Assembly: GCA_964408215.1 (NCBI GenBank)
Contig: CAYOYQ010000001.1
Span: 4,059 to 68,058, forward strand
DNA length: 64,000 bases
Direction: 5' to 3'
Source of the DNA: an uncultured Eubacteriales bacterium
GTDB taxonomy: Bacteria; Acidobacteriota; Aminicenantia; Aminicenantales; Saccharicenantaceae
The number at the start of each line of letters is the position of its first letter. The first letter of the stretch is position 1. This document shows positions 1 through 64,000 of this stretch, one piece after another. Under the pieces are notes generated by a model. That model was not told the DNA's origin and did not search any database. It saw only the letters and a program-made list of their open reading frames with translations. The translations under genes and the position numbers were made by a program.

Positions 1-333
1 ACCGTGGATCAGCTCGACGCCTGGTTTGCCGACCCGAACCATACCCGCAACCCGCTGGACATCCAGAACTTCGAGGATATCCCCGCGAACCAGGGCGGCC
101 AAGATTACGCTCTTTTCGGCCTAGTGGTCGACTCCCTGCTCGACCCCCAGAGCGGAGGCCGCACGGGCGCCGACGTCAAGGCCCTGCTCCTCGAGCTCGT
201 GCAGAGCCACGATTTTGCAGGCGCTTTCGCCGATCACATGGGCATGAGCGTGGCCACCCTGCACGACAATCTGCGCGATCTCTTGGCGGCTTGGCTGCTC
301 AGCCGTTCGTCATCCGAAAGATCCGGGCGATAG
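1..333 (+). CDS. Hypothetical protein, C-terminal fragment (open at the window start)
   Basis: Frame 1 is open from base 1 to a stop at 331-333. The amino-acid composition is balanced, unlike GC-shadow frames. It ends 11 nt from the convergent selD stop. No family recognised. Confidence 0.45.
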   Translation, partial: TVDQLDAWFADPNHTRNPLDIQNFEDIPANQGGQDYALFGLVVDSLLDPQSGGRTGADVKALLLELVQSHDFAGAFADHMGMSVATLHDNLRDLLAAWLLSRSSSERSGR

Positions 334-344
334 CGACGGCGGCC

Positions 345-1877
345 CTAAACCGACCCGTCCTTGAGGCCGTTCCACAGCATCATCGCCCGGCAGCCGGCGA
401 ATGCCGTGGCGATCGACGCGGCCTCCTCGAGCTCAGCCTCGCCGATCCCCATCTCCCTGGCCTTCGTCAGGTGGATCTTGGCGCAGGGGACGCAGTGGAC
501 GGCCAGGGCCAGGGCGACGGCGATGAGCTCCTTGGTCACGACGTCGACCGCGCCCGGCTGCATGGCCGTGCCCATGAAGTCCTGGAACATCTCGAGGGCC
601 CGGTCCGGCGTTCCCGACCCTCCGGCGCAGCATTCCTCGGAATGGGAGCTCTTTTCGTTCGGCATGGTCTTCTCCTGTGCGGTCCGGTCCTCGTCCGCGG
701 CCTCCGGCCTCCGGCTCACGATCCTGATCCCGCCGGCCGAGCGGCCGACGATCCGCCCGACCGCGGCGGCGCGGGCGACGCCCGCCCGGCGCATCTCTTC
801 GATCGCGGCCCCGACCTTCTCCGGCGGGAAGGCGATGAGCAGCCCGCCCGAGGTCTGGGCGTCGAAGAGGACGGCCTTGATGTCCTCGCCGATCCCGCCC
901 TCGAATTCCGCGAGGGCGGCGCTGAACTCCGAGTTCCGCTCGTTGGCCCCCGAGAAGATGCCCTGCCGGGCGTAGTCGAGGACCCCGGGGAAGAGCGGCA
1001 GGGCCTCGGCCCAGACCTCCGCCGTGACCCGGCTCTGGAGGGTCATCTGGGCCAGGTGCCCCATCAGGCCGAAGCCCGTGACGTCGGTGCAGGCCGTCGC
1101 CCCGTGCCGGACCATGACCTCGGCCGCGGCCCGGTTCAGGGCGGTCATGGACGCGGTCATGGCCTCGACCGCCGCCGCCGAAGCCCGGCCGATCTGGGCC
1201 GCGAGCGAGACGATGCCGGTGCCGAGGGGCTTGGTCAGGACGAGGACGTCGCCCGGGCGGGCGCCGGCGTTGGTGACCAGCTCCGCCGCGGCGACGACGC
1301 CCGTGACGGCGAACCCGAACTTGATCTCCTCGTCGTTGATGCTGTGGCCGCCGAGGAGGACCGTCCCGGCCTCGGCCAAGACGGCCAGGCCGCCGCGCAG
1401 GATCTCGGTCATGACCTCGGCCGGCAGGCGTTCGATGGGGAAGCCGATGATCGACAAGGCCGTGACCGGCCGGCCGCCCATGGCGTAGACGTCGCTCAGG
1501 GAGTTGGCCGCGGCGACGCGGCCGAAGTCGTAGGGATCGTCGATGCCGGGCGTGAAGACGTCGACCGTCTGGACGACCGTCACGTCCGGGGCCAGGCGGA
1601 AGACCCCGGCGTCGTCGGCCGTGGCCGTGCCGACGAGCAGCCTCGGGTCGGAGACGGGCGGCAGGCTCTTCAGGACCTGTTCCAGGTCCTTCTGGCCGAT
1701 CTTGCTCGCGCAGCCCGCGTTCCGGACGTATTCGGTCAGGCGGACGGGAACCCGCCGGTCCCCGGGCGGGACCTTCTCCCCGGCGCAGGTGCAGACGTTC
1801 TTCTCTTTGAACAGGGGGCAGGGGCAGGGATTGCGGGGGTCGCAGACGCAATGCCCCAGCTTGATCGAGCGGGCCAT
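345..1877 (-). CDS. selD: Selenide,water dikinase (selenophosphate synthetase) fused to an N-terminal Cys-cluster and a C-terminal AhpD/carboxymuconolactone-decarboxylase-like domain
   Basis: 510 aa. The SelD N-terminal loop reads VRLTEYVRNAGCASKIG, followed by an AIR-synthase-like body (DDAGV..., DVYAMGG, GGHSI, TDVTGFGL). The head is HCVCDPRNPCPCPLFKEKNVCTC. The tail contains HCVPCAKIH (CxxC..H, AhpD-type). Confidence 0.9.
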   Translation of the reverse strand: MARSIKLGHCVCDPRNPCPCPLFKEKNVCTCAGEKVPPGDRRVPVRLTEYVRNAGCASKIGQKDLEQVLKSLPPVSDPRLLVGTATADDAGVFRLAPDVTVVQTVDVFTPGIDDPYDFGRVAAANSLSDVYAMGGRPVTALSIIGFPIERLPAEVMTEILRGGLAVLAEAGTVLLGGHSINDEEIKFGFAVTGVVAAAELVTNAGARPGDVLVLTKPLGTGIVSLAAQIGRASAAAVEAMTASMTALNRAAAEVMVRHGATACTDVTGFGLMGHLAQMTLQSRVTAEVWAEALPLFPGVLDYARQGIFSGANERNSEFSAALAEFEGGIGEDIKAVLFDAQTSGGLLIAFPPEKVGAAIEEMRRAGVARAAAVGRIVGRSAGGIRIVSRRPEAADEDRTAQEKTMPNEKSSHSEECCAGGSGTPDRALEMFQDFMGTAMQPGAVDVVTKELIAVALALAVHCVPCAKIHLTKAREMGIGEAELEEAASIATAFAGCRAMMLWNGLKDGSV

Positions 1878-1928
1878 GACCCGCTTCCGTTTCTCTCGAG
1901 GGTCGATGACGGCCTCCTTGCGCGGAGG

Positions 1929-1957
1929 AGGATATCCCCGGCGTGAAGGCGTGTCAA
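1929..1957 (-). promoter_or_regulatory. Candidate sigma70-type promoter for selD
   Basis: On the minus strand: TTGACA (1957-1952), 17-nt spacer, TATCCT (1934-1929). It lies about 50 nt upstream of the ATG at 1877. Confidence 0.4.
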
Positions 1958-1992
1958 GGAATCCCCCGGCGCTTCGATCGCGCGCGGGCCAT

Positions 1993-2021
1993 TTGACTCA
2001 CCCGACGGAGGGAGATACATT
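1993..2021 (+). promoter_or_regulatory. Candidate sigma70-type promoter for the DPP-IV gene
   Basis: TTGACT (1993-1998), 17-nt spacer, TACATT (2016-2021). AAGGAGG RBS at 2043-2049 and ATG at 2055. Confidence 0.45.
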
Positions 2022-2054
2022 ACCGGCTCGAGGTTTCTCCCCAAGGAGGTCGAC

Positions 2055-4460
2055 ATGCCGTCATTTCCTCTCGATCTTCGCAAGCGCATCCTGATCGTCT
2101 GGATGGCCCTGCTGGCCGCGGGTTTTCTCACCTTCGCCGCGGCCCAGGGTGCGGGCGAGGCGGGCGCGCCCCAGGCCCTGACCGCTGACGACTACGCCCG
2201 GGCCGAGAAGTTCCTCGCCGGCGGCGTCGCCGGCCTCGTGCTGAAGGCGGACGTTCGGCCGACCTGGCTTCCGGACGAGCGCTTCTGGTACCGGAACACA
2301 CTGGCCGAGGGGGCGTCCGAATTCATCCTGGTCGACCCGGCCCGGGGGACGCGCCGGCCGGCCTTCGACCACGCCGCCCTGGCGGCGGCCCTTTCCAAGG
2401 CGGCCGGCAAGACCCTCGAGGCCGCCCGGCTTCCTTTCAACGCCTTCGAGCTCACCGCGGGCGACCGCGCCGTGCGCTTCCGGGCCGAGGGCAAGTCCTG
2501 GGAATACGATCTCAAGGCCAAGACCTGCCGCGAGGTCGAGGCCGGCGCCGAGCCCGCGGCCCCGGGGCCGCCGGGCTTCATGGGCGGCCGGCCCGGCTTC
2601 GGCGGCGCCCCCGAGTCGCTCTCGCCCGATGGCCGCTGGGCGGCCTTCATCCGCGACGACAACCTCTGGGTCCGCGAGGTCGCGACCAAGAAGGAAACGC
2701 GACTCACGACCGACGGTGTCAAGGACTTCGGCTACGCCACCGACAACGCCGGCTGGAGCCGGAGCGACCGGCCGGTCCTGACCTGGTCGCCGGACTCGAA
2801 GAGGATCGCGACCTTCCAGCAGGATCAGCGCGGCGTCGGCGAGATGTATCTCGTCGAGACGCGTGTCGGCCATCCCGTGCTCCAGGCGTGGAAGACCCCG
2901 CTGCCGGGCGACAAGGTCGTGACCACGATCCAGCGCGTCGTCATCCACCTCGACGGCCCGCGGGTCGTCCGCCTGAAGATGCCGCCCGACGAGCACCGCT
3001 CCACGACGACCGACGACATCAAGGACCGCGGCGGCACGGTCGCCGACCTGCAGTGGAGCCCCGACGGCGCGCGGCTCGTCTTCGTCTCGACCTCCCGCGA
3101 CCACAAGGAGGAGATCGTCCGCGAGGCCGACCCCGAGACGGGCGACGTCCGCGTCGTCCTCGAAGAAAAGGTCCCGACCTACTTCGAGTCGGGCGGCAAT
3201 TGGCGCTTCCTCCCCAAGACGAACGAGCTTGTGTGGTTCTCGGAGCGCGACAACTGGGGCCACCTGTACCTCTACGACATGGCCACGGGCGTGCTGAAGA
3301 ACCGGATCACGTCCGGCGAGGGCCTCGTCGACGGCATCGTCCGCCTCGACGAAAAGGCCCGGGTCATCTATTTCACCGGCCTCGGTTGGGAGAAGGGGCG
3401 CGACCCCTACTTCCGCCACCTCTACAAGGTCGGCTTCGACGGCCGCGGCCTGGCGCTCCTGACCCCGGAGGACGCGGATCACACCGTCTCTTTTTCGCCC
3501 TCCGGCCGTTCTTTCGTCGACAGCTTCTCCAAGCCCGACGTCCCTCCGGCCGCGGTCGTGCGCAACACGGCCGGGAAGCTCCTGGCCAAGCTCGAGCAGG
3601 CCGACATCTCGGCGCTCCTGGCCACGGGGTGGCGGCCGCCGCTTCCTTTCTCCGCCAAGGGACGGGACGGCGCGACGGACGTCTACGGGCTCCTCTTCCG
3701 GCCCTCGCGCTTCGACCCGGCCCGCAAGTACCCGATCGTCAACAATATCTACCCCGGGCCGCAGTCGGGCAGCGTGGGGAGCCGGAGCTTCTCGCCGGCC
3801 CGCGGCGACACCCAGGCCCTGGCCGAGCTGGGCTTCGTCGTCGTCCAGATCGACGGGATGGGCACGCCCAACCGGTCCAAGAGCTTCCACGATGCCTACT
3901 ACGGCAACATGGGCGACAATACGCTCCCGGACCAGGTCGCGGCGATGAAAGAGCTGGCCGGGCGGTACGCCTGGATCGACATCGACCGGGCCGGGATCTA
4001 CGGCCACTCCGGCGGCGGTTACGCGACCTGCGACGCCATGTTCCGCTACCCGGACTTCTTCAAGGTGGGCGTCTCCCAGGCCGGGAACCACGATAACCGC
4101 GGCTACGAGGACGACTGGGGCGAGAAATATCAGGGACTGCTCGTCAAGAACGCGGACGGGACGTCGAACTACGACGACCAGGCCAACCAGAACCACGCCA
4201 AGAACCTCAAAGGGAAGCTGCTGCTGGCCCACGGCACCACGGACGGCAACGTCCCGCCCTACCTGACCCTCCTCGTCGTGGACGAGCTGATCAAGGCCAA
4301 CAAAGACTTCGATCTCATCCTCTTCCCCAACCGCAGCCACGGCTTCGGGAGCGAGCCCTACATGATCCGCCGGCGCTGGGACTATTTCGTCCGCCACCTC
4401 CTCGGCGCCGAGCCGCCCAAGGAGTACCCGATGAAGCCGGCCGCGCCGCGGCGGCGCTAG
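2055..4460 (+). CDS. Dipeptidyl-peptidase IV family serine peptidase (S9B), secreted
   Basis: 801 aa with a signal/TM segment. It has a long beta-propeller-type N region, then a prolyl-oligopeptidase catalytic domain with the nucleophile elbow GHSGGGY and downstream LLAHGTTDGNV ... HGF. Confidence 0.9.
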   Translation: MPSFPLDLRKRILIVWMALLAAGFLTFAAAQGAGEAGAPQALTADDYARAEKFLAGGVAGLVLKADVRPTWLPDERFWYRNTLAEGASEFILVDPARGTRRPAFDHAALAAALSKAAGKTLEAARLPFNAFELTAGDRAVRFRAEGKSWEYDLKAKTCREVEAGAEPAAPGPPGFMGGRPGFGGAPESLSPDGRWAAFIRDDNLWVREVATKKETRLTTDGVKDFGYATDNAGWSRSDRPVLTWSPDSKRIATFQQDQRGVGEMYLVETRVGHPVLQAWKTPLPGDKVVTTIQRVVIHLDGPRVVRLKMPPDEHRSTTTDDIKDRGGTVADLQWSPDGARLVFVSTSRDHKEEIVREADPETGDVRVVLEEKVPTYFESGGNWRFLPKTNELVWFSERDNWGHLYLYDMATGVLKNRITSGEGLVDGIVRLDEKARVIYFTGLGWEKGRDPYFRHLYKVGFDGRGLALLTPEDADHTVSFSPSGRSFVDSFSKPDVPPAAVVRNTAGKLLAKLEQADISALLATGWRPPLPFSAKGRDGATDVYGLLFRPSRFDPARKYPIVNNIYPGPQSGSVGSRSFSPARGDTQALAELGFVVVQIDGMGTPNRSKSFHDAYYGNMGDNTLPDQVAAMKELAGRYAWIDIDRAGIYGHSGGGYATCDAMFRYPDFFKVGVSQAGNHDNRGYEDDWGEKYQGLLVKNADGTSNYDDQANQNHAKNLKGKLLLAHGTTDGNVPPYLTLLVVDELIKANKDFDLILFPNRSHGFGSEPYMIRRRWDYFVRHLLGAEPPKEYPMKPAAPRRR

Positions 4461-4486
4461 GGCTTTCACGGGAACGGAGGACATCC

Positions 4487-5542
4487 ATGAAAGCCCTGGC
4501 GGGGATCTCGGCGGTGCTTTTAGCCTTTTCGGCCCTGGCCGCCCAAGAGGCGCGCCCGGTCCGCGACGATGTCGGCTTCTGCTGGAACCCGGCGAGCATG
4601 CGGCTGCTCGTCGACTATCTCCAGGCCCGGGAGAAGGACCGCTTCGAGCCCGAGGGCCTGGTGGCGGCGATCGCTCCCCACGACGACTACCTCCTGGCCG
4701 GCCGCGTCGATTACCCCCTGTTCGAGATCCTGCGGGCCAAGGAGGTCGTCGTCTTCGGGGTCACGCACGGCACGGTCCGGAGCGAGATCGGCGACCCGCA
4801 CGGGATCTTGATCTTCGACGAATTCAAGACCTGGCCCGGGCTGACCGGGCCGCTGTCCGTCTCCGGGTTGCGCGAGGTCCTGAAGAAGCGCCTCGACAAG
4901 AGCGTCTACACGGTCAGCAACAAGGCCCACACGATCGAGCACTCCATCGAGGCCGAGGTCCCCTGGCTGCAGTACTTCAATCCGGGCGTCAAGATCACGC
5001 CCGTCATGGTCACGGGCATGCCCTTTGCGAAGATGGAGGAGGTCGCGGCCCGGGTCGCGGAGGTCATCGCCGCCGAAATGAGAGCCAAGGGGCTCGTCGC
5101 CGGCAAGGACATCTTTTTCCTGATCTCGTCCGACGGCAACCACTACGGCCAGGATTTCAAGAACTCGCCGTTCGGCGAGGGCGAGGCCGCCTGGCTCGAG
5201 GCCCGGGCGCTCGACCAGCGGCTGATCCGCGAATATCTGACCGGTGTCATGGACGAAGGCAAGGTCGAAGGCCTGACCAAGGAGCTCTGGGGCGCGACAT
5301 ATCTCGATTACCGCAACACCTACTGGTGCGGGAAATATTCCATTCCCTTCGGCCTGCTGGCGGTCCAGAAGATCCTCGCCCTGACGGAGAATAAGAAGGT
5401 GAGCGGCCTGCTCTTCCGCTATTCCGACAGCTACAGCGAAGGCGCGCTGCCGCTCACGAAGACCGGCATGGGGCTCACGGCGCCCTACTCACTGCGCCAT
5501 TGGGTCAGCTGGTGTTCCATCGGGTACTACGTCATCCCCTGA
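4487..5542 (+). CDS. Memo-like (MEMO1/DUF52 family) protein with signal peptide
   Basis: 351 aa. Signal peptide, then APHDDYLLAG and HTIEHSIEAEVPWLQY, which resemble the Memo-family His/Asp and EHS.E motifs. GGAGGA RBS 5 nt upstream. Confidence 0.6.
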   Translation: MKALAGISAVLLAFSALAAQEARPVRDDVGFCWNPASMRLLVDYLQAREKDRFEPEGLVAAIAPHDDYLLAGRVDYPLFEILRAKEVVVFGVTHGTVRSEIGDPHGILIFDEFKTWPGLTGPLSVSGLREVLKKRLDKSVYTVSNKAHTIEHSIEAEVPWLQYFNPGVKITPVMVTGMPFAKMEEVAARVAEVIAAEMRAKGLVAGKDIFFLISSDGNHYGQDFKNSPFGEGEAAWLEARALDQRLIREYLTGVMDEGKVEGLTKELWGATYLDYRNTYWCGKYSIPFGLLAVQKILALTENKKVSGLLFRYSDSYSEGALPLTKTGMGLTAPYSLRHWVSWCSIGYYVIP

Positions 5543-5558
5543 TCGGGGAGAGCATCCT

Positions 5559-6662
5559 ATGACCGGCCGCATGACAGATCTGATCGGGAAGCCGGCGTCG
5601 CTCATCCCGACGCCGGCGCTGGTCGTCGAGATCGAAGCCCTGGAGCGCAATCTGCGCTTGATGTCCGGCTTCTTCGCCGGCCGCCACGCGAAGTTGCGCC
5701 CGCACTTCAAATCGCACAAGTGCGTCACGATCGCCCGGCGTCAGCTCGAGGCCGGCAACGCCGTGGGCATCACCTGCGCCAAGCTTTCAGAAGCGGAGGT
5801 CCTGGCCGCGGGGGGGATCCGGGACATCCTTATCGCCAACGAGATCGTGGGACCGGGCAAGCCCGAGCGGGTCGCCGAGCTGGCCCGGGCCTGCCGTCTC
5901 ACCGTCGCCGTGGACGACGAGTCCCAGGTGCGTCAGCTCTCCGCCGCGCTGGCCGGGACGCGCGCCGCCGTCGGCGTCCTGGTCGAGGTGGACATCGGAT
6001 TGCACCGTTGCGGCGTCCCGCCCGGCGAGCGGGCGCTCGAGATCGCCCGGGCCGCGGCGGCCGTCCCCAACGTCGATTTCCGCGGCCTCCAGGCCTACGA
6101 GGGCCACTGCACGACCGTCCTCGACCCCGAGGACAGGCGACGGCAGGTCCTCGTCTCGATGCGGAAGGCCGTGGCGACAAGGCGGCTCATCGAAGCGTCC
6201 GGCCTGCCGGTCCGGGTCCTCAGCGGCGGCGGGACGGGAACGTATGATATGACCGGCCTCATGGACGGCGTCGACGAGGTCCAGGCCGGTTCCTACGCCT
6301 TGATGGACCATTACTACGCGAAACGACGGCCCGAATTCGCCGTCGCCCTCAGCGTGATCACGACCGTCATCTCGAGCAACGGCTCGGACCACGCCGTCCT
6401 GGACGTCGGCGTGAAGGGGGTCGGGACGGATCTCGGCCCTCCCGTCCTGGCGGACGGCCCTGATGACGAGATCTCCCGCTTCGAGTCGGAGGAGCACGCG
6501 TCCGTCAAGGTCGGCGGCCGGCCGCTAAAGGTAGGGGACAGGGTCAGACTGTTCCCCTCGCACGGCTGCACGACCTGCAACCTGCACAGGCGCATCTTCG
6601 CCCTTCGGGACGGCCTCGTCAAGGACGTTTGGCCGATCGAAGGCAGCGGCTGCCTCGAATAG
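5559..6662 (+). CDS. DSD1 / D-threonine aldolase-like PLP enzyme (alanine-racemase-N fold)
   Basis: 367 aa. TPALVVEIEALERN...HFKSHKC (putative PLP lysine context), GIT...AKLSEAE, and a C-terminal SHGCTTCNLH typical of metal-activated D-Ser/D-Thr enzymes. Confidence 0.8.
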   Translation: MTGRMTDLIGKPASLIPTPALVVEIEALERNLRLMSGFFAGRHAKLRPHFKSHKCVTIARRQLEAGNAVGITCAKLSEAEVLAAGGIRDILIANEIVGPGKPERVAELARACRLTVAVDDESQVRQLSAALAGTRAAVGVLVEVDIGLHRCGVPPGERALEIARAAAAVPNVDFRGLQAYEGHCTTVLDPEDRRRQVLVSMRKAVATRRLIEASGLPVRVLSGGGTGTYDMTGLMDGVDEVQAGSYALMDHYYAKRRPEFAVALSVITTVISSNGSDHAVLDVGVKGVGTDLGPPVLADGPDDEISRFESEEHASVKVGGRPLKVGDRVRLFPSHGCTTCNLHRRIFALRDGLVKDVWPIEGSGCLE

Positions 6663-6739
6663 CGCGTCGACGCTCGAAGGACGATCAAAGGACGGCCGGC
6701 CTTCCAGAAGGGTCTTATTGCCGCTGAACTGGCCCAAAT

Positions 6740-9448
6740 TCAGGCCCTGCCGGAAGCGGATCGGCCGGACCCGAACAACAGCCCCGCGCCGGCGATCGGG
6801 AGGCAGACCAGCACGGCCGGGGCCGGCCCCGACCCTGCCGCGGCGCCCTTTTCCAGGTTCGCCCGCAGGGCGGGCACCGCCTCGCGGCGGACGAGGACCA
6901 TGAGACACCCGCCGAGGCCCGCTCCTGCGAGCTGCGCCCCGGCGACGCCGTCAGTCGCGATCGCGATGTCCACCATCCGGTCGATCGCGGGGAGACTGCA
7001 GGCGTAGCGCCCGGGCTGCCAGGCCAGCTGGGCCCGCTCGATCCTGGCCGGGTCTTGGCTTTCCAGGTCCTCGACAAGCCGCAGAAGATACGCGTCCGAG
7101 GCCGGAGCCCGGAAGGGCTCGGCTTCACCGTTCGCGTTCCGGACGGTCACGCGGTCGCCGTCATGGGACGCCTTCATCATCCGCCCGATCTCGCCGATCC
7201 GGCCCGCGCGCAGGAGGCCCGCGTAGAGCCGGGCCCGCTCGCATTCGGCCAGGCCGAAGAGGACGACACCGCGGATGGGATAAAGGCCGTCGCCGGGCTC
7301 CGCGTGGCTCGCCCAGAACGGCCTGAGGTCCTCCCCGGGGAGCAGCGCCTCGAGCCCGGCCCGCGTCGACTCCTCGGGCAGGCGGAGCAGGATGCGGTAG
7401 ATCGAGCTGAGCGGCAGGCCGAGGGTGCGGACATTGACGTCGCGCAGGTGTCGGAGGGCCGGGGCGAGGATCGGATGGAATTTCCGGATGAGCCGGAGTC
7501 CCAGCCGGTAGCAGGCGATCCGGTGGTTGAACTGGTCCCTGGCGCCGCCGCTCTTGCGGGCCCGCAGGCCGGAATCGACGACGGCCATCACGTACCCGTC
7601 GGGGAAGGGCACGGCGACCTCGACCGTGAAATCGAAGAAGCCGACCTTGATGACTGTCCCCCGGCGCCCCAGCCGGATCGCGGCGTGGTCGGCGCTCCCG
7701 CCGCGCGTGCCGGCGAACCACTCGCCCTCGCCGCAGAGATCGACGAACTGGGCCGGGAACGTCTCGAGGCCGTTCGCGGCGATCGTCGCCTCGGCCGCGC
7801 CCACCACCAGGCTCGACGAGGAGCTCAGGCCCGCGGCCGGCGGGATATCGCCCGAGACGGCGATGTCCAGCCCCCGTAGCCTGCGATGGGGGAACTTCTT
7901 CTGGAGACGGAGGACGGCCGCCTTGACGTATTGCGACCAGTCGCCGCCCGCCTCGCGGACCATCTCCCGGACCTTGTCGCTTTCGATGAGCGAGAGCCAG
8001 TCGTCCCAGGGCAGGCCGGCGACCAATTCCGAGATCGAGAACTCGCGGTCGGGATAGCGGCCGCGGTCGACGTTGAAGAGCCGGACGCGATCGTCCTGCC
8101 GCGGACAGATGGCGAGGAGCGTCTCGAAGCCGATGGTCATCAGGTTGCAGTTTCCGCCCTGGTGGTCGATGTGCCGGCCCATGACGTTGAGCCGGCCGGG
8201 GGAGCGGACGAGGAGCACCCGGCTCGAAGGATCGATGACCGTCGCCGCCTTGGCCAGGAGCGTCCGGAAGGCCTCCCGCCGCTCCTCGATCACAGCGGGG
8301 TCCTGGCCGTAGATCGTCCGGAGCTCGGCTTCGAGCGGGGAGGCCGCGACGGCGGCCCCGCCGAAAAGGGCGATCCAGTCGCGGAGCGGCCGGAAGGAAT
8401 CGCCCTCCGGGAGGCCCGGCGCCTCGCCGCCCTTGCGCCGCTCCAGGAGGATGGACTCGACGGCCAGGAGCTCGGCCGGGTTGTTGTAGCCGAGGATCGC
8501 GTCCGGCCGCTCGACCCGAAGGGCCCCGACCTTGAACCGCGCCCCGGAAAGCGCCTCGACGATCGCGGAGAGATACTCCTCTTTCTGGGCGTTGTCGCGG
8601 TCGAGGCGATCCAAGGCGAAGCGCAGGGTCGAGGCCTTGGCCACATAGATCGAGTTGTTCAGCCAGCGGCTGCGGCGGACCTCGTCGGGGCTGAGCTCGA
8701 TCCCGGCGCCGTCCGGCGTCCGGAACCGGAAGCTCTCCCGTCCCTCAGGGATGAGCGGAAGGAGCGCCTCCACCGGCCGGTTCTCGTTGACCGCCGTCCA
8801 GAGCTCGCCGAACGCGGCGGCGAGCTTCGCCTCCGGGGCCGGCGTCTGCGGAGCGGAGAACTCCCTTTCGATGATGTCCTTGGCCGCGATCGCGGTCAGG
8901 GTCCCCTGCGCCGACCGTGCCCTCAGGTTCCGGAAGATCTGGCGTTGGCGGATGTCGGCGTCCTCGACGACGGCCAGGGTCTCGCCCCGAGTCGATTCGA
9001 TGAGGCGGCCGCGGTCCGAACCGGGCGGCCCTGGCGAAACGGCCAGCGCCAGGTCGAGCTCCTGGTCCGAGAACAACATGAAGAGCCGCTCGAGGACCTC
9101 GGGATCGACGATCCGGTCGCCGGCCGCGAGCAGCAGCGAGGCCCCGGGCGCGATCCCCTCGAGCGCCCGGAGCCCGGCCCGGGCCGCGTCGGCCGTGCCC
9201 AGGGCCTCGGCCTGGGTGGCAAAAACGGCGTCCGGGAAAGCCTGCCGGACCGTTCCGATGACTTGATCCGCCATCGTCCCGACGACGACGATGTGCCGGG
9301 TGATGCCCGACTTGGTGTAGATGGCCAGGGCGCGGTTGATGGCCGGGACCCCGTCGACCGGGAAGCAGACCTTGTGGCAGGTCGCCGAGAGCATGCGCGA
9401 GCCCTTGCCCGCCGCAAGGATGACGCTGAACCGGGGCGCGGGGATCAT
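6740..9448 (-). CDS. Bifunctional nucleotidyltransferase / GHMP sugar-1-kinase fusion (FKP-like architecture)
   Basis: I chose the start at the ATG at 9448 (MIPAPRFSVILAAGKGSRM = NTP-transferase G-x-G-x-R loop). It overlaps the upstream stop as ATGA. The C-terminal half has a galactokinase-type signature GRLNVMGRHIDHQGG and the GHMP motif PPAAGLSSSSSLVVGA. The 117 codons further upstream in the ORF track are Arg/Gly-rich shadow. Confidence 0.8.
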   Translation of the reverse strand: MIPAPRFSVILAAGKGSRMLSATCHKVCFPVDGVPAINRALAIYTKSGITRHIVVVGTMADQVIGTVRQAFPDAVFATQAEALGTADAARAGLRALEGIAPGASLLLAAGDRIVDPEVLERLFMLFSDQELDLALAVSPGPPGSDRGRLIESTRGETLAVVEDADIRQRQIFRNLRARSAQGTLTAIAAKDIIEREFSAPQTPAPEAKLAAAFGELWTAVNENRPVEALLPLIPEGRESFRFRTPDGAGIELSPDEVRRSRWLNNSIYVAKASTLRFALDRLDRDNAQKEEYLSAIVEALSGARFKVGALRVERPDAILGYNNPAELLAVESILLERRKGGEAPGLPEGDSFRPLRDWIALFGGAAVAASPLEAELRTIYGQDPAVIEERREAFRTLLAKAATVIDPSSRVLLVRSPGRLNVMGRHIDHQGGNCNLMTIGFETLLAICPRQDDRVRLFNVDRGRYPDREFSISELVAGLPWDDWLSLIESDKVREMVREAGGDWSQYVKAAVLRLQKKFPHRRLRGLDIAVSGDIPPAAGLSSSSSLVVGAAEATIAANGLETFPAQFVDLCGEGEWFAGTRGGSADHAAIRLGRRGTVIKVGFFDFTVEVAVPFPDGYVMAVVDSGLRARKSGGARDQFNHRIACYRLGLRLIRKFHPILAPALRHLRDVNVRTLGLPLSSIYRILLRLPEESTRAGLEALLPGEDLRPFWASHAEPGDGLYPIRGVVLFGLAECERARLYAGLLRAGRIGEIGRMMKASHDGDRVTVRNANGEAEPFRAPASDAYLLRLVEDLESQDPARIERAQLAWQPGRYACSLPAIDRMVDIAIATDGVAGAQLAGAGLGGCLMVLVRREAVPALRANLEKGAAAGSGPAPAVLVCLPIAGAGLLFGSGRSASGRA

Positions 9449-11235
9449 CGCCGCTTGGCCGCCTCGGCCCGGGCCTCGGCCAGCACGTCGGCGATGAGGA
9501 CGGGCCGGCCGCCTTGGGCCTTGCTCCGGTCGGCGGCGGTCATGAACGCGTAGATCTCGACCGTCTCGTCCTCGGCGACCGGCGGCCGGCCGGTGGCGAA
9601 GAACTCCGCGATCGCCTTCAGCATGGGCGTGTAGTCGCTGCCCATCGGCAGGTATTCGATCTTCTTTTCGGCGAAGACCGTCCCGCCGTAGCTGTGCTCG
9701 CTCGAGCGGAGCCCTCGGAACGTCCCGATGCGCCCGTCCTCCCATTGGCCCACGCAGAACTCGGTGTCGTCCGTCCGGAAACGGCTCACGGAAAGACAAC
9801 CGGGGCCCATGACCGTGTAGAGGATCTCGACGCCGTGGATGCCGTACCAGTAGAGGTCGGGATGGGTCGGCTCCAAGGCGGCCCAGCTGAAGGCGTCGGC
9901 GCCCTTGACCGCCCCCTGGGACCCGCCGCGGAGCTCCAGGGCGCCGGGGATCCAGCGGAGGGACGAGGCGCTGAAAACGGGGATCTTCTTCGCCCGGGCC
10001 GCGTCGAAAAGCGTGATGATGTCCGCGAGGGTGGCGGCCATCGGCTTGTCGATATAGAGGGGCTTGCCCGCCTCGATCGCCGGCAGGGCCTGTTCGAGAT
10101 GGACGCGGCCGTCGTTCGACGTGAGCAGGACGAAGTCGATCTTCCGGAGGAGCGTCGGGATCGAATCGACGATCTCGATCCCCATGTCCCGCATCTCTTT
10201 GAGATACCCCGGCACGCGCGAGACGCTGGACTCGATGTCCCGGCTTCCCTGGGGGTAGGCGGCGACGACCCGCAACCCCTTGAAATCCTCCGCCGAGGCG
10301 TTCCGGGCGTTGAATGTGCGGGCGAAAGCCGGAGCATGAGAAGTATCAAGGCCGATGAGGCCGACGCGCTTCCCGGCTTCGGCCGCACTGATCAGGTCCA
10401 CTGTTTGGCCGAGCTCGCGCACCTTGAGATTGCGGAAGGCGTAAGCGCCGTTGTGGTCCTGGAGAGCGATGTGGCCCCTCTTCTTCCGGGCGAAGGCCTC
10501 GATCCTGGCGAACTTGCTCTCGGCGAGGCTCTTCTCGAACGACGCGGCGGCCGTGTCGACGTCCACGACCTTGACGCCGTTGAGCCAATGCTCGATCCGC
10601 GTTCCCTGGAAGAGGATGCGCGACCTGTTCCATTGGCCCGCAGGCCGCGCGGCCGTGCCCGGCGTCGCCGGGACCAGGTCGTAGAGGCTCCCGGATCTCT
10701 GCTTCGGCGTCAGCGGCTCGGGAAAGCCGCGATCGTCGATCAGCTGATATTCGTACCCGAGCGTGCCGCGGGAGGGGCGGCCGTCGCTCGTGAGGCTCTC
10801 GTCGACGTTGTACTTGACCCCGCTGTTGGCGCCCTTGGCCACCTTCCATTCGAAAGCGAACTCGAGATCGACGAAGGCCTCTCGGGTGATGATGTCGCCG
10901 CCGAGGACCGGCTGGCCGTCCGGCAGGGTCGCCCCGGCAGGCGAATCCGCCCTGACGATCGATCCGTCCTTCACGCCCCAGATGCGTTCGGGGACCGTCT
11001 CGCTCCCGACGCCCCGCCAATCCGCGAGGTCCCGGCCGTTGAAGAGGAGCCGCCAACCTTGGGCCTCCTCCTGCGGGGTCAGCGCGTTGGGCGCCGCGGC
11101 CGCCCGCCCGGCCTGTTGGGCCCCGCCCAGGGACTGCCGGTGGCCGGCCGTGAGGATGGCCCCGACCGCCAGGAGCCCCAGGACCGCGAAACGAGCCGGC
11201 CTCTTCCTGTTGATGCTCGCCTGCATTCTGTCCAT
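9445..11235 (-). CDS. DUF1080 (3-keto-disaccharide hydrolase-like) domain fused to Gfo/Idh/MocA-type oxidoreductase, secreted
   Basis: Start MDRMQASINRK at 11235, with a GGAGGA RBS. Signal peptide, then GWRLLFNGRDLADWRG...GYEYQLIDD...GSLYDL...HWLNGVKVVD (DUF1080). Then KRVGLIGLDTSHAPAF... (Rossmann N-terminus of the Gfo/Idh/MocA family). Confidence 0.8.
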   Translation of the reverse strand: MDRMQASINRKRPARFAVLGLLAVGAILTAGHRQSLGGAQQAGRAAAAPNALTPQEEAQGWRLLFNGRDLADWRGVGSETVPERIWGVKDGSIVRADSPAGATLPDGQPVLGGDIITREAFVDLEFAFEWKVAKGANSGVKYNVDESLTSDGRPSRGTLGYEYQLIDDRGFPEPLTPKQRSGSLYDLVPATPGTAARPAGQWNRSRILFQGTRIEHWLNGVKVVDVDTAAASFEKSLAESKFARIEAFARKKRGHIALQDHNGAYAFRNLKVRELGQTVDLISAAEAGKRVGLIGLDTSHAPAFARTFNARNASAEDFKGLRVVAAYPQGSRDIESSVSRVPGYLKEMRDMGIEIVDSIPTLLRKIDFVLLTSNDGRVHLEQALPAIEAGKPLYIDKPMAATLADIITLFDAARAKKIPVFSASSLRWIPGALELRGGSQGAVKGADAFSWAALEPTHPDLYWYGIHGVEILYTVMGPGCLSVSRFRTDDTEFCVGQWEDGRIGTFRGLRSSEHSYGGTVFAEKKIEYLPMGSDYTPMLKAIAEFFATGRPPVAEDETVEIYAFMTAADRSKAQGGRPVLIADVLAEARAEAAKRR

Positions 11236-11246
11236 CGAGGTCCTCC

Positions 11247-12707
11247 TCAGACGGCGGCTTTCTTCGAGGGGATGAGGAACGTCGCCAGGACGGCGGCGGC
11301 CCCCGCGACGATGAACGTCATCACCCGCGCGGTGATCGCCTTGTCGAGGCCGGTGCTGATCCAAAGGACGGTGAAGAGCAGGCCGGTGACGATCGTCACC
11401 AGGGCGGCCCACCCGTGAAAGCGCTTCCAGAACAGGGTCGACAGGATGACGATCGAGAAGGTGCTGCCGATGCCGGCCCAGACGTAGCCGACCAGCGTGT
11501 AGATCAGGTTGGACGGGGACACGTAGGCGAGCGCCAGGGCGGCCGCGGCCAGGAGGGCCGTGATGGCCCGCGACCGCGCGAGGCTCGTCCGGCGGGCCCG
11601 CTCCTTGTCCTTCATGAGCGGCGTGATGATGTTCTCCGAGAGCTCCGACGCCGAGAGGATGAGGAGCGAATCGGCCGTCGAGACCATGGCGGCGATGGCC
11701 CCGGTGATGAGCACGGCGGCCAGATAGGGCGGGAAGAGCCGCAGCATCACGGACGGCATGACGTATTCGGGGTCTTGCAGCCCGCCCGGCCCGAACAGGG
11801 CCAGGCCGATGAGGCCGAGGGTGATGGCGCCGATGTAGGCCACGATCGTCCAGGCGATGCCGACGTTGCGGCCCCGCTTGGCCTGCTTGGCGTCCCGGAT
11901 GGCCATGAAGCGCATGCTCAATTGGGGCTGGCCGCCGAGATAGCCGAAGAACCAGGACAGCCCGCCCATGATGGCGGCGCCGGCCGCGAACCCCGACAGG
12001 GCCCCCGTCAGCGTGAAATACTGGGGACCGGCCTTGGCCAGGGCCTCCGGAATGGACCGGGCGAAGACGTCCGGCATCCGGCCGATGGCGATGAGGCCGA
12101 CGACGGGCCCGACGACGAGCGTCGCGATCATCACCAGCGCCTGGACGACGTCGGTGTAGACGACGCTCCGGAACCCGCCGTAGACCGTGTAGGGGACGAT
12201 GATGACCGCCGTGATGAGCATGCCGATCCGGGGATCGAGATGGAACATGGTGAAGAGCGTCTTGCCGCCCCCGAGGAACTGGGCGCCGACGTAAAAGAAA
12301 AAGAAGAAGATGATGGTCGCGCTGCCGACGATGCGGATCCAGTGTCCCACCTCGCCGTGGCGCTTGGCGATGTAGTCGCTGAAGGTCGTGACCTGGTACT
12401 TTTCGGCCTCGTCCCTCAGCCTCCAGGCGACGGTGGCCCAGACGGTCAGGATGCCGGCGACGCAGCCCACGGCCGTCCAGATGCTGGTCAGCCCGGAGGC
12501 GTAGGCGAAGCCGGGCAGGCCCAGGAGGGCCCAGGACGATTCTCCCGTCGCGCGCTCGGACAGGGCGGCGGCCCAACCGGGGAGGTTCCGCCCGGCGATG
12601 GCGTAGTCGGCGTCGGTCTTGACCTTGCGGCCCTGATAGAGCCCCCAGGAGATGAGCAACACCAGGTAAGCGATCATGACGATCAGGATCTGGGTCTGAT
12701 GTTCCAT
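11247..12707 (-). CDS. Sodium:solute symporter (SSS family)
   Basis: 486 aa polytopic membrane protein. The N-terminus YAIAGRNLPGWAAALSERATGESSWALLGLPG is typical of PutP/SGLT-type SSS carriers. Its stop is 11 nt upstream of the next start. Confidence 0.9.
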   Translation of the reverse strand: MEHQTQILIVMIAYLVLLISWGLYQGRKVKTDADYAIAGRNLPGWAAALSERATGESSWALLGLPGFAYASGLTSIWTAVGCVAGILTVWATVAWRLRDEAEKYQVTTFSDYIAKRHGEVGHWIRIVGSATIIFFFFFYVGAQFLGGGKTLFTMFHLDPRIGMLITAVIIVPYTVYGGFRSVVYTDVVQALVMIATLVVGPVVGLIAIGRMPDVFARSIPEALAKAGPQYFTLTGALSGFAAGAAIMGGLSWFFGYLGGQPQLSMRFMAIRDAKQAKRGRNVGIAWTIVAYIGAITLGLIGLALFGPGGLQDPEYVMPSVMLRLFPPYLAAVLITGAIAAMVSTADSLLILSASELSENIITPLMKDKERARRTSLARSRAITALLAAAALALAYVSPSNLIYTLVGYVWAGIGSTFSIVILSTLFWKRFHGWAALVTIVTGLLFTVLWISTGLDKAITARVMTFIVAGAAAVLATFLIPSKKAAV

Positions 12708-12860
12708 CCGGCTCTCCAGTCGGCTAGGGGATAGCGGGCCGCTATAAGTTAACCCGGCCCGGCCGGAAGTTCAACCGAAAAGAAGGCCACAAGTACGAGC
12801 GATGGGACGCCCTGGAATTCATGCCGCTTCCGGCCCGCCGGGTTCGGCGGGCCGCCGAGG

Positions 12861-13892
12861 TCAGAAGATGTCCAGGTCGCGGCCGTAGATGACCTTGCCC
12901 TTGTAGCCCTTCCGGATCTCCTTGAGCATGTCCGCGGGGCCGCTCGCGAAGTGCATCTCGTGGACGAGGATGAGGAGACGGGGCTTCACGGCCTCGGCGA
13001 TCTTCGCCAGCTCGGAGGTCGAGGTGTGGAAGGCCTTGTAGTAGTCGCGTGTGGCCGGGTCGAGGTAGGCGAAGTTCTTCTCGCAATACACCTCGTGGAT
13101 GAGGACATCGCAGCCTCGGGCCTCTTCGACCAGCCTGTCCGAGGGGGCGGTGTCCCCGGACCACACGACCTTCAAGTCGGGGGTATCGAAGCGGAAGCCA
13201 TACGCCTCGGACCAGCTGCCGTGGTTGACCGGGAAGGCCCGGACCGTGACCCTTTCGTCCTTGTAGACGACACCCGACCGCATCGGGCGGACTTCGACCT
13301 CGAGCCCGCGGGGGTTCGGGCTCACCGGCAGGGCCTGGGTGTGCTTGTAGCTCAGCTCGTAGGCTTTTTGGATGTGGCCGACCATGTCGCTCAGGCCTTC
13401 TGGGCCGTAAAGGACCAGGGGTTCGGCCCGGCCGGTCATCCAGGGAGTGGTGATCAGGTCGGGGAGGCCCAACGTGTGGTCGGAATGGAGGTGCGTGCAG
13501 AAGCCCAGGCTCAGGCGGGCGGTCGTCAGCCCCGATATCCCGGCTTTCTGGACGGCCTGGACCCGGCGGACGACGCCCACGCCGAAATCGACCAAATAGG
13601 GCCTTTCATCGACGACGAGGACGCTCCCGGGGCCGAAGCTCTCCGGCTGGGGGATAGGAGTCCCGGTGCCCAGGAGCACGAGCCGGGTCCGTCTGGCCAA
13701 CCGGGGGTGGATCCGATAAGCGTCGTACCGCTCCGGCTTGATGATCGGAAAAGGCGCCTGGTCTTGAGCGGTCTGGGCCGGGGGCTTGGGCGGTTCGGTG
13801 GTTTGCTGAGTCGCGGCGGAGCGGACGGCGACGGCCGCCGTTAGGAGAAGGAGGAACCCTCCCGCTCCCGCAAGGATCCGTTTGACGCGCAA
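12861..13892 (-). CDS. MBL-fold metallo-hydrolase, secreted
   Basis: 343 aa with a signal peptide and an HLHSDH (HxHxDH) motif. TTG start at 13892, preceded by GGAGGA 8 nt upstream. Confidence 0.8.
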   Translation of the reverse strand: MRVKRILAGAGGFLLLLTAAVAVRSAATQQTTEPPKPPAQTAQDQAPFPIIKPERYDAYRIHPRLARRTRLVLLGTGTPIPQPESFGPGSVLVVDERPYLVDFGVGVVRRVQAVQKAGISGLTTARLSLGFCTHLHSDHTLGLPDLITTPWMTGRAEPLVLYGPEGLSDMVGHIQKAYELSYKHTQALPVSPNPRGLEVEVRPMRSGVVYKDERVTVRAFPVNHGSWSEAYGFRFDTPDLKVVWSGDTAPSDRLVEEARGCDVLIHEVYCEKNFAYLDPATRDYYKAFHTSTSELAKIAEAVKPRLLILVHEMHFASGPADMLKEIRKGYKGKVIYGRDLDIF

Positions 13893-13977
13893 GATCGTCG
13901 TCCTCCGCCGAAGCTGCCCGCGATAAAAGTACGCGGGAAGACGGGGATTGTCAAACGGAAGCCGCGGCCGGGCGGGG

Positions 13978-16110
13978 TCAGTGGTTCGCCGCCAGGCACT
14001 CCTGGATCGCAGCGTCCAGGCTCGCCTTCTCCGTGGGCGAGAGGCTCTGGTAGGCGCGTTCCTTGTAGGCCAGGAGATGGGCCTGGGCCCGCTCGTAGTC
14101 CCGTTTCGCGAGGAAGGCCTGGCCGAGCTGGTATTCGACGCTCGCGAGGTCGGGCTTGAGGCTCCGCGCGGTCTCGAGCGCCGTGACGGCCCGGTCGGTC
14201 TGGCCCGATTCGAGATAGGCCCGGCCGAGGAGGGCGTGCGCTCCGGCGTTGTTGGGATCGAGAGCGAGGACCCGCAGGAAGAGCGGGATGGCCTCGGCGC
14301 ATTCCCCCTGGTCCTTCGTCTCCAGGAAGAGCGAGAGGTGCGCGGCGGCCGCGTTGTACAGGGCGGCCAGGTATTCGCCGTCCGCGGAGACGGCTCTCTC
14401 GAAAGAGGCGGCCGCCCGGCGCGTGTCCTTGAGCTTCAGGAAGGCCAGGCCCTCGCAGAACCAGACCTCGCCGTCGTGTTCCATCTGCGGCAGGCCCGGC
14501 GCCTCGTCCACGACCCGGACGACGTCCCGCCATCTCTCCGCCGCGACGAGGTTGGCGACGTAGCTCGTGAGCAGGTCGTAGCTCGAAGGGAAACGGCGCC
14601 ATCCGGCCGCGAGGACTTCCAGGGCCTTGACCCGGTCCTTCGAGTCCAGGTAAAGTCCGGCCAGGTTGACATAGGCGGCGTCCAGGGTCCTCTGTTCTTG
14701 GATCAAGCTCTGAAGCTCCCGGACGGCCTCGCTGTGCCGTCCCCGGGACTTGAGGTTGTAGGCGTCCATGATCCTGTTGAACAGGGGCAGGAGCGTCTTG
14801 GGATCGTCGTCGACGGTGAACGTGGTCTTCTTGTTGCCGCCCGCGGACGAGAGGTAGCCCAGGCTCTCGAGCTTCTCCTTGAGCTCGGCGCCGGTCTTGG
14901 TCCGCGACTCCACGGGGGCCGCCGGCGTCAGGCCGGCGATGAGGTGCTCCAGGGCCGGTCCGCAGCCGGTCCGGAAGGCGGTCGAGGCCAGGTTCCTCTT
15001 CTCGCCGGAGTCCGAGGCCAGGTCATAGACCTCGGGCAAAGGAGAATCGACATACTTCCTGTCGCCCTCGATGTAGCCCTGCAGGGGAGCCCAGCCCATC
15101 TCGTAAAAGGGGCTGAGGCATTCGAAGTAGATCTTCCGGGCCTGAAGGGACTTGCCGGAGAGGGCCGCCCGGACCGACCGGCCCTGCAGCCCGGCCGGGG
15201 CCGAGAGGTCCAGAAGGTCGAGGACCGTCGGCACGATGTCGCTGTGGCCCACCGGGTCCGCCGACCGGGCGGGACCGAAGCCCGGCGCGGCGATGACGAG
15301 CGGCACGCGGAGCGTCGGATTGTAGGTGAGAAAGCCGTGGGTCCGCTCGCCGTGATCGCCGAGGCCTTCGCCGTGGTCGGCCGTCAGCACGACAACCGTC
15401 CGCGCGGACGTCCCTTTCTCGTCGAGCGTCCGGAACAGGCGTCCCAGGGCGAAGTCGGTGTAAGCGACCTCGCCGTCGTAGGGATCGGCTTTGTACCTCG
15501 ACCGATAGGGCTCCGGGGGAGCGTAGTCCGAGTGCGGATCGTACACGTGGATCCAGAGGAACCAGGGCCCGTCGCCGGCCGTCTCCAGCCATTTCAGGGC
15601 CTTCGCGACCGTCGTTTCGGCCTTCTGCTCGGCGGGTGATGTTTTCGGCGTCCCGGGGGCCATGAACGTGTCGTCGTAGACGTCGAAGCCCTGGTCGAGG
15701 CCGAACCGGGAATCGAGCGGGCTCGCCGAGACGAACGCGGCCGTTCTGTAGCCCTGCGCCTTCAGGCGCTCGGCCAGCGTGACGTTCTCCGGGCTGACCA
15801 TGAAATCGATGTTGTCGTGGACGCCGTGGGCGAGCGGGGTCGTCCCGGTGAGGATGCTGGCGTGGGAGGGGAGGGTCAGGGGCGCGTGGGCGAAGGCCCG
15901 GGTGAAGACCGTTCCGCGCTTGGCCAGCTTGTCGATGGCCGGGGTCGAAACGGGGGAGTTGCCGTAGATGCCGACCCGGTCGGCCCGCAGGGTGTCGACC
16001 GTGACGAGCAGGACGTTGAGGCGTGCTTGAGGCGCAGCCGCCGCCTCGACAGGCAGGGCGAGGAGCGCGGCCAAGATAAGGAACGCCGGGATCGAAGCCG
16101 GCTTTTTCAT
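13978..16110 (-). CDS. Sulfatase-fold (alkaline-phosphatase superfamily) enzyme with C-terminal TPR repeats, secreted (paralogue 1)
   Basis: Start MKKPASIP at 16110 (AAGGAGA RBS). NVLLVTVDTLRADR metal-site N-terminus and DHGEGLGDHGE. The active-site segment reads TLPSHASILTG. The C-terminal ~300 aa are TPR-like. The upstream part of ORF 13978..16731 was rejected. Confidence 0.85.
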   Translation of the reverse strand: MKKPASIPAFLILAALLALPVEAAAAPQARLNVLLVTVDTLRADRVGIYGNSPVSTPAIDKLAKRGTVFTRAFAHAPLTLPSHASILTGTTPLAHGVHDNIDFMVSPENVTLAERLKAQGYRTAAFVSASPLDSRFGLDQGFDVYDDTFMAPGTPKTSPAEQKAETTVAKALKWLETAGDGPWFLWIHVYDPHSDYAPPEPYRSRYKADPYDGEVAYTDFALGRLFRTLDEKGTSARTVVVLTADHGEGLGDHGERTHGFLTYNPTLRVPLVIAAPGFGPARSADPVGHSDIVPTVLDLLDLSAPAGLQGRSVRAALSGKSLQARKIYFECLSPFYEMGWAPLQGYIEGDRKYVDSPLPEVYDLASDSGEKRNLASTAFRTGCGPALEHLIAGLTPAAPVESRTKTGAELKEKLESLGYLSSAGGNKKTTFTVDDDPKTLLPLFNRIMDAYNLKSRGRHSEAVRELQSLIQEQRTLDAAYVNLAGLYLDSKDRVKALEVLAAGWRRFPSSYDLLTSYVANLVAAERWRDVVRVVDEAPGLPQMEHDGEVWFCEGLAFLKLKDTRRAAASFERAVSADGEYLAALYNAAAAHLSLFLETKDQGECAEAIPLFLRVLALDPNNAGAHALLGRAYLESGQTDRAVTALETARSLKPDLASVEYQLGQAFLAKRDYERAQAHLLAYKERAYQSLSPTEKASLDAAIQECLAANH

Positions 16111-16237
16111 ATCGGATCTCCTTGAAGTCGGATCCGAACGTCCTGTGCAGGCGTCGCGAGACCCGATCTTTCTTTCCACGAGTTTAGACGGCGCGAGGGG
16201 GGCTTTCTTCCCTGGGGCCCTTAGGCCGGGAGCCGGG

Positions 16238-16265
16238 TTGACAGATCCCTCGCCCCGGATAGGAT
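16238..16265 (+). promoter_or_regulatory. Candidate promoter for the cytochrome pair (possibly a leaderless transcript)
   Basis: TTGACA (16238-16243), 16-nt spacer, TAGGAT (16260-16265). The ATG at 16273 is only 7 nt after the -10 element. Confidence 0.35.
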
Positions 16266-16272
16266 AGGGGGG

Positions 16273-16866
16273 ATGAAAGCCCTGGCCGTCGCGGTGATCA
16301 TCGGGCTGACGTCCGTGCCGGCCTCTCCGTCCTCCCCGCCGGGGCGCGTCGAGGCCGACTGCCTCGCCTGTCACGCCGACGAGGATCTGGGCGCCTTTTC
16401 CCGGTCCGTCCACGGCCAGGCCGGCGTCGGCTGCACCGGCTGCCACGCCGATCTCGCCGGGGTCGAGGACTTCCCCCACCCCCCGAAGCTCCAGCCCGCG
16501 GTCTGCGCCGCCTGCCACGGGGACGAGGCCCGGGGCTCGCTCGTCGGCGTCCATCGCCTGGCCAGCCCGCGGCTCGCCAAGAGTCCCGTCGGCTGCAAGG
16601 ACTGCCACGGCTATCACGATATCATGGCCTTGGCGGACGAGTCTTCCGTCCTGAGCGCGGCCCGCCGGCCGGCGACCTGCGCGAAATGCCATCCGCGAGC
16701 CGGAGCGAACTATTCCCGGGGCCGGGTCCACGATGTCGCGGCGGCCGGGCGGCCCTCGCCGGCCCGCGTCGTCGGGGCCCTTTATCTGATCTTCATCGGC
16801 GTCATGACCACCTTTTTTCTCGCCTATGTCTCGGTCGACCTCCTGGGCGCGCGGAGAGAGCGGTGA
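16273..16866 (+). CDS. Pentahaem c-type cytochrome with C-terminal membrane anchor
   Basis: 197 aa with five CxxCH motifs (CLACH, CTGCH, CAACH, CKDCH, CAKCH). Hydrophobic C-terminal helix VVGALYLIFIGVMTTFFLAYVSV. Confidence 0.85.
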   Translation: MKALAVAVIIGLTSVPASPSSPPGRVEADCLACHADEDLGAFSRSVHGQAGVGCTGCHADLAGVEDFPHPPKLQPAVCAACHGDEARGSLVGVHRLASPRLAKSPVGCKDCHGYHDIMALADESSVLSAARRPATCAKCHPRAGANYSRGRVHDVAAAGRPSPARVVGALYLIFIGVMTTFFLAYVSVDLLGARRER

Positions 16867-17585
16867 ACGCGCCGGAGCCGACGGTCTTCATTCGCGACGA
16901 TGAGATCTTCGTCCGGATGACCCGGACGGAGCGCTGGCAGCACCTCCTGCTCGCGGCCTCGTTCGCGGTCCTGGCCGTGACCGGCCTGATGGCTCTTTTC
17001 GGACGGGGCGGCAGTGCGGCCTGGCGCGGCGTCCTTCATCGCTCCGCCGCGCTCATTCTCATCGGGGACCTCGTTTGGCACGTCCTCTATGTCCTTCTTA
17101 CGGAGAGGGGGCGGCGGAACCTCCGGGAGAAAAAGCCCGGCCGTCAGGACTTCCGGGACGTTCTGGCCCATTTCCGCCGCGCGCCCCGGCCGGGACCCGG
17201 TCGCTTCGACGTGGCCGCAAAGCTCGATTACTGGGCGTTCATCCTGGGAGCGGGCGTTATGATCTTCACCGGGTTCTTCATGTGGGCCTCGGGGCTCTCG
17301 CTGCGGCTCTTCCCGTTAGCCCTCCACCAGGCCTTCGTCGTCGTCCATGGCTACGAGGCCATCCTGGCCGTCTTGGCCATCCTCGTTTGGCACATGTACA
17401 CCGTTCACCTCAAGCCGGGGGTCTTTCCGATGAGCCGGGTCTGGCTCGACGGCCGGATCTCCGGGGCGGACCTGAAGCGGTTCCACCCGCTCGAATACCG
17501 GCGCATTTGGGAGGAAAGGCTCAACGCTTGGCGGTCAGGACCTTTTGGATCAGGGCGTCGAGGCCGGCCTTCTCCGTCGCCGTGA
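16863..17585 (+). CDS. b-type cytochrome membrane subunit (FdnI / Ni-Fe hydrogenase cytochrome b-like)
   Basis: The GTG start at 16863 overlaps the upstream TGA (GTGA). RMTRTERWQHLLLAASFAVLAVTG is the family N-terminal motif. About four TM helices with conserved His residues (WHVLY, VHGYEA, WHMYTVH). Confidence 0.75.
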   Translation: MNAPEPTVFIRDDEIFVRMTRTERWQHLLLAASFAVLAVTGLMALFGRGGSAAWRGVLHRSAALILIGDLVWHVLYVLLTERGRRNLREKKPGRQDFRDVLAHFRRAPRPGPGRFDVAAKLDYWAFILGAGVMIFTGFFMWASGLSLRLFPLALHQAFVVVHGYEAILAVLAILVWHMYTVHLKPGVFPMSRVWLDGRISGADLKRFHPLEYRRIWEERLNAWRSGPFGSGRRGRPSPSP

Positions 17586-19671
17586 GCGTCCCGTAGACCC
17601 GCTCCTTGAAAGCGACGAGGTGGGCATAAGCGTTCCCGAAGTCCCTCTTTTGGAGGTAGGCCAGGCCGAGCTGATACTCGACGTTCACCAGGTCCGGCGC
17701 GAGGGCGCGGGCCTTCTGCAGCAGCTCGATGGCCCGGTCGGCCTGTTCCGATTCGAGCAGGGCCCGGGCGAACAGCGTGAGCGCCTCGGCGTTCTTGGGC
17801 TCGAGGGCCGTCGCCAGCTCCAGCACGGCGATGGCCCGGTCGCGGTCGGCCGGGTCGACCGTCCGGAAATAGCGGCCGAGACGGGCGGACCCGAGGTTGT
17901 AGAGAGCGGCGAAATACTCGTCGTCCGCGGCGACGGCCTTTTCGAGGGCGGCGATGGCCCGCGGGACGTCCCCCGTCTTCTGATAGGCCCAGCCCTGGAA
18001 GAACCAGACGGTGCCGTCGTTCTCGAACTGGGGCAGGCCCGGCGCTTCGTCGACGACCCGGATGACGTCCGGCCACTTCTCCGCGGACACGAGCGCCGCG
18101 ACGTAGCTCGACAGGATGTCGTAGCTTCCGGGAAAACGGCGCCATCCGGCGGCGAGCGCGTCCAGGGCCCGGTCCCGGTTCCCCGAAGCCATATAGAGAT
18201 CGGCCAGATGGACGTAGGCGGCGTCAAGGGTCTTCGGCTCCCGGACGATCGCCTCCAGGCGCCGGACGGCCTCGTCTTCCTTCCCCTGGGCCTTGAGGTC
18301 GTAGGCCTCCGCGATCCGGTTGAGCAGGGGCAGGAGCGTCTTCGGGTCGTCGTCGGCGGTGAACGCGGTCTTCGGGCTCGCGCCGGCGCGGGCGACGTGG
18401 CCCAGGCTGGCCAGCTTCTCCTTCAGCTCGGGACTGGTCCTGGCCCGCGCGTTCGGCGGCGCGGCCGGGGTCAGGCCGGCAATGAGACGGTCGAGCTCGG
18501 TCCCGCGGGCGGCCAGGCCGGCCGTCGGGGCCAGGTTCTTCTCTTCCCCGAAGTCCTGGGCCAGGTCGTAAAGCTCCGGAAGGGGGGCCCGGACGAACTT
18601 CTCGTTCGCGGCGATGAAGCCCTGCATGGGCGCCCAACCCATCTCGTAATAGGGGCTGAGGCTCTCGATGTAGATGGGACGGGCGGTGAGAGACTTGCCG
18701 GCCAGGGCCGGCCGGAGGGACCGTCCCTGGGTCGCCGCCGGGGCCGGAACGCCCAGCAGATCGAGGAGGGTCGGCATGATGTCGCTTTGGGAGACTGCGG
18801 CCTCCGACCGGAACGGCCCGAGCTTGGGGGCGGAGATGACGAGAGGCACCCAGAGCGTGGCGTTGTGCGCCAAGTAGCCGTGGGTCTTTTCCCCATGGTC
18901 GCCGAGCCCTTCGCCGTGATCGGCGGTCAGGACGGTCAGCGTCCGCGCCGCCGCCCCGCTCGTTTCGAGGGCTTGGAGGAGAGGCCCCAGCGCGAAGTCG
19001 GTGTAGGCGACCTCTCCGTCGTAGGGACGGTCGCGGTACTCGGTCGCGAACGGCTCCGGCGGCGCGTATTCGGCGTGCGGGTCCCAGAGGTGGATCCAGA
19101 GGAACCACGGTCCGCCGCCGGCGGAACCGAGCCAGGCCAGGGCTTTTTCGACGGTCGTCTCGGCCTTCTGCTCGGCCGGCGAGATCTTCGGGGCCCCGGG
19201 GTTCCTGAACGTGTCGTCGTAGACGTCGAAGCCCTGGTCGAGCCCGAACCGGGAATCGAGCGGGCTGGCCGAGACGAAGGCTGCGGTCGCGTATCCCCGG
19301 GCCTTCAACTCTTCGGCGAGCGTGACGTTCTCCGGCCCGACCACGAAATCGATGTTGTCGTGGACGCCGTGGGCGAGCGGGGTCGTCCCGGTGAGGATGC
19401 TGGCGTGCGACGGCAGGGTCTGCGGCGTATGGGCGAAGGCCCTGAGGAACAGGGTCCCGCGCCGGGCCAGGCGGTCGATGTTCGGCGTTGGAACCGCCGG
19501 GCCGCCGTACCCGCCCACCCGATTGGCCCTCAGGGTGTCGATCGTGATCAGCAGGACATTGAGCCGCTTTTCCGGCTTGGGGGCATCCCCGGCGCAGGCG
19601 GCGCAGGCCAGGAGAACGGCCGGAACGAGGGCCGTCAGCAGCCGCGGCAAGGATGGCTCGAGCCTGTTCAT
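17521..19671 (-). CDS. Sulfatase-fold (alkaline-phosphatase superfamily) enzyme with C-terminal TPR repeats, lipoprotein (paralogue 2)
   Basis: 716 aa with lipobox LLAC. By eye roughly 70% identical to paralogue 1 over the catalytic domain, with the same TLPSHASILTG segment and a TPR-like tail. Confidence 0.85.
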   Translation of the reverse strand: MNRLEPSLPRLLTALVPAVLLACAACAGDAPKPEKRLNVLLITIDTLRANRVGGYGGPAVPTPNIDRLARRGTLFLRAFAHTPQTLPSHASILTGTTPLAHGVHDNIDFVVGPENVTLAEELKARGYATAAFVSASPLDSRFGLDQGFDVYDDTFRNPGAPKISPAEQKAETTVEKALAWLGSAGGGPWFLWIHLWDPHAEYAPPEPFATEYRDRPYDGEVAYTDFALGPLLQALETSGAAARTLTVLTADHGEGLGDHGEKTHGYLAHNATLWVPLVISAPKLGPFRSEAAVSQSDIMPTLLDLLGVPAPAATQGRSLRPALAGKSLTARPIYIESLSPYYEMGWAPMQGFIAANEKFVRAPLPELYDLAQDFGEEKNLAPTAGLAARGTELDRLIAGLTPAAPPNARARTSPELKEKLASLGHVARAGASPKTAFTADDDPKTLLPLLNRIAEAYDLKAQGKEDEAVRRLEAIVREPKTLDAAYVHLADLYMASGNRDRALDALAAGWRRFPGSYDILSSYVAALVSAEKWPDVIRVVDEAPGLPQFENDGTVWFFQGWAYQKTGDVPRAIAALEKAVAADDEYFAALYNLGSARLGRYFRTVDPADRDRAIAVLELATALEPKNAEALTLFARALLESEQADRAIELLQKARALAPDLVNVEYQLGLAYLQKRDFGNAYAHLVAFKERVYGTLTATEKAGLDALIQKVLTAKR

Positions 19672-19881
19672 GGGACGGTCGCTCCTCCCCAGATTAGTCT
19701 ATCCGGGGCCGTCTGACAAGGATGCCGCAAGAGGGCCCCCGGGGCCTCGGCGACGCTGTATGAGCCACCGGCGGGCGAAGATCCCTCAACGCGGCCATGA
19801 GCATGGAGATGCCTCTGGATTCGGAAGGCTTTTTCGATATAATCGATAGCCGGTCAACCTTATCGGACCCGTGAGGTGATC

Positions 19882-22305
19882 ATGAAAGCCGTATTACGAG
19901 CCCCCGCTGTCATCGCGACCATCGTTCTCCTGGCCATCCCCTTCATCGAGGCCGCGTCCGGGCCGGCGAAGCCCGCGATCGAGCCGAAGGCCCGCCCCTT
20001 GCCCCTGAGCGCCGTCCGCCTGACCGGCGGTCCGCTCAAAGAGGCCCAGGACCGCGACGCCGCCTACCTGCTCTCGCTCTCCCCGGACCGGATGATGGCC
20101 TTTCTCCGCAAGGCCGCCGGCCTCGAGCCCAAGGCCGAGGGCTACGGCGGCTGGGACGGCGACGACCGCCAGTTGACGGGGCACATCGCCGGGCATTACC
20201 TCTCCGGTGTCAGCCTGATGTTCGCCGCGACGGGCGACCCGCGGTTCAAGGAGCGGGCCGACTATCTCGTGGCCGAGCTCAAGGCCGTCCAGGCGAAGCA
20301 CGGCGACGGCTACATCGGCGCCCAGACCGACCGGGCCAAGACGCCCGGAAAAGTCCTCTACGGCCAGGTCGCCGCCGGGGACATCCGCTCGGCCGGGTTC
20401 GATCTCAACGGCATGTGGTCGCCCTGGTACGTCCAGCACAAGATCTTCGCCGGCCTCCGCGATGCCTACCGGTTCGCGGGGAGCCGCGAGGCCCTCGAGG
20501 TCGAGACGAAGTTCGCGGCCTGGGCCGAAAGCGTCCTGGCCAAGCTCGACGACGCCCAAATCCAGAAGATGCTGGGCACCGAGTTCGGCGGCATGAACGA
20601 GGTCCTGGTCGACCTTTACCTCGACACCGGCGACGCGCGCTGGCTCCGTCTGGCCGACAAGTTCGACCACCGGGCCTTCGTCGAGCCGTTCGCCCGCGGC
20701 GAGGACATCCTCCGGGGCAAGCACGGCAACACCCAGGTCCCGAAGATGCTCGGCGTGCTGGCCCGCTACGAGGCGACCGGGAAACCCGCCGACGGCGCCG
20801 CGGCGACCTTCTTTTGGGAGCGTGTGGCCCTCCATCACAGCTTCGCCACGGGCGGCCACGGCCGGAACGAGTACTTCGGCGAGCCCGACAAGCTCAACGA
20901 CATGATCGAAGGGCGGACGGCCGAGACCTGCAACGTCTACAACATGATCAAGATGTCGCGGGCCCTGTTCGCGCTCGACCCGGAGATCCGTTACGCCGAC
21001 TTCCACGAGCGGGCCCTCTTCAACCACATCCTGGGCTCGATGGACCCCGCCGACGGCGCGACGTGCTACATGGTCCCGGTCGGCCAGAGCGTCGCCCGCG
21101 AGTACCAGGACATGCAGGAAGATTTCACCTGTTGCGTCGGGTCGGGGATGGAGAGCCACGCCCTCCACGCGTACGGGATCTATTATGGGTCCGGGGACAC
21201 GCTCTGGGTCAACATCTACGCGCCGTCGACGGCGGATTGGGCGGCGGCCGGCGTCCGCCTGACCATGACCACGAGCTTTCCGGAAGGGGAGACGGCCGGG
21301 CTCGCGCTCGAGGTGAGGAAGCCGCGGCGCTTCACCGTCGCGCTGCGCCGCCCGTACTGGGCGGGCGACGGCTTTGTGGTCAAGGTCAACGGCAAGGCCA
21401 TCAAGGATCCGGGACAGGCAGACTCTTACGTCCGCCTCGACCGGAAATGGAAGAACGGCGACAAGATCTCTCTGGTCCTGCCCAAATCGCTCCGGCTCGA
21501 GCCCCTGCCCGACAATCCCGACCGGGCGGCCATCATGTGGGGGCCGCTTGTCCTCGCCGGCGACTTGGGCACTATCCCCGAGAGGAGACCGAGGGGCGAG
21601 GGCGGAGCGGCGGGCGCTCCGGCGGCCAAGGCGGCGCCGCAGTGGCCCGTGACGCCCGTCTTCGTGACCCCCGCGGCCGGGCGCCCGGCCGAATGGATCA
21701 AACCGGTCGAAGGCCGGCCGGGCGTCTTCCGGACCGCGGGCGCGGGTCGCGACGCCGACGTCGATCTCGTCCCGTTCTATCGCCTGCAGCGGCGGGTCTA
21801 TACGGTCTATTGGGACATCCTGACCCCGGAGAAATGGGAGGCCCGGGCCGCGGCCCTGAAAGCGGCCGAAGAGGCCAAGCGGAAGCTCGAAGCGGCGACG
21901 GTGGCCTTCGTCCAGCCGGGCCAGATGCAGGCCGAGCGCGACTTCAACATGCAGGGCGGCAAGACCTCGCCCATCCAGCGCCGGGGCCGCTACGGCCGCC
22001 GGGCGTCGGACTGGTTCTCGTTCGACCTCGCCGTCGATCCGTCGGCGCCGCTCGGCCTGGTCGTGACGTACAACCGCGACGAACAGGCCGAGCGCGCCTT
22101 CGCCGTCCTCGTCGACGGCCGGAAGGTCGGGGAGGAACGCATCCCGCGGCGCAGTCCCCAGGAACAAGAGGGCTTCTTCGACGTCGCCTACCCCATCCCG
22201 GCCGACGCCGTCACGGGGAAGTCGAAGGTCACGGTCCGGTTCGAGGGGATCGGCGGCCGGGAGACGGCCACGGTCTACGGCATCCGCGTCATCCGGACGC
22301 GCTAG
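19882..22305 (+). CDS. Glycoside hydrolase family 127-like (beta-L-arabinofuranosidase / DUF1680)
   Basis: Signal peptide. Long alpha/alpha-toroid-type region, then EDFTCCVGSGMESH, which resembles the Cys-rich metal/catalytic site of GH127. ATG at 19882 is preferred over GTG at 19876 (GAGG 5 nt upstream). Confidence 0.8.
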   Translation: MKAVLRAPAVIATIVLLAIPFIEAASGPAKPAIEPKARPLPLSAVRLTGGPLKEAQDRDAAYLLSLSPDRMMAFLRKAAGLEPKAEGYGGWDGDDRQLTGHIAGHYLSGVSLMFAATGDPRFKERADYLVAELKAVQAKHGDGYIGAQTDRAKTPGKVLYGQVAAGDIRSAGFDLNGMWSPWYVQHKIFAGLRDAYRFAGSREALEVETKFAAWAESVLAKLDDAQIQKMLGTEFGGMNEVLVDLYLDTGDARWLRLADKFDHRAFVEPFARGEDILRGKHGNTQVPKMLGVLARYEATGKPADGAAATFFWERVALHHSFATGGHGRNEYFGEPDKLNDMIEGRTAETCNVYNMIKMSRALFALDPEIRYADFHERALFNHILGSMDPADGATCYMVPVGQSVAREYQDMQEDFTCCVGSGMESHALHAYGIYYGSGDTLWVNIYAPSTADWAAAGVRLTMTTSFPEGETAGLALEVRKPRRFTVALRRPYWAGDGFVVKVNGKAIKDPGQADSYVRLDRKWKNGDKISLVLPKSLRLEPLPDNPDRAAIMWGPLVLAGDLGTIPERRPRGEGGAAGAPAAKAAPQWPVTPVFVTPAAGRPAEWIKPVEGRPGVFRTAGAGRDADVDLVPFYRLQRRVYTVYWDILTPEKWEARAAALKAAEEAKRKLEAATVAFVQPGQMQAERDFNMQGGKTSPIQRRGRYGRRASDWFSFDLAVDPSAPLGLVVTYNRDEQAERAFAVLVDGRKVGEERIPRRSPQEQEGFFDVAYPIPADAVTGKSKVTVRFEGIGGRETATVYGIRVIRTR

Positions 22306-22313
22306 GCGGACCC

Positions 22314-22808
22314 ATGGACACCATTCGCATCCTGGTCACGGGCGGGACGTTCGACAAGGCCTACGACGAGCTGGCCGGCAACCTCTTCTTCCAGGACACT
22401 CATGTCCCCGAGATGCTCCGGCTGGGGCGGTCGGGGCTCAAGGTCGAGGTCCGGACCCTGATGATGGTCGATTCCCTCGAGATGACCGACGCCGACCGGA
22501 CGAGCATCCTCGAGCATTGCCGCAGCTGCCCTCGCGAGTGGATCGTCATCACCCACGGCACCGACAAGATGGAGATCACGGCCCGGGTCCTCGGGCCGGC
22601 GGTCAAGGACAAGACGGTCGTCCTGACCGGCGCGATGGTGCCCTACAAGTTCGGCTCGTCCGACGGGCTGTTCAACCTCGGTGCGGCCCTGGCCTTCGTC
22701 CAGGTCCTGCCGCACGGCGTCTACGTGGCCATGAACGGGCGGGCCCTGCCCTGGGACAAGGTCCGCAAGAACCGCAAGACCGGGATGTTCGAGGAGATCG
22801 AAGCCTGA
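22314..22808 (+). CDS. Single-domain asparaginase-like protein
   Basis: 164 aa. RILVTGGTFDK (compare asparaginase TGGTI) and ITHGTDKME (compare HGTDTM). It has only the N-terminal catalytic-type domain. It starts 8 nt after the GH127 stop. Confidence 0.7.
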   Translation: MDTIRILVTGGTFDKAYDELAGNLFFQDTHVPEMLRLGRSGLKVEVRTLMMVDSLEMTDADRTSILEHCRSCPREWIVITHGTDKMEITARVLGPAVKDKTVVLTGAMVPYKFGSSDGLFNLGAALAFVQVLPHGVYVAMNGRALPWDKVRKNRKTGMFEEIEA

Positions 22809-22814
22809 ACCGCG

Positions 22815-24146
22815 CTACCGGACGTAGCGCAGGACCCGGTCGAAGATGTCGGCGCCGATCTTCGCGGCCAGCTGGCCGGCCAGCTTCGCCTGGAGCTCCT
22901 CATCGGCTCTGAGCCAGGCTTCCTTGTCGAAGAGGGCCCGTTCGTCCCGGCTGAGGTCGAGCGTCGTGTAATCCCCCTCGTAATAGGCCCGCCGGAAAGG
23001 GGCGGAGACCGAGGCCGAGACGGTCTGCTCCTCGACGACCTTTCGCGTGGCGGGATCGACGACCTGGAAGATCGCCTCTCCGGTCAGCTTGGCCGTGTAC
23101 TTCTTTTCGGTGTAGCCCTCCAATTTCGTCCGGTCCCTGCGGAGAGGGACCTTGCGCAGGGTCTCTTCGGGGACGCCGTCTTCTTCGACGTAGGACTCGA
23201 GCCAGCCGACGACGACGAAGTCGGCCCGCAAGGCTTGGCCGACCAAAGCTGCCGTTTGAAGCGGGATCGCGCCGCTCCGGACCCGCAGCCGGGTCATCTC
23301 GCGGAAGATCTCGCCGCGGTCGATCGGGCCGACGAAGAGAGGCGGCTTGTCCATGTGCTCGTAGAGAAGCGCGTCGTAGAGGCGGTCTTCCATCCCCCGC
23401 GGCGCCCGGTCCGCCGCCCGCGGCTCGGCCCAGAAGGGGAGGACGGCGACGGTCCTGGTCCCGGCGTCCAGCGCGGCTTTCTGAATGGCCCGGCCTTCGG
23501 CCCCGGCCGGGCTGTCGGGGCCATAGATGTCCAGAGCGCTCTGGGCGTGGGTGTAGGCCGACCGGAAGGACGCGTGCTCCATGTCCTGTCCGGCCCAGCG
23601 GAGATGGACCCGGGCCCGGGCCTCGTCCAGACGCAGCCGTTGCTCCGAAGCCAGCGGGTACGGCACCATCTGTTCGTATTTCTGCAGCGCGCCGGGCCAG
23701 TTCGCCGCGCTCTCGAGCTCTTCTCCCTGCCGGGAGAGCGACGTGACGGCGGCGTCGACCATGTCCAGACGAAAACGCGCATAGTTGTCGGGCACGGGAA
23801 GGATGACGCCCACCTGCTCCGTCCGGGCCCTCAGACCGTCGATGCGGAGGATCGAGGCGACGGCGCCTTCATACAGGCCGTCCGCTTCGTCCGCCTTGGC
23901 CCGGTCCAGGTAGTCTTCGATCATGCGCGGGCCCATGTCGGCGAGGCGCTGCCGGGCGTCCTCCCGGCCGGGCTCCTTGCTCAACACGGTGATGTAGCGT
24001 TGGGCCGCCTCCTCGAGCCGGCCCTGGCTTTCGAGCTTCTGGCCCTTCTGGTAGCGCTTCTCAGTGCTGACGCAGCCGGAGACGGCGAAGAGAAGGAAGG
24101 CGGAAACGACCGCTGCGAACGACCGTTGTCTGGATGTCATGATCAT
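22815..24146 (-). CDS. Lipoprotein with helical N-domain and CsgG/TolB-N-like C-domain
   Basis: Start MIMTSRQ at 24146. Lipobox FAVSGC. The C-terminal half has TVAVLPFWAE...LYDALL...FVGPIDRGEIFREM...ALVGQALRADFVVVGWL, the pattern of CsgG/LpoB-type periplasmic lipoprotein domains. Confidence 0.6.
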   Translation of the reverse strand: MIMTSRQRSFAAVVSAFLLFAVSGCVSTEKRYQKGQKLESQGRLEEAAQRYITVLSKEPGREDARQRLADMGPRMIEDYLDRAKADEADGLYEGAVASILRIDGLRARTEQVGVILPVPDNYARFRLDMVDAAVTSLSRQGEELESAANWPGALQKYEQMVPYPLASEQRLRLDEARARVHLRWAGQDMEHASFRSAYTHAQSALDIYGPDSPAGAEGRAIQKAALDAGTRTVAVLPFWAEPRAADRAPRGMEDRLYDALLYEHMDKPPLFVGPIDRGEIFREMTRLRVRSGAIPLQTAALVGQALRADFVVVGWLESYVEEDGVPEETLRKVPLRRDRTKLEGYTEKKYTAKLTGEAIFQVVDPATRKVVEEQTVSASVSAPFRRAYYEGDYTTLDLSRDERALFDKEAWLRADEELQAKLAGQLAAKIGADIFDRVLRYVR

Positions 24147-24152
24147 AAGCGA

Positions 24153-24182
24153 TTTGTAAGGTATGGAGGCCGGCCCTGTCAA
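24153..24182 (-). promoter_or_regulatory. Candidate promoter for the 22815-24146 lipoprotein gene
   Basis: On the minus strand: TTGACA (24182-24177), 18-nt spacer, TACAAA (24158-24153). The ATG at 24146 lies 6 nt after the -10 element. Confidence 0.3.
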
Positions 24183-24259
24183 GAGGATCCGCGTTATAAG
24201 CCTCTGAAAGGTTTCATTATTGGGCATGTCGCCCGACAAAATATGTGAAGGAATTGGAC

Positions 24260-25120
24260 ATGAAAGCACCCCGGGTGAGAGGCGATGTCGGCTTTCTCGC
24301 CTTTGTCCTCATCGGCCTAATCGGCTGCCGGGCCGCCGTCCGTACCGTCCCCGCTCCCGATCCCCCGGTCCGTCCCGCGCCCGAAGCGGCGACTTCTCGG
24401 CCGGCGCCCGCGCCGGCTCCCGCCGCAGCCTCGACGACCGCAACGCGGTTGGGTTACTCCGTCCAGGTCGGCGCCTTCTCGGTCGAGGCCAACGCCCAAA
24501 AGCTGGTCGAGTCCTTGGCCGCCTTGGGCCTGGACGCCTTCTATTTCCCGAACGGGGCGGGCCTCTACAAGGTCCGCTTCGGGGACTTCCCGTCCAAGGC
24601 CTCGGCCGACCGCGAGGCTCGCCGGCTCGTCAAGGGAGCGCTGATAAGGGATTATTTCGTCATCGCGCCCGGCGAGCACGCCGTTCTGGTCCCGGGCCGC
24701 CCGGGCCGGTCGATCCGGGACAGGCTGGTCGACGCGGCCGAGAGTTTCATCGGCTCGGACTACGCCTGGGGCGGGACGACGGCGCGCGGCGGCTTCGACT
24801 GCAGCGGTCTCGTGCGGGCGGTCTATCAGCTGAACGGCCTCGACCTGCCCCGCTCCGTCGCCGACCAGTATCGGGCCGGGATGGATGTCGCCAAGGACCG
24901 TCTGGAAAAAGGCGACCTTGTCTTCTTCTCGTCGACGCCCGGCGGCGAGCGGTCCCACGTCGGCATCTATGTCGGCGGCGACGCCTTCGTCCACGCCCCC
25001 GGCACGGGCAAAAAGGTCCGCCGCGAATCGCTCGAGAGCCGTTATTTCCGGAACAACTTCCGCGGGGGCCGGGCCTATCTCGGCGATCTCACGGCCCGGA
25101 AGAGCGCCCGGACGAAATAG
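24260..25120 (+). CDS. SPOR-domain NlpC/P60 (C40) peptidoglycan endopeptidase lipoprotein
   Basis: Lipobox LIGC. SPOR-like YSVQVGAFSVEANAQKLV...YKVRFGDF. NlpC/P60 core YAWGGTTARGGFDCSGLV...GDLVFF...SHVGIYVG...FVHAP. ATG at 24260 is preferred (GAAGGA upstream); GTG at 24245 is possible. Confidence 0.85.
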   Translation: MKAPRVRGDVGFLAFVLIGLIGCRAAVRTVPAPDPPVRPAPEAATSRPAPAPAPAAASTTATRLGYSVQVGAFSVEANAQKLVESLAALGLDAFYFPNGAGLYKVRFGDFPSKASADREARRLVKGALIRDYFVIAPGEHAVLVPGRPGRSIRDRLVDAAESFIGSDYAWGGTTARGGFDCSGLVRAVYQLNGLDLPRSVADQYRAGMDVAKDRLEKGDLVFFSSTPGGERSHVGIYVGGDAFVHAPGTGKKVRRESLESRYFRNNFRGGRAYLGDLTARKSARTK

Positions 25121-25131
25121 AACTTCATCAC

Positions 25132-25383
25132 TCAGGAATAGGCGTCCATGCGGTGTTTGATCCGGTAGATAAAAACGCGCCTGCCCGCGTCGTCGATCCG
25201 ATACAGGATGCGATGATCGCCCGCCCGAACCCGATAGCCGTCCTCATCCGTCAGCTTGAGAGAGCCGGGCGGCCGGGTGTCCTCCCGCAGGGCGCGGATC
25301 TTCCTGATGACCCGGGCGAAGGTCTGGGTCTCCAACCTGTCGAGATCCTTCTGGGCCGGGGGGAGGAGCAGGATCTCATACAC
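25132..25383 (-). CDS. Type II toxin, RelE/ParE family
   Basis: 83 aa: MYEILLLPPAQKDLDRL...IRKIRALREDTRPPGSLKL...YRVRAGDHRILYRIDDAGRRVFIYRIKHR, the canonical RelE/ParE layout. It overlaps the antitoxin gene by 8 nt. Confidence 0.85.
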   Translation of the reverse strand: MYEILLLPPAQKDLDRLETQTFARVIRKIRALREDTRPPGSLKLTDEDGYRVRAGDHRILYRIDDAGRRVFIYRIKHRMDAYS

Positions 25384-25615
25384 GGCGCTTCTTCACGTAT
25401 TCATCGAGGCCGAGGGCCTTGCCCTCGAGGGGACGCAGGTTCTTCAGGTCGACCAGGTCCTCCTTGAGCTCTTCCAGAGAGAGTTTTTCGAGGACGGCCT
25501 TTTCGACGAAAAAGCCGTATTTGAGCCCCCGCTCGCGGCAAAAATGTTTGACCCTCTCGGCGACGGCCGGATCGATCTTCACGGCCAACACGGTCTTTTC
25601 ATCTTTCATGACCAC
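25376..25615 (-). CDS. Cognate antitoxin (small DNA-binding type)
   Basis: 77-79 aa, immediately upstream of and overlapping the toxin gene. The start is GTG at 25615 or ATG at 25609. Confidence 0.7.
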   Translation of the reverse strand: MVMKDEKTVLAVKIDPAVAERVKHFCRERGLKYGFFVEKAVLEKLSLEELKEDLVDLKNLRPLEGKALGLDEYVKKRRV

Positions 25616-25618
25616 TTC

Positions 25619-25647
25619 ATAATAGGCTAATGAGTTGAATTAGTCAA
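25619..25647 (-). promoter_or_regulatory. Candidate promoter of the toxin-antitoxin operon
   Basis: On the minus strand: TTGACT (25647-25642), 17-nt spacer, TATTAT (25624-25619). The start codons lie 3 nt (GTG) and 9 nt (ATG) downstream of the -10 element. Confidence 0.45.
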
Positions 25648-25655
25648 GATAAAGT

Positions 25656-25667
25656 TAACTATAGTTA
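25656..25667. promoter_or_regulatory. 12-bp perfect palindrome, candidate antitoxin operator
   Basis: TAACTATAGTTA is its own reverse complement. It lies 8 nt upstream of the -35 element of the TA promoter, in an AT-rich intergenic region. Confidence 0.3.
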
Positions 25668-25702
25668 GATCCGGCCTAGATTGAAGTGCGCTCACACGTT
25701 CC

Positions 25703-25731
25703 TTGACGCCCACGGAGGCTGCCGATATCAT
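25703..25731 (+). promoter_or_regulatory. Candidate promoter for the BNR-repeat gene
   Basis: TTGACG (25703-25708), 17-nt spacer, TATCAT (25726-25731). ATG at 25758. Confidence 0.45.
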
Positions 25732-25757
25732 GGAGCCCGAAAGAGGGAGTCGGGTTC

Positions 25758-26846
25758 ATGTCGCGACGACATTCGCTCGTGAAGAATTGGAGCCTCGTCA
25801 TGGCGGCGGGATCTCTAATCCTGGCTTCTCTCGCCTGCTTGCGGCAGGCTCCGTCCGCTCCTCCGGCCCCGGCCTGGACCGTCCAAACGAGCGGGGTCGA
25901 CGCGAGCCTGCGCGGCGTTTCGGCCGTCGACGACCGGATCGCCTGGGCCAGCGGTTCCAAGGGGACGGTCCTCAGGACGCTCGACGGCGGAGCGACCTGG
26001 ACCCTCATGCCCGTTCCCGGTGAAGCGGCGACCGACTTCCGCGACATCGAGGCCTTCAGCGCCGATGACGCGGTCGTCATGGCCATCGCCCGGCCGGCCA
26101 GGATCTACCGGACGAAAGACGGCGGAAAGACCTGGGCGCGGACCTTCTTCGACGACTCGCCGGGGATCTTCCTCGACGGCTTCGCGTTCTTCGACGACAG
26201 GAACGGGGTCGCGGTCGGCGATCCCATGGCCGGCCGTTTCTTCCTCATCGCCACGACGGACGGCGGGGAGACCTGGACCCCGTCGCCCCTCGATTCGCGG
26301 CCGGCCGCGGCGGAAGGGGAGGCGGCCTTCGCCGCGTCCGGAACGAGCCTGGCCGTTCTCGGCCAGGACCGCGTTTGGCTCACGACGGGCGGCTCGGTCT
26401 CGCGCGTCTGGAGGTCGGAGGACCGTGGGGCCCATTGGGAGGCGTTCCCGTCGGCCCTTTTAGAGGGCCTCGCCTCGGCCGGAGGCTTCGGCGTCGCCTT
26501 CCTCAACGAACGGAGGGGCATAGTGGTCGGCGGCGATTATCGGGCCGAAGCCGCGTCTTCGGGCAACGCGGCGACCTCCACCGACGGCGGCCGGACCTGG
26601 ATCGCCGTCGCGGAACGTCGTCCCGGCGGTTTCAGGGAGGCAGTGGCCTTTGTCCCCGGAGCGAAACCGCCCCTCGCGGTCGCGGTCGGGCCCTCCGGCT
26701 CGGACTTGTCCACCGATCTGGGCCGGACCTGGGCACCCATCGCCGGCCCGGCGGGATTCCATGCGCTCTCTTTCGCCAAGAAAGGAAAGACCGCCTGGGC
26801 CGTCGGCCGGAACGGGCTCATCGCCCGGCTCGAGCTCGGCTTCTGA
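25758..26846 (+). CDS. BNR/Asp-box repeat beta-propeller protein (Ycf48-/sialidase-like fold), secreted
   Basis: 362 aa with six S/T-x-D-x-G-x-T/H-W boxes (TLDGGATW, TKDGGKTW, TTDGGETW, SEDRGAHW, STDGGRTW, STDLGRTW). Confidence 0.8.
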   Translation: MSRRHSLVKNWSLVMAAGSLILASLACLRQAPSAPPAPAWTVQTSGVDASLRGVSAVDDRIAWASGSKGTVLRTLDGGATWTLMPVPGEAATDFRDIEAFSADDAVVMAIARPARIYRTKDGGKTWARTFFDDSPGIFLDGFAFFDDRNGVAVGDPMAGRFFLIATTDGGETWTPSPLDSRPAAAEGEAAFAASGTSLAVLGQDRVWLTTGGSVSRVWRSEDRGAHWEAFPSALLEGLASAGGFGVAFLNERRGIVVGGDYRAEAASSGNAATSTDGGRTWIAVAERRPGGFREAVAFVPGAKPPLAVAVGPSGSDLSTDLGRTWAPIAGPAGFHALSFAKKGKTAWAVGRNGLIARLELGF

Positions 26847-26864
26847 AGGCGCGCCGAGGGTTCG

Positions 26865-26894
26865 TTGACATCCGGCCTCCCGACGAGCTATCAT
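26865..26894 (+). promoter_or_regulatory. Candidate promoter for the 26936 gene
   Basis: TTGACA (26865-26870), 18-nt spacer, TATCAT (26889-26894). AAGGAGG at 26924-26930 and ATG at 26936. Confidence 0.45.
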
Positions 26895-26935
26895 CTTTCC
26901 AAGAAGGGTGGAATCCTGATCCTAAGGAGGCGGCG

Positions 26936-27709
26936 ATGATCCATGCGCGCGCATCGAAGATGATGACCGTGTTGAACGGCGCGATCGTTGTCCTGGCCCT
27001 GGCGAGCCCGGCTTTCGCCCAGGTGGATCCTTGCGCAGAGAACGGCCCGGACTGCCGCCTGCTGACCGCGGCCGAGATCAACGCCCTGAAGGCCCGGCTG
27101 CTGGCCCTCCAGGCGATCATGCCCGTCCCGGACCCGGCCCGATTCGCTCCTCCTCCGGATATCGGGACCGCCTTCACCATGTCGTTCGTGGCCGAGCTCG
27201 AGGCCGGCGCCCCGATGATCTCCGGATCGTGGAGCGGCGGGGCGTTCACCGAGCGCAGCGACGTCCATCATATCTATGACGGTGTGGCCAAGGCCGAGGC
27301 GAAAGCGAAGGACGCCAACGATCCCCTGGCCGCGATCCAGCAAATGCAGGCCGCTTTCGGCAACCGCGTCGAGGTCCTGGCCAAGCTTCTGCCCCACGCC
27401 TTTCTCGTCAACGTCGACGACAACGGCAACTGCGCCGACGTCACCGAATCCGAGGCGACGGATATCGAAAAGACCCCGACGTTCCTCTCCTACATGTACA
27501 GCGAGGGGACATGCTTAAGGATGGTCTTCGGTCCGCGGACGTGCAAGGAAGAGGAGACCCTCAGGGTCGGGAAACCCGCCGGTAACCTGGCCCCCGTCAA
27601 GAGCATCACGCTCGAGATCACCGGTCCCAACCGGGCCGAGGTCCTGGCCCTCCGGAAAAAGATCGACCGCAAGGCCTTCGAGGCGCTCCTCGGCCCCGTG
27701 ATGAGGTGA
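26936..27709 (+). CDS. Hypothetical secreted protein
   Basis: 257 aa with signal peptide ...LASPAFAQ, a strong RBS and a promoter. No family recognised. The upstream part of ORF 26375..27709 was rejected because it overlaps the BNR gene and is shadow-like. Confidence 0.6.
   Translation: MIHARASKMMTVLNGAIVVLALASPAFAQVDPCAENGPDCRLLTAAEINALKARLLALQAIMPVPDPARFAPPPDIGTAFTMSFVAELEAGAPMISGSWSGGAFTERSDVHHIYDGVAKAEAKAKDANDPLAAIQQMQAAFGNRVEVLAKLLPHAFLVNVDDNGNCADVTESEATDIEKTPTFLSYMYSEGTCLRMVFGPRTCKEEETLRVGKPAGNLAPVKSITLEITGPNRAEVLALRKKIDRKAFEALLGPVMR
27661..27709. repeat. Direct repeat copy 1 (3' end of the 26936-27709 CDS)
   Basis: GATCGACCGCAAGGCCTTCGAGGCGCTCCTCGGCCCCGTGATGAGGTGA. It matches 28328-28376 at 43/49 positions (hand alignment, no gaps). 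Confidence 0.85.
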
Positions 27710-27767
27710 CTTGCGCGGCGAAGGCGGGCTCATCGCCAAGCTGGCGATCTGACGGCGCGGCCCGTTC

Positions 27768-28268
27768 TTAGAGCTCCTGGTCCTTCCAGGCCCCCGCGTA
27801 GACCGCCTCGCCCTTGCACTCCTGAAGGACGAGGTGGCAGATCCTCATGCCCGACGTCAACTTGATCTTGTTCCGGCCGGCGTTGAAGATCTCCAGGATC
27901 TGCCGGTTCGAGATCCCCGGGGCCAGGAACGGGGCCGCGATGTGGCTCATGAGGCCGATCCGGGCGAACCGAGAGCGCGAGTTCAGCCACCCGCACACGT
28001 CCGCGGGGAGGGTGATCCGCTCCTTCGTGATCCCGAGGACGAGCTCGCCCGGCTCCAGCAGATAGCCGTCGGCGATGTCCGTGAGCTTGGCCAGGGTCCG
28101 GTAGTCGATATCGGCCCGCGTGATGTGCTGGTCGGTGTTGAAGACGCGCAGCTTGTCCTCCAGCGTCAGATCGATCGAGGCGGGGCCGACGGCGCTCTCG
28201 TCGTAGGGGTCGATGACGATCCCGCCGTCGCGGATCCGGCGCAGGATCTCGGGTCTCGCCAGGATCAT
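27768..28268 (-). CDS. dcd: dCTP deaminase
   Basis: 166 aa: MILARPEILRRIRDGGIVIDPYDESAVGPASIDLTL... and ...GWLNSRSRFARIGL...APFLAPG, typical of Dcd/dUTPase-fold enzymes. Confidence 0.9.
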   Translation of the reverse strand: MILARPEILRRIRDGGIVIDPYDESAVGPASIDLTLEDKLRVFNTDQHITRADIDYRTLAKLTDIADGYLLEPGELVLGITKERITLPADVCGWLNSRSRFARIGLMSHIAAPFLAPGISNRQILEIFNAGRNKIKLTSGMRICHLVLQECKGEAVYAGAWKDQEL

Positions 28269-28327
28269 CGGAAACGCTCCTGAACGGGCATCATACGCAA
28301 AATCCGGGGGGATTACAACGGGACGAT

Positions 28328-28376
28328 GATCGGCCGCAAGGCCTCCGAGGCGCTCCTCGGCCCGGGGATGAAGCGA
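28328..28376. repeat. Direct repeat copy 2 (intergenic, upstream of dcd)
   Basis: GATCGGCCGCAAGGCCTCCGAGGCGCTCCTCGGCCCGGGGATGAAGCGA. In the same phase it would read IGRKASEALLGPGMKR, against IDRKAFEALLGPVMR* in copy 1. Confidence 0.85.
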
Positions 28377-28386
28377 GGGGGTGGCG

Positions 28387-28974
28387 CTAGGGCCTGCGGT
28401 TGTCCTCGAGGGGATGCAGAGAGAAGCGGCGGACCTTGTCCGGGTGTTGACGGTCCATGGTCACCCATAGCGCGCGCGGTCCCATCTTGTAGATGAAACT
28501 GGCCGAGTGATCGGGGTCCTCGGGCGGCGCGGGCAACAAAGAACCCGGCAGACCGAATCCGGCTTCGATGTCGGAGGCCAAAAGAGGCCCGGCGGGCCGC
28601 CCTGGGCCTGCCGCCGGCGGCCCTCCGGCATCCCCAAGCTCGACGACGACGAACGGCTCCGCGAGCGCCGTGTTCTGCGCCGTCGGAACGCGGCAGTCGA
28701 CGAGCTCGATCAGGTCCCGGAATCGGCTGCCGGGCCGCGGCGTGCCGGCATAGAACGTCACCATCGCGTGGCTTGCTTCTTCGTCCTTCTTGAAGGACAC
28801 TTCGAGCGTGTCGTGAACGAGCTCGAGGGTCAGGGCCGGCGCCTGGGCGAGCTGGCGCATCCGGTCCATGAGCGCTCGGCCCGGCGACTCCGGTGATCTC
28901 GCGCAGGCCCAGGCCATTCCCGCCAGCAACGACAGGACCACGATCGGCTTGAAGGCCATCCGTTCGTCCGCCAT
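28387..28974 (-). CDS. Hypothetical exported protein
   Basis: Start MADERMAFKPIVVLSLLAGMAWAC at 28974, 4 nt after the upstream stop. No family recognised. Confidence 0.5.
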   Translation of the reverse strand: MADERMAFKPIVVLSLLAGMAWACARSPESPGRALMDRMRQLAQAPALTLELVHDTLEVSFKKDEEASHAMVTFYAGTPRPGSRFRDLIELVDCRVPTAQNTALAEPFVVVELGDAGGPPAAGPGRPAGPLLASDIEAGFGLPGSLLPAPPEDPDHSASFIYKMGPRALWVTMDRQHPDKVRRFSLHPLEDNRRP

Positions 28975-28978
28975 CGGG

Positions 28979-29905
28979 TCATTCCGGCGTCTTCGTGACG
29001 ACGTTGAAGCCGAACAGCTTCCATTGAGATCCTTCGTTGTAGAAATCGAATTCGAACTCGACCTCATAGGGCCGGCTCGGATATCGGCCCTTCAACACGA
29101 GCAGCCCGTCCTCGTCGAAGTAAGGCTTTTCTGAAAAAACGGGATCCACGCCATCGGTAACGGCGAGCGAGATCTTCTTGTCGATGAATTCAACCAGCTG
29201 TCCGCGCAACGCCTCCATCGTGATCTGCTGTTGCCACAGCTCCGCGAGCGAGGCGTGGAGCTCGGAAAAGTCGTCGCGGCTGACGGCCTGGGCGAGGAGC
29301 TGCATTGATCGATTGGCCAGTTCCACCAGCTGGTCCCCGGGCGGGATCTCGGAGGCGGCGCCGGGCGTTGTGGCCCCGGGCGTCTCATCCGAGGAGATAT
29401 TGACGCCGACGAGCTTCCAGGCCGCGTCCTGACGGACATAGCGGAAGACGAAATTCAAAGGCGACGACAGGCCCGGGAACGCGCCGTTGAGGATCAACTC
29501 GCCGTGCTCGCCGATCGACGGCTTTTCCCGGAACGTCGGCGATTGGCCTTCGACGAAGCTCAGGTCGAGGTTCCGATCGATCAGGGTCTTGAAGGAGTCC
29601 TTCAAGGATTCCGGCGTGATCTGGGCCTGCCAGATCTTGGCCGCTGCGTCGTAGAGCTCGGAGAAATCCTGTCTGCTGATGGCCCGCGCCAGGAGCCGCA
29701 TCGTCGCCTTCGCCAGGGCCTCCAGGTCCTCATCGGCGGGCACGGCCGGCGTCTCCGACCCCGATGCCACGGCCCGTTCTTCCGCGGGCGTCTCGATCAC
29801 TCCGGACGCCGGTCGAGCTCCGTCTCGCGTCCGGTTGAGGATCATGAAGACGATCGCTCCGATGACGGCCAGAACGAGAACCAACCCGATCAGGACCTTT
29901 TTCAT
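28979..29905 (-). CDS. Membrane-anchored hypothetical protein with a tandem-duplicated ~115-aa domain
   Basis: 308 aa with an N-terminal TM helix. The two homologous halves are ...RLLARAISRQDFSELYDAAAKIWQAQITPESL...AAWKLVGVNI and ...QLLAQAVSRDDFSELHASLAELWQQQITMEAL...SQWKLFGFNV. Confidence 0.65.
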   Translation of the reverse strand: MKKVLIGLVLVLAVIGAIVFMILNRTRDGARPASGVIETPAEERAVASGSETPAVPADEDLEALAKATMRLLARAISRQDFSELYDAAAKIWQAQITPESLKDSFKTLIDRNLDLSFVEGQSPTFREKPSIGEHGELILNGAFPGLSSPLNFVFRYVRQDAAWKLVGVNISSDETPGATTPGAASEIPPGDQLVELANRSMQLLAQAVSRDDFSELHASLAELWQQQITMEALRGQLVEFIDKKISLAVTDGVDPVFSEKPYFDEDGLLVLKGRYPSRPYEVEFEFDFYNEGSQWKLFGFNVVTKTPE

Positions 29906-30035
29906 GAGGGCCTCCTTTTGCCAAGCTTCCTCGGATCAAGATCGCGACGAGCCTTCCTCGCCATGATGATCCCCTCTGATGCTTAGACGAAGCGTAATCG
30001 ACTCATTGAAGGATGTCAAGTTGACCCCCACCTTC

Positions 30036-30065
30036 TTGACTCGACGCGACCGCCGGCCCTATAAT
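30036..30065 (+). promoter_or_regulatory. Candidate promoter for the 30085 gene
   Basis: TTGACT (30036-30041), 18-nt spacer, TATAAT (30060-30065). ATG at 30085. Confidence 0.5.
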
Positions 30066-30084
30066 CGATCCACAGAGGGGTGCC

Positions 30085-32376
30085 ATGAGATCCAACCGTC
30101 CGTTTGTCGCAGTCTTTGTCGCCTTGTCCCTTTTGGCCGGCGTGGCCCTCGGGTTCGTCTGGGCCCAGAAGATCCCCGGCCTCGGCCGGGTCAAACAGAA
30201 GCTCGAGAAATTCAGCCTCGACAGCCTCCTCAAGGGCGAGCCGCCGATCAGCACGAGCCTGAAGGACGCCGTCACGGAGGTCCCCTTCCTCGACGACTTC
30301 AACCCGCCCGAACCCGCGCCCATGAACGTTCTGCCGCGGGCCGGCAACAACGATTTTATGCTCGTCCGGACGGGGGTCTTCAGGTTCACGGCCGCGAGCT
30401 ACTGCCTGCACGCCGGAACGTATGCGCCGACCACGGGCGACGGCTACCTCTTCGCTCCGCTGAAGGGCACGAGGGCCGGCATCATCCGCCACATCCTGGA
30501 GAACTCCGTCGTCCGTATGGACGTGGCGCAACGGGACATCCAATCCCTGGTCTGGGCCATCCTGGCCCGGACCAAGCTCACCAAAATGGCCCGGCCTCTG
30601 CAGCTCGCCGCCTCCAAGCTGCTCTCGCCCGCCGAGGTGGCCGCCCTCAGCGGCGCGTCCCTCGACACGGTCCCGGACGCCGTCCTGGAGAAGGCCATGG
30701 AAGAGGCCAAGCTGGCCGGGCCGGTCCGCGAGGTCCTGAGGGCCGAATCCAGGATCAGGAACCTTGCGACCGAGGCCGACGCGAGCTATGATGATCTGGA
30801 GAGAGCCGCCGTTCTCACCGGGACGCCGCTCCCCGGGGAGGGGAGCCGTGAGGTTCCCGGCGGCCGCTGGTCTTTCCATCCCGACGGCTATTTCATCCGT
30901 TATTTCCCCCATGGCTACCCCCGAACGGATATCGAGATCAACGTTCCGCGGCCCTTCAAGGTCGAGCGGGATGCCGCCGGCCGGATCGTGACCCTTGCCG
31001 ACGACAACGGCAGCCGGATCGCTTTTGAATACGCAACAGCCGCCGTGGCCAGGCCGGCTTCCGCAGGGTCCCTGAAGGCCCAGGCCTTGAAGGCCGTCCG
31101 CTTCAGCGGCGTGCATCCCTGGCGCCTCGATCAGAAGGTCGATGGGAGCTGGGCCGGGACGGGCTGGACCTTGGCGGGTTTCGCCGGCGGCACGGCCGTC
31201 CCCAAGGAAGCCCCGCAGGCGTTCCCGAACGCCCAAGCCCGGGTCGACAAGGCCCGCGACGTTCAGGACAACCTGGCCCATTTGTCGAAGATCGCGAAGG
31301 ACCCGTCCGGTTTCATGCCCTCCGACCGGGAATCCCTCTGCCTGGAGATCGCGAGCCTCTGCGATGGCGTGAAGGACGCGATCGGCGCGGCCGGCGGCGC
31401 TCTGGACGCTCGCCCCGGCAGCGATGCCTATGCGTTCGTTAAGATGGCCTGGCAGGCGGCCATGGTCGGACTGGCTGAAGGTCCTCCCGCGACACCAGGA
31501 TCCGGCGGCTTCCTCGAAAACGGCCCGATCCTTTCGTGGCCCGGCCACGGCCCGTCCTTTGACTTCGTTCCGGACGGATCGAGCCAGGCCGGCTCCGGCG
31601 AAGGCGGACAGGGCGGCTCGGGGGCATCGCTCGGGGCGGCTACCCCGGGAAACACCAGCCGCCAGCGGCTCGCCGAATCGGCCCGGTCCGTGGATCCCTG
31701 TCAGGCCGTGATCAATGTCGGCAAGGGAGAGTTCAAGGTCAACGGCGAACCGGTCTCGTCCCGGACGATATCCGGCTCCGAGCTGGAGGGCGCCTCGGTA
31801 ACCACGGGGAAGAAGGGCCGGGTCGAGATCGTCCTCCCCGACGATTCGGTCATTCGCCTGGGGAGTAATTCGTCGCTGACCCTGCCTCAGAACATCTGCC
31901 AGCAGGCCCAGGCCGACCGGGAAGCCAGAGCGAACATGCAGATCCTCATGGACGCCGGCTATATCTATTCCCGGCCGGCCCCGAGAGAGAACTTTGAGAT
32001 CAAGACCAGCAACGCGGTGGACGGCGTTCGAGGGGACCTCCGGCGGTTCGTCCACGGCCCCGGCGATAGGATCTTCCTGGCCTCCGTGGGCGATCCGCCC
32101 CAGGAAGCGGTCACGGAAGCGGCGATCGAAGCGGTCTATAACGAGATGAGACCCGGCGAGGCGGAGCTGGCCGCCTCGGAAAACGCCTATTTCGTCGCCT
32201 GCGAGCGCGACGTCTATTATTACGCCCGGGTGGACCGGGGAACCGTCGTGGTCGGCGATTCGAAGGGCGGCTCCGTGACGCTCAAAGCCGGGGAGCACCT
32301 GTTCATGCGGCTGGCCCCGGCCCCCACCCCCGCGGACCGCAAGGACATGTTCACTAGGACGGCGAAAGGCCGATAG
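30085..32376 (+). CDS. Large hypothetical exported protein with a FecR-like C-terminal segment
   Basis: 763 aa with an N-terminal signal/anchor. The C-terminal GKKGRVEIVLPDDSVIRLGSNSSLTL resembles the FecR-type beta-sandwich. The rest is unassigned. Confidence 0.65.
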   Translation: MRSNRPFVAVFVALSLLAGVALGFVWAQKIPGLGRVKQKLEKFSLDSLLKGEPPISTSLKDAVTEVPFLDDFNPPEPAPMNVLPRAGNNDFMLVRTGVFRFTAASYCLHAGTYAPTTGDGYLFAPLKGTRAGIIRHILENSVVRMDVAQRDIQSLVWAILARTKLTKMARPLQLAASKLLSPAEVAALSGASLDTVPDAVLEKAMEEAKLAGPVREVLRAESRIRNLATEADASYDDLERAAVLTGTPLPGEGSREVPGGRWSFHPDGYFIRYFPHGYPRTDIEINVPRPFKVERDAAGRIVTLADDNGSRIAFEYATAAVARPASAGSLKAQALKAVRFSGVHPWRLDQKVDGSWAGTGWTLAGFAGGTAVPKEAPQAFPNAQARVDKARDVQDNLAHLSKIAKDPSGFMPSDRESLCLEIASLCDGVKDAIGAAGGALDARPGSDAYAFVKMAWQAAMVGLAEGPPATPGSGGFLENGPILSWPGHGPSFDFVPDGSSQAGSGEGGQGGSGASLGAATPGNTSRQRLAESARSVDPCQAVINVGKGEFKVNGEPVSSRTISGSELEGASVTTGKKGRVEIVLPDDSVIRLGSNSSLTLPQNICQQAQADREARANMQILMDAGYIYSRPAPRENFEIKTSNAVDGVRGDLRRFVHGPGDRIFLASVGDPPQEAVTEAAIEAVYNEMRPGEAELAASENAYFVACERDVYYYARVDRGTVVVGDSKGGSVTLKAGEHLFMRLAPAPTPADRKDMFTRTAKGR

Positions 32377-32412
32377 GCACGATCGTCGATTCTCTTGCGA
32401 AAGGGGACGTTG

Positions 32413-33897
32413 ATGATCAAGAAAAAGCCCTTCAGATCATCGATGGCAGGCATTTTGACTTTTTCCCTTATCGGTCTTGTGACCGTGTCCGGCGCACGCA
32501 CGCAGATCTCCAAGCAGACGTCCTTTTCGCAGGCGGGGCCGGCGGTCATCAAGGTGACTGCCCCGAGCTCGCGTCAAACCTGGGAAAAAGGCGACAAGTA
32601 CCCGATCCGCTGGGAAAGCCAGGGCGTTCCAGGCGAGGTCAGGATCCTTCTCGTCCGCCAGGACATGTCGGCGTCCCAGGTGACCCTGGGGGCCAAAGCG
32701 TCTCAGGCGACGAAGCGGGTCAAACCGGTCGATGTCGTCGGGAAGACCGTGAACAGCGGCTCCTATGACTGCGTCGTTCCCGGCGATATTGCCGAAGGGC
32801 TCTATAAAGTCCAGATCATGACGGTCGACGGGTCCGTCAAGGGAACGAGCGAAGGCATCGTCGCCATCAGAAGCAAGGCGCTTCGCTTCGGTGACCGACG
32901 GAAAGGCAACGAAAAAGCCGGCGCGGCGGCGGGAACGGCCCAAAGCGCGGGCCAGGCTCAAGCCCCTGGCGCCGCGGCTTCCACCGGCCGGTTCCCGTCC
33001 GCGGGCGCGACGGCGTCGAAGGCGACACCCCAAACAACGGCTCCGTCCGCGGCCGCGGCCGGAAAGAGCCAGGCCGCTGCGGTCAAGGTCGTCAAGGTGC
33101 AGGTCAATCCCGTCCAGGTCTCCGAGGCCGAGCTCAAGAACCTCCCGCCCTTTAAGGCGGCGGCAAAGGGGTCCAATCTCAAATTCGGCGGGCGCAGTAC
33201 GGCCGGGAGGAAGATCGTCGTCACCTCTCCGAAAGACGGCGACGTCTGGGAGGCCGGCAAAGAATACTCGATCACCTGGGAAGGCACGGGCATCACCGGT
33301 GATGTCAAGATCGACGTGGCCGCCAATCAGTACCAGCTGCACCCGGTAACCGGGAGAACGGTCAATTCCGGGGCCTATCTTTTCCGCGTCCCGCGGAACT
33401 TCGTCGGGGATTGGCGGGTCTGGCGCGCTCGCGTCAGCACATTGGACGGAACGATCTACGGATGGAGCCCTCCGTCTTTCACTCTCTACAGCCAGGATGT
33501 CGATCTCCAGTGTCAGATTAATAATCCGAGAATCGGTTGGCCCGGAGGGTATCTAAAGGAAGGCAAGGAATATCGGTACCTGCAATTCAACGTTTGGATG
33601 AGAAACGATGGGACAAGGCTTCCGATCAGCATAGACACCGTTCTTGTCAAGATCATCAAAGAACCCCAAGAGATCGTTTGCTATCAGGAAGAATGGGGAT
33701 TTGGCGGAATTTATCCCCATGCATGGTATCGGCTTCCCGACCCGCGGACGATTAAAGTGTCGTCATGGAGCGATAACCGTGACATGAATAGGGGAGTTTA
33801 TCGTATGGAAGTCTGGCTTGACCCCCAGAACCGCTTGGGCGAGCTTGAAGGCCTTCGACAAGATAATAAAGCCGTCCATAAGTGGATACTCGATTGA
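32413..33897 (+). CDS. Secreted multi-domain protein: two Kre9/KNH-like small beta domains, an Ala/Ser/Thr-rich linker and a CARDB-like low-GC C-terminal domain
   Basis: Start MIKKKPF at 32413 (AAGGGGA RBS). Repeats VTAPSSRQTWEKGDKYPIRWES...VNSGSYDCVVP and VTSPKDGDVWEAGKEYSITWEG...VNSGAYLFRVP. The C-terminus ends ...VWLDPQNRLGELEGLRQDNKAV, like CARDB domains. Confidence 0.65.
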   Translation: MIKKKPFRSSMAGILTFSLIGLVTVSGARTQISKQTSFSQAGPAVIKVTAPSSRQTWEKGDKYPIRWESQGVPGEVRILLVRQDMSASQVTLGAKASQATKRVKPVDVVGKTVNSGSYDCVVPGDIAEGLYKVQIMTVDGSVKGTSEGIVAIRSKALRFGDRRKGNEKAGAAAGTAQSAGQAQAPGAAASTGRFPSAGATASKATPQTTAPSAAAAGKSQAAAVKVVKVQVNPVQVSEAELKNLPPFKAAAKGSNLKFGGRSTAGRKIVVTSPKDGDVWEAGKEYSITWEGTGITGDVKIDVAANQYQLHPVTGRTVNSGAYLFRVPRNFVGDWRVWRARVSTLDGTIYGWSPPSFTLYSQDVDLQCQINNPRIGWPGGYLKEGKEYRYLQFNVWMRNDGTRLPISIDTVLVKIIKEPQEIVCYQEEWGFGGIYPHAWYRLPDPRTIKVSSWSDNRDMNRGVYRMEVWLDPQNRLGELEGLRQDNKAVHKWILD

Positions 33898-34081
33898 TAG
33901 CCGGCCTGATTGAGCCGCATAATCGATTAGGGGAGGGCGAACAATTTCGTTCGGACAATATGGCTGCCACGAGATGTGTGATTGAATTGGCAGGTACTCC
34001 TGATCTTCCATTTCCAAAATAATCTCTTGGGGGTTAGTTAGAGGAATCAAACGGCTGTCATTCTCGAGAAGGAGGTGAACC

Positions 34082-34840
34082 GTGTCCAGAAAGCAATGGC
34101 CGTTCATTCTTGCCGGGAGCGTCGGATCCTTGTTGGTCCTCTGGGTGGGTCTGGCCACTTTCGGATTTCCGGGTGATGACATGCTCGGAGCGGCCGGCCG
34201 ACCCGGCGGGGCTTCATGGAGATTCCACCTCGTCGTCGAGAGTGAAGGCACGATCGCCGGACAGGGCGACTGGCAAACGCAGCAGCTCCAGCCTTACCTC
34301 ATCCAGATCCGCCGTGCCGCCTGGACGGGGTTTTTCTGGCAAGTGAACACGTCCCGCAAGATCGTGGAAAAGGCGACCAACACGACGTTCGGGTCATTGC
34401 CCGTCAACCGCAAGACGCTGAATCCGGTCGTCAACGTCACCCCGCCGCCCGATGCGCCGGTGAGCTTCAACCTTCAATTCTCCAACGCCTATCTCGCTTA
34501 CTACACGTCCCAGGCCAAGGTCGCCGTCTACGCGCAGGTCGATTACGGGGAGAATCCCACCCAGATTTCGGATGGCCGCGATCTCGAGGTCAAAGAAGTG
34601 CGGTCCTACCTCTACCATATCCGGATCAAGGCCGGCCTCCCCGGGAACCCTCCCAGCAACTCGTTCTGGCAAGTGAACACGTCGCGTAAAGAAGTTGTGC
34701 GGGTCAAGAACGGGACCTTCGGCCAGATCGGCGGGACCCACGAGCCGACGGCGATGACCGTCACGGTCACCGGAAATCCGGAGGATCCCGCGAGCTTCGG
34801 CCTGAAATTCCCCAGGACCTATCTCTGGTGCGAGAAATGA
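34082..34840 (+). CDS. Hypothetical membrane-anchored protein with an internal repeat
   Basis: GTG start 6 nt after GAAGGAGG. 252 aa. Repeat FWQVNTSRK(I/E)V...N(T/G)TFG...V(N/T)VT...P(V/A)SF(N/G)L(Q/K)F occurs twice. Confidence 0.6.
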   Translation: MSRKQWPFILAGSVGSLLVLWVGLATFGFPGDDMLGAAGRPGGASWRFHLVVESEGTIAGQGDWQTQQLQPYLIQIRRAAWTGFFWQVNTSRKIVEKATNTTFGSLPVNRKTLNPVVNVTPPPDAPVSFNLQFSNAYLAYYTSQAKVAVYAQVDYGENPTQISDGRDLEVKEVRSYLYHIRIKAGLPGNPPSNSFWQVNTSRKEVVRVKNGTFGQIGGTHEPTAMTVTVTGNPEDPASFGLKFPRTYLWCEK

Positions 34841-37410
34841 GCCGGCCCCGGAGGATCTCCTCGCGAACGACGTCCTCCTTTGCGAGGCGCGCCGGGACCG
34901 TCGGCCTGTTCTTGGGGCTCGCCTGGGCCTTGACCGCCGGGGTCGTGCCTTGCGCCGGACAGCTCGTTTCGGTCACCATCGTGCCTTTTCACGACGAGAG
35001 CGACGCCGCCGCGCCGGGCGACCTGCTCGACAGGATCGGCCGAGACTTCAGACAGAAGTTGACGCTCTCCTATAAAGACCTGTTGCCCAGGTTCGTCGGC
35101 GCGGACGTTGTGCCGAACCCTGCCGCCGCGAGCCTCGGCGATCTCGCGGCGATCGGCAAGCAGCAGGGAGCCAAGTTCTTGGTGCGGGGCGGGATCCTGG
35201 CCATCACGTCGGAGAAGACAGGTTCGGACCTGAGCTGCAGTCTCCAACTCTTCGCCGATCTCGTCGACACCGAAACCCTGGGTGTCACGAGCTTGCGCAC
35301 CGACGGGGCGGGGATCGAAATCAATTCGGCCTTGGAGGACGCGCGGCGCTGGAACGCTTACACCTGGACGGGCCCCGAGTTCGCCCGGACCGCGCTCGGC
35401 CAAGCTATCGACGCGGCCCTGACGAGCCTGGCCGACCAGGTCCACGCCGCCATGTTCTCGCCCCCCGGCCAGGGGGCCGGCGGCCAGACGCCGGGCACAG
35501 CCGCGGGAGGGATCGATCCCTATCAGTCGGACCAAGAGATGCAGCAGCTCATGGCCCAAGCGGAGTCCCTGATCTCGAGCGCCTACGCGGCCAATCTCGA
35601 CGTCACTCCCCTGCAGCAATCGCTTGACGGGGTCCGGAGCGCCTTGGACAACAAGCTCCAGCTTCTCCAACAGGGCCTGGACGCGGCGGCCGCCGACCAG
35701 GACATCGCCGCGCGACGCTCGGAGCTCGAAAATCAGGTCAACAACTACAGCCAGCAGATCGCGGCCAACCCGCCGCCGGACATCGCCCCATCGTTCACCG
35801 GAGGAAAGGCCGACGGGATCACCCGGATCAACGGCCTCATCGAGAACGCGTTGGGCCTTCTTCAGAAGATCCAGGAGATCCGCCTGGCTTTTGGCAGTTC
35901 CGGCCAGGACCAAGGGAATTATCCGACGGAGGGACAATACGCCGGGGGCGATGAATTCTATCCCCCGACGGAGGAAGAGACGGGAGCCGCGAGCGGCGTC
36001 GTGACCGAGAACGGCGCTCCTGTCGAGGGCGCGACGGTCACCGACCCGGAGACCGGGCTGAGCGCGACCACGGACGAGAACGGCTCATTCACGTTGGGCG
36101 GCCTGCCGGGCGGACGCATCACGAACCTCCAGGTCATCCGGGGCGGGAAGCTCGTCGGCGTGACCCGGATCGCCCTCAGGCCCGGGCAAACGAGCATCTC
36201 GGACCTGACGCTGCGGTCGGGGTCCGGCGGTCTTCGGGCGATGGCCTGCCCAGTTGTGCCGTCGAGCCTGATCCTCTCGACCAAGCCCGGTCAGCCCGGT
36301 ACGGGACGCATCGTCGGAATCGTGCGTGACGGGCAGGGTCGGCCGGTTCCCCGGGCCCTGGTCTCGGTCAAAGGTGTCGGTGCGGTCCGCACGGATTCCC
36401 AGGGCCGATACATGTTCGCCAACGTCCCCGTTGGCGGCTATCAGCTCGCGGTGCAGCAGCCGGGCGGATCGCCCCAGCTCCAACAGGTCAGGGTCGGCGG
36501 ACGGCAGACGGCCTCAGCGCCGATCGTCTATCGGTCCAAAACCCCGCCCGCCGCGAAGACCGCCGTCGCGTCGGCGCTGGCGCCCGGCGAGAACACCCTA
36601 CTCAAGGGCCGGGTGACGGAAGGGAAGAACAAGGCGATCGGGGGGGCCAAGGTGACCGTGGTCTATCCCGGCGGGGCCCTCCGCGTCTACTCGAACAACG
36701 GCGGCGTTTATCAGGTCCGCAACCTCAAGCCCGGCAGCTACAAGATTCTCGCGGCCAAGCCGGGCTATGAGGGCGCATCCGGGACGGCCGCGCTTCAGAA
36801 GGGCAAGCCCTCGACCCTCGACCTCAAGCTGGCCCGGTCTTCGTCAGAGGCTGTTCAACAGGCCCTCGCCAGCCGGCAACAGAAGCAAGCGCCGCCGCCT
36901 TCGACCCCTCCCGGCCATCCTCCGGCCTTGACCAAGAAGATCGCGCCTCGCTCTCAGACCGAGAGCGTAACCAAGACGGGCAAGACGGAAAAAGGACAGG
37001 TTTCCCAAACGCCTGCCAAAACAGGGGACAAAACGAAGGGGGTATTGACGACGAAGCAAGCCAAGCTGGCGACCGGACCGAGCCGGGCTGTCGCGGCCGC
37101 GACGAGCGGAAGCGTGCAGGGAACGGTCACCGACGGGAAGACCAGAGGTCCCGTCGCGGGGGCCACGGTGTCGCTCAAGGGCAAGCCGAGCGTCCAAACG
37201 GACAGCTCGGGCCGGTACGGCTTCCGGGACGTCGCGCCCGGCTCTTATTCGATCAGCGTCAGGAAGACAGGCTACAAGAGCGGCGGCGGCGCCGTGACCG
37301 TCAAGTCCGGGCAGACGGCCACGGCCAACGTCACCTTGACGAAGGAGGAGGTTGCGAAGAAGATCGCGCCGATCAAGGCGCCGATCAAGAAGCATAACTT
37401 CGCGCCTTGA
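34837..37410 (+). CDS. Large exported protein: CsgG/TolB-N-like head, coiled-coil region, four carboxypeptidase-regulatory-like (CarboxypepD_reg) domains
   Basis: The ATG at 34837 overlaps the upstream TGA (ATGA). The head reads VSVTIVPFHDES...GAKFLVRGGIL. Four beta-sandwich units follow, of type G.V....G.PV.GA.V........T...G.Y.F..(L/V)..G.Y. Confidence 0.7.
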   Translation: MSRPRRISSRTTSSFARRAGTVGLFLGLAWALTAGVVPCAGQLVSVTIVPFHDESDAAAPGDLLDRIGRDFRQKLTLSYKDLLPRFVGADVVPNPAAASLGDLAAIGKQQGAKFLVRGGILAITSEKTGSDLSCSLQLFADLVDTETLGVTSLRTDGAGIEINSALEDARRWNAYTWTGPEFARTALGQAIDAALTSLADQVHAAMFSPPGQGAGGQTPGTAAGGIDPYQSDQEMQQLMAQAESLISSAYAANLDVTPLQQSLDGVRSALDNKLQLLQQGLDAAAADQDIAARRSELENQVNNYSQQIAANPPPDIAPSFTGGKADGITRINGLIENALGLLQKIQEIRLAFGSSGQDQGNYPTEGQYAGGDEFYPPTEEETGAASGVVTENGAPVEGATVTDPETGLSATTDENGSFTLGGLPGGRITNLQVIRGGKLVGVTRIALRPGQTSISDLTLRSGSGGLRAMACPVVPSSLILSTKPGQPGTGRIVGIVRDGQGRPVPRALVSVKGVGAVRTDSQGRYMFANVPVGGYQLAVQQPGGSPQLQQVRVGGRQTASAPIVYRSKTPPAAKTAVASALAPGENTLLKGRVTEGKNKAIGGAKVTVVYPGGALRVYSNNGGVYQVRNLKPGSYKILAAKPGYEGASGTAALQKGKPSTLDLKLARSSSEAVQQALASRQQKQAPPPSTPPGHPPALTKKIAPRSQTESVTKTGKTEKGQVSQTPAKTGDKTKGVLTTKQAKLATGPSRAVAAATSGSVQGTVTDGKTRGPVAGATVSLKGKPSVQTDSSGRYGFRDVAPGSYSISVRKTGYKSGGGAVTVKSGQTATANVTLTKEEVAKKIAPIKAPIKKHNFAP

Positions 37411-37426
37411 ACGATCCCGATCCCGC

Positions 37427-39379
37427 TTAATGGCCCTCGGCCTGGCCGGCGATGAGCTCGGCGGCCTTCTTTTGGACGTCGGGCGAACGGTCCGCTTTGG
37501 CGGCCTCCCGGATGAGGGTGAGGATCTCCGGAACGTTGCGTCCCGTTTCCCAGAGGTTCCGGAGGACCGCCAACCTAACGACCACCGATGCATCTTCTTT
37601 AAAGGACCTGATCTGGGCCTTCATCGTGACCGGCGTCGGCTCCCTGAAGCTGAGCCCGAAAGCCGCCTCCGTCCTGACCGACGAATCCGTATCGCTTACC
37701 AGCGCCTCGGCCAGAAGCTCGTCGGCACCCGGCGCCTGGACCCAACGCAAGCCCGAGGCGGCCACGGACCGGAGCGCCGTGGCGTCGCCCTTCAAGTATT
37801 GACGGAAAACGGGCAGGGCCAGGTCCGAACCCGAATTCCCCAGGGCCAGCAAGAGCAGCCTCGTCTTTTTCTTGGAGTCTGACCGCCCTACATCCGCAAT
37901 GATCTTTTGGACGAGGTCGGCCGCCCGGCCCGGCTCCGACGCCGCGAGGCCGTTGGCGATCATGCCGAGGGCGAGAGTCGCCACCGAAGCCACCTCCGGG
38001 TCCGACGCCTTCGCGGCCAGCTCGGCGACAGCGGCCTGAGTGGCGGGCGTCGCCGGCCGGCCGGAAAGCCCCAGGGACTGGATGATGAGCATGGTCGTTT
38101 TCGGAGGGACGGCCCCGTCCTCGAGGAGACCGACCAGGGCGGCTTGGGCCGGCCCGGTCCCCGCTGACGATAACGCCCCGATGAGGATCTGCTGCGCGGC
38201 GCTGTCGAGCCCTGCGGACGCGGCCCGCGCCGCCAGGGATCCGCAGCTATCCGGATGAAGGTAGACGAGAGCCTTGAACTTGAGATAAAGAGGGGTCGCT
38301 TCGGGCGCTTGGTCCGATCCGATCCGGTCCAGGGCCGCGAGCAGCGTCTCCAGCTTATCCTCTCCGAGGACGGTCCGCTCGATCGCCGCTTCCTGCTCCA
38401 TCTCCGGCAGGCCGAAGGAAAGCGTCTCGGCCGGGGCCCTGGCCAGTCTTTCCGCGCGGATCTGCCGCATCGCCGCGATGATCTCCGGCAGCACGGCCTC
38501 TTCGGAGCTGAGCCGCATGTCGATACCGGCGATGACCCTCCCGATCTCCGTTCCCGAGACGCTGATCGTCTGTGTCTCCTCGCCGACCGTTGAGAGGAGC
38601 CGCCCCCGCTTCACATCGAAGACGGCCTCCAGGCTTCCCTCAGGCTTACGCGTCTGGATCTGTTTCGGTCCGCCCGGGCCGGACGAGGCCGGCTGACTGC
38701 GGTAGCGGACCTTGGCCTTGCGGAAGACCTCGGCCCCGGTCTTCAGCTGTTTGGATAGCTCCCCGCCCCGGCCGGGCAGGACCTCGTAGCGCGCGATATA
38801 AGCGCCTCCCGGGTCGTCCTCGTCGGCTTCCCATCGGGTCATGTGCGGCCCGGACGTTCCAGGCAGAACGACCTGGGCCATCCCGAGCACGGCCCGGGCG
38901 TAGTTGCGGCAGACGCTTTCGACGTCGGGGTCGAACGAGACGGACGTCAGACGGCCCTGGGCTGACATCTCGGCGTAGATATCGAGACGGAGCGCCGCCC
39001 CGATGATCTCGGCTTGGGCGGCCTCCGGACGCCCGTTGACCGTCAGCTCCACGACGGGCTGCCGGAATCCGAAGGAGACGCGGAAGCCGTCGCCGGACCT
39101 TTCGATCACGGTCATGACCAGGTCGCCGGAGATCCGTGTATCGAAGGACTGGGTGACCCCCGCGGCCGACACCGAGCCGGCTTCGCCGGACCTCAGGCTC
39201 TCCAGGAGCTTACGGATATCGGTGGCGGAGCGGCTGGAGTAGTCGAGGCGATAAACGAGCGCCGTGCCTTCCTTGAGGTCATAGACGGGTCCCGCCGAGC
39301 GAGTGGGCCCGCAGGACGAGAGCCAAAGCGCGATCCCGATGACGGCGACGGCGCTGCCGTCGATCTTCCGCCGACGCAT
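37427..39379 (-). CDS. Lipoprotein with strand-rich N-half and HEAT/PBS-type repeats
   Basis: Start MRRRKIDGSAVAVIGIALWLSSC (lipobox) at 39379, 14 nt after the upstream stop. C-terminal repeats: DPEVASVATLALG, DATALRSVAASGL, DSSVRTEAAFGL, DASVVVRLAVLRNL, SPDVQKKAAELI. Confidence 0.65.
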   Translation of the reverse strand: MRRRKIDGSAVAVIGIALWLSSCGPTRSAGPVYDLKEGTALVYRLDYSSRSATDIRKLLESLRSGEAGSVSAAGVTQSFDTRISGDLVMTVIERSGDGFRVSFGFRQPVVELTVNGRPEAAQAEIIGAALRLDIYAEMSAQGRLTSVSFDPDVESVCRNYARAVLGMAQVVLPGTSGPHMTRWEADEDDPGGAYIARYEVLPGRGGELSKQLKTGAEVFRKAKVRYRSQPASSGPGGPKQIQTRKPEGSLEAVFDVKRGRLLSTVGEETQTISVSGTEIGRVIAGIDMRLSSEEAVLPEIIAAMRQIRAERLARAPAETLSFGLPEMEQEAAIERTVLGEDKLETLLAALDRIGSDQAPEATPLYLKFKALVYLHPDSCGSLAARAASAGLDSAAQQILIGALSSAGTGPAQAALVGLLEDGAVPPKTTMLIIQSLGLSGRPATPATQAAVAELAAKASDPEVASVATLALGMIANGLAASEPGRAADLVQKIIADVGRSDSKKKTRLLLLALGNSGSDLALPVFRQYLKGDATALRSVAASGLRWVQAPGADELLAEALVSDTDSSVRTEAAFGLSFREPTPVTMKAQIRSFKEDASVVVRLAVLRNLWETGRNVPEILTLIREAAKADRSPDVQKKAAELIAGQAEGH

Positions 39380-39393
39380 CCCGCTCAGCCCGA

Positions 39394-42300
39394 TCAATAG
39401 CCCGAGAACCACTTGTAAAGGAGCTTGTAATCGTCCTTGCCCAAGTGGAACAAGAAGAACTTGCGCGTGGTGGGGCAAACGGTGGGACCCCTGTCCGATT
39501 TCGTATTGCCCTTGATCTCTTGTTCGTCCAACCAGACGATATCGACGCTGCTGAGGCGCTGCTTCTTCTGCCCGTACTGGCCGGAGCCGCCTCCTCCGCC
39601 TCCTCCCGAAGTCGAAGCAACGCTGCCCATCTCGCCGAACCGATAATGGATGCTGGAGTTCGAGCGCCGGTAGACGATGATGATCTGCTCGCCGGCGACG
39701 CCGACGGCCGGGCCGTCGGTCGACGAGGAGCCATCGACCTTGGTCTCCTCGGTCTCCTCAGGCCCCCATTTCCCCGAGGGGTCGAGGTAGCGGTAATAGA
39801 TGTCGCTGTTGCCGGATCCGCGATGGAAGACGTAGAGGCGGTCGCCGAACGCGCACGCCGCCGGGCTCGCCAGAGCCTTGACGTTCCCCGGGATGAGCTT
39901 CGTTTCCGTGAGGACGATGTCGGTCGTCTTGTCGACGCTCAGGATACCCGGCCTGAACCTCAAATAATTAATGCCCTTGCCCCCGGATTGGACGAAAAAG
40001 AGATATAGCTCACCTTTATAGACGGCGGCGGCAGGGCGGTAGTAGGAGGCTCCCGGGAGCTGCTGGCCGATGGGGTTTTCCGGCCACCATTTCCCGGAGG
40101 AGTCCATGTAGTGATAGTAGATGGCCCAGTCCGGCTGCTTGCGGTTCCCCATCCCGGCCGGCCAGCCGGCGTGAAAGAGATAGATCCGATCCCGGAAGAC
40201 GACGGCCACGGGCGCGCTGCAGGTCACGATGGGGTACGGCTTGAGAGTCGTATCGACGTTCCCGCCGAGCCTCTGCTTGATAGTCCCGTATTGGCTGCGG
40301 CCGCCTCCGCCGGGCTGGGCCGCGGCCCCGGTCGTCCCGGGCTCCTCCGTCTCGACGCTGGTCAGCACGGCCGGATCGAGACTCGCATATTGGATCGTCC
40401 ACCCGTCCAGCCAGAAAGCGTGGAGCTGGCCGTTGAACTCGGCGACCGACGGCGCGAAGACGCCTTTAGACGTATCGTTCAGCGGGAGAAGACAACTCGT
40501 CCCGTAGGGGTCCCAGGTCACGCCGCCGGAGCCCGAGGGCTTGAAGGTCCCGCCCGAGGGGCCGCCGAGCGCTCCGCCAGTGAAGATGTCCCAACTGCCG
40601 GTGACGGGGTCGAACAGGTCGCCCGTGGCCTTCCACCCCTCCCAGCTGATAATGTCCCAGTCCCAGCATTTCTTGTGCCACGGCGGGATATCGAAGGCCG
40701 GGACATAGACGCAGACATAGACACCCAAGCTGCCGCTAAGGGCCTGGAATTCATCGTAGAGGCGCAGGCTATAGGCGATCTTCAGGGAGCTCTCGCCGGC
40801 CTCGAGCTCGCCGATCAAACCCACGCTCCCTTCGAGCACGAGCGAGTTGTTGATCAGGGTCAAGGTGACCTTGACCCCGGCCTCCACGATCAGAAGGCTG
40901 ATGCCGGCGCTGGCGTAGACGTCCGCCCGGACGTAGGGGCCGAACCTGGCGCTGGCGCCGAGAGGGCTGAGATAGATCCCGCCTTCGATCCCGGCCGCGG
41001 CGCGGACGCCGGCCCTTAGGGTGATGACGAACGGACCGATGGGGATCGGCGTCGTATAGGACAGATCGAGGGACTTCTCCCACCGTTCCGTGGCCTCCCA
41101 GTGAGGCAGATCGACGAGCTTCGTCGTGCTCGAATAGGTTTTAGTGGGACAGTTGATGAGATCCCGGGTGGCCATACCGGCGATGTAGAGCGTGACCTTG
41201 GCGCCCATCTCTCCGCCCGGCGAGGGCGCCGTGGCGTTGCCGTCGACCCGGATGAGGGCGAACTTGTTGTCGAAAACATAGCCGCCGGCCTCGGCGTGCG
41301 CTTTGAGCTGGATGTTCCCTCCGGCCTGCACGGCATTGGTGCCCGGAATGGCATAAACGCCGGGCTTCTTGCCCGAGAGCTCGGCGGACCCCTCGAGATA
41401 GATGGCGAAGAGGTCCCTATCGCCGAGGGTCGGCAGGTCCGTTGAATATTCGTATTTGAAGTCGTTCCCCGTTTGGTCCGGCGCTGGCGGAGGAGGAACA
41501 TAGCCGCTCGGTGAAAGAGGGGGCGGCTCCTCGGACCTGTCCTTGATCAGCCGCTGCAGCCGGGCCCGGTCCGCGCTCTGCTGCTTCAGGTATTGCTGCT
41601 GAAATTCGGCGGCTCCCAAGGGCTTGGCGATGGACAAGCGGCGGTGGCGGCCGATGAAATCCTGGCCGGCCTTGCGGACCTGGGCGGCTTGGGCGGCGGA
41701 GAACCGGGTCTCCTGGAGCTTGGCCCCGGGGCTCGGGTCCCGGCGGACGTCGAGGGTGTAGCCGAGGGCGTTGAACTGGCTCTCAAGGATATTGAGGTCG
41801 TTGTAGTAGTCGGCAGCCCGCATGGTCTTCCCGTTCGGAAAAGGAGGCAGCACCGCGTCGGGAGCGATGGCGTTTCCGTTCCGGGGGTCCACGACCGCGA
41901 ACGGCTGATAGGCCAAGGGCTGTCTTCGGTTGACCAGGATCCGGGCCGTCTTGAATTGGGCGTTCCTGACGGGCAGGAGGCTGTCCACCGGCTCCCCGAC
42001 ATAGGGGAGGTGGCCTTTTTCCGCCGCCGAACGCTGGAGCTGTGACTGGAGGCTCCAAACGACCGGTCCGGTGTGCAATTGACCGACCGCTTGCGCTTGG
42101 GCTTCGCCCGCGACAGGCGGAGGGGCGGATGCCTTCGAGGGTTGAGCCTTGGTCGTCGCCGTCCTGGCTGCGGTCGCGGTGGCCTGCCGGGCCTGTGGAG
42201 TGCCCGCCGCCACATCGGACGGCGCGGGAAGCCGGATCGTCACCTGGACCTGGGCTGAGCCGGTCCCGAAATTGACGACGCTGAGCCGCCAGGCGCTCCC

Positions 42301-42690
42301 TTTCGCGAGAAGGGCCGCATTGATGTCAAAGGCCAGGACGAGCGGGCTTGTCCCGTCCCGGCGGGCGTAGGCCTGGGCTTGACCGGGACCATTGAGGATC
42401 AGGGCCAGCTTCGGAGCCGAGCCGGTCCATTCGGCTCGGGCCTCCAACTTGCCGGCCGCCGGAACCTGGACGTCGATGTCCGTGCGCCCGTTGGCCTGGA
42501 GCGCGAACGAACGGGAGGCCGTGCCGGCCGGCGGCGGCGCTGCGGACTGGGCTTTCTTGGCGCTGACTTGGCCACCGGCGGCGCCGGGCCCGTAGGCCCC
42601 CGAGATGGCGAGGGCGATGCCGAGGGCCAACAAGGCCAGGTAGCGCCCCAAGGACTTGGCCATGGATTCCCGCTCCGTTTTGGTTTCCAT
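39394..42690 (-). CDS. Giant secreted hypothetical protein: beta-sandwich head, strand-rich core, six-repeat propeller-like tail
   Basis: About 1098 aa from METKTERES (AAGGAGA RBS); ATG at 42705 or 42663 are alternatives. Signal peptide LALLALGIALAISGAYG. Domain details are in the findings. Confidence 0.7.
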   Translation of the reverse strand: METKTERESMAKSLGRYLALLALGIALAISGAYGPGAAGGQVSAKKAQSAAPPPAGTASRSFALQANGRTDIDVQVPAAGKLEARAEWTGSAPKLALILNGPGQAQAYARRDGTSPLVLAFDINAALLAKGSAWRLSVVNFGTGSAQVQVTIRLPAPSDVAAGTPQARQATATAARTATTKAQPSKASAPPPVAGEAQAQAVGQLHTGPVVWSLQSQLQRSAAEKGHLPYVGEPVDSLLPVRNAQFKTARILVNRRQPLAYQPFAVVDPRNGNAIAPDAVLPPFPNGKTMRAADYYNDLNILESQFNALGYTLDVRRDPSPGAKLQETRFSAAQAAQVRKAGQDFIGRHRRLSIAKPLGAAEFQQQYLKQQSADRARLQRLIKDRSEEPPPLSPSGYVPPPPAPDQTGNDFKYEYSTDLPTLGDRDLFAIYLEGSAELSGKKPGVYAIPGTNAVQAGGNIQLKAHAEAGGYVFDNKFALIRVDGNATAPSPGGEMGAKVTLYIAGMATRDLINCPTKTYSSTTKLVDLPHWEATERWEKSLDLSYTTPIPIGPFVITLRAGVRAAAGIEGGIYLSPLGASARFGPYVRADVYASAGISLLIVEAGVKVTLTLINNSLVLEGSVGLIGELEAGESSLKIAYSLRLYDEFQALSGSLGVYVCVYVPAFDIPPWHKKCWDWDIISWEGWKATGDLFDPVTGSWDIFTGGALGGPSGGTFKPSGSGGVTWDPYGTSCLLPLNDTSKGVFAPSVAEFNGQLHAFWLDGWTIQYASLDPAVLTSVETEEPGTTGAAAQPGGGGRSQYGTIKQRLGGNVDTTLKPYPIVTCSAPVAVVFRDRIYLFHAGWPAGMGNRKQPDWAIYYHYMDSSGKWWPENPIGQQLPGASYYRPAAAVYKGELYLFFVQSGGKGINYLRFRPGILSVDKTTDIVLTETKLIPGNVKALASPAACAFGDRLYVFHRGSGNSDIYYRYLDPSGKWGPEETEETKVDGSSSTDGPAVGVAGEQIIIVYRRSNSSIHYRFGEMGSVASTSGGGGGGGSGQYGQKKQRLSSVDIVWLDEQEIKGNTKSDRGPTVCPTTRKFFLFHLGKDDYKLLYKWFSGY

Positions 42691-42988
42691 CGTTTCTCCT
42701 TTCATGCTCCCATTGAGGGGCTGACAGGATCACGACGACAGATCGATGAGGGATCTTGCAGTTCCGACTCCCCTGGCTGATAGGATTGTTATATATTGGG
42801 CGAGGCGATGTCAAGAGACATCGAACGGGCGGCCTGGAATGTTGAGAACTCCCGTCCCGCTGAGCGCGGCGGTCTCCTGACGAAAACGGCCAACGGCCCT
42901 TTCCCCGGGGTTTACGGAAGCGTCAATGACTCGAACGGCGACGAGACGCGCTCATGAGGAGGCCGCGTCCGGGCCTGTCCGGCCCGGC

Positions 42989-43017
42989 TTGACATCGGAC
43001 GGACGGGGGGCTATAAG
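42989..43017 (+). promoter_or_regulatory. Candidate promoter for the 43077 gene
   Basis: TTGACA (42989-42994), 17-nt spacer, TATAAG (43012-43017). AAGGAGGA at 43065-43072 and ATG at 43077. Confidence 0.55.
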
Positions 43018-43076
43018 GGTCGCAAGGGTTGTAGGAATTCACCGGTCTTTGAACAAGGAGGACCTCATGAAAAGCA

Positions 43077-43858
43077 CGCGGACTTTGCTCGTTCTGGGGC
43101 TCGCGACGATCGTCGCCCTGGCGTTCGTCGCGGCGCCGGCCCGGGCCGACGTCTACATGAAGCAGAAGACCCACACGGGCGCTTTCACGGTCATGGGCCA
43201 GAGCCAGCCGGAGAAAGACGAGATCATGGTCTTCTGGCTCGGCGCCGGGAAGGCCCGGACCGATACCGAGGGGAAATCGACGCTCTTCTTCGCCGACAAG
43301 AAGGTCCTCGTCGGGCTCGACCACGCCGCTAAGACCTACAGCGAGATCCCCTTGGACTTCGACAAGATGTTCGAGGGGGCCGCCGCGGCCCAGGAGCCCA
43401 AGGACGCGGAAGAGGCCGAGGCCATGAAGAAGATGCCCGGCTTCATGAAGAACATGATGAAGGGCGTCATGGGCAGCATGTCGGCCAAGGTCACAGAGAC
43501 CGGCGAGACCAAGACGATCGGGAGCTGGAAGTGCCGGAAGTACCTTATCGACATGACCATGATGGGCGGTGAGATGAAATCGGAGGCCTGGGCCACCGAG
43601 GACCTCAAGGTCGACTACAGCCTGGCCTTCGCCATGTCCAACGCCATGATGGCCGCCCAGCCTGGCTTCGACAAGATCCTCCAGGAGATGAAGAAGGTCA
43701 AGGGGGTCGTCGTCTACCAGACGGCGACGACCAAGATGATGGGCGCCGAAGTCGCCTCGACGACCGAGGTCCTCGAATGCTCGGACCAGAGCGCCCCGGC
43801 CGGGACCTACGACATCCCCGCCGGCTATAAGAAGGTCAAAGCCGGCCGGGGCAGGTAG
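43077..43858 (+). CDS. Hypothetical secreted protein (Met/Lys-rich)
   Basis: 260 aa with signal peptide ...FVAAPARA, a strong RBS and a promoter. The longer ORF from 42926 was rejected because the promoter lies inside it. Confidence 0.65.
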
Positions 43859-43884
43859 GGACCGGCCCGGCGCCGGCCTCTACC
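43854..43884. terminator. Candidate bidirectional hairpin spanning two convergent stop codons
   Basis: GGTAGGGACCGGC-CCGGC-GCCGGCCTCTACC: a 13-position stem with one mismatch and one G-U pair. It covers TAG 43856-43858 (+) and CTA 43880-43882 (-). No U-tract. Confidence 0.4.
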
Positions 43885-44869
43885 TGACGGCCGACGCCAG
43901 CCAATGCGGCATGGGCGGCCCGAGGGGCCGGACCGCGGCACCGCGGAACCCGGCCCCGTTGAGCCAGCCGCTCAGGTCCTCGTCCGAAAAAACCCAACCG
44001 TTCTCCGCCGTCAGGGCCATGTTGACGCCGAAAAGGGCGGAGAACTTCGGCCGGGTCCGGCTCGCATCCGTCATCATGTCCAGGACGTAAACGAGCCCGC
44101 CGGGCTCCAGGGCGTCGTGGGCGCGCTTGAGCAGGTCCCGGATCGCGTCCGGCTCCTCCTGATGGAGCACGCCGAAGAAAAGCACGGTGTCGAAGCCGCC
44201 CGGGAACGGCGTGACATGGTAATCGCCGGGGAGCGTGCGGACCCGGCCGGACAGGCCGGCCCGCTCGATGATCTCGGACGCGATGGCCGCGACGGGGGGA
44301 AGATCGAGGACGACGCACTCGAGGCCGGGATGGGCCTCGGCGATCAGCACGGAATAGGTCCCCGGCCCGCCGCCGACATCGAGGACCCGGCGCCGTCCGG
44401 CGAGATCGAGGCGGGGGACGACGGCTTGGCCGATGCCCATGGCCCGGCCGTGCATGGCCAGGACGAACGTCCGGGTGCGCTCCGGGTCCTCCCCCAGATG
44501 GACCTCCGGCTTTTCGACGGGCTTGCCGGTCACGGCCATTTCCTTGAGCCGGCCCCAGGCGCCGTAGACGTCGCGGTTGTAGCGGATGGCCCCGCTCAGG
44601 TCGGCCGGCGAGCCCGGGACGAGGAAGAGCGCCGCTTCGGGCGTGTTCCGGTACCGCCCGGCGTCCTTTTCGAGGAGCCCGAGGGCGACGCAGGCGTCGA
44701 GGAGAAGGCGTCCGCCGCGGCGGTCAAGACCGCAGGCCGAGGCGATGACGTCCAGATCGGAGGGGCCGCGCGCGGCCAGGGTCTTGAAGATCCCCAGGTC
44801 CGAAGCCGCGAACAGCGCGGCCGACTCGTAGAAAGCGCTGGCCATCTCGACGATCCGGTTCGGGTCCAC
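43880..44869 (-). CDS. Class I SAM-dependent O-methyltransferase (Methyltransf_2-type with dimerisation domain)
   Basis: GTG start at 44869, 5-6 nt after AAGGAGGG. SAM motif VLDVGGGPGTYSVLIAEAHPGLECVVLDLP. Confidence 0.8.
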   Translation of the reverse strand: MDPNRIVEMASAFYESAALFAASDLGIFKTLAARGPSDLDVIASACGLDRRGGRLLLDACVALGLLEKDAGRYRNTPEAALFLVPGSPADLSGAIRYNRDVYGAWGRLKEMAVTGKPVEKPEVHLGEDPERTRTFVLAMHGRAMGIGQAVVPRLDLAGRRRVLDVGGGPGTYSVLIAEAHPGLECVVLDLPPVAAIASEIIERAGLSGRVRTLPGDYHVTPFPGGFDTVLFFGVLHQEEPDAIRDLLKRAHDALEPGGLVYVLDMMTDASRTRPKFSALFGVNMALTAENGWVFSDEDLSGWLNGAGFRGAAVRPLGPPMPHWLASAVR

Positions 44870-45097
44870 GTTCCCCTCCTTGGCTATCGCCCTGATCTTC
44901 CGCGGGCAGAGGATATCAGCGCCGCTCGGGACGGTCAACCTCCGCGGGTTGACATCCGGGCGCGAAAAAGGCTACCCTTGGCCCATCGACGAGCGGGCAC
45001 ATCGGATGGGGCCAAGACCGAGCGGCACCGGTTCCTGAGTTTCTTTTTGTGCCCCCGGCCGCCGGCCGCGGCCGTTCCGGCCCCGAAGGAGGGAACC

Positions 45098-46471
45098 ATG
45101 TCCACACAGCGTCTCGGCGTTGTCAGGGTGTCGGCTCTGTGTCTCGCCGGCGCACTCGTCCTTTCCGTCGCGGCCCAGGCCCAAAGCGGCGCGGCGCCGA
45201 AGGAGCAGCGAGCCAACAAGGCGGCCAAGGTCGAAGTGACCGCTTCGGGATTTGAGCAGCAGGTCGCGTCCAAGACCGCGCCGGCCGGCCGGTCCTACTA
45301 CGTCCTCGAGACCGCCTGGACCAACATCCATCCTAAGCAGAAGGTCCGCAAGGACGATCTCGAAGGGAAGCAGGACCGGACTATGGGCGTCGGCGGGCTC
45401 ATGACCGGCGGCCAGTCAGAGAAGAAGGTCGAGTACGTCGATGCCGATGTCACTTACCTCGTGCCCTCGTTCTTCGACCACGCCTACCTCCTCGCCGACG
45501 GCGCCAGCTTCGCCCTCGATCCCTTGACGGAAAAGGTCGCGGGCGGCTATGGGCTCAAGAAGGAATTCGTCCTGCCCAAGCTGGGCGACACGAAGAAGGT
45601 CCGTTTCGTCTATCTCTTGCCGGAGGGCGCCAAGAACCTGGCCTTCCAGTTCTTCGATTATTCCTACGGCCACGTCCTCATCCCGCTCACGGGCGACCTC
45701 AAGCTCGCCGCCGGGGCCGCCGGGACGGCGCCCAAGGGGCTGGGCACGCTCAAGGACGAATACCTGGAGCTCGCCGCGGCCGCCCTCGACTTCAAGCCCG
45801 CTTACAAGGACGAGGAGGCGCCCGAAGGCTGGCGTTACGCCGTGGTCAAGCTCAACGGCAAGAGCCTGTCCAAGGGCAACATCGTCCAGGTCGAGCCGAC
45901 CGAATACATCTGGCTGGCCACCAAGGCCGGCCACATCTACTACGCGGCCGGAGGCTCGACGACCGACGAGGGCTTCATCCGTTTCACCCCCGAGTTCACC
46001 CAGAACCAGGAGGTCGCTTTCGTCGTGCCCGCGGCCGAGAAGGAGCTCAGTCTGGGGATGCGGGTCGAGAACCGAGTCTATGCCCTGGCGCTGAGCGCCC
46101 CGCCCGCCGCCGGGCCGGCCTCAGAGCCGAAGGCGGTGCACAAGGACGGCCGGACGCTGGAGGTGATGCTCTTCGGCGCCCGCCGTGAGAAGGGGCTCGT
46201 CATCCTGGACCTGGGCATCCGCTCCCTCGTCAAGAGCGGCGCCGAGATCCAGGCCGAAGTGCAGTTCATCCTCAAGGCCGGCGGCGAGGACGTCGCTTAC
46301 GACGAAGAAGCCACGGCCGCGCTGGCCCACCGTCCGCCGACGCCGTTCACCGTGCCGCCGCAGTCGTTCGTCCGCTTCGAGCTGGCTTTCGCGACCGAGG
46401 CGGCCCCCGCGTCGCTCTATTACCGCGGCTACGGGAGCGAGAAGACGTTCAGCCTGGCCGGTCTGAAGTGA
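45098..46471 (+). CDS. Hypothetical secreted protein (beta-rich, Ig-like/DUF4352-like by eye)
   Basis: 457 aa, GAAGGAGGG RBS, signal peptide ...LSVAAQAQ. The upstream 398 codons of ORF 43904..46471 are antisense shadow of the methyltransferase gene. Confidence 0.6.
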   Translation: MSTQRLGVVRVSALCLAGALVLSVAAQAQSGAAPKEQRANKAAKVEVTASGFEQQVASKTAPAGRSYYVLETAWTNIHPKQKVRKDDLEGKQDRTMGVGGLMTGGQSEKKVEYVDADVTYLVPSFFDHAYLLADGASFALDPLTEKVAGGYGLKKEFVLPKLGDTKKVRFVYLLPEGAKNLAFQFFDYSYGHVLIPLTGDLKLAAGAAGTAPKGLGTLKDEYLELAAAALDFKPAYKDEEAPEGWRYAVVKLNGKSLSKGNIVQVEPTEYIWLATKAGHIYYAAGGSTTDEGFIRFTPEFTQNQEVAFVVPAAEKELSLGMRVENRVYALALSAPPAAGPASEPKAVHKDGRTLEVMLFGARREKGLVILDLGIRSLVKSGAEIQAEVQFILKAGGEDVAYDEEATAALAHRPPTPFTVPPQSFVRFELAFATEAAPASLYYRGYGSEKTFSLAGLK

Positions 46472-46488
46472 TCGAAGAAGAGGGGACG

Positions 46489-48717
46489 ATGAAAAAGATC
46501 CTGGTTGTCCTTTTGGCCGCCGCGGTCGTCTTGACGGCCGCCGGTTGCTCCAAGAAGAAGGGTAAAGCCTCCGAAACGGCCGCTTCGGCCGAGGAAACCG
46601 GAGCGGCCCGGGTCGAGGCCGCGGAATCGACCGTCGAGGCGGATCCGGAAGCGGAGTCTCGCGCCACCCTGCCCGGGGACGGAGAGTGGCAGGACGCCTT
46701 CAAGTTCGTCCGCGATGCCATCCGGACCGAGCCCTCGCGCTTCCCCTTGAAGACGCAGGACGGTGTTGAATGGGGCCGGAGCGCCAATCCCTTGGAAAAG
46801 GCCCTTTTCCTGGCCCGCCTGCTTCAGGAGAAGGGAATGACCGTGGAGATCGCGGAGGGCGAGCTCGACGACGCGGCGGCGAAAAGGCTCCTCGGCGCGA
46901 TCTTCCCCCCGGCCAAGGCGCCGAGCTATAAGAGCGGCACGCCCATCTCCGATCCCGCCGCGGACCGGAGCCTCGTCGCCGCGGTCAAGCGCCATTTCTG
47001 GGTCCGGCTCGAGGAGGGGGACGGCTGGATCGACCTCGACCCGAGCTTCCCCTCCGCGGAGCCCGGCCGGGCCTTCGCGGAGCTGGCGGACTCGCACGAC
47101 CCGGCCGACGAGGCCCTGGGTGTGAAGGTCAGTGTGTGGGTCGGACGAAGGGTCGGCTCGTCAAGCGATCCGGAACCGGTTTTTAGATGGGACGGAACGC
47201 TGGCCGATGTGGCCAATAAGCCCGTGTCGTTGACGGTGATGACGGAATACCGCGGCGGAGAGGCCGAAGCGAAGGAAAAAGAAGAGGAGGCGGGCGGAGG
47301 CGTCGGGGGCCTCTTCGGCGGCCTCAGCGGGGGAACGTCCGGGGCGAAGAAGAAGCCGGCCGGCGACGCGGAAGCGTATCTTAAAGTCGCGCTGATGGCG
47401 GGCGAGGACGGCCTGGCCGACGGCGAAGCCGCCGCGGCGGAGGGGACGGAGATCCGGCTTAACCTCGGGATCAAGTTCGAGAGCCTGGGCGAGGTCGTTT
47501 CGTTCCCCGGAAGCGTCATCTTCAAGGCCGTCCTCGGCCGGGCCGACGCGCCTCTCTTCCAAAGGCACGCCCTGCTCATCACCGGGGACCGCATCCCCGC
47601 CTCGACCTGGAAGGACGACGTCACAGCCGTTTCCGCGGCCGACGCGCGGAGCGAGGCCAAGGCCGAAGCCGACAAGATCAGGGCCGCCCTCAAGGCCAAA
47701 AAGGCCACGGCCAAGACCCTGTCGTCGGGCGTCGAGCTCGAGGCCAGGTTGGGCAGCGACCTCGGCCACCTCATGAACATGATCTTCGCCTCGACCTCGG
47801 ACGATCAGACCGAGAAGCAGGCCGCGGCCCTGTCCGTGGCCAGCTGGTACGCCGTGCCGCGCGTCATCGTCACGTCCTTCAGCGGGAGCGGGGAGAGAAC
47901 GGAGGCGACGATCGACCTCCGCCAAGACCGGGTCGAGTCGGTGGCCCTGCCCGGTCAGGGTTGGGGCATGAGCCAGGCCTTCCAGTACGGCCGGGGGGTC
48001 ATGGAATCGATCCTCGAGGGCAAGTTATTGTCCCTGCTCACCGGCAAGCCGGCCCTGACCACGGCCTTCATCATGGAAGAGGCCGCCCGCAAGAAGGTCC
48101 CCATCCGGATGTTCTCGTCCCTCGAAATAGACCAGGTGAAGGCGCTCGGCCTGGCGCCCGAAGTCCAAGGCTTGATCGAAGGGACCCTCGCGTCTTCGGG
48201 GCGCATCGTCATGGTCCCGGAGAAACCCATCGCTTGGGAAGGGCGGCCGCGCTGGGGCTGGTGGGAGGTCGACCCGCGGACGCGGGAGACGATCGGGGTC
48301 CTCGATACCGGCCTCCACCAGGCCATGCTCGAGCACACGATCCTCCAGGAAAAGGGCGCGATGAGCACCAAGATGGGAGCGGTGCTCGGGGCCATGGTCG
48401 GGGCGGTCGACACGTATTGGCTCCTCATGGGCATGATCCTCAAGCACGGCGAGCTGACCAAGGAAGCCCTGCTCGAGGCCAAGGCCTACATGAAGGACAT
48501 CCAATCGGTCATGTGCCCGGGCTTCGAGAAGAAGATCAGTATCGAAGCCAGCGTCAACCTCATCGACATCGAGGACTGCTTCAAATACGACTTCGAGATC
48601 TACAAGGCCGAGGCCGGCGTCTCGATCAGCCAAGGCTGGTGCGATCAGTTCGCCAAGGGCTTCGCCTGCGCCTCGACCTCGATCCTCAACTATTATCTCA
48701 GCCAGTTCGAGGACTAG
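46489..48717 (+). CDS. Lipoprotein with a transglutaminase-like domain lacking the Cys nucleophile, plus a large unassigned C-terminal region
   Basis: Start MKKILVV with lipobox LTAAGC. The segment GRSANPLEKALFLARLLQEKGMTVEIAEG...RHFWVRLEEGDGWIDLDPS fits the TGase-core spacing. Confidence 0.65.
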   Translation: MKKILVVLLAAAVVLTAAGCSKKKGKASETAASAEETGAARVEAAESTVEADPEAESRATLPGDGEWQDAFKFVRDAIRTEPSRFPLKTQDGVEWGRSANPLEKALFLARLLQEKGMTVEIAEGELDDAAAKRLLGAIFPPAKAPSYKSGTPISDPAADRSLVAAVKRHFWVRLEEGDGWIDLDPSFPSAEPGRAFAELADSHDPADEALGVKVSVWVGRRVGSSSDPEPVFRWDGTLADVANKPVSLTVMTEYRGGEAEAKEKEEEAGGGVGGLFGGLSGGTSGAKKKPAGDAEAYLKVALMAGEDGLADGEAAAAEGTEIRLNLGIKFESLGEVVSFPGSVIFKAVLGRADAPLFQRHALLITGDRIPASTWKDDVTAVSAADARSEAKAEADKIRAALKAKKATAKTLSSGVELEARLGSDLGHLMNMIFASTSDDQTEKQAAALSVASWYAVPRVIVTSFSGSGERTEATIDLRQDRVESVALPGQGWGMSQAFQYGRGVMESILEGKLLSLLTGKPALTTAFIMEEAARKKVPIRMFSSLEIDQVKALGLAPEVQGLIEGTLASSGRIVMVPEKPIAWEGRPRWGWWEVDPRTRETIGVLDTGLHQAMLEHTILQEKGAMSTKMGAVLGAMVGAVDTYWLLMGMILKHGELTKEALLEAKAYMKDIQSVMCPGFEKKISIEASVNLIDIEDCFKYDFEIYKAEAGVSISQGWCDQFAKGFACASTSILNYYLSQFED

Positions 48718-48757
48718 AGGGATGAGCCGGACGGGAACACGCACGGAGGACACAGTC

Positions 48758-51064
48758 ATGAGGAACGCCCTGAAAAAGGTCTTTTGCGCAGCAGCGGTCG
48801 CCGCCGTTCTCGCGGCCGGAGCGGTCACGCTCACGGCCCAGGAGGCCGTCGAGAAGGAGCCGAACAACGCTCCGGCCCAGGCCATGGCGATCGCGCTCGG
48901 GACGACGATCTCGGGTTTCGCCAACGAGGACGAGGACGACGACTGGTACGCGCTGACCATTCCGGCGCCGGGCCTCGACGCCGTCATCCTCGAGCTCAGC
49001 GGGATCGCCGAGGTCAACCTGGTGCTGCGCTTCTGCGACGCGTCGGGCAAGACGCTCTCGGACATGGACTGTTTCGGCAGCGATGAGGGCGAAACGCTCG
49101 TCCGGCTGAGGCAAGCGGCCGGCAAGTTCCTGGTCAACGTCCACACGGACCGGGGCGGGGACACGGAACATGCCTATAAGCTCCGGGTCCGCAAGCACGA
49201 CCGGCCGCCGGCCACGCCCGAGGAGGTCCGCCAGGCCCTGGCCAAGGCGCTCGCCTTCCTGGCCTCCACCCAACTGGAGGACGGTTCCTGGTCCCACTAC
49301 GAAGTGGCCGGGGCCGGGCTGGCCACGATGGCCTTCATCGGCGGCGAGTGCGCCGGAAAGGACTATTCCGCGAACATCCGCGCTGCGCTGGGCTATCTCC
49401 GGGCCCAGTTCACCCCGGGCTCGCAGTTCCCGGCCGGCTCCGAGGAGGCGGCCATCCGCGGCGGCATGTTCGGGCCCGTCAGCTCCAAGGTCATGTACGA
49501 TCAGGCCATCGCCACCCTCAGCGTCATCGAGGCCTTCGCCGCGCTCAACGAGGCGAGCCTCGAGCCGGTGGCCGAAGAGGCGATCGGGCTCATCGTCTGG
49601 TCCCAGAACTCGGCCCAGAAGCCGGCGACGCTCAAGGGCCCTACGCCGGCCGATTCGCCCCATTACGGCGGCTGGCGCTACGAGCCCGACTACGAGGACG
49701 CGGACCTCTCGGTCAGCGCCTGGCAGGTCCTGGCCCTGCGGGCGGCCGTCAACGCCGGGTTCAGCGTCCCGGACCGGGCCTTCAAGGACGCCGCCAAGTA
49801 CGTCAAGTCGCTCAAGGGCGAAGATGGTTCGTTCGGGTACGACGGGCCGGTCGACATCGGCGATTCCTGCGCCCGGGCCGGCATGGGCGCGCTGGCCCTG
49901 CAGCTGTGCGGCCTGCCGAAGGACCCGGCCATCGCGCCCGCCATCCGGTTCATGCAGAGCTACGGCCCGGCCTGGAACTTCGAGTACCCGGGGGACGGGT
50001 ATCCGTTCTATTACTGGTACTACGGGACGCGGGTCATGTACCTCGCCGGCGGGGAGGATTGGCGGGTCTGGAAGGATTACATGTGCCGCTTCCTCGTCGA
50101 CAACCAGGAGCAGAAGGGCGGCTGGGGCGGCGCGCAGCATGAGGAATCGGATGCCCTCGAAACCTACCGGGCGGCCCTCGGGGCGCTCATGCTCGAGTTC
50201 TGCTGCGGCCATGTCCCGATCTACATGGCGGCGCCGCGGGTCAAGACGCCGGGTGAGATCCGCGTCGTCCTGGAGAAGGAGGCGGAGAAAGAGACGCCCC
50301 AGACCGTCGAGATCATCATGGACGCCTCGAACTCGATGACCGGGCTGGTCGGCAAGGAGACCAAGATCGCCGCGGCGCGGCGGGTCCTGAAGCAGACGAT
50401 CGAGGGCCTGCCGGGGACGATGAACGTCGGGCTGCGGGTCTACGGCCACCGCTATGCCACGGACGACTACGACAACGCCTGCCGCGACACCGAGCTGGTC
50501 GTGCCCGTCGGGCCGATCGACAAGGCCGCCCTCACGAACTGGGTCGACAGGATCCAGACCAAGGGCCGGACCCCGCTCGTGGCCAGCGTGCTGGCGGCGA
50601 TCAAGGACCTCGAGAAGGTCCCCAATGCCAGCATCGTCCTGGTGACCGACGGGATCGAGAGCTGCAAGGGCGACATCAGGTCGATCGCCCCGGCCATCAA
50701 AGCGACCGACCTGGCACTCGAGGTCAACATCGTCGGGTTCGATATCAAGGAAGCGGAGGGCCGGCAGGAGCTCGAGTCGATCGCCCGGTCGACGGGCGGC
50801 CGCTACATCGACGCCCGCAACGCCGGCGAGCTCGTCGCGGCCCTGGACCAGGCCCTCAAACTCGGCTTCGTCGCCCTCGACGCCGCGGGGACAGAGGCCG
50901 GTCGGGGCGTGGTCGGCGGGGATGCGGTCAAGCTGCCGCCCGGCGAATACACTATCCGCGTCCTCACCGCGCCGCAGCCGGTCGAGCTCAAGGTGACGGT
51001 CAGGTCCGGCGAGCCGCGGGAGCTGAAGCTGAAGAAGGCGGGAGGCGCCTGGACCCTGCAGTAA
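48758..51064 (+). CDS. Secreted PPC-domain / prenyltransferase-like alpha-alpha toroid / VWA (MIDAS) protein
   Basis: Start MRNALKK (GGAGGA RBS). EPNN...DDDWYAL (pre-peptidase C-terminal type). QW-like repeats LEDGSW, HYGGWRY, GEDGSFGY, QKGGWGG. VWA domain with DASNS (DxSxS) ...GRTPL...VTDG. Confidence 0.75.
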   Translation: MRNALKKVFCAAAVAAVLAAGAVTLTAQEAVEKEPNNAPAQAMAIALGTTISGFANEDEDDDWYALTIPAPGLDAVILELSGIAEVNLVLRFCDASGKTLSDMDCFGSDEGETLVRLRQAAGKFLVNVHTDRGGDTEHAYKLRVRKHDRPPATPEEVRQALAKALAFLASTQLEDGSWSHYEVAGAGLATMAFIGGECAGKDYSANIRAALGYLRAQFTPGSQFPAGSEEAAIRGGMFGPVSSKVMYDQAIATLSVIEAFAALNEASLEPVAEEAIGLIVWSQNSAQKPATLKGPTPADSPHYGGWRYEPDYEDADLSVSAWQVLALRAAVNAGFSVPDRAFKDAAKYVKSLKGEDGSFGYDGPVDIGDSCARAGMGALALQLCGLPKDPAIAPAIRFMQSYGPAWNFEYPGDGYPFYYWYYGTRVMYLAGGEDWRVWKDYMCRFLVDNQEQKGGWGGAQHEESDALETYRAALGALMLEFCCGHVPIYMAAPRVKTPGEIRVVLEKEAEKETPQTVEIIMDASNSMTGLVGKETKIAAARRVLKQTIEGLPGTMNVGLRVYGHRYATDDYDNACRDTELVVPVGPIDKAALTNWVDRIQTKGRTPLVASVLAAIKDLEKVPNASIVLVTDGIESCKGDIRSIAPAIKATDLALEVNIVGFDIKEAEGRQELESIARSTGGRYIDARNAGELVAALDQALKLGFVALDAAGTEAGRGVVGGDAVKLPPGEYTIRVLTAPQPVELKVTVRSGEPRELKLKKAGGAWTLQ

Positions 51065-51074
51065 AACAAGCAAA

Positions 51075-51123
51075 GAGAGGGTCAAACCTATTTTTTTCGA
51101 AAAAAAGTAGGTTTGACCCCCTC
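51075..51123. terminator. Long palindromic hairpin, likely intrinsic terminator
   Basis: GGGTCAAACCTA (51079-51090) pairs with TAGGTTTGACCC (51108-51119). The centre is T7-CG-A7, so either strand reads stem plus U-run. It lies 11 nt after the stop at 51064. Confidence 0.6.
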
Positions 51124-51139
51124 TTCAAGGAGGCGGGGG

Positions 51140-52363
51140 ATGAGGACCGTGACGTGGTCCGGGCTCGTGCTGCTCTTGACAGCCGGCACGGTCGGGGGCG
51201 TCGCCGATGCCCCCAAAGGCCTGCCGGCCTATGCGGACATCATGGGGGGAACCGTCGCCCAGGCCGGTCCCGGAGCGTCCCCCCTCGTCCCCACGGGCGT
51301 CTCGGCGCAGGGAGGCCAAGGGTCGGTGACCCTGAGCTGGAAGGCGTCCGCGGGCGCGACATCGTACAACGTCTATTACGCGAGGTCCGCTTCGGTCTCC
51401 AAGACAAACGGCACCAAGGTCGACGGCATCGTGGGCAGCCCTTATACGGTCAGGCGCCTCTCGGACCGGACGCCCTATTTCTTTGTCGTGACGGCCTTGA
51501 ACGCGGACGGCGAGAGCCGCGAATCGTCCTGGGTCATGGCCGCGCCGAGGGCCAAGGTCCCCAAGCCCGGGCTCGTGCGCATCCCCGCCGGGCCCTTCCG
51601 GATGGGCGACAGCCTCGACAACACGGCCTATGCGCTCCCCGTCCACACGGTCAACCTCGACGAGTTCTGGATCGACCGGTACGAGACGACCTACGCGCTC
51701 TGGAGAAAGGTCTATGACTGGGCGGTCGAGCACGGCTACGCGTTCGACAACGCCGGGCAGAACGGCTCGACCCGCCAGGGCAACGACCTGCCCGTGACGA
51801 TGGTCAGCTGGTACGATTCGGTCAAATGGCTCAACGCCCGCTCGGAGAGGGAGGGCCGGACGCCCGTCTATTACACCGACGACGACCATACGGCCGTCTA
51901 TCGCTCGGGGAACGTCGACCTCGCCGCCGCCCACGTGCGCTGGGACGCGGACGGCTTTCGATTGCCGACGGAGGCCGAATGGGAGAAGGCGGCCCGCGGC
52001 GGTCTCGCCGGCCGGCGCTACCCCTGGGGCGACGAGCTCGGTCCGGACCAGGCCAACCACAACCTGGGCGTGGCCGCGCCCGTCGGCCTGTTCGCGCCCA
52101 ACGGCTACGGGCTCTACGACACGGCCGGGAACGTCTTCGAATGGGTCTGGGACTGGGGGTCGGAGACGCAGGCCTACCATTGGGCCGCCGATGGGGCCGA
52201 GAACCCGCGCGGGCCCGACGCCAGCGACAAGGGGACGAGGGTCCGGCGCGGCGGCGGGTTCTCCTACGGCCCCCAGCACCTCAAGTGCTTCGGGCGGATG
52301 TTCCGGAAGCCGACCTACACCGCGCCCTACTTCGGCTTCCGTTCGGCCTCGCGCCGGCGCTGA
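51140..52363 (+). CDS. Formylglycine-generating-enzyme family (FGE-sulfatase / C-lectin fold) protein with an N-terminal Fn3-like domain
   Basis: AAGGAGG RBS and signal peptide. SVTLSWKASAGATSYNVYY (Fn3-like). RIPAGPFRMGD..., NVFEWVWDW, RVRRGGGF...YFGFRSA (FGE-domain hallmarks). Confidence 0.85.
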   Translation: MRTVTWSGLVLLLTAGTVGGVADAPKGLPAYADIMGGTVAQAGPGASPLVPTGVSAQGGQGSVTLSWKASAGATSYNVYYARSASVSKTNGTKVDGIVGSPYTVRRLSDRTPYFFVVTALNADGESRESSWVMAAPRAKVPKPGLVRIPAGPFRMGDSLDNTAYALPVHTVNLDEFWIDRYETTYALWRKVYDWAVEHGYAFDNAGQNGSTRQGNDLPVTMVSWYDSVKWLNARSEREGRTPVYYTDDDHTAVYRSGNVDLAAAHVRWDADGFRLPTEAEWEKAARGGLAGRRYPWGDELGPDQANHNLGVAAPVGLFAPNGYGLYDTAGNVFEWVWDWGSETQAYHWAADGAENPRGPDASDKGTRVRRGGGFSYGPQHLKCFGRMFRKPTYTAPYFGFRSASRRR

Positions 52364-52448
52364 CTTTCTTCCTGGTACCGCCCGGCCGCGCTCCGCTTTC
52401 CTATTTCGGGGGGATTCCTTTATAATCTGAGGACAAGCGAGGTCCCTC

Positions 52449-53687
52449 ATGAGAGAACGCCGTTACCGCTCGATGCCCCCTGACGACGCCGTCGGCCGCC
52501 GCGACTTCCTGAAGGCCGGCGGAGCGATCGGCGCCGGCCTGGTCCTGGCCGGCCGCAGCCTGCTCGCGGCCCAGCAGACCGAGGGCCAGCAGCCCCCGGC
52601 CAAACCGCCGGCCCGGCCGCCGCGGCCGAAGACCAATATCGAGGACGCCCTCAAGGTCTCCCGGACGAAGTGGAGCCTGCCCGGGCCGTTCCCGGGCCGG
52701 GTGGTCGAGGTCCACGATCCCGCGGCCATGCCCGACGGCAAGGTCGACGCCGCCGTGGTCAAGGCCATGGTCGAGAGAGGGATCCGCGGGCTCACGGGGA
52801 AGAGCCTGAAGAAGAGCTTCGGCCTGTTCTTAACCAAGACGGACGTCGTCGGGCTCAAGGTCAACCCCGTCGGGCCGGGCCTCATCAGCACCCGGCTCGA
52901 GCTCGTCGACGCCGTCATCGACTGGCTCGTCTCCTGCGGCCTGCCGCGGCGGAACATCGTCATCTGGGACCGCTTCGACTACATGCTCACGGACGCCGGG
53001 TTCACGGCCGAGCGGTATCCGGGCATCGCGATCGAGGGCCTGCAGACCATGGACGAGGCGGCCGCCGAGGGCAAGACCCAGGACAACAGCAAGTGGCTCA
53101 AGCCCGACGGGACCCATGTCAGCGTCCCCAATTTCGACCAGGAGGTCTTCTATTGGGCCGACGTCGAGGGCCCCAAGGACCTGCCCTACCTCAACCAGCA
53201 CGTCTTCAACGGCAAGCACTCCTACTTCGGCAGGCTGCTGACGAAGAAGCTGACGAAATTCATCAACCTGCCCGTGTTCAAGAACTCCGGCAATGCCATC
53301 TCCATGGCCACCAAGAATATCGGCTACGGCGCCGTCTGCAACACGAACCGGCTCCACGCGCCCCTGTTCCTCGACGTCTGCGTCGAGGTCCCCGCCTTCT
53401 GGCCCGTGCGCGACAAGATGGTCCTCAACATCACCGACGGCCTGCGCTCGCAGTACGACGGCGGCCCGGACAAGAACGCCAAGTTCGCCTACATCGACAA
53501 CCGGCTGTTTTTCGCTTCCGACCCGTTCGCCCTGGACATGGTCTGTCACAACCGGATCGTGGCCAAGCGCAAGGAGATGGGGGTCGCGGTCAACGAGAAC
53601 CCCCGCTTCACCGACTATCTCCGCTACGCCGAGAAGCTCGGGCTGGGCGTCGTCGACCCGGCCAAGATCGCGCATGTCAAAGCTTAG
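52449..53687 (+). CDS. DUF362-family protein with a twin-arginine signal
   Basis: 412 aa. GRRDFLKAGGAIGAGLVLAG (Tat motif). VVGLKVNPVGPG... core typical of DUF362. Confidence 0.7.
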   Translation: MRERRYRSMPPDDAVGRRDFLKAGGAIGAGLVLAGRSLLAAQQTEGQQPPAKPPARPPRPKTNIEDALKVSRTKWSLPGPFPGRVVEVHDPAAMPDGKVDAAVVKAMVERGIRGLTGKSLKKSFGLFLTKTDVVGLKVNPVGPGLISTRLELVDAVIDWLVSCGLPRRNIVIWDRFDYMLTDAGFTAERYPGIAIEGLQTMDEAAAEGKTQDNSKWLKPDGTHVSVPNFDQEVFYWADVEGPKDLPYLNQHVFNGKHSYFGRLLTKKLTKFINLPVFKNSGNAISMATKNIGYGAVCNTNRLHAPLFLDVCVEVPAFWPVRDKMVLNITDGLRSQYDGGPDKNAKFAYIDNRLFFASDPFALDMVCHNRIVAKRKEMGVAVNENPRFTDYLRYAEKLGLGVVDPAKIAHVKA

Positions 53688-54540
53688 CGCGTCCGCGGCG
53701 CTCGTCCTGGCCCTGGCCGGGACGCTCGCTGCCCAGCCGCAGGTCCCCGGCCCGGCCTTCGCGCCCGGGTGGGCCGCGTCCGGGACGCTCCGGACGTTCG
53801 TCGGCCAGGACCTCTTCAACCAGATCGACGGCGGAGCCGAGATCTTCCTGGAGTTCGGGTTCACGGCCCTCCGCATCCAGGCCTATGCCCGGGACAAAGC
53901 CGAACTGACCCTCAGCGCCTACGAAATGGAAAGCGCGGCCTCGGCTCTCGGGATCTATCTGATGCGCATGGGCCGGGAGACGCCGTTCGCCGAGGTGGCC
54001 GCCCGCAACTCGAGCGAGGATGTCCAGCTGACCATCGTCAAGGGCCGCTTTTTCATCCAGGTGGACAACCTCGGGGAAACGCCCGCGCCGCGCGCCGACG
54101 CGGCGGCCCTGGCCAACGCCTTCCTGGCGGGGGTGGCGGACGAGACCGAAAAGACCCCGCTCGACCTTTTGCCGGCCGGAGGGAAGGTCGCCGGGTCCGA
54201 GCGGCTCATCCGCGGTCCCTACGGCCTTCAGCCGTATTTCACCTTCGGCGAAGGGGACATCCTGTCGCTCGGCGGCAAGATCTTCGGCGCTCTGTCCGCA
54301 TATCAGACGCCCGACGGCTTGTCGTTCACCCGGCTCATCATCCCTTATCCCGGTCCGGAAGCGGCGGCGGCCGCGCGGGCCCATCTCCAAGCCAACCTCG
54401 ATCCCTACTTGAAAGTCACCGCCACCCGCGCCGACGGCTTCGATTTCGTCGATTACGAGGCGAAAAAGGGATCGGTCGCGCTCGCGGGGGCCGTTCTGGA
54501 AATCCGGTTCGGCCTCCCCGGCGGCGGCCGGAGACCCTGA
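53674..54540 (+). CDS. Hypothetical secreted protein
   Basis: 288 aa with signal peptide MSKLSASAALVLALAGTLAAQ. It overlaps the upstream gene by 14 nt. No family recognised. Confidence 0.55.
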   Translation: MSKLSASAALVLALAGTLAAQPQVPGPAFAPGWAASGTLRTFVGQDLFNQIDGGAEIFLEFGFTALRIQAYARDKAELTLSAYEMESAASALGIYLMRMGRETPFAEVAARNSSEDVQLTIVKGRFFIQVDNLGETPAPRADAAALANAFLAGVADETEKTPLDLLPAGGKVAGSERLIRGPYGLQPYFTFGEGDILSLGGKIFGALSAYQTPDGLSFTRLIIPYPGPEAAAAARAHLQANLDPYLKVTATRADGFDFVDYEAKKGSVALAGAVLEIRFGLPGGGRRP

Positions 54541-54553
54541 CGAGGAGAGTCGA

Positions 54554-55987
54554 ATGAGAACGCGCTGGATAACCCTGATCTGCCTCGCCGGCGTGCTCTC
54601 GTCGGCGGTCCCCGCGACGGCCCAGACCGATGAGACGACCTACGTCCGGCCGAAGGAGCCGGCTGTCCGGGCCAACCTCGAAAAATGGCAAGGCTACAAG
54701 TTCGGGCTGCTCATCCACATGGGCCTCTATTCCGAGCTCGGGACGGTCGAATCCTGGGGCCTTTGCCCGGAAGACTGGGTCACCCGGCCGGGCTTCGACG
54801 ATTACTACGCCTACGCCGCCCACTACCGCGGCACGAAAGCCCGCTTCAACCCCGCCGGTTTCGACCCGGCCCGGTGGGCCCGGGCGTTCAAGGGCTCGGG
54901 CGCGAGGTACGTCATCACCAGCACCAAGCATCACGACGGCTTCTGCCTCTTCGACACCAAGTACACCGATTTCAAGGTCACCGATCCCGGCTGTCCTTTC
55001 TCCTCGAACCCCAAGGCCAACGTCTACAGGGAGGTCCTGAGCGCGTGCCGGAACGAGGGCCTTGTCGTCGGGGCCTATTTCTCCAAACCCGACTGGACCT
55101 CGCCCTATTTCTGGTGGCCCTATTATCCGCCGAAGGACCGGAACCCGACCTACGACATCACCAAGCATCCCGAGCGCTGGCGGAAGTTCGTCGAATACAC
55201 CCACAACCAGATCGCCGAGATCACCGAGGACTACGGGCCGGTCGACATCCTCTGGCTCGACGGCTGCTGGGTCCTGCCGAAGTCGGCCATCACGGAGAAG
55301 GTGGCCGAGTTCTGCAAGTACCCGTACGACATGGACATCGACATGAAGGCGATCGCCGAGCGGGCCCGCCGGACGAACCCCGGCATGCTCGTCGTCGACC
55401 GCTGGGTCCAGGGCGAATACGAGAACTACCTCACCCCGGAGCAGCGAACTCCCGAGAAGCCGCTGGCCGTGCCCTGGGAGAGCTGCCTGACCATGGGCAA
55501 CGCCTGGGGCTGGGTGCCGAACGACCGCTACAAGTCCGGCCGCGAGCTCGTCCAGCTCCTCGTCCGGATCGTGGCCAAGGGCGGGAACCTGCTCCTCGGC
55601 GTCGGGCCGAGCGGGAAAGGGGAGTTCGAGCCGGCCGTCTACGAGCGCCTGGAGGCGATGGGCCGCTGGCTCGGGGCGAACGGCGAGGCCATCTACGGGA
55701 CCCGGCCGGTCGCGCCCTATCAAGACGGGCCTATCGCCTACACCGCCAAGGGAGACACGACGGTCTACGCCATTTATCTCACCGGGGACAAAGAGACCGT
55801 TCTGCCCGAGTCTCTCGATATCAAGACGGGCCTCGCCGGCCCGGTGCGGGTGACGGAGCTTTCGACCTCGAAAACGCTCAGCCATAAAGTCGAGGCGGGC
55901 GGCCTCCGCGTCGCCCTGCCGGGATCCCTGCGAAAATCCTTGGCCGCCCAAGAAGCGGTCGTGCTCAAGATCTCTCGCCGCTCTTAA
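54554..55987 (+). CDS. Alpha-L-fucosidase (GH29)
   Basis: 477 aa with a signal peptide. KFGLLIHMGLYS..., ARYVITSTKHHDGFCLFDTKYTDFKV, ILWLDGCW, typical GH29 motifs. Confidence 0.9.
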   Translation: MRTRWITLICLAGVLSSAVPATAQTDETTYVRPKEPAVRANLEKWQGYKFGLLIHMGLYSELGTVESWGLCPEDWVTRPGFDDYYAYAAHYRGTKARFNPAGFDPARWARAFKGSGARYVITSTKHHDGFCLFDTKYTDFKVTDPGCPFSSNPKANVYREVLSACRNEGLVVGAYFSKPDWTSPYFWWPYYPPKDRNPTYDITKHPERWRKFVEYTHNQIAEITEDYGPVDILWLDGCWVLPKSAITEKVAEFCKYPYDMDIDMKAIAERARRTNPGMLVVDRWVQGEYENYLTPEQRTPEKPLAVPWESCLTMGNAWGWVPNDRYKSGRELVQLLVRIVAKGGNLLLGVGPSGKGEFEPAVYERLEAMGRWLGANGEAIYGTRPVAPYQDGPIAYTAKGDTTVYAIYLTGDKETVLPESLDIKTGLAGPVRVTELSTSKTLSHKVEAGGLRVALPGSLRKSLAAQEAVVLKISRRS

Positions 55988-56001
55988 CGGAGGTCAAGCC
56001 C

Positions 56002-57165
56002 ATGAGTTCTTTGTCACGACGGAGATTCCTCGGCGTCGCGGCGGCGGGGACCGCTGCCTTCCTCGGGTCGGCGGGCCCGTCCTCCGCCGGGGCGAAGGAG
56101 GGGCCGGGTCCCAAGGTCGCGCTCATCCACACGACCGACCTCTACCGCCCCCACATCGATCCGGACGACCACTTCGACCTGGCCACGGCGTTCGCCCTGG
56201 CCGCCGGGGGTCGGTTCGAGCTTCTGGCGGTCATGATCGATCACCCGCCCGCGGGCGCCGCCGTCGATCCGGACGTTCAGGCCGTGGCCCAGCTCTCCCG
56301 GATCTCGGGCCTGGCCGTGCCGGTCCTGACCGGGACGCGCCGGCGCCTGAGCCCCGAAGAGGCGTCGCTTCCCGAGCACCGCGAGGACGCCGCCGGGGTG
56401 AGGGCCCTGCTGGAAGTCCTTCGCGCCTCGACCCGGCCCGTGTTCATCTCGATCGTAGGTTCGACCCGCGACGTGGCTCTGGCCGGGCGGTTGGAGCCGA
56501 AGCTCTTCGCCGCGAAGTGCGCCGGGATCCTGCTCAACGCCGGATCGGGCACGCCCGACAAGATCAAGGCGGCCCGCCTCGAATACAACGTCAACCTGGA
56601 CCCGGTCTCTTACGCCGCCATCTTCGACCTGCCCTGCCGGCTGTACTGGCTGCCGTGCTTCGAGGTCGCGCCGGGCGGCGGCGTCCCCTTCGCCTCGGGC
56701 GAATACGGGACCTATTACCGCTTTCTCCAGAGGGACCTCTTTTCGCGGTTGTCCCCCCGCCTACAGAACTATTTCTCGTTCATGCTCAAGCAGGGCGACT
56801 CGGACCGGGCTCATCAATCCGAGGCCGACGCCCTTCGTCCGAGCTGGCTGCGGACGCTCGAGGCGCCGCCCGACCGGGCCCTCCTCGAACGCCAGGGCGC
56901 CCTTTACCGGAACATGTGGTCGACCGCCGGGTTCTTTCAGGCCGCCGGCATGACCGTGTCAACGACGGGCCTGACGATCGGGCGCTCCGAGGCGGCCCAG
57001 GTCTATACGTTCGATCCCATCCGGGTGACGTGCGGCGCGGACGGGATCACCGAATGGTCGGACGATCCCCGCTCGCGGGACCGGTTCATCTTCCACATCC
57101 GCCAACGGGACAATTATCCGGCGGCCATGACTGCGGCGCTCATCGAGCTCCTGAGCGGGCTCTAA
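56002..57165 (+). CDS. Tat-signal hypothetical protein (possibly a nucleoside-hydrolase-like fold)
   Basis: 387 aa. SRRRFLGVAAAG Tat motif. VALIHTTDLYRPHIDPDDHFDLA is reminiscent of DPDD-containing nucleoside-hydrolase-like domains. The family call is weak. Confidence 0.5.
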   Translation: MSSLSRRRFLGVAAAGTAAFLGSAGPSSAGAKEGPGPKVALIHTTDLYRPHIDPDDHFDLATAFALAAGGRFELLAVMIDHPPAGAAVDPDVQAVAQLSRISGLAVPVLTGTRRRLSPEEASLPEHREDAAGVRALLEVLRASTRPVFISIVGSTRDVALAGRLEPKLFAAKCAGILLNAGSGTPDKIKAARLEYNVNLDPVSYAAIFDLPCRLYWLPCFEVAPGGGVPFASGEYGTYYRFLQRDLFSRLSPRLQNYFSFMLKQGDSDRAHQSEADALRPSWLRTLEAPPDRALLERQGALYRNMWSTAGFFQAAGMTVSTTGLTIGRSEAAQVYTFDPIRVTCGADGITEWSDDPRSRDRFIFHIRQRDNYPAAMTAALIELLSGL

Positions 57166-57176
57166 GGAGGAAACAG

Positions 57177-57830
57177 ATGGACACAAAGCTGAGTCTGGCC
57201 GAGGAGCTGCTCCTGCTGGCCCTGAACGACGAGAAGGGGACAGTTCTCATGCGGGCCTCGACGGCCCTGCCCTACGGATTGGCCGGCGCGCTTCTCATCG
57301 AGCTCGCGGGGGCCGGCCTCGTCCGCCTCGAGGGGAAGGTCCTCGTCGCGGAGGCGCGCGGCTCGGCCCGGGACGGGCTCCTCGACGGGATCCTCGAGAA
57401 GGTCCGCGCCTCTAAGAAGCCGCGGACGATCGGCCACTGGGTCACGAAGCTCGGGTTTGCCGGCGGGAAGCTGAAGAGGGAACTCCTCGACCGGCTCGTC
57501 GCAAAGAGGGTGCTCGGCCGGGATGAGGGCCGCGTCCTCTGGATCTTCCCGACGGCGCGTTACCCTCAAACCGACGGCCGGCCCGAATACGCGATCCGGG
57601 AGCGGATCCGCTCCGCCCTCCGCGGCATGTCCCGGCCCGACGAACGCACGGCCGCGCTGATCAGCCTGGCCCAGCCGTGCGATCTCATCGGGATGCTCTT
57701 CGAAAAGGGGGAGCGGCGGGACGCCGCGAAACGGGCCAAGGAGATCACCAAGAGCCACCCGATCGGCGGCGCCGTCGCCAAGGCCATCGAAGCGGTCAAG
57801 GCGGCGGTCATCGCGGCCGCCGGGTCGTGA
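57177..57830 (+). CDS. GPP34/GOLPH3-like family protein
   Basis: 217 aa: LSLAEELLLLALNDEKG...YGLAGALLIELA...GRV..., the characteristic GPP34 N-terminal pattern. AAGGAGGA RBS. Confidence 0.75.
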   Translation: MDTKLSLAEELLLLALNDEKGTVLMRASTALPYGLAGALLIELAGAGLVRLEGKVLVAEARGSARDGLLDGILEKVRASKKPRTIGHWVTKLGFAGGKLKRELLDRLVAKRVLGRDEGRVLWIFPTARYPQTDGRPEYAIRERIRSALRGMSRPDERTAALISLAQPCDLIGMLFEKGERRDAAKRAKEITKSHPIGGAVAKAIEAVKAAVIAAAGS

Positions 57831-57831
57831 C

Positions 57832-59253
57832 ATGAGCCAGGTCGTCCCCCGCATCACCGTGCTCGACGGCGACGGCATCGCCCGCGTGCACGCCGCCTCG
57901 CTGGAGATCCTGTCCAAGACCGGCGTGCGCGTGGATTCGCCGGCGGCCCGGGCGCTGTTCGTCAAAGCGGGCTGCGCGTCCGGCGACGGCGGCCGGATCC
58001 TCATCCCGGCCGGCCTGGTCGAATGGGCCCTGAAGGCGGCGCCGTCCGCGATCGACGTGTTCGACCGGGCCGGAGCGCCCGCCTTCACGCTCGGGCCCGG
58101 CGGGGGAGGCACGCGGTTCGGCGTCGGCGTCACCAACCTGTTCTACCAGGATCCGCTCACGGACGCGGTCGTGCCGTTCACGCGCGAGCACATGGCCGCT
58201 TCGACGAGGCTGGGCGACGCGCTGCAGGGGATGGACGTTGTCTCGACCATCGGCGTTCTCCGCGACCTCCCGCCCGAGACGGCCGACCTTTACGCCAGCC
58301 TCGAGATGGCGGCCAACACGGCCAAGCCGCTGGTCCTCCTCGTTTCCGAATCGGCCGCCTTCGAGCCCGCGCTGGACATGCTCGAGGCGCTCGGCGCCGG
58401 ACGGCCGGAAAAGCCGTCCGTCATCCCGTATTTCAACCCGGTCTCGCCGCTCGTCATCAACACGGGGACGAGCGACAAGATGGCCGCGTCCATCGCCCGG
58501 GGCCTGCCGGTCATTTATTCCAACTACGGCATGTCGGGGGCGACGACGCCCATCACCCCGGCAGGGACACTGGCCCTCCTCAACGCGGAGCTCCTGGCCG
58601 GCCTCGTCCTGTCCCAGCTCATGAGAGAGGGGGCGGCGGTCATCCTGGGCATCCTGCCGGCCGGCTTCGACATGGGCACGGCGGTGAGCTTCTACGGCCC
58701 CGAGACGATGCTGCTCAACCTGGCCTGCGCCGAGATGATGGCTCACTACCGGCTGCCGCACTGCGGCACGTCGGGGAGCGGCGCCGGCTGGGGAGCGGAT
58801 CTCTTAGCCGCGGACCTTTTCTGGATGAACCACCTGACCTCGTGCCTGGGGGCGGTCGGGCTGGCGCCGTTCGTCGGCGGCAATTTCGACTCCCTGGCCT
58901 TCTCGCCGGCGGCCGCTGTTTACGCCGACCACGTCATCGGCCAGGCGCGCCGCTTCGCGGCCGGGTTCGCTCTCGACGACGGGTCGCTCGGCCTCGACGA
59001 GATCGCCGAGGTCGGGCCGGGCGGCAACTTCCTCATGGCGGAGGCGACTTTGAAGCTGTTCCGCGAGGCGGCCTTCCGGAGCCCCGTCTTCCCGCGCTTG
59101 AGCCTGGACGCGTGGCAGGAGCGGGGGAGCCCCCGGGCCGACGACCTCCTGCGCAAGCAGACCGTGGAGCTGATGGCGACCCATCCCGCGCCCGCGGACC
59201 GGGCCGACCTCCTGGCCCGCGGCGAGGCCTTCATCGCCCGGCTCGGCCGCTGA
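57832..59253 (+). CDS. MttB-superfamily methyltransferase, non-pyrrolysine type
   Basis: 473 aa uninterrupted ORF. LDGDGIARVHAASLEILSKTGVRVDSPAARALF is the family N-terminus. It starts 1 nt after the GPP34 stop. Confidence 0.85.
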   Translation: MSQVVPRITVLDGDGIARVHAASLEILSKTGVRVDSPAARALFVKAGCASGDGGRILIPAGLVEWALKAAPSAIDVFDRAGAPAFTLGPGGGGTRFGVGVTNLFYQDPLTDAVVPFTREHMAASTRLGDALQGMDVVSTIGVLRDLPPETADLYASLEMAANTAKPLVLLVSESAAFEPALDMLEALGAGRPEKPSVIPYFNPVSPLVINTGTSDKMAASIARGLPVIYSNYGMSGATTPITPAGTLALLNAELLAGLVLSQLMREGAAVILGILPAGFDMGTAVSFYGPETMLLNLACAEMMAHYRLPHCGTSGSGAGWGADLLAADLFWMNHLTSCLGAVGLAPFVGGNFDSLAFSPAAAVYADHVIGQARRFAAGFALDDGSLGLDEIAEVGPGGNFLMAEATLKLFREAAFRSPVFPRLSLDAWQERGSPRADDLLRKQTVELMATHPAPADRADLLARGEAFIARLGR

Positions 59254-59336
59254 CCGCCGTCGCGCTCGCGCGGGCTTCCGGCGTTCCCCCGACGGTGATG
59301 CGCGCGCGGCGGCCCCCGCCGCCGGCCGGTCCGGTC

Positions 59337-60263
59337 CTACTTGATGTTCTTCAGGATGCTCGTCTGGGTCTCTGTGACTTCCTTGCGGACTTCCCCCATA
59401 ACGCCGAACAGTTCACCTGCCCGTTCTTTGCCCCGGGTCATTTCCCGGCAGATTTCGGCGTAATAGCCGCACCGCTTGAGGCATTCAGACCGGGCCCTTT
59501 CTTGGGCCGCTCGGGCGGGCGAGCCTTCGGGGGCGGTCACCGGGTTCTTCTTGGCGCAGCAGTCCTGGCACTGGGCGAGGTCGCATGATGTACAAAGGCC
59601 GGAGTTATCGGGCCGGAGCGCCTCCAGACGCGAGTTGTATTCGGCCTGACGGGCTTTGAGAAGGCCGCTGAGGTCCCGAAGCGCGTCCGCTTCGCGTCGG
59701 AGCTCCTGAGCGGCCTTGGACAGGCACTGCTTGTCCCGGTCGGGGACCGCCGAACCGGGAGAGATCCTGCCGAAGGACCCCTTGATGGCCACGAGGTCAC
59801 GGCGGATCGCCTTGATCTCATTGACGATCGCGCTCATCTGCCGCCCGGCCTCTCCTTCGATCCTCCGCATCTCCCGAACTCCCGCGATGGTCTCGAGCGA
59901 CGTCCCGCCCGACCGCGGCCCGGCGATCTGGCCGGCCGCGGTCTGAGACGATCCCGCCGCCGGGGCCGGCTTCACGGGGCCCGGCGTCGCGACGGTTTCT
60001 GCGATCTCCTTCTCCGCCTTCGAAGAGGCCTCGATCATCCTCCGTCCGGATTCCACGAAATCCTGGGCTATGCGGTTGACGCCTTGAAGCCTGGACGCGG
60101 CCTTTGTCAGCTCCTGGCAAAGACCGCTCAAGTTCTCCTGAGCCCCCTGAACAGTGGCCCGTTCCTGCTGGACCGTTTGAGGCGGCCCGGACGACGCTTC
60201 CGGGCCCCAGGCCTGAAGCGTGGCGAAGGCCAGAACGGCCGCGGCCGCGGCGACGCTTTTCAT
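59337..60263 (-). CDS. Hypothetical secreted coiled-coil protein with a Cys-rich C-terminal segment
   Basis: 308 aa with a signal peptide. The ATG overlaps the upstream TGA (ATGA), with a GGGAGGGA RBS. C-terminal LCTSCDLAQCQDCC...ECLKRCGYYAEIC. Confidence 0.55.
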   Translation of the reverse strand: MKSVAAAAAVLAFATLQAWGPEASSGPPQTVQQERATVQGAQENLSGLCQELTKAASRLQGVNRIAQDFVESGRRMIEASSKAEKEIAETVATPGPVKPAPAAGSSQTAAGQIAGPRSGGTSLETIAGVREMRRIEGEAGRQMSAIVNEIKAIRRDLVAIKGSFGRISPGSAVPDRDKQCLSKAAQELRREADALRDLSGLLKARQAEYNSRLEALRPDNSGLCTSCDLAQCQDCCAKKNPVTAPEGSPARAAQERARSECLKRCGYYAEICREMTRGKERAGELFGVMGEVRKEVTETQTSILKNIK

Positions 60264-61135
60264 TTCGATGTCCCTCCCTGCTTGACCAGCTCGACGCGGC
60301 GGTTCTTGGCCCGGCCTTCCTCGGCGTCGTTGGTCGTGACCGGGGCCAGGGGGCCCACACCGAAGGGCTTGAGGCGGTCCGGGGCGACGCCGTGCTTCGA
60401 CACCAGCTCCTTGACCACGGCTTCCGCTCGCTGCTGCGAGAGCTTCATGTTGTGGTCCAGGGCGCCCGTTGTGTCGGTGTGGCCGACGACGTAGAGCTTG
60501 AGAGCGGCGTCCTGGCCGAGGAGCTTGGCGATCTCCGTCAGGGCCGTTTCCGATTCGGGCTTGACGTCGGCCTTGTCGACGTCGAAGTAGATGCCGTAGA
60601 GGACGGCCTTGCCGGTCGCGCCGATGTCGGCGGCCATGGTCTTGGCGTCGGCCTCGACCTCCTGCCGCATCCGCTCCTTCTCGATGACGGTGAGCGTGTA
60701 GCCCTTGCCGTTCTGATTGATATAGATGCGGACGAAGATCTCGAGACCTTCCTTGGCGTAGCGGGCGTGCAGCTCCCCGCCGCCGATCTGGGTCCAGGAG
60801 TAGGTCTTGCCCCCGACCTTCTGGATGGCCGTTTCATAGTTGCGGATGATCTGCAGGGCAGTGGGCGAGCTCTCCCGGAACTCGTCCTTGACCTGGTAGC
60901 TGAGCCAGAACTTCTTCCCTTCGGCTGTGACCTTCGTCTTCCCCTGGGTCGCGGGGTCGTAGAACTCCTGGGCGTCGAAATCCCATTTCTTGCATTCGAC
61001 GAGAGCGTACTGCGGCATCCGCGTCAGGAACGGATGGTCCTGGCAGCCGGCCGCGTCCTTCTGGGCCCGGACGGGGGCCGCCGCGAGGGTCAGGGTCAAA
61101 ACAAGACCGGTCATGACGATGCGTGCTCTGGACAT
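60260..61135 (-). CDS. OmpA-family peptidoglycan-binding protein with an N-terminal DUF4892-like domain
   Basis: ATG at 61135, 9 nt after AAGGAGG. Signal peptide. The C-terminus has YFDVDKADVKPES...VVGHTDTTG...NMKLSQQRAEAV...NRRVELV (OmpA_C). Confidence 0.85.
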   Translation of the reverse strand: MSRARIVMTGLVLTLTLAAAPVRAQKDAAGCQDHPFLTRMPQYALVECKKWDFDAQEFYDPATQGKTKVTAEGKKFWLSYQVKDEFRESSPTALQIIRNYETAIQKVGGKTYSWTQIGGGELHARYAKEGLEIFVRIYINQNGKGYTLTVIEKERMRQEVEADAKTMAADIGATGKAVLYGIYFDVDKADVKPESETALTEIAKLLGQDAALKLYVVGHTDTTGALDHNMKLSQQRAEAVVKELVSKHGVAPDRLKPFGVGPLAPVTTNDAEEGRAKNRRVELVKQGGTSK

Positions 61136-61172
61136 GTTCGCCAACCTCCTTTGATCTCGAGCGCCGTCGCGC

Positions 61173-62666
61173 TCATTTCCGTTCCGGAAGCTCCAGATTC
61201 CAGCTGAAGCTCGTCCCGGGATCGTTTCCCTGGTTGCTGCGATGGCCGGGCCAGCCGGCGCGCTCTCCGGCGGGAGCGGCGTAGGAGCCCCGGATGCCCC
61301 CGCCGCCGGCCGTTCCCCCCAGGAGATCGGGAAGGGTCTCGACGGCGATGGCCCAGGCGCCGCCTTCCCGCTTCTCCGGGCCGCGTAAGCCGATCTCGAG
61401 TTGATAGCCGCCCGACTTGCGGTCGACGACGAGCCTGACGGACACGCTGTCCTCGGGCCCGAAGGCGCCGCTGTCTTCGACCTTTTCGCAGAGGGCGTCG
61501 GCCTTCCGGCCGTTGATGAACGCGTCGTTGCTGTAGCTGTAGGAGTAAGTCGCCGCGGCCGACTCGGACCTATAGTAATCCTTGTCCTTGTAGCTGTTCG
61601 TGTACTTGAGCGAGACCCGGACGGTGGCCTCTTCCGTCAAGCTCCCCTTGTAGGCTACGGACCCCGCCCGGTTGGACACTGTGTCGTCCCAGGAAATCGT
61701 CCGGCGATAGACGATGGTCCCGGGGGCGGCGCCGCAGTGGACCGTGAGCCGGACTTCCCCGATCTTGCGCCCGGCGGCGGTCCGGGAGAGAGGCTGGCGG
61801 TCCGGACGTACGATGTCGCAGGAGCCGTAGACGGCGACGATGTCCTCGACGCCGGCCGTTTCCCGGCTGGGCGCCCGGTAGCGAAGCTCGACCAGCCCGT
61901 CGCCGACGAGGAAGGCGCGGGCCTTCGGCCGGCCTTCGACGGCCTCTCCCCCGAGGATCTCGCCCTTCTCCGCTTCGACCACGATCCGGTTGAAGGGCTT
62001 CGGCTCCCGGGAGCGCTCGTCCCGGAAGGCCGCCAGAATGAGGTCGGTCGTCTCGCCGCAGGCCAGGTCCTTCTTCGCCGGGTGGACATCGCAGGCGACG
62101 GGACGGCGCTCGAAGTCGCGGAGCAGCGCCTCCATCGGTCCGGCCGCTCTCAGCACGGCGTCCTCGTTCTTGAACATCCGGTTCGTGCAGGAGGTGTAGG
62201 AGTTGACCGGGCTCGTCACCGACCAGGCCGCGACGGGCTCGCGGGCCTCGCCGTCGTAGAACAGGCCGATCGTCAGCCGGCTCATCACGGTCCCGCCGTC
62301 CCCGTCTTTCGTGTTCAGGTTCTCTTCGTACCTCCCGGTGAAGACATATTCGGGCGGCCTGGCCCCGGAGCCGAATCCGGCGATGTCCCGTCCCCACTCC
62401 GACGCGTCTGAGCGGACGAGATGGAAGCAGGGCGAGGTCAGGAGCTCGGCCAGCCGGGACGAAAGCGATTCCCGGAGCGCGACGCCGGTCGCCCCGGCGT
62501 CGGCGTCGCCGACATAAGCCTGACGTGCGCAGCCCTCACAGCCGGGCCGAGCGGCCTGGCGGGCGCCCCCGGAGCGGACGCCGGAAAGAAGCAGTCCCGA
62601 AACGCAGGCCAAACCCGCGGCCCAGCGGGCGGGGGAAGGCCATCGGGCCCCAAGTCGCGTCGGCAT
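61173..62666 (-). CDS. Hypothetical exported protein
   Basis: The ORF is open to 62690 (TTG). ATG at 62666 is preferred (GGAGGAAGGG directly upstream; MPTRLGARW...GLACVSGLLLSG). No family recognised. Confidence 0.55.
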   Translation of the reverse strand: MPTRLGARWPSPARWAAGLACVSGLLLSGVRSGGARQAARPGCEGCARQAYVGDADAGATGVALRESLSSRLAELLTSPCFHLVRSDASEWGRDIAGFGSGARPPEYVFTGRYEENLNTKDGDGGTVMSRLTIGLFYDGEAREPVAAWSVTSPVNSYTSCTNRMFKNEDAVLRAAGPMEALLRDFERRPVACDVHPAKKDLACGETTDLILAAFRDERSREPKPFNRIVVEAEKGEILGGEAVEGRPKARAFLVGDGLVELRYRAPSRETAGVEDIVAVYGSCDIVRPDRQPLSRTAAGRKIGEVRLTVHCGAAPGTIVYRRTISWDDTVSNRAGSVAYKGSLTEEATVRVSLKYTNSYKDKDYYRSESAAATYSYSYSNDAFINGRKADALCEKVEDSGAFGPEDSVSVRLVVDRKSGGYQLEIGLRGPEKREGGAWAIAVETLPDLLGGTAGGGGIRGSYAAPAGERAGWPGHRSNQGNDPGTSFSWNLELPERK

Positions 62667-62686
62667 CCCTTCCTCCATATTCTTTG

Positions 62687-64000
62687 TCAAAAGAACGTCG
62701 GCGTGGAGTTCAGCCCGATCCGGAAGCCCGCGGAAGCGCCGCCGAGGTCGGTCGTCAGGGCCTCCCCGAGCTTCATGCCCACAGAGGCTTTGGCCTCGAG
62801 CCCGATATCCGTCATCGATTCCCCGTCAAAGCTGAGGACGAGCCCGGCCCTGGCGGACGTTCCGGCCGAGACCAGCTTTCCGGCCTCGAGGCCGGCCTCA
62901 GCGCCGATGAAGAGCGTTCCTGTCTTCTCGACGAAGTTCCATTCGAGCTCCACGGCGGCGATGCCGATATCGCCGCCGACGGTCACAGTGGTGCAGTCGA
63001 TGTGGAAAGAGACGACGGCGAGATCGAGCCCGAGTCCCGGGAAGGTGCACGGCACCTTGAAGTCCTCGAGGCGCAGCTCGCCCTCGATCGACTGGGCGGG
63101 CGGCGGCGTCTTCAGGCAGCTCTCATGAGGGGCCAGCGCGGAGAACATGAAGAGCATCTGGTCGACGATCTGCGAGTAGTTCGCCAGGACGGCTCCTCTG
63201 GCACTGATCCTGGTCCGGGCCGCTTCCTCCTGGTCGGCGATGAAGCTGGCCCAGTGATTCACGGTCCGATGATAGGCCAGGGCCGCGGCCTCCCAGGCCG
63301 GAGCGAACTGGGCGTAGGCTTCGGAGACGGCGAGAGCTTCGCCGTCGAAGGTCTGGGCGTGCCGGGCGCAGGCGCGGCGCTTGACCTCCTCGAGGCAGAG
63401 GCCGCGGAGCTTCGGCTCGAGCGTCCGGCACCTTTCTTCCTCGGCCAGCCCGGCCTTTTCGAGCTCGCCGCGTTTCCTCACAGCCTCCATCCAGCGGGCA
63501 TGGATGTCGCCGACGAAACGTTCCCGCGATTTGCTGAGACGCTCGAGCCAGAGCTCGGCGCCGCGCAGCCCTCGCTTCGCCTTGTCGGGTGTCAGCCGGA
63601 GGACCCGCGCGCCGGATGCCGGGGCCGCGGCTGTCGCGGCCCCCCCGGAGGGCCGCGCTTGCGGGCCGATCGGCAGGAGCCGCCGGAGCTCCTCGTTCAA
63701 AGTCATGGCCCAAGCGGCTTTCATTTTGCCTTCCGTCTCCAGCGCCCGTCGGGCCGCGATGCACTCGGCGCTGTTGCCCGCCTGGACCATCGGCAGGCGG
63801 ACCGAGGCCTCCTTCCCGGCCTCGGCGGCCAGGAAAGGGACCGGCGGCTGCGCCCCGGGAGCCTCGGCTTTGGCCGAGCCGCTCCGGCGCAGGGCGCGGT
63901 CCACGTCTTTGAGGGCTTCGGCCGCGGCCGCCGTATAGGAGCTGTCGAGAGAGGCGTCGAGGTGTCGTCGGGCCGCCGCGAGATCGTTCCTCCGGCGGGC
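62687..64000 (-). CDS. Hypothetical protein, helical N-part and Gly/Ala-rich strand-like C-part ending in FF; the 5' end is undefined and may lie beyond the window
   Basis: The frame has no stop from 62690 to 64000 (checked codon by codon for 63905-64000). Internal candidate starts are GTG at 63904 and the ATGs of MVQAGN and MKAAWA. The protein ends ...GFRIGLNSTPTFF. Confidence 0.5.
   Translation of the reverse strand, partial: ARRRNDLAAARRHLDASLDSSYTAAAAEALKDVDRALRRSGSAKAEAPGAQPPVPFLAAEAGKEASVRLPMVQAGNSAECIAARRALETEGKMKAAWAMTLNEELRRLLPIGPQARPSGGAATAAAPASGARVLRLTPDKAKRGLRGAELWLERLSKSRERFVGDIHARWMEAVRKRGELEKAGLAEEERCRTLEPKLRGLCLEEVKRRACARHAQTFDGEALAVSEAYAQFAPAWEAAALAYHRTVNHWASFIADQEEAARTRISARGAVLANYSQIVDQMLFMFSALAPHESCLKTPPPAQSIEGELRLEDFKVPCTFPGLGLDLAVVSFHIDCTTVTVGGDIGIAAVELEWNFVEKTGTLFIGAEAGLEAGKLVSAGTSARAGLVLSFDGESMTDIGLEAKASVGMKLGEALTTDLGGASAGFRIGLNSTPTFF

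Follow-up and report, generated by a model that had tools for sequence, protein, structure and literature searches.

Large lipid transfer proteins (LLTPs), which include vitellogenin, apoB, MTP and the apolipophorins, are central to lipid transport in animals, and their fold is usually treated as animal-specific. The emergence of these proteins has been linked to animal multicellularity (PMC12214520). Human MTP has a beta barrel (residues 21-297) and a helical domain (298-603), with the boundary between the two at residues 297/298, and its A/C-sheet domain comprises 280 aa (PMC6717300). MTP works as a heterodimer with PDI, which is encoded separately. We found a bacterial gene pair in which the second protein is predicted to resemble an LLTP without the lipid-binding A/C sheets, and the first belongs to an unnamed family of secreted, strand-rich proteins. 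The pair lies in the window, by which we mean the whole 64,000-nucleotide stretch of DNA that was analyzed. The full-text literature that we searched held nothing on bacterial LLTP homologues, and the module appears to be undescribed, as an earlier sequence-only reading of this DNA had suggested.

Both open reading frames are on the minus strand and are co-directional, with gene 1 on the 5' side of gene 2 and a gap of 14 nt between the stop codon of gene 1 and the start of gene 2. The longest open reading frame of gene 1 spans 39394..42705 (1103 aa). The likely start is the ATG at 42690: AGGAG lies 7 nt 5' of this codon, database gene calls start there, and the database protein P0001, which is 100% identical to gene 1, has 1098 aa.

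39394..42690, minus strand: gene 1 coding sequence, 1098 aa plus stop, likely start ATG 42690
37427..39379, minus strand: gene 2 coding sequence, 650 aa plus stop, LLTP-like (vitellogenin-N-like) probable lipoprotein
42785..42814, minus strand: promoter-like TTGACA-18-AACAAT upstream of gene 1, a consensus match alone

One promoter-like site of this kind was found, compared with 0.6 expected by chance. The open reading frames and their export signals agree with the earlier description of a secreted, co-directional two-gene module. A megablast search of the region against plasmids gave no match, and no Rfam family was matched in the window. At 34828-37410 lies a neighboring gene for a large secreted protein; four CarboxypepD_reg domains were recognized in it, and it matches an anammox S-layer family in part.

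The features of gene 2 are as follows.

39311..39379, minus strand: signal peptide with lipobox L-S-S-C23 (the protein begins MRRRK), read from the sequence
38495..39265, minus strand: predicted 11-strand beta barrel, residues 39-295 (AlphaFold, pLDDT mostly >85)
37430..38488, minus strand: predicted helical solenoid, residues 298-650 (Pfam, hhalign and the model)

Gene 2 is predicted to be exported and is probably lipid-anchored through Cys23, which lies in a lipobox (L-S-S-C23) that fits the pattern [LVI][ASTVI][GAS]C. Close relatives have L-W-S-C. Cys is missing from some distant relatives, so lipidation does not extend to the whole family. In the AlphaFold model (pLDDT 83.7, pTM 0.52) about 20 helices occupy residues 298-649, and the C-terminal half of the solenoid has PBS/HEAT-type repeats, with the motif 'LLLLALGNSG'. 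Gene 2 matches Pfam PF01347 (Vitellogenin_N) with 39.5 bits against a cut-off of 24, and the same match is precomputed for 15 of 17 gene 2 homologues; it also matches HEAT_2. The lipobox, the barrel and the HEAT_2 matches bear out the earlier view of gene 2 as a lipoprotein with a strand-rich N-terminal half and HEAT/PBS repeats. That reading had placed neither protein in a named family. This still holds for the core of gene 1, which has no match, but not for gene 2, given PF01347 and the full-length structural matches described below.

In Foldseek, LLTPs took the first nine places among the PDB matches of the gene 2 model, with E from 3.8e-17 to 4.3e-9 over about 430-750 aligned columns; alphaRep designs followed as a separate class, at 1e-5. 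The LLTPs matched over the full length of gene 2 were MTP (6i7s), lamprey lipovitellin (1lsh), honeybee vitellogenin (9ens) and apoB100 (9ea7, and 9bd8 for the apoB barrel); further structures of MTP and honeybee vitellogenin are 8eoj and 9enr. TM-scores were 0.46-0.58, with rmsd of 8-10 Å. The predicted barrel (39-295) and two-layer helical solenoid (298-650) of gene 2 have the same order and sizes as those of MTP, with a matching boundary, and the 'LLALGN' motif region of gene 2 resembles 'LLALKN' in MTP.

Sequence comparisons gave a fainter signal to LLTPs and a strong one to PBS/HEAT repeats. For these comparisons the MTP query was the human sequence (100% identical to PDB 8eoj_B), and the orthologues in its profile, among the matches listed, were mammalian. 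With hhalign, gene 2 aligned to MTP colinearly from the barrel into the helices (113-552 against 113-535, E 1.5e-3). Matching to the MTP helical domain gave E 2.6e-4 over 183 colinear columns, and barrel against barrel was colinear and weak (E 0.037). The gene 2 profile scored 16.5-17 bits against MTP, and the gene 2 helices matched PBS/HEAT repeats at E 6e-30 versus MTP at E 0.01. Because the resemblance to PBS/HEAT repeats in sequence is far above that to MTP, the case for LLTP homology rests mainly on predicted structure. PBS-type HEAT proteins (HEAT_2; CpcE/F, NblB and the alphaRep designs) match residues about 500-650 of gene 2 strongly, with E values down to 6e-30, but they are cytoplasmic, have no N-terminal barrel and cover just the last quarter of the protein.

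On the basis of the model, gene 2 is predicted to fold like the N-terminal two thirds of an LLTP (vitellogenin, apoB, MTP). Export is common to gene 2 and LLTPs, whereas gene 2 differs from them in being bacterial, in its probable lipid anchor and in helices that are PBS/HEAT-like in sequence. The gene 2 protein stops at residue 650, past its final helix, and has no match to PF09172 or PF19444; the A/C-sheet lipid cavity is therefore missing from the gene 2 chain. In place of PDI, the obligate partner of gene 2 is a novel strand-rich protein.

The pair is conserved in relatives: both genes were found together in 28 independent loci, and a gene is missing only where a contig end cuts the locus. 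The core gene directly precedes the LLTP-like gene in every informative locus, across at least nine phyla. Three starting points led to the pair: gene 1 homologues to L001 and L002, gene 2 homologues to L004-L006 and to 20 of 22 genome loci (the remaining two are truncated), and independently found core-only proteins to L033, L034 and L037. The hosts include cyanobacteria, Nitrospirae, Acidobacteriota (Blastocatellia, Terriglobia), Planctomycetota and Clostridia/Eubacteriales, as well as Geobacter, Deltaproteobacteria, Bdellovibrionales, Bacteriovoracaceae and Oligoflexus. The genes are 5 nt apart in L001 and overlap in L005, and export signals are present in both families. We saw no fusion of the two proteins, and clustering of open reading frames from the loci identified neither a third conserved gene nor lipid-metabolism genes conserved near the pair. 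Neighbors were specific to each locus, including a CsgG gene (L034), secretin and glycosyltransferase genes (L006) and the CarboxypepD_reg protein of the window. We infer that gene 1 and gene 2 form a self-contained operon for an extracytoplasmic two-protein complex.

Gene 1 has the following features.

42589..42690, minus strand: Sec-type signal peptide, about residues 1-34 (sequence and predicted helix 16-29)
42226..42525, minus strand: accessory beta-sandwich head, residues 56-155 (AlphaFold and Foldseek)
41731..41973, minus strand: best-conserved motif of core-family proteins, residues about 240-320 (consensus of alignment A4)
41491..41703, minus strand: variable helical/Pro-rich linker, residues about 330-400 (model and A4)
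40576..41448, minus strand: strand-rich amphipathic core, residues 415-705 (model, A4, strand-face polarity and covariation)
39397..40488, minus strand: accessory six-blade beta-propeller, residues 735-1098 (model, Foldseek and self-hhalign)

The AlphaFold secondary structure agrees with the signal peptide, sandwich head, Ala/Thr/Pro linkers and strand-rich core that had been read from the sequence. Residues 16-29 form the hydrophobic signal helix, and Sec signals are present on nearly all core-family relatives; the Ala/Thr/Pro linkers are predicted to be disordered. The core region (residues ~240-700) has many homologues, most of which are secreted core-only proteins of ~450-520 aa whose C-termini vary, many with extra tails. 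The conserved motif, with the A4 consensus R.PI.F.PF...DP.TGK.I.P....TLPNGK...A..YY.ELN.LE...N.LGYSL, was found in nearly all loci by tblastn. The linker, with helices at 332-349 and 360-385 in the model, is poorly conserved in A4. Gene 1 is a member of an unnamed family that combines a short alpha/beta motif with a helical linker and a stretch of long amphipathic strands; at about 290 residues, this stretch is close in size to the 280-aa A/C-sheet domain of MTP.

About 14 long strands are predicted in the core (residues 427-701), which ends in a PPW...C...W.W..W.G motif. Among 66 family members, 10 of the 14 strands have one face that is ≤2% polar and an opposite face that is 37-57% polar. 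On the apolar faces, Gly and Ala are abundant in place of large hydrophobic residues. The AlphaFold model, built with 7 homologues, has pLDDT <50 for residues 370-728 and does not give the core fold. Mean-field DCA on 124 core sequences (Meff 111) was too noisy for topology; what stood out were a few antiparallel ladders and the pair Cys660/Cys675 in the Trp/Cys motif (rank 7), whose covariation fits a disulfide.

The core had no match in Pfam, NCBIfam, PADLOC, PHROGs or PDB, and nothing was significant when the core-family profile was compared with PDB sequences. NCBIfam, PADLOC and PHROGs likewise gave nothing for gene 1, gene 2 or the core-only relatives. Among the 66 members searched against Pfam, one matched PF09172, the vitellogenin open beta-sheet, at noise level (1/66, E 0.062). 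An hhalign comparison of the core with the MTP C-terminal domain gave E 0.09 over 6 columns, with a mammal-only MTP profile and a weak positive control. Foldseek searches with the AlphaFold models, which the sequence-only reading had proposed, led gene 2 to LLTPs; with the gene 1 model, among the matches listed, only the propeller and the head were matched and the core was not. A search for internal repeats of a beta-solenoid or curli-like build found none in the core. We also considered an outer-membrane beta-barrel and rejected it: in gene 1, 400 residues follow the core, so the protein does not finish in a beta-signal with an aromatic last residue. The variable ends of the core-only relatives and the Gly/Ala-rich apolar faces also disfavor it.

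The head and the propeller are absent from most family members and are therefore accessory; we regard them as lineage-specific add-ons, which departs from the earlier logic of a binding propeller joined to a strand-rich body. The head has eight predicted strands (residues 57-153, pLDDT 70-83) and is, in the model, similar to a pre-peptidase C-terminal/jelly-roll domain. It superposes on the beta-jelly-roll C-terminal domain of the Tk-SP subtilisin (3afg) with rmsd 2.1 Å over 99 columns (E 4e-5, Foldseek); unlike Tk-SP, gene 1 has no protease attached, and the head has no Pfam PPC match. Independently of the core, the domain occurs on many secreted proteins unrelated to gene 1, which have LRR, VWD or CARDB domains, and it is missing from most loci. 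Core-family proteins elsewhere bear Ig-like N_BRCA1_IG and Kre9_KNH domains.

That the six C-terminal repeats form a six-blade propeller, as proposed earlier, was upheld. The model has 24 strands in six groups of four (residues 748-1096), and self-hhalign of residues 735-1098 gave off-diagonal matches down to E 6e-29, so the six repeats are statistically real. Two Gly-rich inserts (GGGG.SQYG..KQRL) lie in blades 1 and 5. The assignment to a hemopexin or lectin type was not supported. The C-terminal 360 residues resembled generic 5- and 6-blade propellers, namely GH43 arabinofuranosidases and sialidases/neuraminidases (Foldseek E about 1e-6, target-normalized TM-score about 0.5), and neither Pfam, with its hemopexin, Kelch, BNR and lectin families, nor NCBIfam gave a match; distant repeat relatives match DUF6242, Kelch and Fungal_lectin weakly. 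Unlike generic propellers and propeller lectins, this one is an accessory to a module, present only in the clade of the window and in L001, L002, L004 (on the same contig as L023), L011 and L012.

Our preferred reading, held tentatively, is an extracytoplasmic complex of the two proteins: the LLTP-like scaffold of gene 2 would be complemented by the amphipathic sheets of gene 1, so as to bind lipid or other hydrophobic cargo. The conserved synteny with tight gene spacing, the LLTP-like model and Pfam match of gene 2, the apolar strand faces and size of the core, the export signals and the covarying Cys pair speak for it. The negative searches and profile comparisons of the core, the weight that the LLTP resemblance places on predicted structure, and the failure to find a fusion or conserved lipid-metabolism genes nearby speak against it. 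Because the gene 1 core fold has no confident model, the lipid-binding complex is a feature that we infer. In such a 'split LLTP', the sheets of gene 1 would dock onto the barrel and solenoid of gene 2, and together the two chains would close around an apolar cavity, binding and shuttling lipid or a different hydrophobic component of the envelope. The jelly-roll head and six-blade propeller, gained in the lineage of the window, would probably hold the complex at, or direct it to, a ligand on a surface, for example a glycan. The bolder proposal, that the barrel-plus-solenoid lipoprotein and the separate amphipathic-sheet protein assemble into an extracytoplasmic lipid carrier, is possible but rather doubtful.

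A different role for the same two proteins would be surface display with no lipid as cargo. In this case gene 2, a HEAT scaffold anchored in the membrane, would capture and present gene 1, a cell-surface protein with a binding or structural function (adhesin, matrix or S-layer-associated), and contact between proteins would be the sole use of the LLTP-like shape. The strong PBS/HEAT matches in the C-terminal half of gene 2 are typical of protein-binding scaffolds, the accessory domains (propeller, jelly-roll head, N_BRCA1_IG, Kre9_KNH) are extracellular binding modules, and the protein at 34828-37410 is secreted, with its four CarboxypepD_reg domains and partial anammox S-layer family match. 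However, that neighbor is not conserved in other loci, and the majority of the family consists of cores alone, to which no binding domain is attached. Display also leaves unexplained the full-length, LLTP-specific match of barrel plus solenoid and the exclusion of polar residues from one face of the core strands, and we consider it unlikely. We think it less probable again that the LLTP resemblance is convergent or a modeling artifact, with gene 2 an ordinary HEAT lipoprotein that has an unrelated barrel and another envelope function. The 17-bit signal to MTP, the barrel-only E of 0.037, TM-scores of just 0.46-0.58 at rmsd 8-10 Å and the pTM of 0.52 would fit such an outcome. It sits poorly with a Pfam gathering threshold passed by gene 2 and 15 of 17 homologues, with nine best PDB matches to LLTPs from four subfamilies that share domain order and boundary, and with an hhalign alignment that is colinear across the barrel-helix junction.

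The sequence-only reading had favored a secreted pore-forming or adhesive toxin, with hairpins that insert and a propeller that binds the target, and gene 2 as its chaperone or immunity protein. The long, Gly/Ala-rich amphipathic strands, the secretion of both proteins, the variable accessory domains (as in polymorphic toxins) and the homologues in the predatory lineages Bdellovibrionales, Bacteriovoracaceae and Oligoflexus are compatible with this idea. We nevertheless consider it very improbable. Gene 1 and 66 core-family members matched no toxin, defense or phage family, including aerolysin/ETX-MTX2 and MACPF, in Pfam, NCBIfam, PDB sequences, PADLOC or PHROGs. Most members have no targeting propeller, the hosts are mainly free-living soil and freshwater bacteria, including cyanobacteria, and no mobile-element or polymorphic-cassette context was seen. 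A strictly conserved, LLTP-like partner of about 650 aa would also be unlike known immunity proteins.

A conserved bacterial barrel-plus-solenoid module would give the LLTP superfamily prokaryotic relatives or analogues, and with the gene pair the way in which this scaffold holds lipid could be studied in a small system of two chains. If the lipid-carrier proposal is true, the vitellogenin/apoB/MTP fold predates animals or moved between bacteria and animals, and the pair represents an unrecognized class of bacterial envelope lipid-transfer protein beside Lol, Mla, Lpt and AsmA/RBG. In cyanobacteria, Acidobacteriota, Nitrospirae, planctomycetes and predatory bacteria, the module would also suggest a role in the envelope that has gone unstudied. 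Neither Pfam nor NCBIfam includes the gene 1 core, a sizeable family that would merit a definition of its own. Two of the hosts, Calothrix sp. CCY 0018 and Brasilonema bromeliae SPC951, are in culture, so experiments on the pair are feasible.

The pair formed by gene 1 (39394..42690, a secreted protein) and gene 2 (37427..39379, a probable lipoprotein) is exported and strictly syntenic. Its features in the window are:

37427-42705, minus strand: the gene 1 and gene 2 open reading frames
42705, minus strand: start of the longest gene 1 open reading frame
42814..42785, minus strand: TTGACA-18-AACAAT site ahead of gene 1

The ATG at 42690, which gives a gene 1 product of 1098 aa, is the likelier start because of the AGGAG 7 nt upstream, the promoter-like site, and its use in public gene calls. 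The stop codon of gene 1 is 14 nt from the start of gene 2 (39379), which encodes 650 aa with the N-terminus MRRRKIDGSAVAVIGIALWLSSC, and the two genes are probably co-transcribed.

The pair is kept in relatives: the strand-rich core of gene 1 and a gene 2 homologue adjoin in all loci with sequence reaching both. At two loci found through gene 1 homologues (L001 and L002), a PF01347/HEAT gene lies directly downstream. At three found through gene 2 homologues (L004, L005 and L006), the upstream genes encode proteins of 920, 591 and 502 aa that match gene 1 over residues about 240-700 (E 4e-139, 2e-30 and 2e-43, respectively), and those of L005 and L006 have neither propeller nor head. A gene 2 alignment scan, taking one genome per species, gave 22 loci, with the core immediately upstream (tblastn) in 20 of the 20 that have upstream DNA. 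Downstream of each of three core-only proteins from an independent profile search (P0034, P0172 and P0103) comes a PF01347/HEAT gene of 648-681 aa; the contig of a fourth is cut off. Clustering of all ORFs at 27 loci found no third conserved gene, and library protein P0008, which has only the head in common with gene 1, has no gene 2 neighbour. The conserved module is the core plus gene 2.

By record title, the hosts are cyanobacteria (Calothrix, Rivularia, Brasilonema, Scytonematopsis), Nitrospirae, Blastocatellia, Terriglobia, Planctomycetota, Clostridia/Eubacteriales, Geobacter, Deltaproteobacteria, Bdellovibrionales, Bacteriovoracaceae and Oligoflexus. Two carriers, Calothrix sp. CCY 0018 (L013) and Brasilonema bromeliae SPC951 (L015), are named isolates rather than metagenome bins, and so may be usable for experiments. 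A gene of the CsgG family (curli-type secretion channel) lies immediately downstream of the pair in one soil-metagenome locus (L034, 8595-9833; also L035), and L006 has secretin and glycosyltransferase/PilZ genes nearby; neither association is kept elsewhere.

Gene 2 matched PF01347 (Vitellogenin_N, lipoprotein amino-terminal region; 39.5 bits, cut-off 24) and HEAT_2 in Pfam, and PF01347 was precomputed for 15 of 17 homologues. AlphaFold, run with 18 sequences, gave a confident model of gene 2 (mean pLDDT 83.7), with an 11-strand barrel (39-295) followed by about 20 helices from residue 298. The nine best Foldseek matches in the PDB were all large lipid transfer proteins (LLTPs; E 3.8e-17 to 4.3e-9): microsomal triglyceride transfer protein (MTP; 6i7s/8eoj), lamprey lipovitellin (1lsh), honeybee vitellogenin (9ens/9enr) and apoB100 (9ea7/9e9r/9bd8). 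These aligned over about 430-750 columns, with query-normalised TM-scores up to 0.58; alphaRep HEAT designs came next as a class, from E 1e-5. In human MTP the barrel spans residues 21-297 and is followed by 17 helices (298-603) and then by a C-terminal domain of 280 residues, in which two six-strand sheets hold lipid (PMC6717300). Gene 2 shares the first two domains and the position of their boundary, but stops after the second; the sheets forming the lipid cavity, which a complete LLTP has by definition, are absent.

All the gene 1 features listed by the sequence-only reading were present in the sequence and AlphaFold model: a hydrophobic N-terminal signal segment, a head forming an eight-strand sandwich (residues 57-153, pLDDT 70-83), disordered Ala/Thr/Pro linkers, about 14 long strands (427-701), and 24 strands in six groups of four (748-1096). 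The six C-terminal repeats are real, since the last 364 residues compared with themselves (hhalign) gave off-diagonal matches down to E 6e-29. By Foldseek the head is similar to the C-terminal jelly-roll domain of the subtilisin Tk-SP (3afg; 2.1 A, 99 columns), and the C-terminus to generic propellers of 5 or 6 blades (E about 1e-6; GH43 enzymes and sialidases). Mutually similar Gly-rich inserts, disordered in the model, interrupt blade 1 (PGGGGRSQYGTIKQRLGG; window 40242-40364, residues about 776-816) and blade 5 (GGGGGGGSGQYGQKKQRLSS; window 39499-39630, residues about 1021-1064); they occur only in the window's close clade and partly in P0007.

The earlier claim that neither protein fits a named family fails for gene 2 (PF01347) and holds for gene 1, which had no family match in Pfam, NCBIfam, PADLOC or PHROGs and no PDB sequence match. 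A word-indexed search found only eight gene 1 relatives; when 1.84 billion representatives were searched exhaustively by profile, 2874 proteins passed E <= 1e-3, a figure that counts domain-only matches too. The best 150 of these sort into three independent modules. Most common among them is the core (profile positions about 240-680), complete in at least 101 proteins, typically of 450-520 aa. The head is also found by itself in secreted proteins that are otherwise unrelated and carry LRR, VWD or CARDB domains, and the propeller repeats turn up in large proteins of many repeats that weakly match DUF6242, Kelch and Fungal_lectin. [quoted passage not shown]

Nearly all core-only proteins have a Sec signal peptide. 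Within the core, conservation is highest in a motif of 70 residues close to the N-terminus (R.PI.F.PF...DP.TGK.I.P....TLPNGK...A..YY.ELN.LE...N.LGYSL), after which come a helical linker, which is variable, and then the strand-rich region, for which the AlphaFold model is unusable. Cys660 and Cys675 of gene 1 covary, as expected of a disulfide in an exported protein. We looked for internal repeats in the core and found none; the core-family C-terminus does not behave as an outer-membrane beta-signal, and the family's single PF09172 match was noise.

Gene 2 has the LLTP barrel-plus-solenoid scaffold without the lipid-binding sheets, and gene 1 supplies about 290 residues of long amphipathic strands. 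We infer that these strands may pack against that scaffold and close off an apolar cavity able to hold lipid or some other hydrophobic molecule of the envelope, with the head and propeller of the window's lineage perhaps adding targeting. Across 66 sequences, 10 of the 14 predicted core strands have one face with <=2% polar residues, made of hydrophobic residues and Gly/Ala/Ser/Thr, and an opposite face 37-57% polar. [quoted passage not shown] That the pair is instead a lipid-free scaffold or display module is possible, if somewhat unlikely.

We regard it as unlikely that the LLTP resemblance of gene 2 is convergent or an artefact. The link is weaker at the sequence level, since the gene 2 family profile reached only 17 bits against MTP (around 'LLLALGNAG' vs 'LLALKNAL'), whereas it matched PBS-type HEAT designs at E 6e-30. 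With an MTP orthologue alignment (hhalign; human sequence identical to PDB 8eoj_B), the helices matched at E 2.6e-4 and the barrels at E 0.037, and a colinear alignment spanned the domain junction (389 columns, 113-552 vs 113-535, E 1.5e-3). Given the Pfam, Foldseek and colinear results and the weak sequence link, we class gene 2 as having an LLTP-like fold and, by Pfam's criterion, as a member. A toxin with its immunity or chaperone protein, as the sequence-only reading had it, is very unlikely; the dedicated partner it pointed to is real and has this LLTP-like fold, and the propeller is absent at L005 and L006.

The pair is best seen as a new and split bacterial form of a known fold plus an undescribed protein family, with a putative function. 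Full-text literature searches turned up no publication dealing with LLTP or vitellogenin-N homologues in bacteria, and LLTPs go unmentioned in a 2019 survey that covered the bacterial homologues of lipid transfer proteins from eukaryotes. In databases the bacterial proteins bear no label other than 'HEAT repeat domain-containing protein' or 'hypothetical protein'. The emergence of LLTPs has been linked to multicellularity (honeybee vitellogenin cryo-EM; PMC12214520).

Other features of the window are:

49684-49780, plus strand: tRNA-Ala(GGC) called by ARAGORN, 97 nt, unusually long for a tRNA
34828-37410, plus strand: 860-aa secreted protein, convergent with gene 2, with four CarboxypepD_reg domains
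34082-34840, plus strand: 252-aa ORF with no Pfam match

The tRNA may be a false positive, because the window has no Rfam match at the gathering threshold. The 860-aa protein, which is not kept beside the pair at other loci, partially matches the Kustd1514 anammox S-layer glycoprotein family (E 1e-24). The 252-aa ORF contains an internal duplication ('...FFWQVNTSRKIVEKATNTTFG...' and '...SFWQVNTSRKEVVRVKNGTFG...'), and runs 13 nt into the beginning of the gene that follows.

Follow-up and report, generated by a model that had tools for sequence, protein, structure and literature searches.

A conserved three-gene unit of Aminicenantes, Atribacterota and further bacterial lineages encodes exported proteins that may form a split, non-catalytic binding complex

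The closest described systems for the locus reported here are the transglutaminase-like (TGase-like) cysteine peptidases of family PF01841 (LapG/BTLCP, CPR-C4 7ob6, Cytophaga 3isr), extracytoplasmic DUF4352 (PF11611) proteins such as B. subtilis YcdA, YjhA and YxkC and phage lipoproteins, VWA/MIDAS adhesion modules (integrin I-domains, pilus tip adhesins, BatA/BatB), and the toroid superfamily, which includes squalene-hopene cyclase and the TED of TEP1, C3 and alpha-2-macroglobulin. DUF4352 is also the C-terminal domain of the mycobacterial phage-resistance protein Mpr, in which it acts as an oligomerisation scaffold (PMC12596739). The three genes analysed here, g1, g2 and g3, carry these folds in a combination that matches no described system; we found no published description of it in the literature, in agreement with the earlier note on this DNA.

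Within the window (the whole stretch of 64,000 nucleotides that was analysed; Table 1), the three genes lie on the same strand with spacers of 17 nt (g1-g2) and 40 nt (g2-g3). RBS-like purine runs stand ahead of the starts (AAGGAGGG for g1, GAGGGG for g2 and GGAGG for g3), and all three products carry an N-terminal hydrophobic export signal. These features had been claimed from the sequence, and the coordinates, spacers, RBSs, export signals and domain calls were all verified.

Table 1. Positions in the window of the three genes, their domains and the flanking features
Feature	Positions	Strand	Evidence
RBS-like AAGGAGGG, upstream of g1	45086..45093	+	sequence inspection
g1, secreted protein, 457 aa	45098..46471	+	signal peptide aa 1-29; AF2 model; Foldseek
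g2, lipoprotein, 742 aa, hub of unit (putative)	46489..48717	+	alignment; AF2 model
g2 transglutaminase-like core, aa 67-255	46687..47253	+	AF2, Foldseek, PF01841 in relatives, active-site alignment
g2 loop aa 256-293 (EEEAGGGVGGLFGGLSGG..KKK; acidic, Gly-rich, basic stretches)	47254..47367	+	pLDDT <50
g2 conserved unannotated middle domain, aa 400-650	47686..48438	+	common to giant proteins
g2 Cys-containing C-terminal tail, aa 651-742	48439..48714	+	alignment
g3, secreted protein, 768 aa, signal peptide + PPC + toroid + VWA + beta-rich C-terminal region	48758..51064	+	
g3 PPC (pre-peptidase C-terminal) domain, aa 28-150	48839..49207	+	PF04151 matches in homologues
g3 alpha/alpha toroid, QW-like repeats, aa 151-495	49208..50242	+	profile vs PDB; weak Pfam Prenyltrans/SQHop
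g3 constant module, aa 495-768: VWA, conserved Cys pair, beta-rich C-terminal region	50240..51061	+	homologues
Palindromic hairpin, 25-nt arms, 3-nt loop, between g3 and FGE-sulfatase gene	51073..51125	.	-32 kcal/mol, z = -6.9
fn3 + FGE-sulfatase domain protein, signal peptide	51140..52363	+	Pfam

The genes form a conserved syntenic unit in uncultured Aminicenantes, in Atribacterota and in some further bacterial lineages. All three occur together in 18 of 23 related loci, the denominator being those long enough and informative for both g2 partners. The co-occurrence and synteny that the earlier note had left for comparison across genomes hold at these loci, but g1 is missing beside g2 in five of the 26 loci informative for this pair (absent in L004, L015, L021 and L039, a remnant in L019) and adjoins it in 21; L014 has g1-g2 without a neighbouring g3. 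Gene order is permuted to g2-g1-g3 in Atribacterota and to g3-g1-g2 in L023 (one MAG). Distant g2 relatives stand with g1 and a 267-aa VWA gene (L040), or are followed by a PPC...VWA-C protein (L039). Bat, MoxR, DUF58 and alpha-2-macroglobulin components, to which the genes might have been traced back, were found neither in the window nor in the related loci.

The absence of g1 or g3 beside g2 at some loci, together with a promoter scan that gave no promoter-like site on the + strand upstream of g1, would be expected if the three were independent exported proteins, chance neighbours with no common function. Adjacency nevertheless persists at protein identities of <=40%, across permuted order and phylum-level divergence, with spacers of merely 11-40 nt between unit genes, and two independent kinds of domain fusion connect the components: a single ORF in L036 fuses g1 to two PPC domains, and in the giant proteins P0342 and P0311 a g2 head is fused to a g3-type toroid. 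We consider chance neighbourhood very improbable, and the fusions, as read from sequence, support a physical association of the components.

The 3' boundary of the unit is less sharp than claimed earlier. The hairpin downstream of g3 (arms 51073-51097 and 51101-51125), previously described as a strong terminator closing the unit, is real and is the strongest inverted repeat of the window; it is, however, not a canonical terminator, having no 3' U-tract and no call in the terminator scan. It probably does not close the unit either, since among related loci it occurs only in the window and L027 (two lineages), and an FGE-sulfatase gene follows g3. This fn3/FGE-sulfatase gene lies 3' of g3 in the window and in seven related loci, directly in six (L004, L007, L008, L027, L029, L033) and after an insert in L005. 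Because it is often syntenic downstream, the unit may not end at g3, and its product is a possible lineage-specific fourth member.

The AlphaFold2 (AF2) model of g1 (pLDDT 80.6) is all-beta, in line with the beta-rich protein of the note; its three beta-sandwiches, all of DUF4352 type, span aa 43-198, 216-331 and 346-452. Foldseek matched it to the PDB entries 5bxg, 9a4z, 4r4g and 3cfu, and the top BFVD matches are proteins named DUF4352 (E = 7e-9). No Pfam match was obtained for g1, and its Atribacterota orthologue reaches just 23 bits to DUF4352. Over 300 homologues were collected; a loop at aa 74-101 is strongly conserved (WxNIHPKQKV..LEGKxDRTMG), and aa 89-108 are modelled as disordered.

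Among viral proteins, g1 best matches DUF4352 proteins and lipoproteins of phages, and this kinship, with the scaffold role of the domain in Mpr, raises the idea of phage defence or exclusion at the envelope: phage would be sensed or blocked by the complex at the cell surface, g1 oligomerising into a scaffold as the Mpr domain does, and the VWA arms serving as decoys or sensors. Consistent with this, an Atribacterota triad (L031) is flanked by Mrr and AbiEi/AbiEii genes, L001 has a PD-(D/E)XK gene immediately upstream, and g3 paralogues are variable and multiplied, often to two or three in tandem (L008, L011, L013, L032, L033). Such flanks are nevertheless limited to one or two loci, whereas most Aminicenantes loci are surrounded by catabolic, not defence, genes. 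PADLOC matched none of the proteins, a search of viral contigs with the g2 profile gave no match, and the conserved set holds no nuclease or NTPase effector; we therefore regard a defence role as improbable.

The lipobox of g2 (LTAAG/C) agrees with the lipoprotein assignment made earlier, and its Cys-Ser is kept in 18 of 21 aligned, N-terminally complete family members. The AF2 model has an overall pLDDT of 62, mostly 80-94 in the TGase-like core and only moderate outside it. Foldseek gave the core weak local matches to the TGase-like cysteine proteases 7ob6, 7pjo, 3isr, 4xz7 and 3kd4 (E 0.6-3). The window's g2 has no Pfam match, PF01841 is matched by distant members of the family, and none of the 103 close homologues is annotated beyond PF01841; a g2 profile retrieves about 4,300 representative proteins with one or both conserved regions (E <= 0.001), among them giant adhesin-like surface proteins 2,000-6,200 aa long. 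The Gly-rich loop EEEAGGGVGGLFGGLSGGTSGAKKK, modelled as disordered, is present in most family members and absent from P0017 and P0024. The middle domain, with the motifs FASTSD, PR, DLRQDR, YGRGxxESxLEG, RWGWWxVDP and GVxDxGLHQ, matched nothing in Pfam or PDB sequence searches, and hydropathy places a hydrophobic helix resembling a Gly zipper at its end (aa 632-651); that the domain might be a repeat of the TGase domain was rejected on comparison. In the tail, C676, C697, C718 and C727 are nearly invariant.

The catalytic Cys is lost: its position holds Pro in the window and close relatives, Ala in another subclade, and Ser, within a GNS motif, in most of the superfamily, while His169 and Asp184 are retained and nearly invariant. 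With Ser beside the kept His and Asp, a Ser-type activity is possible in g2 relatives, and, since the model is only moderate outside the core, an enzyme may have gone unrecognised in the middle domain. The TGase-like or middle domain might then be an active transamidase or protease that builds a fibre, sheath or matrix from g1 and g3 by processing or cross-linking them, much as sortases build pili bearing VWA tip adhesins. The Lys/Gln-containing HPKQKV segment of g1, invariant and modelled as disordered, and the invariant polar motifs of the g2 middle domain would suit such covalent assembly or maturation. With Pro and Ala at its position, however, the nucleophile residue is dispensable; neither a sortase nor an LPXTG motif was found, and the middle domain lacks an enzyme match in Pfam or the PDB. 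Covalent assembly thus seems unlikely, and so does the cross-linking role suggested previously, because family members have Ser, Pro or Ala in place of the nucleophile and the window's g2 has Pro.

For g3, profile matches and a motif scan bear out the proposed PPC, toroid and VWA domains, the intact MIDAS and the lack of CGEQ. PF04151 was matched by 15 of 26 homologous units (best E = 2.9e-8), the window's own unit giving no match. The VWA domain scores 26.6 bits to VWA_2, slightly below the cut-off of 27, and its homologues match PF00092, PF13519 and PF13768. Its MIDAS (DASNS...T...D) follows the DxSxS...T...D pattern, in which the first D, both S and the T are kept in 20 of 20 homologues, and 80% or more of them keep the final D. 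This C-terminal module is constant, and the N-terminal part varies, with one to five PPC domains and a toroid, or with lectin-like domains. A 1316-aa variant shares only the constant module with the window's g3, at 50% identity.

The toroid family profile matches squalene-hopene cyclase in the PDB (E = 8e-9), with weak Pfam matches to Prenyltrans/SQHop, and many aromatic, Cys and acidic residues are invariant, including a CCGH at the toroid's end. A catalytic toroid, of terpenoid/prenyl type or a six-hairpin glycan-active one, would make the triad an enzyme complex in the periplasm or at the surface, with g1 and g2 as anchor and accessory and the fn3/FGE-sulfatase protein, whose gene recurs downstream, in the same pathway; sulfatase and glycosidase genes are indeed found in the neighbourhood. 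The cyclase matches are, however, carried by QW-type repeats rather than by active-site regions, no DxDD or DDxxD is present, and a further match of the toroid (1.7e-3) is to a domain without catalysis, the thioester domain of TEP1. The toroid is, moreover, a component of the triad here but not a fixed one: one subclade has lectin-like domains and a second VWA in place of PPC-toroid, and keeps g1, g2 and the C-terminal VWA module. An enzymatic toroid is accordingly improbable.

Our tentative preference, to which we give a probability of roughly 0.4, is that the triad is a split head-stalk-tip complex on the envelope, metal-dependent and non-catalytic, whose function would be binding. The three proteins would be subunits of one extracytoplasmic assembly. 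The lipid-anchored g2 may provide head and hub through its Cys-less TGase-like fold, middle domain and Gly-zipper helix, and g1, with its three sandwiches, an Ig-like adapter or stalk. As an exchangeable arm, g3 would dock on the hub or a ligand via its VWA/MIDAS and C-terminal module, through a metal-coordinated acidic residue, and its variable N-terminal domains would recognise the target. Judging by the lectin-type substitutions and by a neighbourhood rich in glycan and sulfatase functions, where sulfatase, GH127, fucosidase and peptidase genes occur, the likeliest target is a polymer, for instance a glycan or a protein. The earlier reading of a capture or surveillance device may be understood in the same conditional sense.

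The proposed complex would be the split counterpart of giant single-chain adhesin-like proteins with the same N-terminal head. These metagenomic proteins (among them P0295, 6188 aa, and P0342, 2980 aa) share with g2 the Cys-less TGase-like core and the middle domain, and some, like g3, carry a toroid and also lectin domains. The head is N-terminal in proteins of 2,000-6,188 aa with Big_1, Invasin_D3, PKD, FixG_C and PA14 repeats, and most of the ten giant proteins examined start with a hydrophobic stretch. Unlike the triad, they are single polypeptides with no operon and with unrelated neighbours, and are themselves uncharacterised. No g1-like domain was found in them, so that the analogy of their stalk with g1 is loose.

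Compared with the PF01841 peptidases, g2 shares fold, His and Asp but differs in the lost Cys and in some 480 extra residues without counterpart. Each g1 domain has the fold and the extracytoplasmic setting of DUF4352 proteins, but g1 differs from them in its three tandem domains, its linkage to g2 and g3 and the lack of a nuclease partner. The g3 toroid resembles its superfamily in QW-like repeats and profile similarity and differs in having none of the DxDD, DDxxD or CGEQ motifs and no MG domains; it is a single toroid, secreted and VWA-fused. Finally, the g3 VWA is extracytoplasmic and has an intact MIDAS, as do the named adhesion modules. It stands apart from Bat proteins in lacking a MoxR, DUF58 or TPR partner, from pilus tip adhesins in lacking a sortase/pilin partner, and from all of these modules in being fused to PPC and a toroid.

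The three neighbouring forward-strand genes g1, g2 and g3 lie in DNA of ~67% G+C and are separated by spacers of 17 nt (g1-g2) and 40 nt (g2-g3), with a divergently oriented O-methyltransferase gene upstream of g1. A purine-rich, RBS-like run precedes each start, and all three proteins carry a hydrophobic signal sequence at their N-termini. That of g2 includes a lipobox (LTAAG↓C) whose Cys-Ser is kept in 18 of 21 aligned relatives with a complete N-terminus, and which is replaced by an ordinary signal peptide in one distant subclade; that of g3 is of the cleavable type and accompanies PPC and toroid domains. Re-reading of the sequence showed that the coordinates, lengths and motifs in the earlier note, a sequence-only reading that proposed an undescribed envelope triad, were all correct.

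Positions in the window of the three-gene unit, the inverted repeat downstream of it, and neighbouring genes
Feature	Position	Strand	Description
g1	45098-46471	+	ORF with high third-position GC, 457 aa
g2	46489-48717	+	ORF with high third-position GC, 742 aa
g3	48758-51064	+	ORF with high third-position GC, 768 aa
Hairpin	51073-51097 and 51101-51125 (arms)		Inverted repeat between g3 and the FGE gene
FGE gene	51140-52363	+	Secreted fn3 + FGE-sulfatase protein; follows g3
310-aa protein	42926-43858	+	Unannotated; two genes upstream of g1
S9 peptidase	1947-4460		DPP-IV/S9 peptidase
Sulfatase-TPR paralogues	13981-16887 and 17524-19698	-	Sulfatases with C-terminal TPR repeats
GH127	19843-22305		GH127 beta-L-arabinofuranosidase; near the sulfatase-TPR pair
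906-aa protein	34690-37410	+	Four CarboxypepD_reg-like beta-sandwich domains; large exported or surface-type protein
683-aa protein	37427-39478	-	HEAT repeats and a Vitellogenin_N-like (lipoprotein amino-terminal) match; beside the 1103-aa ORF
1103-aa ORF	39394-42705	-	Zero Pfam matches
Fucosidase	54554-55987		Fucosidase

The g2 profile picked out 31 loci in species-representative genomes, and the components were mapped by tblastn and HMMs onto these and onto further contigs. g1 adjoins g2 in 21 of 26 informative loci, and all three genes are found in 18 of the 23 loci informative for both partners. A g3-type gene is present in 23 of 23 loci counted informative for g3, a count that cannot show absence, as no locus qualified without one; in locus L014, g1-g2 is followed by 4.4 kb devoid of a g3-type gene. 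Gene order is permuted, being g1-g2-g3 in Aminicenantes, g2-g1-g3 in Atribacterota (L026 and L031, with 11-nt spacing) and g3-g1-g2 in L023. Distant relatives keep partners as well: L040 carries g2, g1 (HMM E = 6e-126) and a stand-alone VWA gene encoding 267 aa, and L039 carries g2 followed by a 1434-aa protein running from PPC to VWA-C, the C-terminal module of g3. The three genes are thus syntenic in other genomes, and the triad is a real, conserved and undescribed unit. Its three-gene composition is conserved, but g1 is not obligatory in cis, since L004, L015, L021 and L039 have no g1 adjacent to g2, and L019 keeps just a remnant.

Six-frame ORF clustering, which was noisy owing to alternative-frame ORFs in high-GC DNA, gave no universal partner, and returned only the FGE protein, the O-methyltransferase and the 310-aa protein, all of them lineage-restricted neighbours. 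Homologues of the 310-aa protein (62-70% identical) lie upstream of the unit in L004 (8393-9220) and L005 (5960-6649), and part of it groups with ORFs of L007 and L029 in the clustering, which hints weakly at a recurrent association. Pfam DUF4412 is matched by the L004 copy and, in L036, by an unrelated gene (7358-8266) that precedes the distant g2 of that locus.

Full-length g3 matched nothing in the PDB by sequence or profile. The PPC profile (PF04151) is matched by 15 of 26 homologous units (best E = 2.9e-8) and not by the window's own unit, whose PPC domain is predicted by homology. In the PDB, the toroid profile (A3) finds squalene-hopene cyclase at E = 8e-9 and, more weakly, the thioester domain of TEP1 at 1.7e-3; the cyclase match runs through repeated helix-hairpin repeats, as in QW-type alpha/alpha toroids. 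The toroid call of the earlier note stands, but the domain is an optional member that one subclade swaps for others. Its likeness to a cyclase raises the possibility of a catalytic toroid, which we consider rather improbable; g3 has a single toroid of ~345 aa and not the two-domain beta-gamma form, a motif scan of the toroid found no DxDD, DDxxD or CGEQ, and the sole DxDD of g3 falls in the PPC domain, at residue 58.

The VWA domain of g3 has an intact MIDAS, with DASNS, T and D all present. Among 20 homologues, the D, both S and the T of the DxSxS...T...D motif occur in 20 of 20, and the last D in at least 80%. On g3, Pfam VWA_2 stays just below its cut-off of 27, with 26.6 bits, and homologues carry PF00092 and PF13519. 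Residues 495-768, comprising the VWA domain and a beta-rich region (VWA-C), are the sole constant part of g3 across loci. In the subclade formed by L001, L019, L021 and L022, the partner is a 1316-aa protein that has just this module in common with g3 (50% identity) and carries, upstream of it, 3-keto-disaccharide-hydrolase/LamG-like and discoidin-like domains and an extra VWA. Other loci encode 1 to 5 PPC domains, and g3 occurs there as 2-3 tandem paralogues. A VWA-C search for further architectures returned mostly short fragments, which confirmed the VWA identity and were uninformative on architecture. Two kinds of fusion were found: one ORF of L036 consists of g1 followed by two PPC domains, and the giant proteins P0342 and P0311 join the N-terminal head of g2 to a g3-type toroid. 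These fusions tie the components together, and that g1, g2 and g3, even if g1 is at times missing from the locus, should have no common function is very improbable.

Pfam and NCBIfam scans of g1 and of g2 gave no meaningful match, and sequence and profile searches of g2 against the PDB returned nothing. Residues 67-255 of the g2 model form a block with pLDDT mostly 80-94, for which the Foldseek matches to the transglutaminase-like cysteine proteases 7ob6, 7pjo, 3isr, 4xz7 and 3kd4 were weak and local (E 0.6-3 over ~120 aligned residues). Model, Foldseek matches and the PF01841 matches of distant g2 relatives together identify the papain-like transglutaminase (TGase) core fold of PF01841. The whole g2 model is otherwise without a meaningful Foldseek match; the axonemal chains ranked at its top have TM-scores of ~0.1 and were discarded.

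Alignment with PF01841-positive relatives showed that the catalytic Cys position is occupied by Ser in most of the superfamily, by Ala in another subclade and by Pro in the window g2 (..SANPLEKA..). His169 and Asp184 are nearly invariant, so that of the Cys-His-Asp triad the Cys is gone and the His and Asp are retained. The cross-linking function entertained in the earlier note is thus unlikely, and to a covalent cross-linking or maturation system, with which the TGase fold and the retained His and Asp would agree, we give a low probability.

Outside the core, g2 consists of a sandwich region with an EEEE-GGxGGLFGGLSG-KKK loop, followed by long helices. The middle domain is strongly conserved (DLRQDR, YGRGxxESxLEG, RWGWWxVDP, GVxDxGLHQ), residues 632-651 form a Gly-zipper-like hydrophobic helix, and four Cys residues of the tail are nearly invariant. 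Neither Pfam nor the PDB gave a sequence match for this remainder; a degenerate second TGase in the middle and C-terminal region was considered and rejected (hhalign probability ~1% or less). In two 1.6-1.7 Mb MAG contigs, g2 is split over several frames (L027, 10001-12113; L029, 9998-12108), probably by assembly indels and not as real pseudogenes.

The window g2 is itself entry P0001 of the protein collection, and its close relatives are metagenomic, being Candidatus Aminicenantes where the source gives a name. Against 1.84 billion representative proteins, the g2 profile gave 4,294 matches with E ≤ 1e-3, of which 575 reach E ≤ 1e-30; these ~4,300 are representative clusters that match in one or both conserved regions. 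The family thus holds thousands of proteins labelled just 'transglutaminase domain' or 'hypothetical' in databases; a profile search of viral contigs found none. Many of the matches are 2,000-6,188 aa long, with the TGase-like core and middle domain as their N-terminal head, followed by FixG_C, PKD, Big_1/Invasin_D3, DUF642 or PA14 repeats. Most of 10 giant proteins examined have an N-terminal hydrophobic stretch; their neighbouring genes are unrelated, and they gave no match to a g1-type domain. They look like uncharacterised surface adhesins. A bolder reading, which we hold to be doubtful, is that the Cys-less TGase-like core and middle domain define a large unrecognised superfamily and nucleate bacterial surface machines of a new class, which come in two formats, a giant single chain and a split trio (g2 as head, g1 as DUF4352 adapter, g3 as exchangeable VWA arms). 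What the two formats do in common, for instance capturing polymers or phage at the envelope in a metal-dependent manner, would then have no characterised counterpart.

The AF2 model of g1 (pLDDT 80.6) shows three beta-sandwich domains, in agreement with the Ig-like description in the earlier note. Its best fold matches in the PDB are 5bxg (E = 6.8e-5), YxkC, YcdA, YjhA and 3fbq, and its best viral-library matches are DUF4352-named proteins (E = 7e-9) and phage lipoproteins. The fold of g1 matches DUF4352 proteins without a Pfam profile match for g1 itself, and an Atribacterota orthologue scores 23.1 bits against DUF4352 (PF11611), below the cut-off of 25.9. The most conserved stretch (WxNIHPKQKVxKxxLEGKxDRTMG, aa 74-101, window 45317-45400) overlaps a loop modelled as disordered (aa 89-108, pLDDT < 50); it is kept in the distant orthologues of L036 and L040 and not in Atribacterota, and may be where g1 interacts or is processed.

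One role of DUF4352 has been studied: the domain is the oligomerising scaffold of Mpr, a mycobacterial protein that confers phage resistance (PMC12596739). This link would suit a unit that excludes phage at the envelope, as would the flanks of L031, a locus from a Ca. Phoenicimicrobium oleiphilum MAG (Atribacterota), where the triad has an Mrr restriction endonuclease on one side and an AbiEi/AbiEii toxin-antitoxin pair on the other (7015-7929 and 16737-18450). The defence-island-like context is confined to this locus, PADLOC-DB v2 gave no match for g1, g2, g3, the FGE protein or the upstream 310-aa protein, and we regard phage exclusion as quite unlikely.

The hairpin downstream of g3 folds at -32 kcal/mol (z = -6.9 relative to shuffled sequences), and ranks first among the inverted repeats of the 64-kb window. 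It had been taken for a strong terminator closing the unit, a claim that is not convincing. Its stem is strong, but an intrinsic (rho-independent) terminator combines a GC-rich stem with a 3' U-tract, and here the stem is followed by CCCCCUCUUCAAGGAGG and no U-tract; the U-run sits within the stem, and a terminator scan of the window did not call the hairpin. Among relatives, an equivalent is present in L027 only (about 14470-14535). The two palindromes have common outer arms (AAGAGxGGGTCA.../...TGACCCCCTCTT) and different inner stems, each still complementary, and a single arm-like remnant is left in L007. In L004, L007, L008, L029 and L033, the FGE gene lies ~20-120 nt past g3 without such a structure. 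Because of this distribution, we consider the hairpin a lineage-specific insertion; the palindrome looks like a small inserted element and not a conserved terminator, and as an operon boundary it is only putative.

The FGE gene starts 15 nt past the hairpin. Its product is encoded after g3 in 7 related Aminicenantes loci (L004, L005, L007, L008, L027, L029 and L033; 70-82% identity); it may belong to the unit as a fourth, lineage-specific member, or may serve the nearby sulfatases. Between g3 and the FGE gene of L005 (14868-16769), three short, weak g2-profile matches suggest a second g2-like gene that has diverged or decayed.

The observation of the triad is confirmed, and its initial interpretation as a capture, cross-link or surveillance device is partly supported. 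Our preferred reading, with a probability of roughly 0.4, is that g1, g2 and g3 form a non-catalytic envelope binding complex. It builds on their export, synteny in permuted order and fusions, on the invariant MIDAS module with variable and multiplied N-termini, on the loss of the Cys nucleophile and on the same head in giant adhesin-like proteins. In such a complex, g2 would be a lipid-anchored head or hub, g1 an Ig-like adapter, and the g3 paralogues exchangeable arms that dock or bind via the MIDAS. The lectin-type domains of the alternative arms and the catabolic neighbourhood (sulfatase-TPR proteins, GH127, fucosidase, peptidases and the often-linked fn3/FGE-sulfatase gene) point weakly to a polymeric target, and the whole region looks devoted to the breakdown of sulfated glycans and peptides. 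The remaining probability goes to some explanation not yet conceived.

The envelope biology of Aminicenantes and Atribacterota, which are abundant in the subsurface and mostly uncultured, is, to our knowledge, essentially unknown; the unit is one of few multi-gene envelope modules common to both. If the split head-stalk-arm reading is true, the three proteins would be a tractable model for the workings of the giant adhesin-like proteins, which bear this head and are experimentally intractable, and would show by what means these organisms bind polymers or particles. Were the defence reading true, the unit would be a surface-acting system outside current catalogues.

The unit differs from each of the known systems with which it was compared. 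Bat operons have MoxR AAA+ ATPase and DUF58 genes beside their VWA genes, whereas AAA_3/MoxR and DUF58 have no match in the 33 window proteins scanned or in related loci with precomputed Pfam; the VWA proteins BatA and BatB have N-terminal transmembrane anchors, unlike g3 with its cleavable signal peptide, PPC and toroid, and the TPR protein BatC has no equivalent in the unit. The toroid of alpha-2-macroglobulin (TED) carries a CxEQ thioester, whereas a regex search of g3 found neither CGEQ nor C.EQ, and the MG domain array and PbpC-type neighbour of such loci contrast with g3 and its neighbours, which have no A2M/MG Pfam match. The earlier note had named both loci as possible identities; their components are absent from the window and from related loci with precomputed Pfam. 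Class II terpene cyclases share the QW-type repeats of g3, but have a DxDD motif and a two-domain beta-gamma toroid in place of its single toroid without DxDD. Sortase-assembled pili with a VWA tip adhesin depend on sortase and LPXTG, whereas LPXT[GAS] is absent from g1, g2 and g3, and the unit's neighbours in the window have no sortase Pfam match. We found no description of this domain combination in the published literature; an archaeal type IV pilus paper naming VWA and squalene cyclase concerns unrelated loci. Since all the building blocks are domains of known kinds, and the function is one that we infer, we do not regard the unit as categorically new, and liken it to modular VWA-based envelope binding proteins.

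What the first reader, a model, noticed from the sequence alone, without database searches (positions are those of the whole stretch)
59337..64000. OmpA-linked four-gene operon of unassigned exported proteins, the first ending in an outer-membrane-type C-terminus
The four minus-strand genes, in transcription order, are:
- (1) A protein of at least 437 aa, still open at the window edge. It has a helical, Arg/Glu/Ala-rich N-part. Its C-terminal ~130 aa are Gly/Ala-rich with strand-like alternation (…GLGLDLAVVSFHIDCTTVTVGGDIGIAAVELEWNF…GLEAKASVGMKLGEALTTDLGGASAGFRIGLNSTPTFF) and end in Phe-Phe, like the beta-signal of outer-membrane barrels.
- (2) A ~497-aa exported protein with no recognisable motif. 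Its preferred start is 21 nt after gene 1's stop, and the alternative TTG overlaps that stop.
- (3) A DUF4892-like/OmpA_C peptidoglycan anchor.
- (4) A coiled-coil protein with a Cys-rich end (CTSCDLAQCQDCC…CLKRCGYYAEIC), joined to gene 3 by an ATGA overlap.

This looks like a trans-envelope assembly: a barrel-like element, a peptidoglycan anchor and periplasmic coiled-coil or Cys-knot partners. It belongs to no family I can name.
Basis: inference. Interest (0 to 1): 0.6.

Follow-up and report, generated by a model that had tools for sequence, protein, structure and literature searches.

The report
Patchy exported envelope operon, OmpA-anchored
Four real, co-transcribed genes for exported proteins most likely build an optional complex under the outer membrane, tied to the cell wall; its core pair, a TPR protein with a new C-terminal domain plus an OmpA-type anchor, recurs in several phyla and is undescribed, but the claimed outer-membrane barrel signal is not conserved.

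Summary
The four minus-strand genes exist as described and are under purifying selection (dN/dS 0.23-0.45).

- **Gene 1** is 623 aa: N-terminal hydrophobic segment, TPR repeats, a three-helix bundle, a Pro-rich linker and a ~120-aa amphipathic beta domain with invariant cysteines. Its Phe-Phe end is not conserved, so the beta-signal reading fails; a membrane-inserting sheet or barrel is not excluded.
- **Gene 2** is not motif-less. Its N-domain has the fold of PelC (shared with CsgG, LptE and PqiC), followed by an Ig-like sandwich and a long-hairpin beta domain. It has no lipobox.
- **Gene 3** is an OmpA_C peptidoglycan binder. The DUF4892 label is not supported.
- **Gene 4** is a near-orphan with ten invariant cysteines.

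Genes 1-2-3 stay together only in one narrow clade, often beside IS elements, and are decayed in two close relatives. Gene 4 is rarer still. A profile search shows that gene 1 belongs to an unannotated family of 76 clusters in Acidobacteriota, Methylomirabilota and Bacteroidota. In 5 of 6 distant loci this family sits beside a same-strand OmpA_C gene.

Best reading: an accessory, peptidoglycan-tethered periplasmic or outer-membrane-proximal complex, resembling PelB/PelC or TolB/Pal/CpoB in layout but a member of neither.

The parts
62687..64000 (-). Gene 1. The window holds residues 187-623 plus the stop. The full gene is 623 aa and reaches window coordinate 64558, outside the window. It is an exported protein with TPR repeats, a helical bundle and a beta domain.
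   Evidence: ORF. TPR repeats by Pfam. AF2 model m92de512b1a2b. Only 8 close homologues in 5.8e9 proteins. 76 remote representative clusters.
63134..63589 (-). Gene 1 three-helix bundle (full-length residues ~324-475) with three invariant Cys (C377, C388, C397).
   Evidence: AF2 helices 138-192, 196-251 and 257-289 of the window part, pLDDT about 90. Invariant Cys.
62690..63049 (-). Gene 1 C-terminal amphipathic beta domain (residues 504-623). It follows a Pro-rich linker and has invariant C504 and C522. It ends in TPTFF.
   Evidence: Eight predicted strands, pLDDT 70-79. Dyad hydrophobicity pattern. C504 and C522 invariant in 69 family members. C-terminal residues not conserved.
61173..62666 (-). 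Gene 2, a 497-aa exported three-domain protein. The mature N-terminus carries a conserved CxxC (GCxGCxRRA). There is no canonical lipobox.
   Evidence: ORF and Shine-Dalgarno sequence. 13 homologues. Alignment. AF2 model with pLDDT 78.5 and pTM 0.71.
62109..62525 (-). Gene 2 N-terminal alpha/beta domain (residues 48-186) with a PelC-like fold.
   Evidence: Foldseek against PelC (5t11, 5t10): probability 1.00, 118-122 columns, 21-23% identity, TM-score by target 0.42-0.45. FlgT and the LPHT ring are weaker hits. No sequence-level hit in PDB.
61191..62096 (-). Gene 2 Ig-like beta sandwich (residues 191-310) and long-hairpin beta domain (residues 313-492).
   Evidence: AF2 secondary structure. 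Ig-like Foldseek hits to invasins InvD and InvE, BbgIII and complement C3.
60260..61144 (-). Gene 3, an exported protein with an unannotated N-domain (residues 29-165) and an OmpA_C peptidoglycan-binding domain (residues 186-282, window 60299-60589). The likely start is the ATG at 61135.
   Evidence: Pfam OmpA, E 5.7e-20. NCBIfam hits confined to the OmpA_C part. Start codon. N-domain present in 35 of 61 relatives. DUF4892 not matched.
59337..60263 (-). Gene 4, a 308-aa exported helical protein with ten invariant Cys. The Cys-rich block covers residues 224-272 (window 59448-59594).
   Evidence: ORF and ATGA overlap. Only two homologue clusters. Cys invariant. dN/dS 0.45.

Best explanation
The operon encodes an accessory, horizontally mobile envelope module. 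It is a complex in the periplasm, close to the outer membrane (OM), that is tethered to peptidoglycan.

Inferred roles
- Gene 1 is the scaffold. After export, its TPR repeats and a disulfide-stapled three-helix 'stalk' reach through the periplasm. A flexible Pro-rich linker carries a disulfide-stapled amphipathic beta domain. That domain buries its hydrophobic face in or against the OM, or by self-association.
- Gene 2 adds a PelC-fold domain. This is the fold that known OM-associated proteins (PelC, PqiC, CsgG, LptE, FlgT) use to form rings or plugs under OM proteins. Gene 2 extends it with an Ig-like and a beta-rich domain.
- Gene 3 binds peptidoglycan through OmpA_C and fixes the assembly to the wall.
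- Gene 4 is a lineage-specific, disulfide-rich helical accessory.

Shown
- The gene models, their export signals, the domain folds at the stated confidence, purifying selection, the synteny pattern, and the cross-phylum pairing of the gene 1 family with OmpA_C genes.

Inferred
- Physical complex formation, OM association of gene 1's beta domain, and ring formation by gene 2.

The cargo or physiological role is unknown. The patchy, IS-flanked and decaying distribution points to a niche-specific surface or envelope function rather than a housekeeping one.
For: - Tight operon: 20-nt and 28-nt gaps, an ATGA overlap, Shine-Dalgarno sequences before each start, one promoter-like site upstream, and flanking genes that are divergent and convergent.
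- All four genes are under purifying selection.
- Gene 1 architecture. Six Cys invariant within the close family and two across 69 remote members fit an oxidising compartment.
- Gene 2 N-domain matches PelC at probability 1.00.
- Literature: proteins with the PelC, PqiC, CsgG or LptE core (and FlgT) are OM-associated ring or plug modules (PMC13631591). The PelC ring docks on the TPR and stalk helix of PelB, which is built as N-terminal anchor, TPR, then C-terminal beta domain (PMC12141448).
- Gene 3 has an OmpA_C domain.
- Genes 1-2-3 are syntenic in G032, L020, L021/L022, L028 and L031/L032.
- The gene 1 family has 76 representative clusters, and at least 38 of 69 keep the TPR repeats.
- In 5 of 6 distant loci (Bryobacterales, Methylomirabilota, two Bacteroidota, one metagenome contig) an OmpA_C gene lies within about 5 kb on the same strand. 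In two of them it shares gene 3's own N-domain at 37-42% identity. With about 6 OmpA_C genes in 3.1 Mb, the chance expectation is about 2% per locus.
- Accessory nature: only 2 of 60 relatives have gene 1. IS elements flank the cluster in L020, L021 and L026. The cluster is decayed in L024 and G020.
Against: - There is no experimental or expression evidence.
- The gene 1 model rests on 10 sequences, its beta part has only pLDDT 70-79, and I could not inspect coordinates to see whether the sheet closes.
- Gene 2 lacks the lipobox that anchors PelC, PqiC, CsgG and LptE to the OM.
- The PelC similarity is at fold level only, with TM-score 0.42-0.45 and rmsd about 6 A.
- Gene 2 is not tied to gene 1: in L025 it follows two other large proteins.
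- Gene 1 stands alone in its 31-39% relatives.
- Gene 3's N-domain family is common in relatives that lack gene 1, so the anchor could be generic.
Confidence: 0.45

Rival explanations
1. Gene 1's C-terminus is a true BAM-assembled outer-membrane beta-barrel with a C-terminal beta-signal, and the four proteins form a machine that spans the envelope.
For: - Eight long amphipathic strands are predicted.
- The best weak Foldseek hits for that part are 8-stranded OM barrels: NspA at probability 0.47, designed TMB2.3 and OmpG.
- The close relatives end in an aromatic residue.
- Gly content is 16%.
Against: - The terminal aromatic residue is not conserved in the family, and tails of 2-20 residues follow the last strand.
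- The domain has no Tyr and only one Trp in 120 residues, while two Cys are invariant.
- None of 69 members hits an OMP Pfam family.
- All structural hits have E > 0.2 and TM-score at most 0.35.
- The first four strands are only 5-8 residues long.
- The operon holds no inner-membrane or energy component.
Confidence: 0.12
2. The module is a miniature PelB/PelC-like export gate. Gene 1 (anchor, TPR, stalk, beta domain) oligomerises into an OM pore, and gene 2 forms a PelC-like ring beneath it. The pair would export a polymer or a protein, perhaps the co-varying 1028-aa protein.
For: - The layouts are parallel. PelB is built as N-terminal hydrophobic segment, TPR, stalk helix and barrel, with a PelC ring docked on the TPR and stalk (PMC12141448).
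- Gene 2's N-domain matches PelC.
- Gene 1, gene 2 and the 1028-aa protein share neighbourhoods.
Against: - No glycosyltransferase, synthase or other Pel, Bcs or Pga gene lies in the operon or its flanks.
- The beta domain is about 120 aa, against a 16-stranded barrel in PelB.
- Gene 2 has no lipid anchor and carries two extra domains.
- Gene 1 occurs widely without gene 2.
Confidence: 0.12
3. The module is a Tol-Pal-like tether between the OM and peptidoglycan that supports envelope integrity. Gene 2 would play TolB (alpha/beta N-domain plus a beta-rich body), gene 3 would play Pal, and gene 1 would play CpoB/YbgF (TPR plus coiled coil).
For: - The domain inventory parallels TolB-Pal-CpoB. 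This rests on my own knowledge of the Tol-Pal operon.
- The gene 2 to gene 3 adjacency is the tightest in the cluster.
- NCBIfam Pal models hit gene 3's OmpA_C part below their cut-offs.
Against: - TolB itself is not among the top 50 Foldseek hits.
- Gene 2 has no beta-propeller.
- Gene 3 is not a lipoprotein, because its Cys is not conserved.
- No TolQRA-like genes are adjacent.
- The cluster is dispensable: it is absent from 58 of 60 relatives.
Confidence: 0.1
4. The locus is polymorphic and carries surface or effector 'cargo'. A left marker (the 145-aa exported protein) and a right anchor (gene 3) flank interchangeable large exported proteins: gene 1, the 827-aa and 1028-aa proteins, and gene 2 with its paralogue. 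These would be surface structures, adhesins or membrane-active effectors used in competition or defence.
For: - The arrangements are mosaic: L018 has p145, gene 1, p1028. L025 has p827, p1028, gene 2, gene 3. G029 has p145, a gap, p1028, gene 3. L031 has p146, gene 1, gene 2 paralogue, gene 2, gene 3, gene 4. The window's own genome is split between contig C1 and contig C97.
- IS elements, a toxin-antitoxin neighbour, deletions and a chimeric fusion occur at these loci.
- dN/dS is relatively high at 0.34-0.45 for genes 1, 2 and 4.
- The 1028-aa protein has 2-3 hydrophobic helices.
Against: - No toxin, immunity or secretion-system domain was detected in any member.
- The pairing of the gene 1 family with OmpA_C is ancient and spans phyla, which suggests a structural partnership rather than swappable cargo.
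Confidence: 0.15

Closest known systems
PelB-PelC outer-membrane export complex of the Pel polysaccharide system (Pseudomonas aeruginosa; PMC12141448)
   Same: One protein is built as N-terminal hydrophobic segment, TPR repeats, helical stalk and C-terminal beta domain (gene 1, compare PelB). It is encoded next to a protein with the PelC alpha/beta fold (gene 2 N-domain; Foldseek probability 1.00, 21-23% identity).
   Different: - Gene 1's beta domain is about 120 aa with 6-8 strands, not a 16-stranded porin.
- There is no sequence or Pfam relation to either Pel protein.
- Gene 2 is 497 aa with three domains and has no lipobox, whereas PelC is a single-domain lipoprotein.
- No pelA or pelD-G genes and no synthase are nearby.
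- An OmpA_C anchor and a Cys-rich helical protein are added.
The fold group of OM-associated alpha/beta proteins that includes PqiC, LptE, CsgG, PelC and FlgT (PMC13631591)
   Same: Gene 2's N-domain (residues 48-186) shares the common alpha/beta core. FlgT (3w1e) and the flagellar LPHT ring (8z5n) also appear among the hits.
   Different: - No lipid anchor.
- No CsgG-type transmembrane hairpins.
- No Pfam or NCBIfam hit to CsgG, LptE, PqiC or DUF799-type models.
- Oligomeric state is unknown.
TolB-Pal-CpoB (YbgF) part of the Tol-Pal system
   Same: The inventory is similar: an alpha/beta N-domain protein with a beta-rich body, an OmpA_C peptidoglycan binder, and a TPR plus coiled-coil periplasmic protein, all in one operon.
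   Different: - No beta-propeller and no TolQRA genes.
- Gene 3 is not a lipoprotein.
- Domain order in gene 1 is the reverse of CpoB.
- The cluster is accessory and patchy, not universal.
OmpA C-terminal domain peptidoglycan anchors (Pal, YiaD, YfiB, MotB; Pfam PF00691)
   Same: Gene 3 residues 186-282 match PF00691 over the full profile length (E 5.7e-20).
   Different: Every NCBIfam equivalog scores below its cut-off and matches only the OmpA_C part. The 137-aa N-domain is unannotated but common in this order, where 35 of 61 genomes have it.
TPR-porin exopolysaccharide exporters BcsC, PgaA and AlgK/AlgE
   Same: A periplasmic TPR scaffold lies N-terminal to a C-terminal beta domain.
   Different: No 16-18-stranded barrel, no matching Pfam family and no polysaccharide synthase context.

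Membership tests
BAM-dependent outer-membrane beta-barrel proteins | A conserved C-terminal beta-signal: the last strand ends at the C-terminus with an aromatic residue. | tested here: not met
   FF, RF, TW or VF occur only in the close relatives. P0009 ends in -SFLE and P0010 in -GWK. Most of the 69 remote members end in non-aromatic tails of variable length after a conserved G-[LV]-N-S-G motif.
BAM-dependent outer-membrane beta-barrel proteins | A closed transmembrane barrel of at least 8 strands with aromatic girdles. | tested here: inconclusive
   AF2 gives eight antiparallel amphipathic strands at pLDDT 70-79. Four of them are only 5-8 residues long. The domain has no Tyr and one Trp. Foldseek hits to NspA, TMB2.3 and OmpG have E > 0.5 and TM-score at most 0.35. 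Model coordinates could not be inspected.
BAM-dependent outer-membrane beta-barrel proteins | A match to a known OMP sequence family. | tested here: not met
   No OMP Pfam family was hit in P0001 or in any of the 69 family members. No NCBIfam hit.
PelC family (OM lipoprotein of Pel export) | The PelC alpha/beta fold. | tested here: met
   Foldseek probability 1.00 to 5t11 and 5t10, 118-122 aligned columns, 21-23% identity, TM-score by target 0.42-0.45. The model has pLDDT about 85-90 in that domain.
PelC family (OM lipoprotein of Pel export) | A lipoprotein signal peptide (lipobox Cys) that anchors the protein to the OM. | tested here: not met
   The conserved first Cys is preceded by PG, SG, QD, QE or NG and follows sites typical of signal peptidase I (AGA|QDC, INA|QEC). 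There is no [LVI][ASTVI][GAS]C at the end of the hydrophobic region (alignment).
PelC family (OM lipoprotein of Pel export) | Sequence-family membership and pel operon context (pelA-G). | tested here: not met
   No Pfam, NCBIfam or PDB sequence hit. No pel genes lie in the operon or its flanks.
PelC family (OM lipoprotein of Pel export) | Formation of a dodecameric ring. | not testable with these tools
PelB/BcsC/PgaA TPR-porins | N-terminal periplasmic TPR repeats. | tested here: met
   Pfam TPR_17, TPR_16, TPR_19, TPR_2 and related families over residues 80-215, E down to 4e-12.
PelB/BcsC/PgaA TPR-porins | A C-terminal 16-18-stranded barrel and a polysaccharide synthase neighbourhood. | tested here: not met
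   The beta domain has about 120 aa and at most 8 strands. There is no matching Pfam family and no synthase gene nearby.
OmpA_C peptidoglycan-binding domain proteins (PF00691) | A full-length match to the OmpA_C profile above the gathering score. | tested here: met
   71.9 bits against a cut-off of 27.2, profile positions 1-98 of 98.
   No hit at E<=1 in hmmscan. No hit at E<=10 in a six-frame search of the whole genome.
Tol-Pal system | A TolB beta-propeller, a Pal lipoprotein and adjacent tolQRA genes. | tested here: not met
   The gene 2 model has no propeller. TolB is not in the top 50 Foldseek hits. Gene 3's Cys is not conserved and not in a lipobox. No tolQRA genes lie in the flanks.

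The most novel reading that the evidence does not exclude
The gene 1 family would define an undescribed class of OM-inserting proteins. It has 76 clusters across Acidobacteriota, Methylomirabilota and Bacteroidota, no Pfam model and no structural relative. In this reading a small, disulfide-stapled amphipathic beta domain inserts into the OM, possibly as an oligomeric barrel. It sits on a periplasmic stalk of TPR repeats and a helical bundle, and works obligatorily with an OmpA-type wall anchor. In this lineage, with a non-lipidated PelC-fold protein, it would form a miniature PelBC-like gate that needs no BAM-type beta-signal.
Probability: 0.12. Interest if true: 0.75.

Novelty: new variant of a known kind. 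Interest (0 to 1): 0.4.

Why it matters
Envelope complexes made of a TPR scaffold, a PelC/CsgG/LptE-fold module and an OmpA-type wall anchor are how diderm bacteria move polymers and hold their outer membrane.

This analysis gives three things:
- An unannotated protein family, cheaply definable and spread over several phyla. Its architecture is signal peptide, TPR repeats, a Cys-marked helical bundle, a Pro-rich linker and a two-Cys beta domain.
- A statistically strong genomic partner for that family, an OmpA_C gene.
- A non-lipidated, three-domain variant of the PelC fold.

If the beta domain does insert into the outer membrane without a canonical beta-signal, it would bear on how such proteins are targeted.

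If not, this is one more 'dark' accessory periplasmic complex of uncultured Acidobacteria-like bacteria. That would be useful for annotation but not surprising.

Tried and rejected
Searches that found nothing useful
- Pfam and NCBIfam on all four proteins gave only TPR and OmpA_C hits.
- PDB sequence searches with the gene 2 profile, the gene 1 non-TPR part, gene 4 and the gene 3 N-domain gave nothing significant.
- Foldseek of the gene 1 model gave no hit below E 0.2.
- DUF4892 for gene 3 is rejected.
- Earlier scan notes hold nothing for gene 1 or gene 2 by sequence.

Proposed relationships that failed
- Gene 4 is not related to gene 1's Cys-bearing helices (hhalign probability 0.3%).
- The 377-aa Bacteroidales neighbour is not a gene 2 homologue, despite a similar-looking N-terminal motif (hhalign probability 0.2%).
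- The 1028-aa and 827-aa neighbours are not relatives of gene 2 or gene 1.
- The small exported proteins beside distant gene 1-family genes are not homologous to each other or to p145. The conserved core is therefore a pair, not a triad.
- P0010's neighbours (ankyrin/metallo-beta-lactamase, GH43) are unrelated to the cluster.

Technical limits
- The 69-sequence alignment was too diverse for the search for related loci. A tighter subgroup gave only 5 genome loci and 2 metagenome loci.
- Python had no access to some fetched loci at first.

Full report
**1. Observation**

The window is G000:C1:4059-68058 of a MAG of 3.13 Mb in 383 contigs, about 80% complete.

Reading on in the genome, gene 1 is 623 aa and starts at window coordinate 64558. 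A TTGACA-17-GATGAT promoter-like site lies about 30 nt upstream. Further upstream is a divergent PemK/MazF-type ORF. Downstream of gene 4 is a convergent MttB-family gene. The four genes are therefore a bounded unit.

The junctions are as described:
- Gene 1's stop is followed by 20 nt containing GGAGGA and then gene 2's ATG. An in-frame TTG overlaps the stop.
- A 28-nt spacer with a GC hairpin and AAGGAGG precedes gene 3.
- Genes 3 and 4 overlap by ATGA.
- Gene 3 probably starts at the ATG at 61135 (291 aa), which matches the lengths of its orthologues.

dN/dS against the orthologous cluster in L031 is 0.38, 0.34, 0.23 and 0.45 for genes 1 to 4. All four are real coding genes under constraint.

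**2. Gene 1**

- *Model.* AF2 on a 10-sequence alignment (pLDDT 72.5) gives a confident three-helix bundle (pLDDT about 90), a disordered Pro-rich linker, and eight antiparallel strands at pLDDT 70-79.
- *Strand pattern.* The strands have a strict dyad pattern, and it is conserved across homologues. One face is Leu, Ile, Val, Phe or Ala. The other is Glu, Lys, Arg, Asp, Ser, Thr or Gly.
- *Cysteines.* Six Cys are invariant in the close family.
- *Structural matches.* Foldseek finds nothing significant. The best hits for the beta part are small OM barrels (NspA, TMB2.3, OmpG), with E > 0.5 and TM-score at most 0.35.

The Phe-Phe end is not conserved. P0009 ends in -SFLE, P0010 in -GWK, P0008 in -TTW and P0005 in -SRF.

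An exhaustive profile search with the non-TPR part found 76 representative clusters at E <= 1e-3. Most are 620-770 aa, carry ordinary signal peptides, and match right to their C-terminal end.
- TPR repeats are present in at least 38 of 69 members, and no Pfam family covers the helical or beta part.
- C504 and C522 are invariant, and C481, G552 and D584 are nearly so.
- The tails after the last strand vary in length and are mostly non-aromatic.

The 'beta-signal' reading therefore fails. An amphipathic, possibly membrane-inserting sheet remains open.

**3. Gene 2**

Gene 2 has no Pfam, NCBIfam or PDB sequence hit. The AF2 model is decent (pLDDT 78.5, pTM 0.71) and has three domains.

The N-terminal alpha/beta domain matches PelC at probability 1.00, with 21-23% identity over about 120 columns. 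FlgT and the LPHT ring are further hits. The middle domain draws Ig-like hits.

According to PMC13631591, PelC-, PqiC-, CsgG- and LptE-like OM lipoproteins share this core, FlgT (3W1E) also appears among that paper's Foldseek hits, and the lipoproteins act as rings or plugs at the OM. According to PMC12141448, twelve PelC subunits dock on the TPR and stalk of PelB.

Gene 2 differs from these. It has no lipobox. Its mature N-terminus is a conserved GCxGCxRRA motif behind sites typical of signal peptidase I. It also carries two extra domains.

**4. Genes 3 and 4**

- *Gene 3.* Its C-terminal half is a full OmpA_C domain. All NCBIfam equivalogs score below cut-off and match only that half. The 137-aa N-domain matches neither DUF4892 nor any PDB sequence. 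It is nonetheless common: 35 of 61 related genomes encode proteins of about 290 aa with it.
- *Gene 4.* It has only two homologue clusters among 5.8 billion proteins, ten invariant Cys, and no significant similarity to anything known.

**5. Distribution and synteny**

Among 60 relatives, 36 of them in the same genus, only G032 (82% identity) and G017 (31-41%) have gene 1. The large protein database holds 8 gene 1 homologues and 13 gene 2 homologues.

| Locus | Arrangement |
|---|---|
| G032 | genes 1-2-3-4 |
| L031/L032 | divergent p146, gene 1, gene 2 paralogue, genes 2-3-4 |
| L020 | divergent p145, genes 1-2-3, then an IS630 transposase |
| L021/L028 | transposase, genes 1-2-3, then PNPOx |
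| L025 | 827-aa protein, 1027-aa protein, genes 2-3 |
| L018 | divergent p145, gene 1, 1028-aa protein |
| G029 | p145, gap, 1028-aa protein, gene 3 |
| L024 | gene 1 plus a gene 3 remnant, beside the same MttB gene as in the window |
| G020 | chimeric gene 1(1-44)::gene 2(198-497), gene 3, gene 4 remnant |
| L026/L027 | gene 2 paralogue alone, between IS fragments |
| P0009, P0010, G017, P0032 | gene 1 alone |

The window's own genome keeps the 1028-aa protein, p145 and another OmpA_C gene on contig C97.

The four-gene set is thus a clade-specific, mobile and decaying arrangement within a mosaic neighbourhood.

**6. The deeper signal**

Distant gene 1-family loci were retrieved from Methylomirabilota, Bacteroidales, Tangfeifania, Rikenellaceae, Bryobacterales and one metagenome contig. 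In five of these six, an OmpA_C gene lies within about 5 kb on the same strand.

In Bryobacterales the partner is 42% identical to gene 3 over nearly its full length, N-domain included. In Methylomirabilota the figure is 37%.

With about 6 OmpA_C genes in 3.1 Mb, the chance rate is about 2% per locus. The gene 1-family protein plus an OmpA-type anchor is therefore the ancient core, and genes 2 and 4 are lineage-specific additions.

An earlier first-reader note on another genome (e1-5224509) describes 'OmpA-domain protein, lipoprotein and TPR protein', and it shares sequence words with the Bacteroidales member. I treat this as a lead that agrees, not as evidence.

**7. Mechanism**

The most likely reading (confidence 0.45) is an accessory, peptidoglycan-tethered complex in the periplasm close to the OM.
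- Gene 1 is the scaffold, with its amphipathic beta domain at or in the OM.
- Gene 2 is a PelC-fold module beneath it.
- Gene 3 is the wall anchor.
- Gene 4 is a disulfide-rich accessory.

The rival readings are a true BAM-type barrel machine (0.12), a miniature PelBC-like export gate (0.12), a Tol-Pal-like tether (0.10), and a polymorphic surface or effector cargo locus (0.15).

No inner-membrane or energy component is present, so 'trans-envelope' is not shown.

**8. Comparison and novelty**

The module resembles PelB/PelC and TolB/Pal/CpoB in layout, but it fails the defining membership features of both: lipobox, barrel size, operon context and propeller.

It is best filed as a new variant of the known kind 'OM-proximal, wall-anchored periplasmic complexes'. 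It is built around an undescribed protein family.

Interest is moderate. The family definition, the OmpA pairing and the non-lipidated PelC-fold protein are new and testable. However, function is inferred, and similar 'dark' exported operons are common.

Noticed in passing
Own genome, contig C97:1219-5886 (outside the window): This is a second locus of the same neighbourhood network. It holds an OmpA_C protein of 335 aa (minus strand), the p145 homologue (C97:2261-2695, minus strand, 74% identical to the L018 copy) and, divergent from them, a 1024-aa exported protein with no Pfam hit and 2-3 hydrophobic helices at about residues 700-765. An IstB-like fragment follows.
   Followed up: partly
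window 42091-42540 (-): The N-terminal beta-sandwich-like domain (residues 63-220) of the 1028-aa protein family matches, at 43% identity, part of a 1111-aa ORF inside the window. Earlier notes treat that region as a strand-rich giant partnered with a vitellogenin-like lipoprotein.
   Followed up: no
L002:6753-7406 (+), which is window 64694-65347, just outside the window: A single 217-aa ORF has a PemK/MazF toxin domain at residues 113-214 (E 2.6e-23). Its N-terminal extension reads like an AbrB/MazE-type antitoxin (MKTKELKVARIGNSRGVRLP...). Antitoxin and toxin seem to lie in one frame with no stop between them.
   Followed up: partly
L045 (G020:C46), about 6250-8311: A deletion fuses gene 1 codons 1-44 to gene 2 codons 198-497, giving a chimeric ORF (this is P0019, 341 aa). 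Gene 3 is intact, and only residues 52-88 of gene 4 remain. This is a snapshot of the cluster decaying.
   Followed up: yes
L024:2441-2881: In an 85%-identical relative, gene 2 is deleted and gene 3 is reduced to a broken remnant (signal peptide plus an internal fragment). Gene 1 still sits beside the same MttB gene as in the window.
   Followed up: yes
L031:3868-5478, L021:2830-4416, L026:4936-6513: There is a gene 2 paralogue subfamily of 523-536 aa (P0020 to P0023). It shares the PelC-like and Ig-like domains but has a different C-terminal half. It occurs in tandem with gene 2, or alone between IS fragments.
   Followed up: partly
L048:4597-8450: Two gene 1-family genes lie in tandem behind an OmpA_C gene in a metagenome contig related to Rikenellaceae.
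   Followed up: no
window 61159-61174: A perfect 6-bp GC hairpin, GAGCGC-GACG-GCGCTC, sits in the spacer between genes 2 and 3, with no T-run on the coding strand. It could be an intercistronic processing or attenuation element.
   Followed up: no
L035:9884-11823 and L036:8556-10435: In Bacteroidota, the gene 1-family gene is followed by a conserved pair of unannotated exported proteins. One of them has LRR repeats and an 'IRQQMATIRQST' motif, which also occurs at the N-terminus of family member P0086.
   Followed up: no
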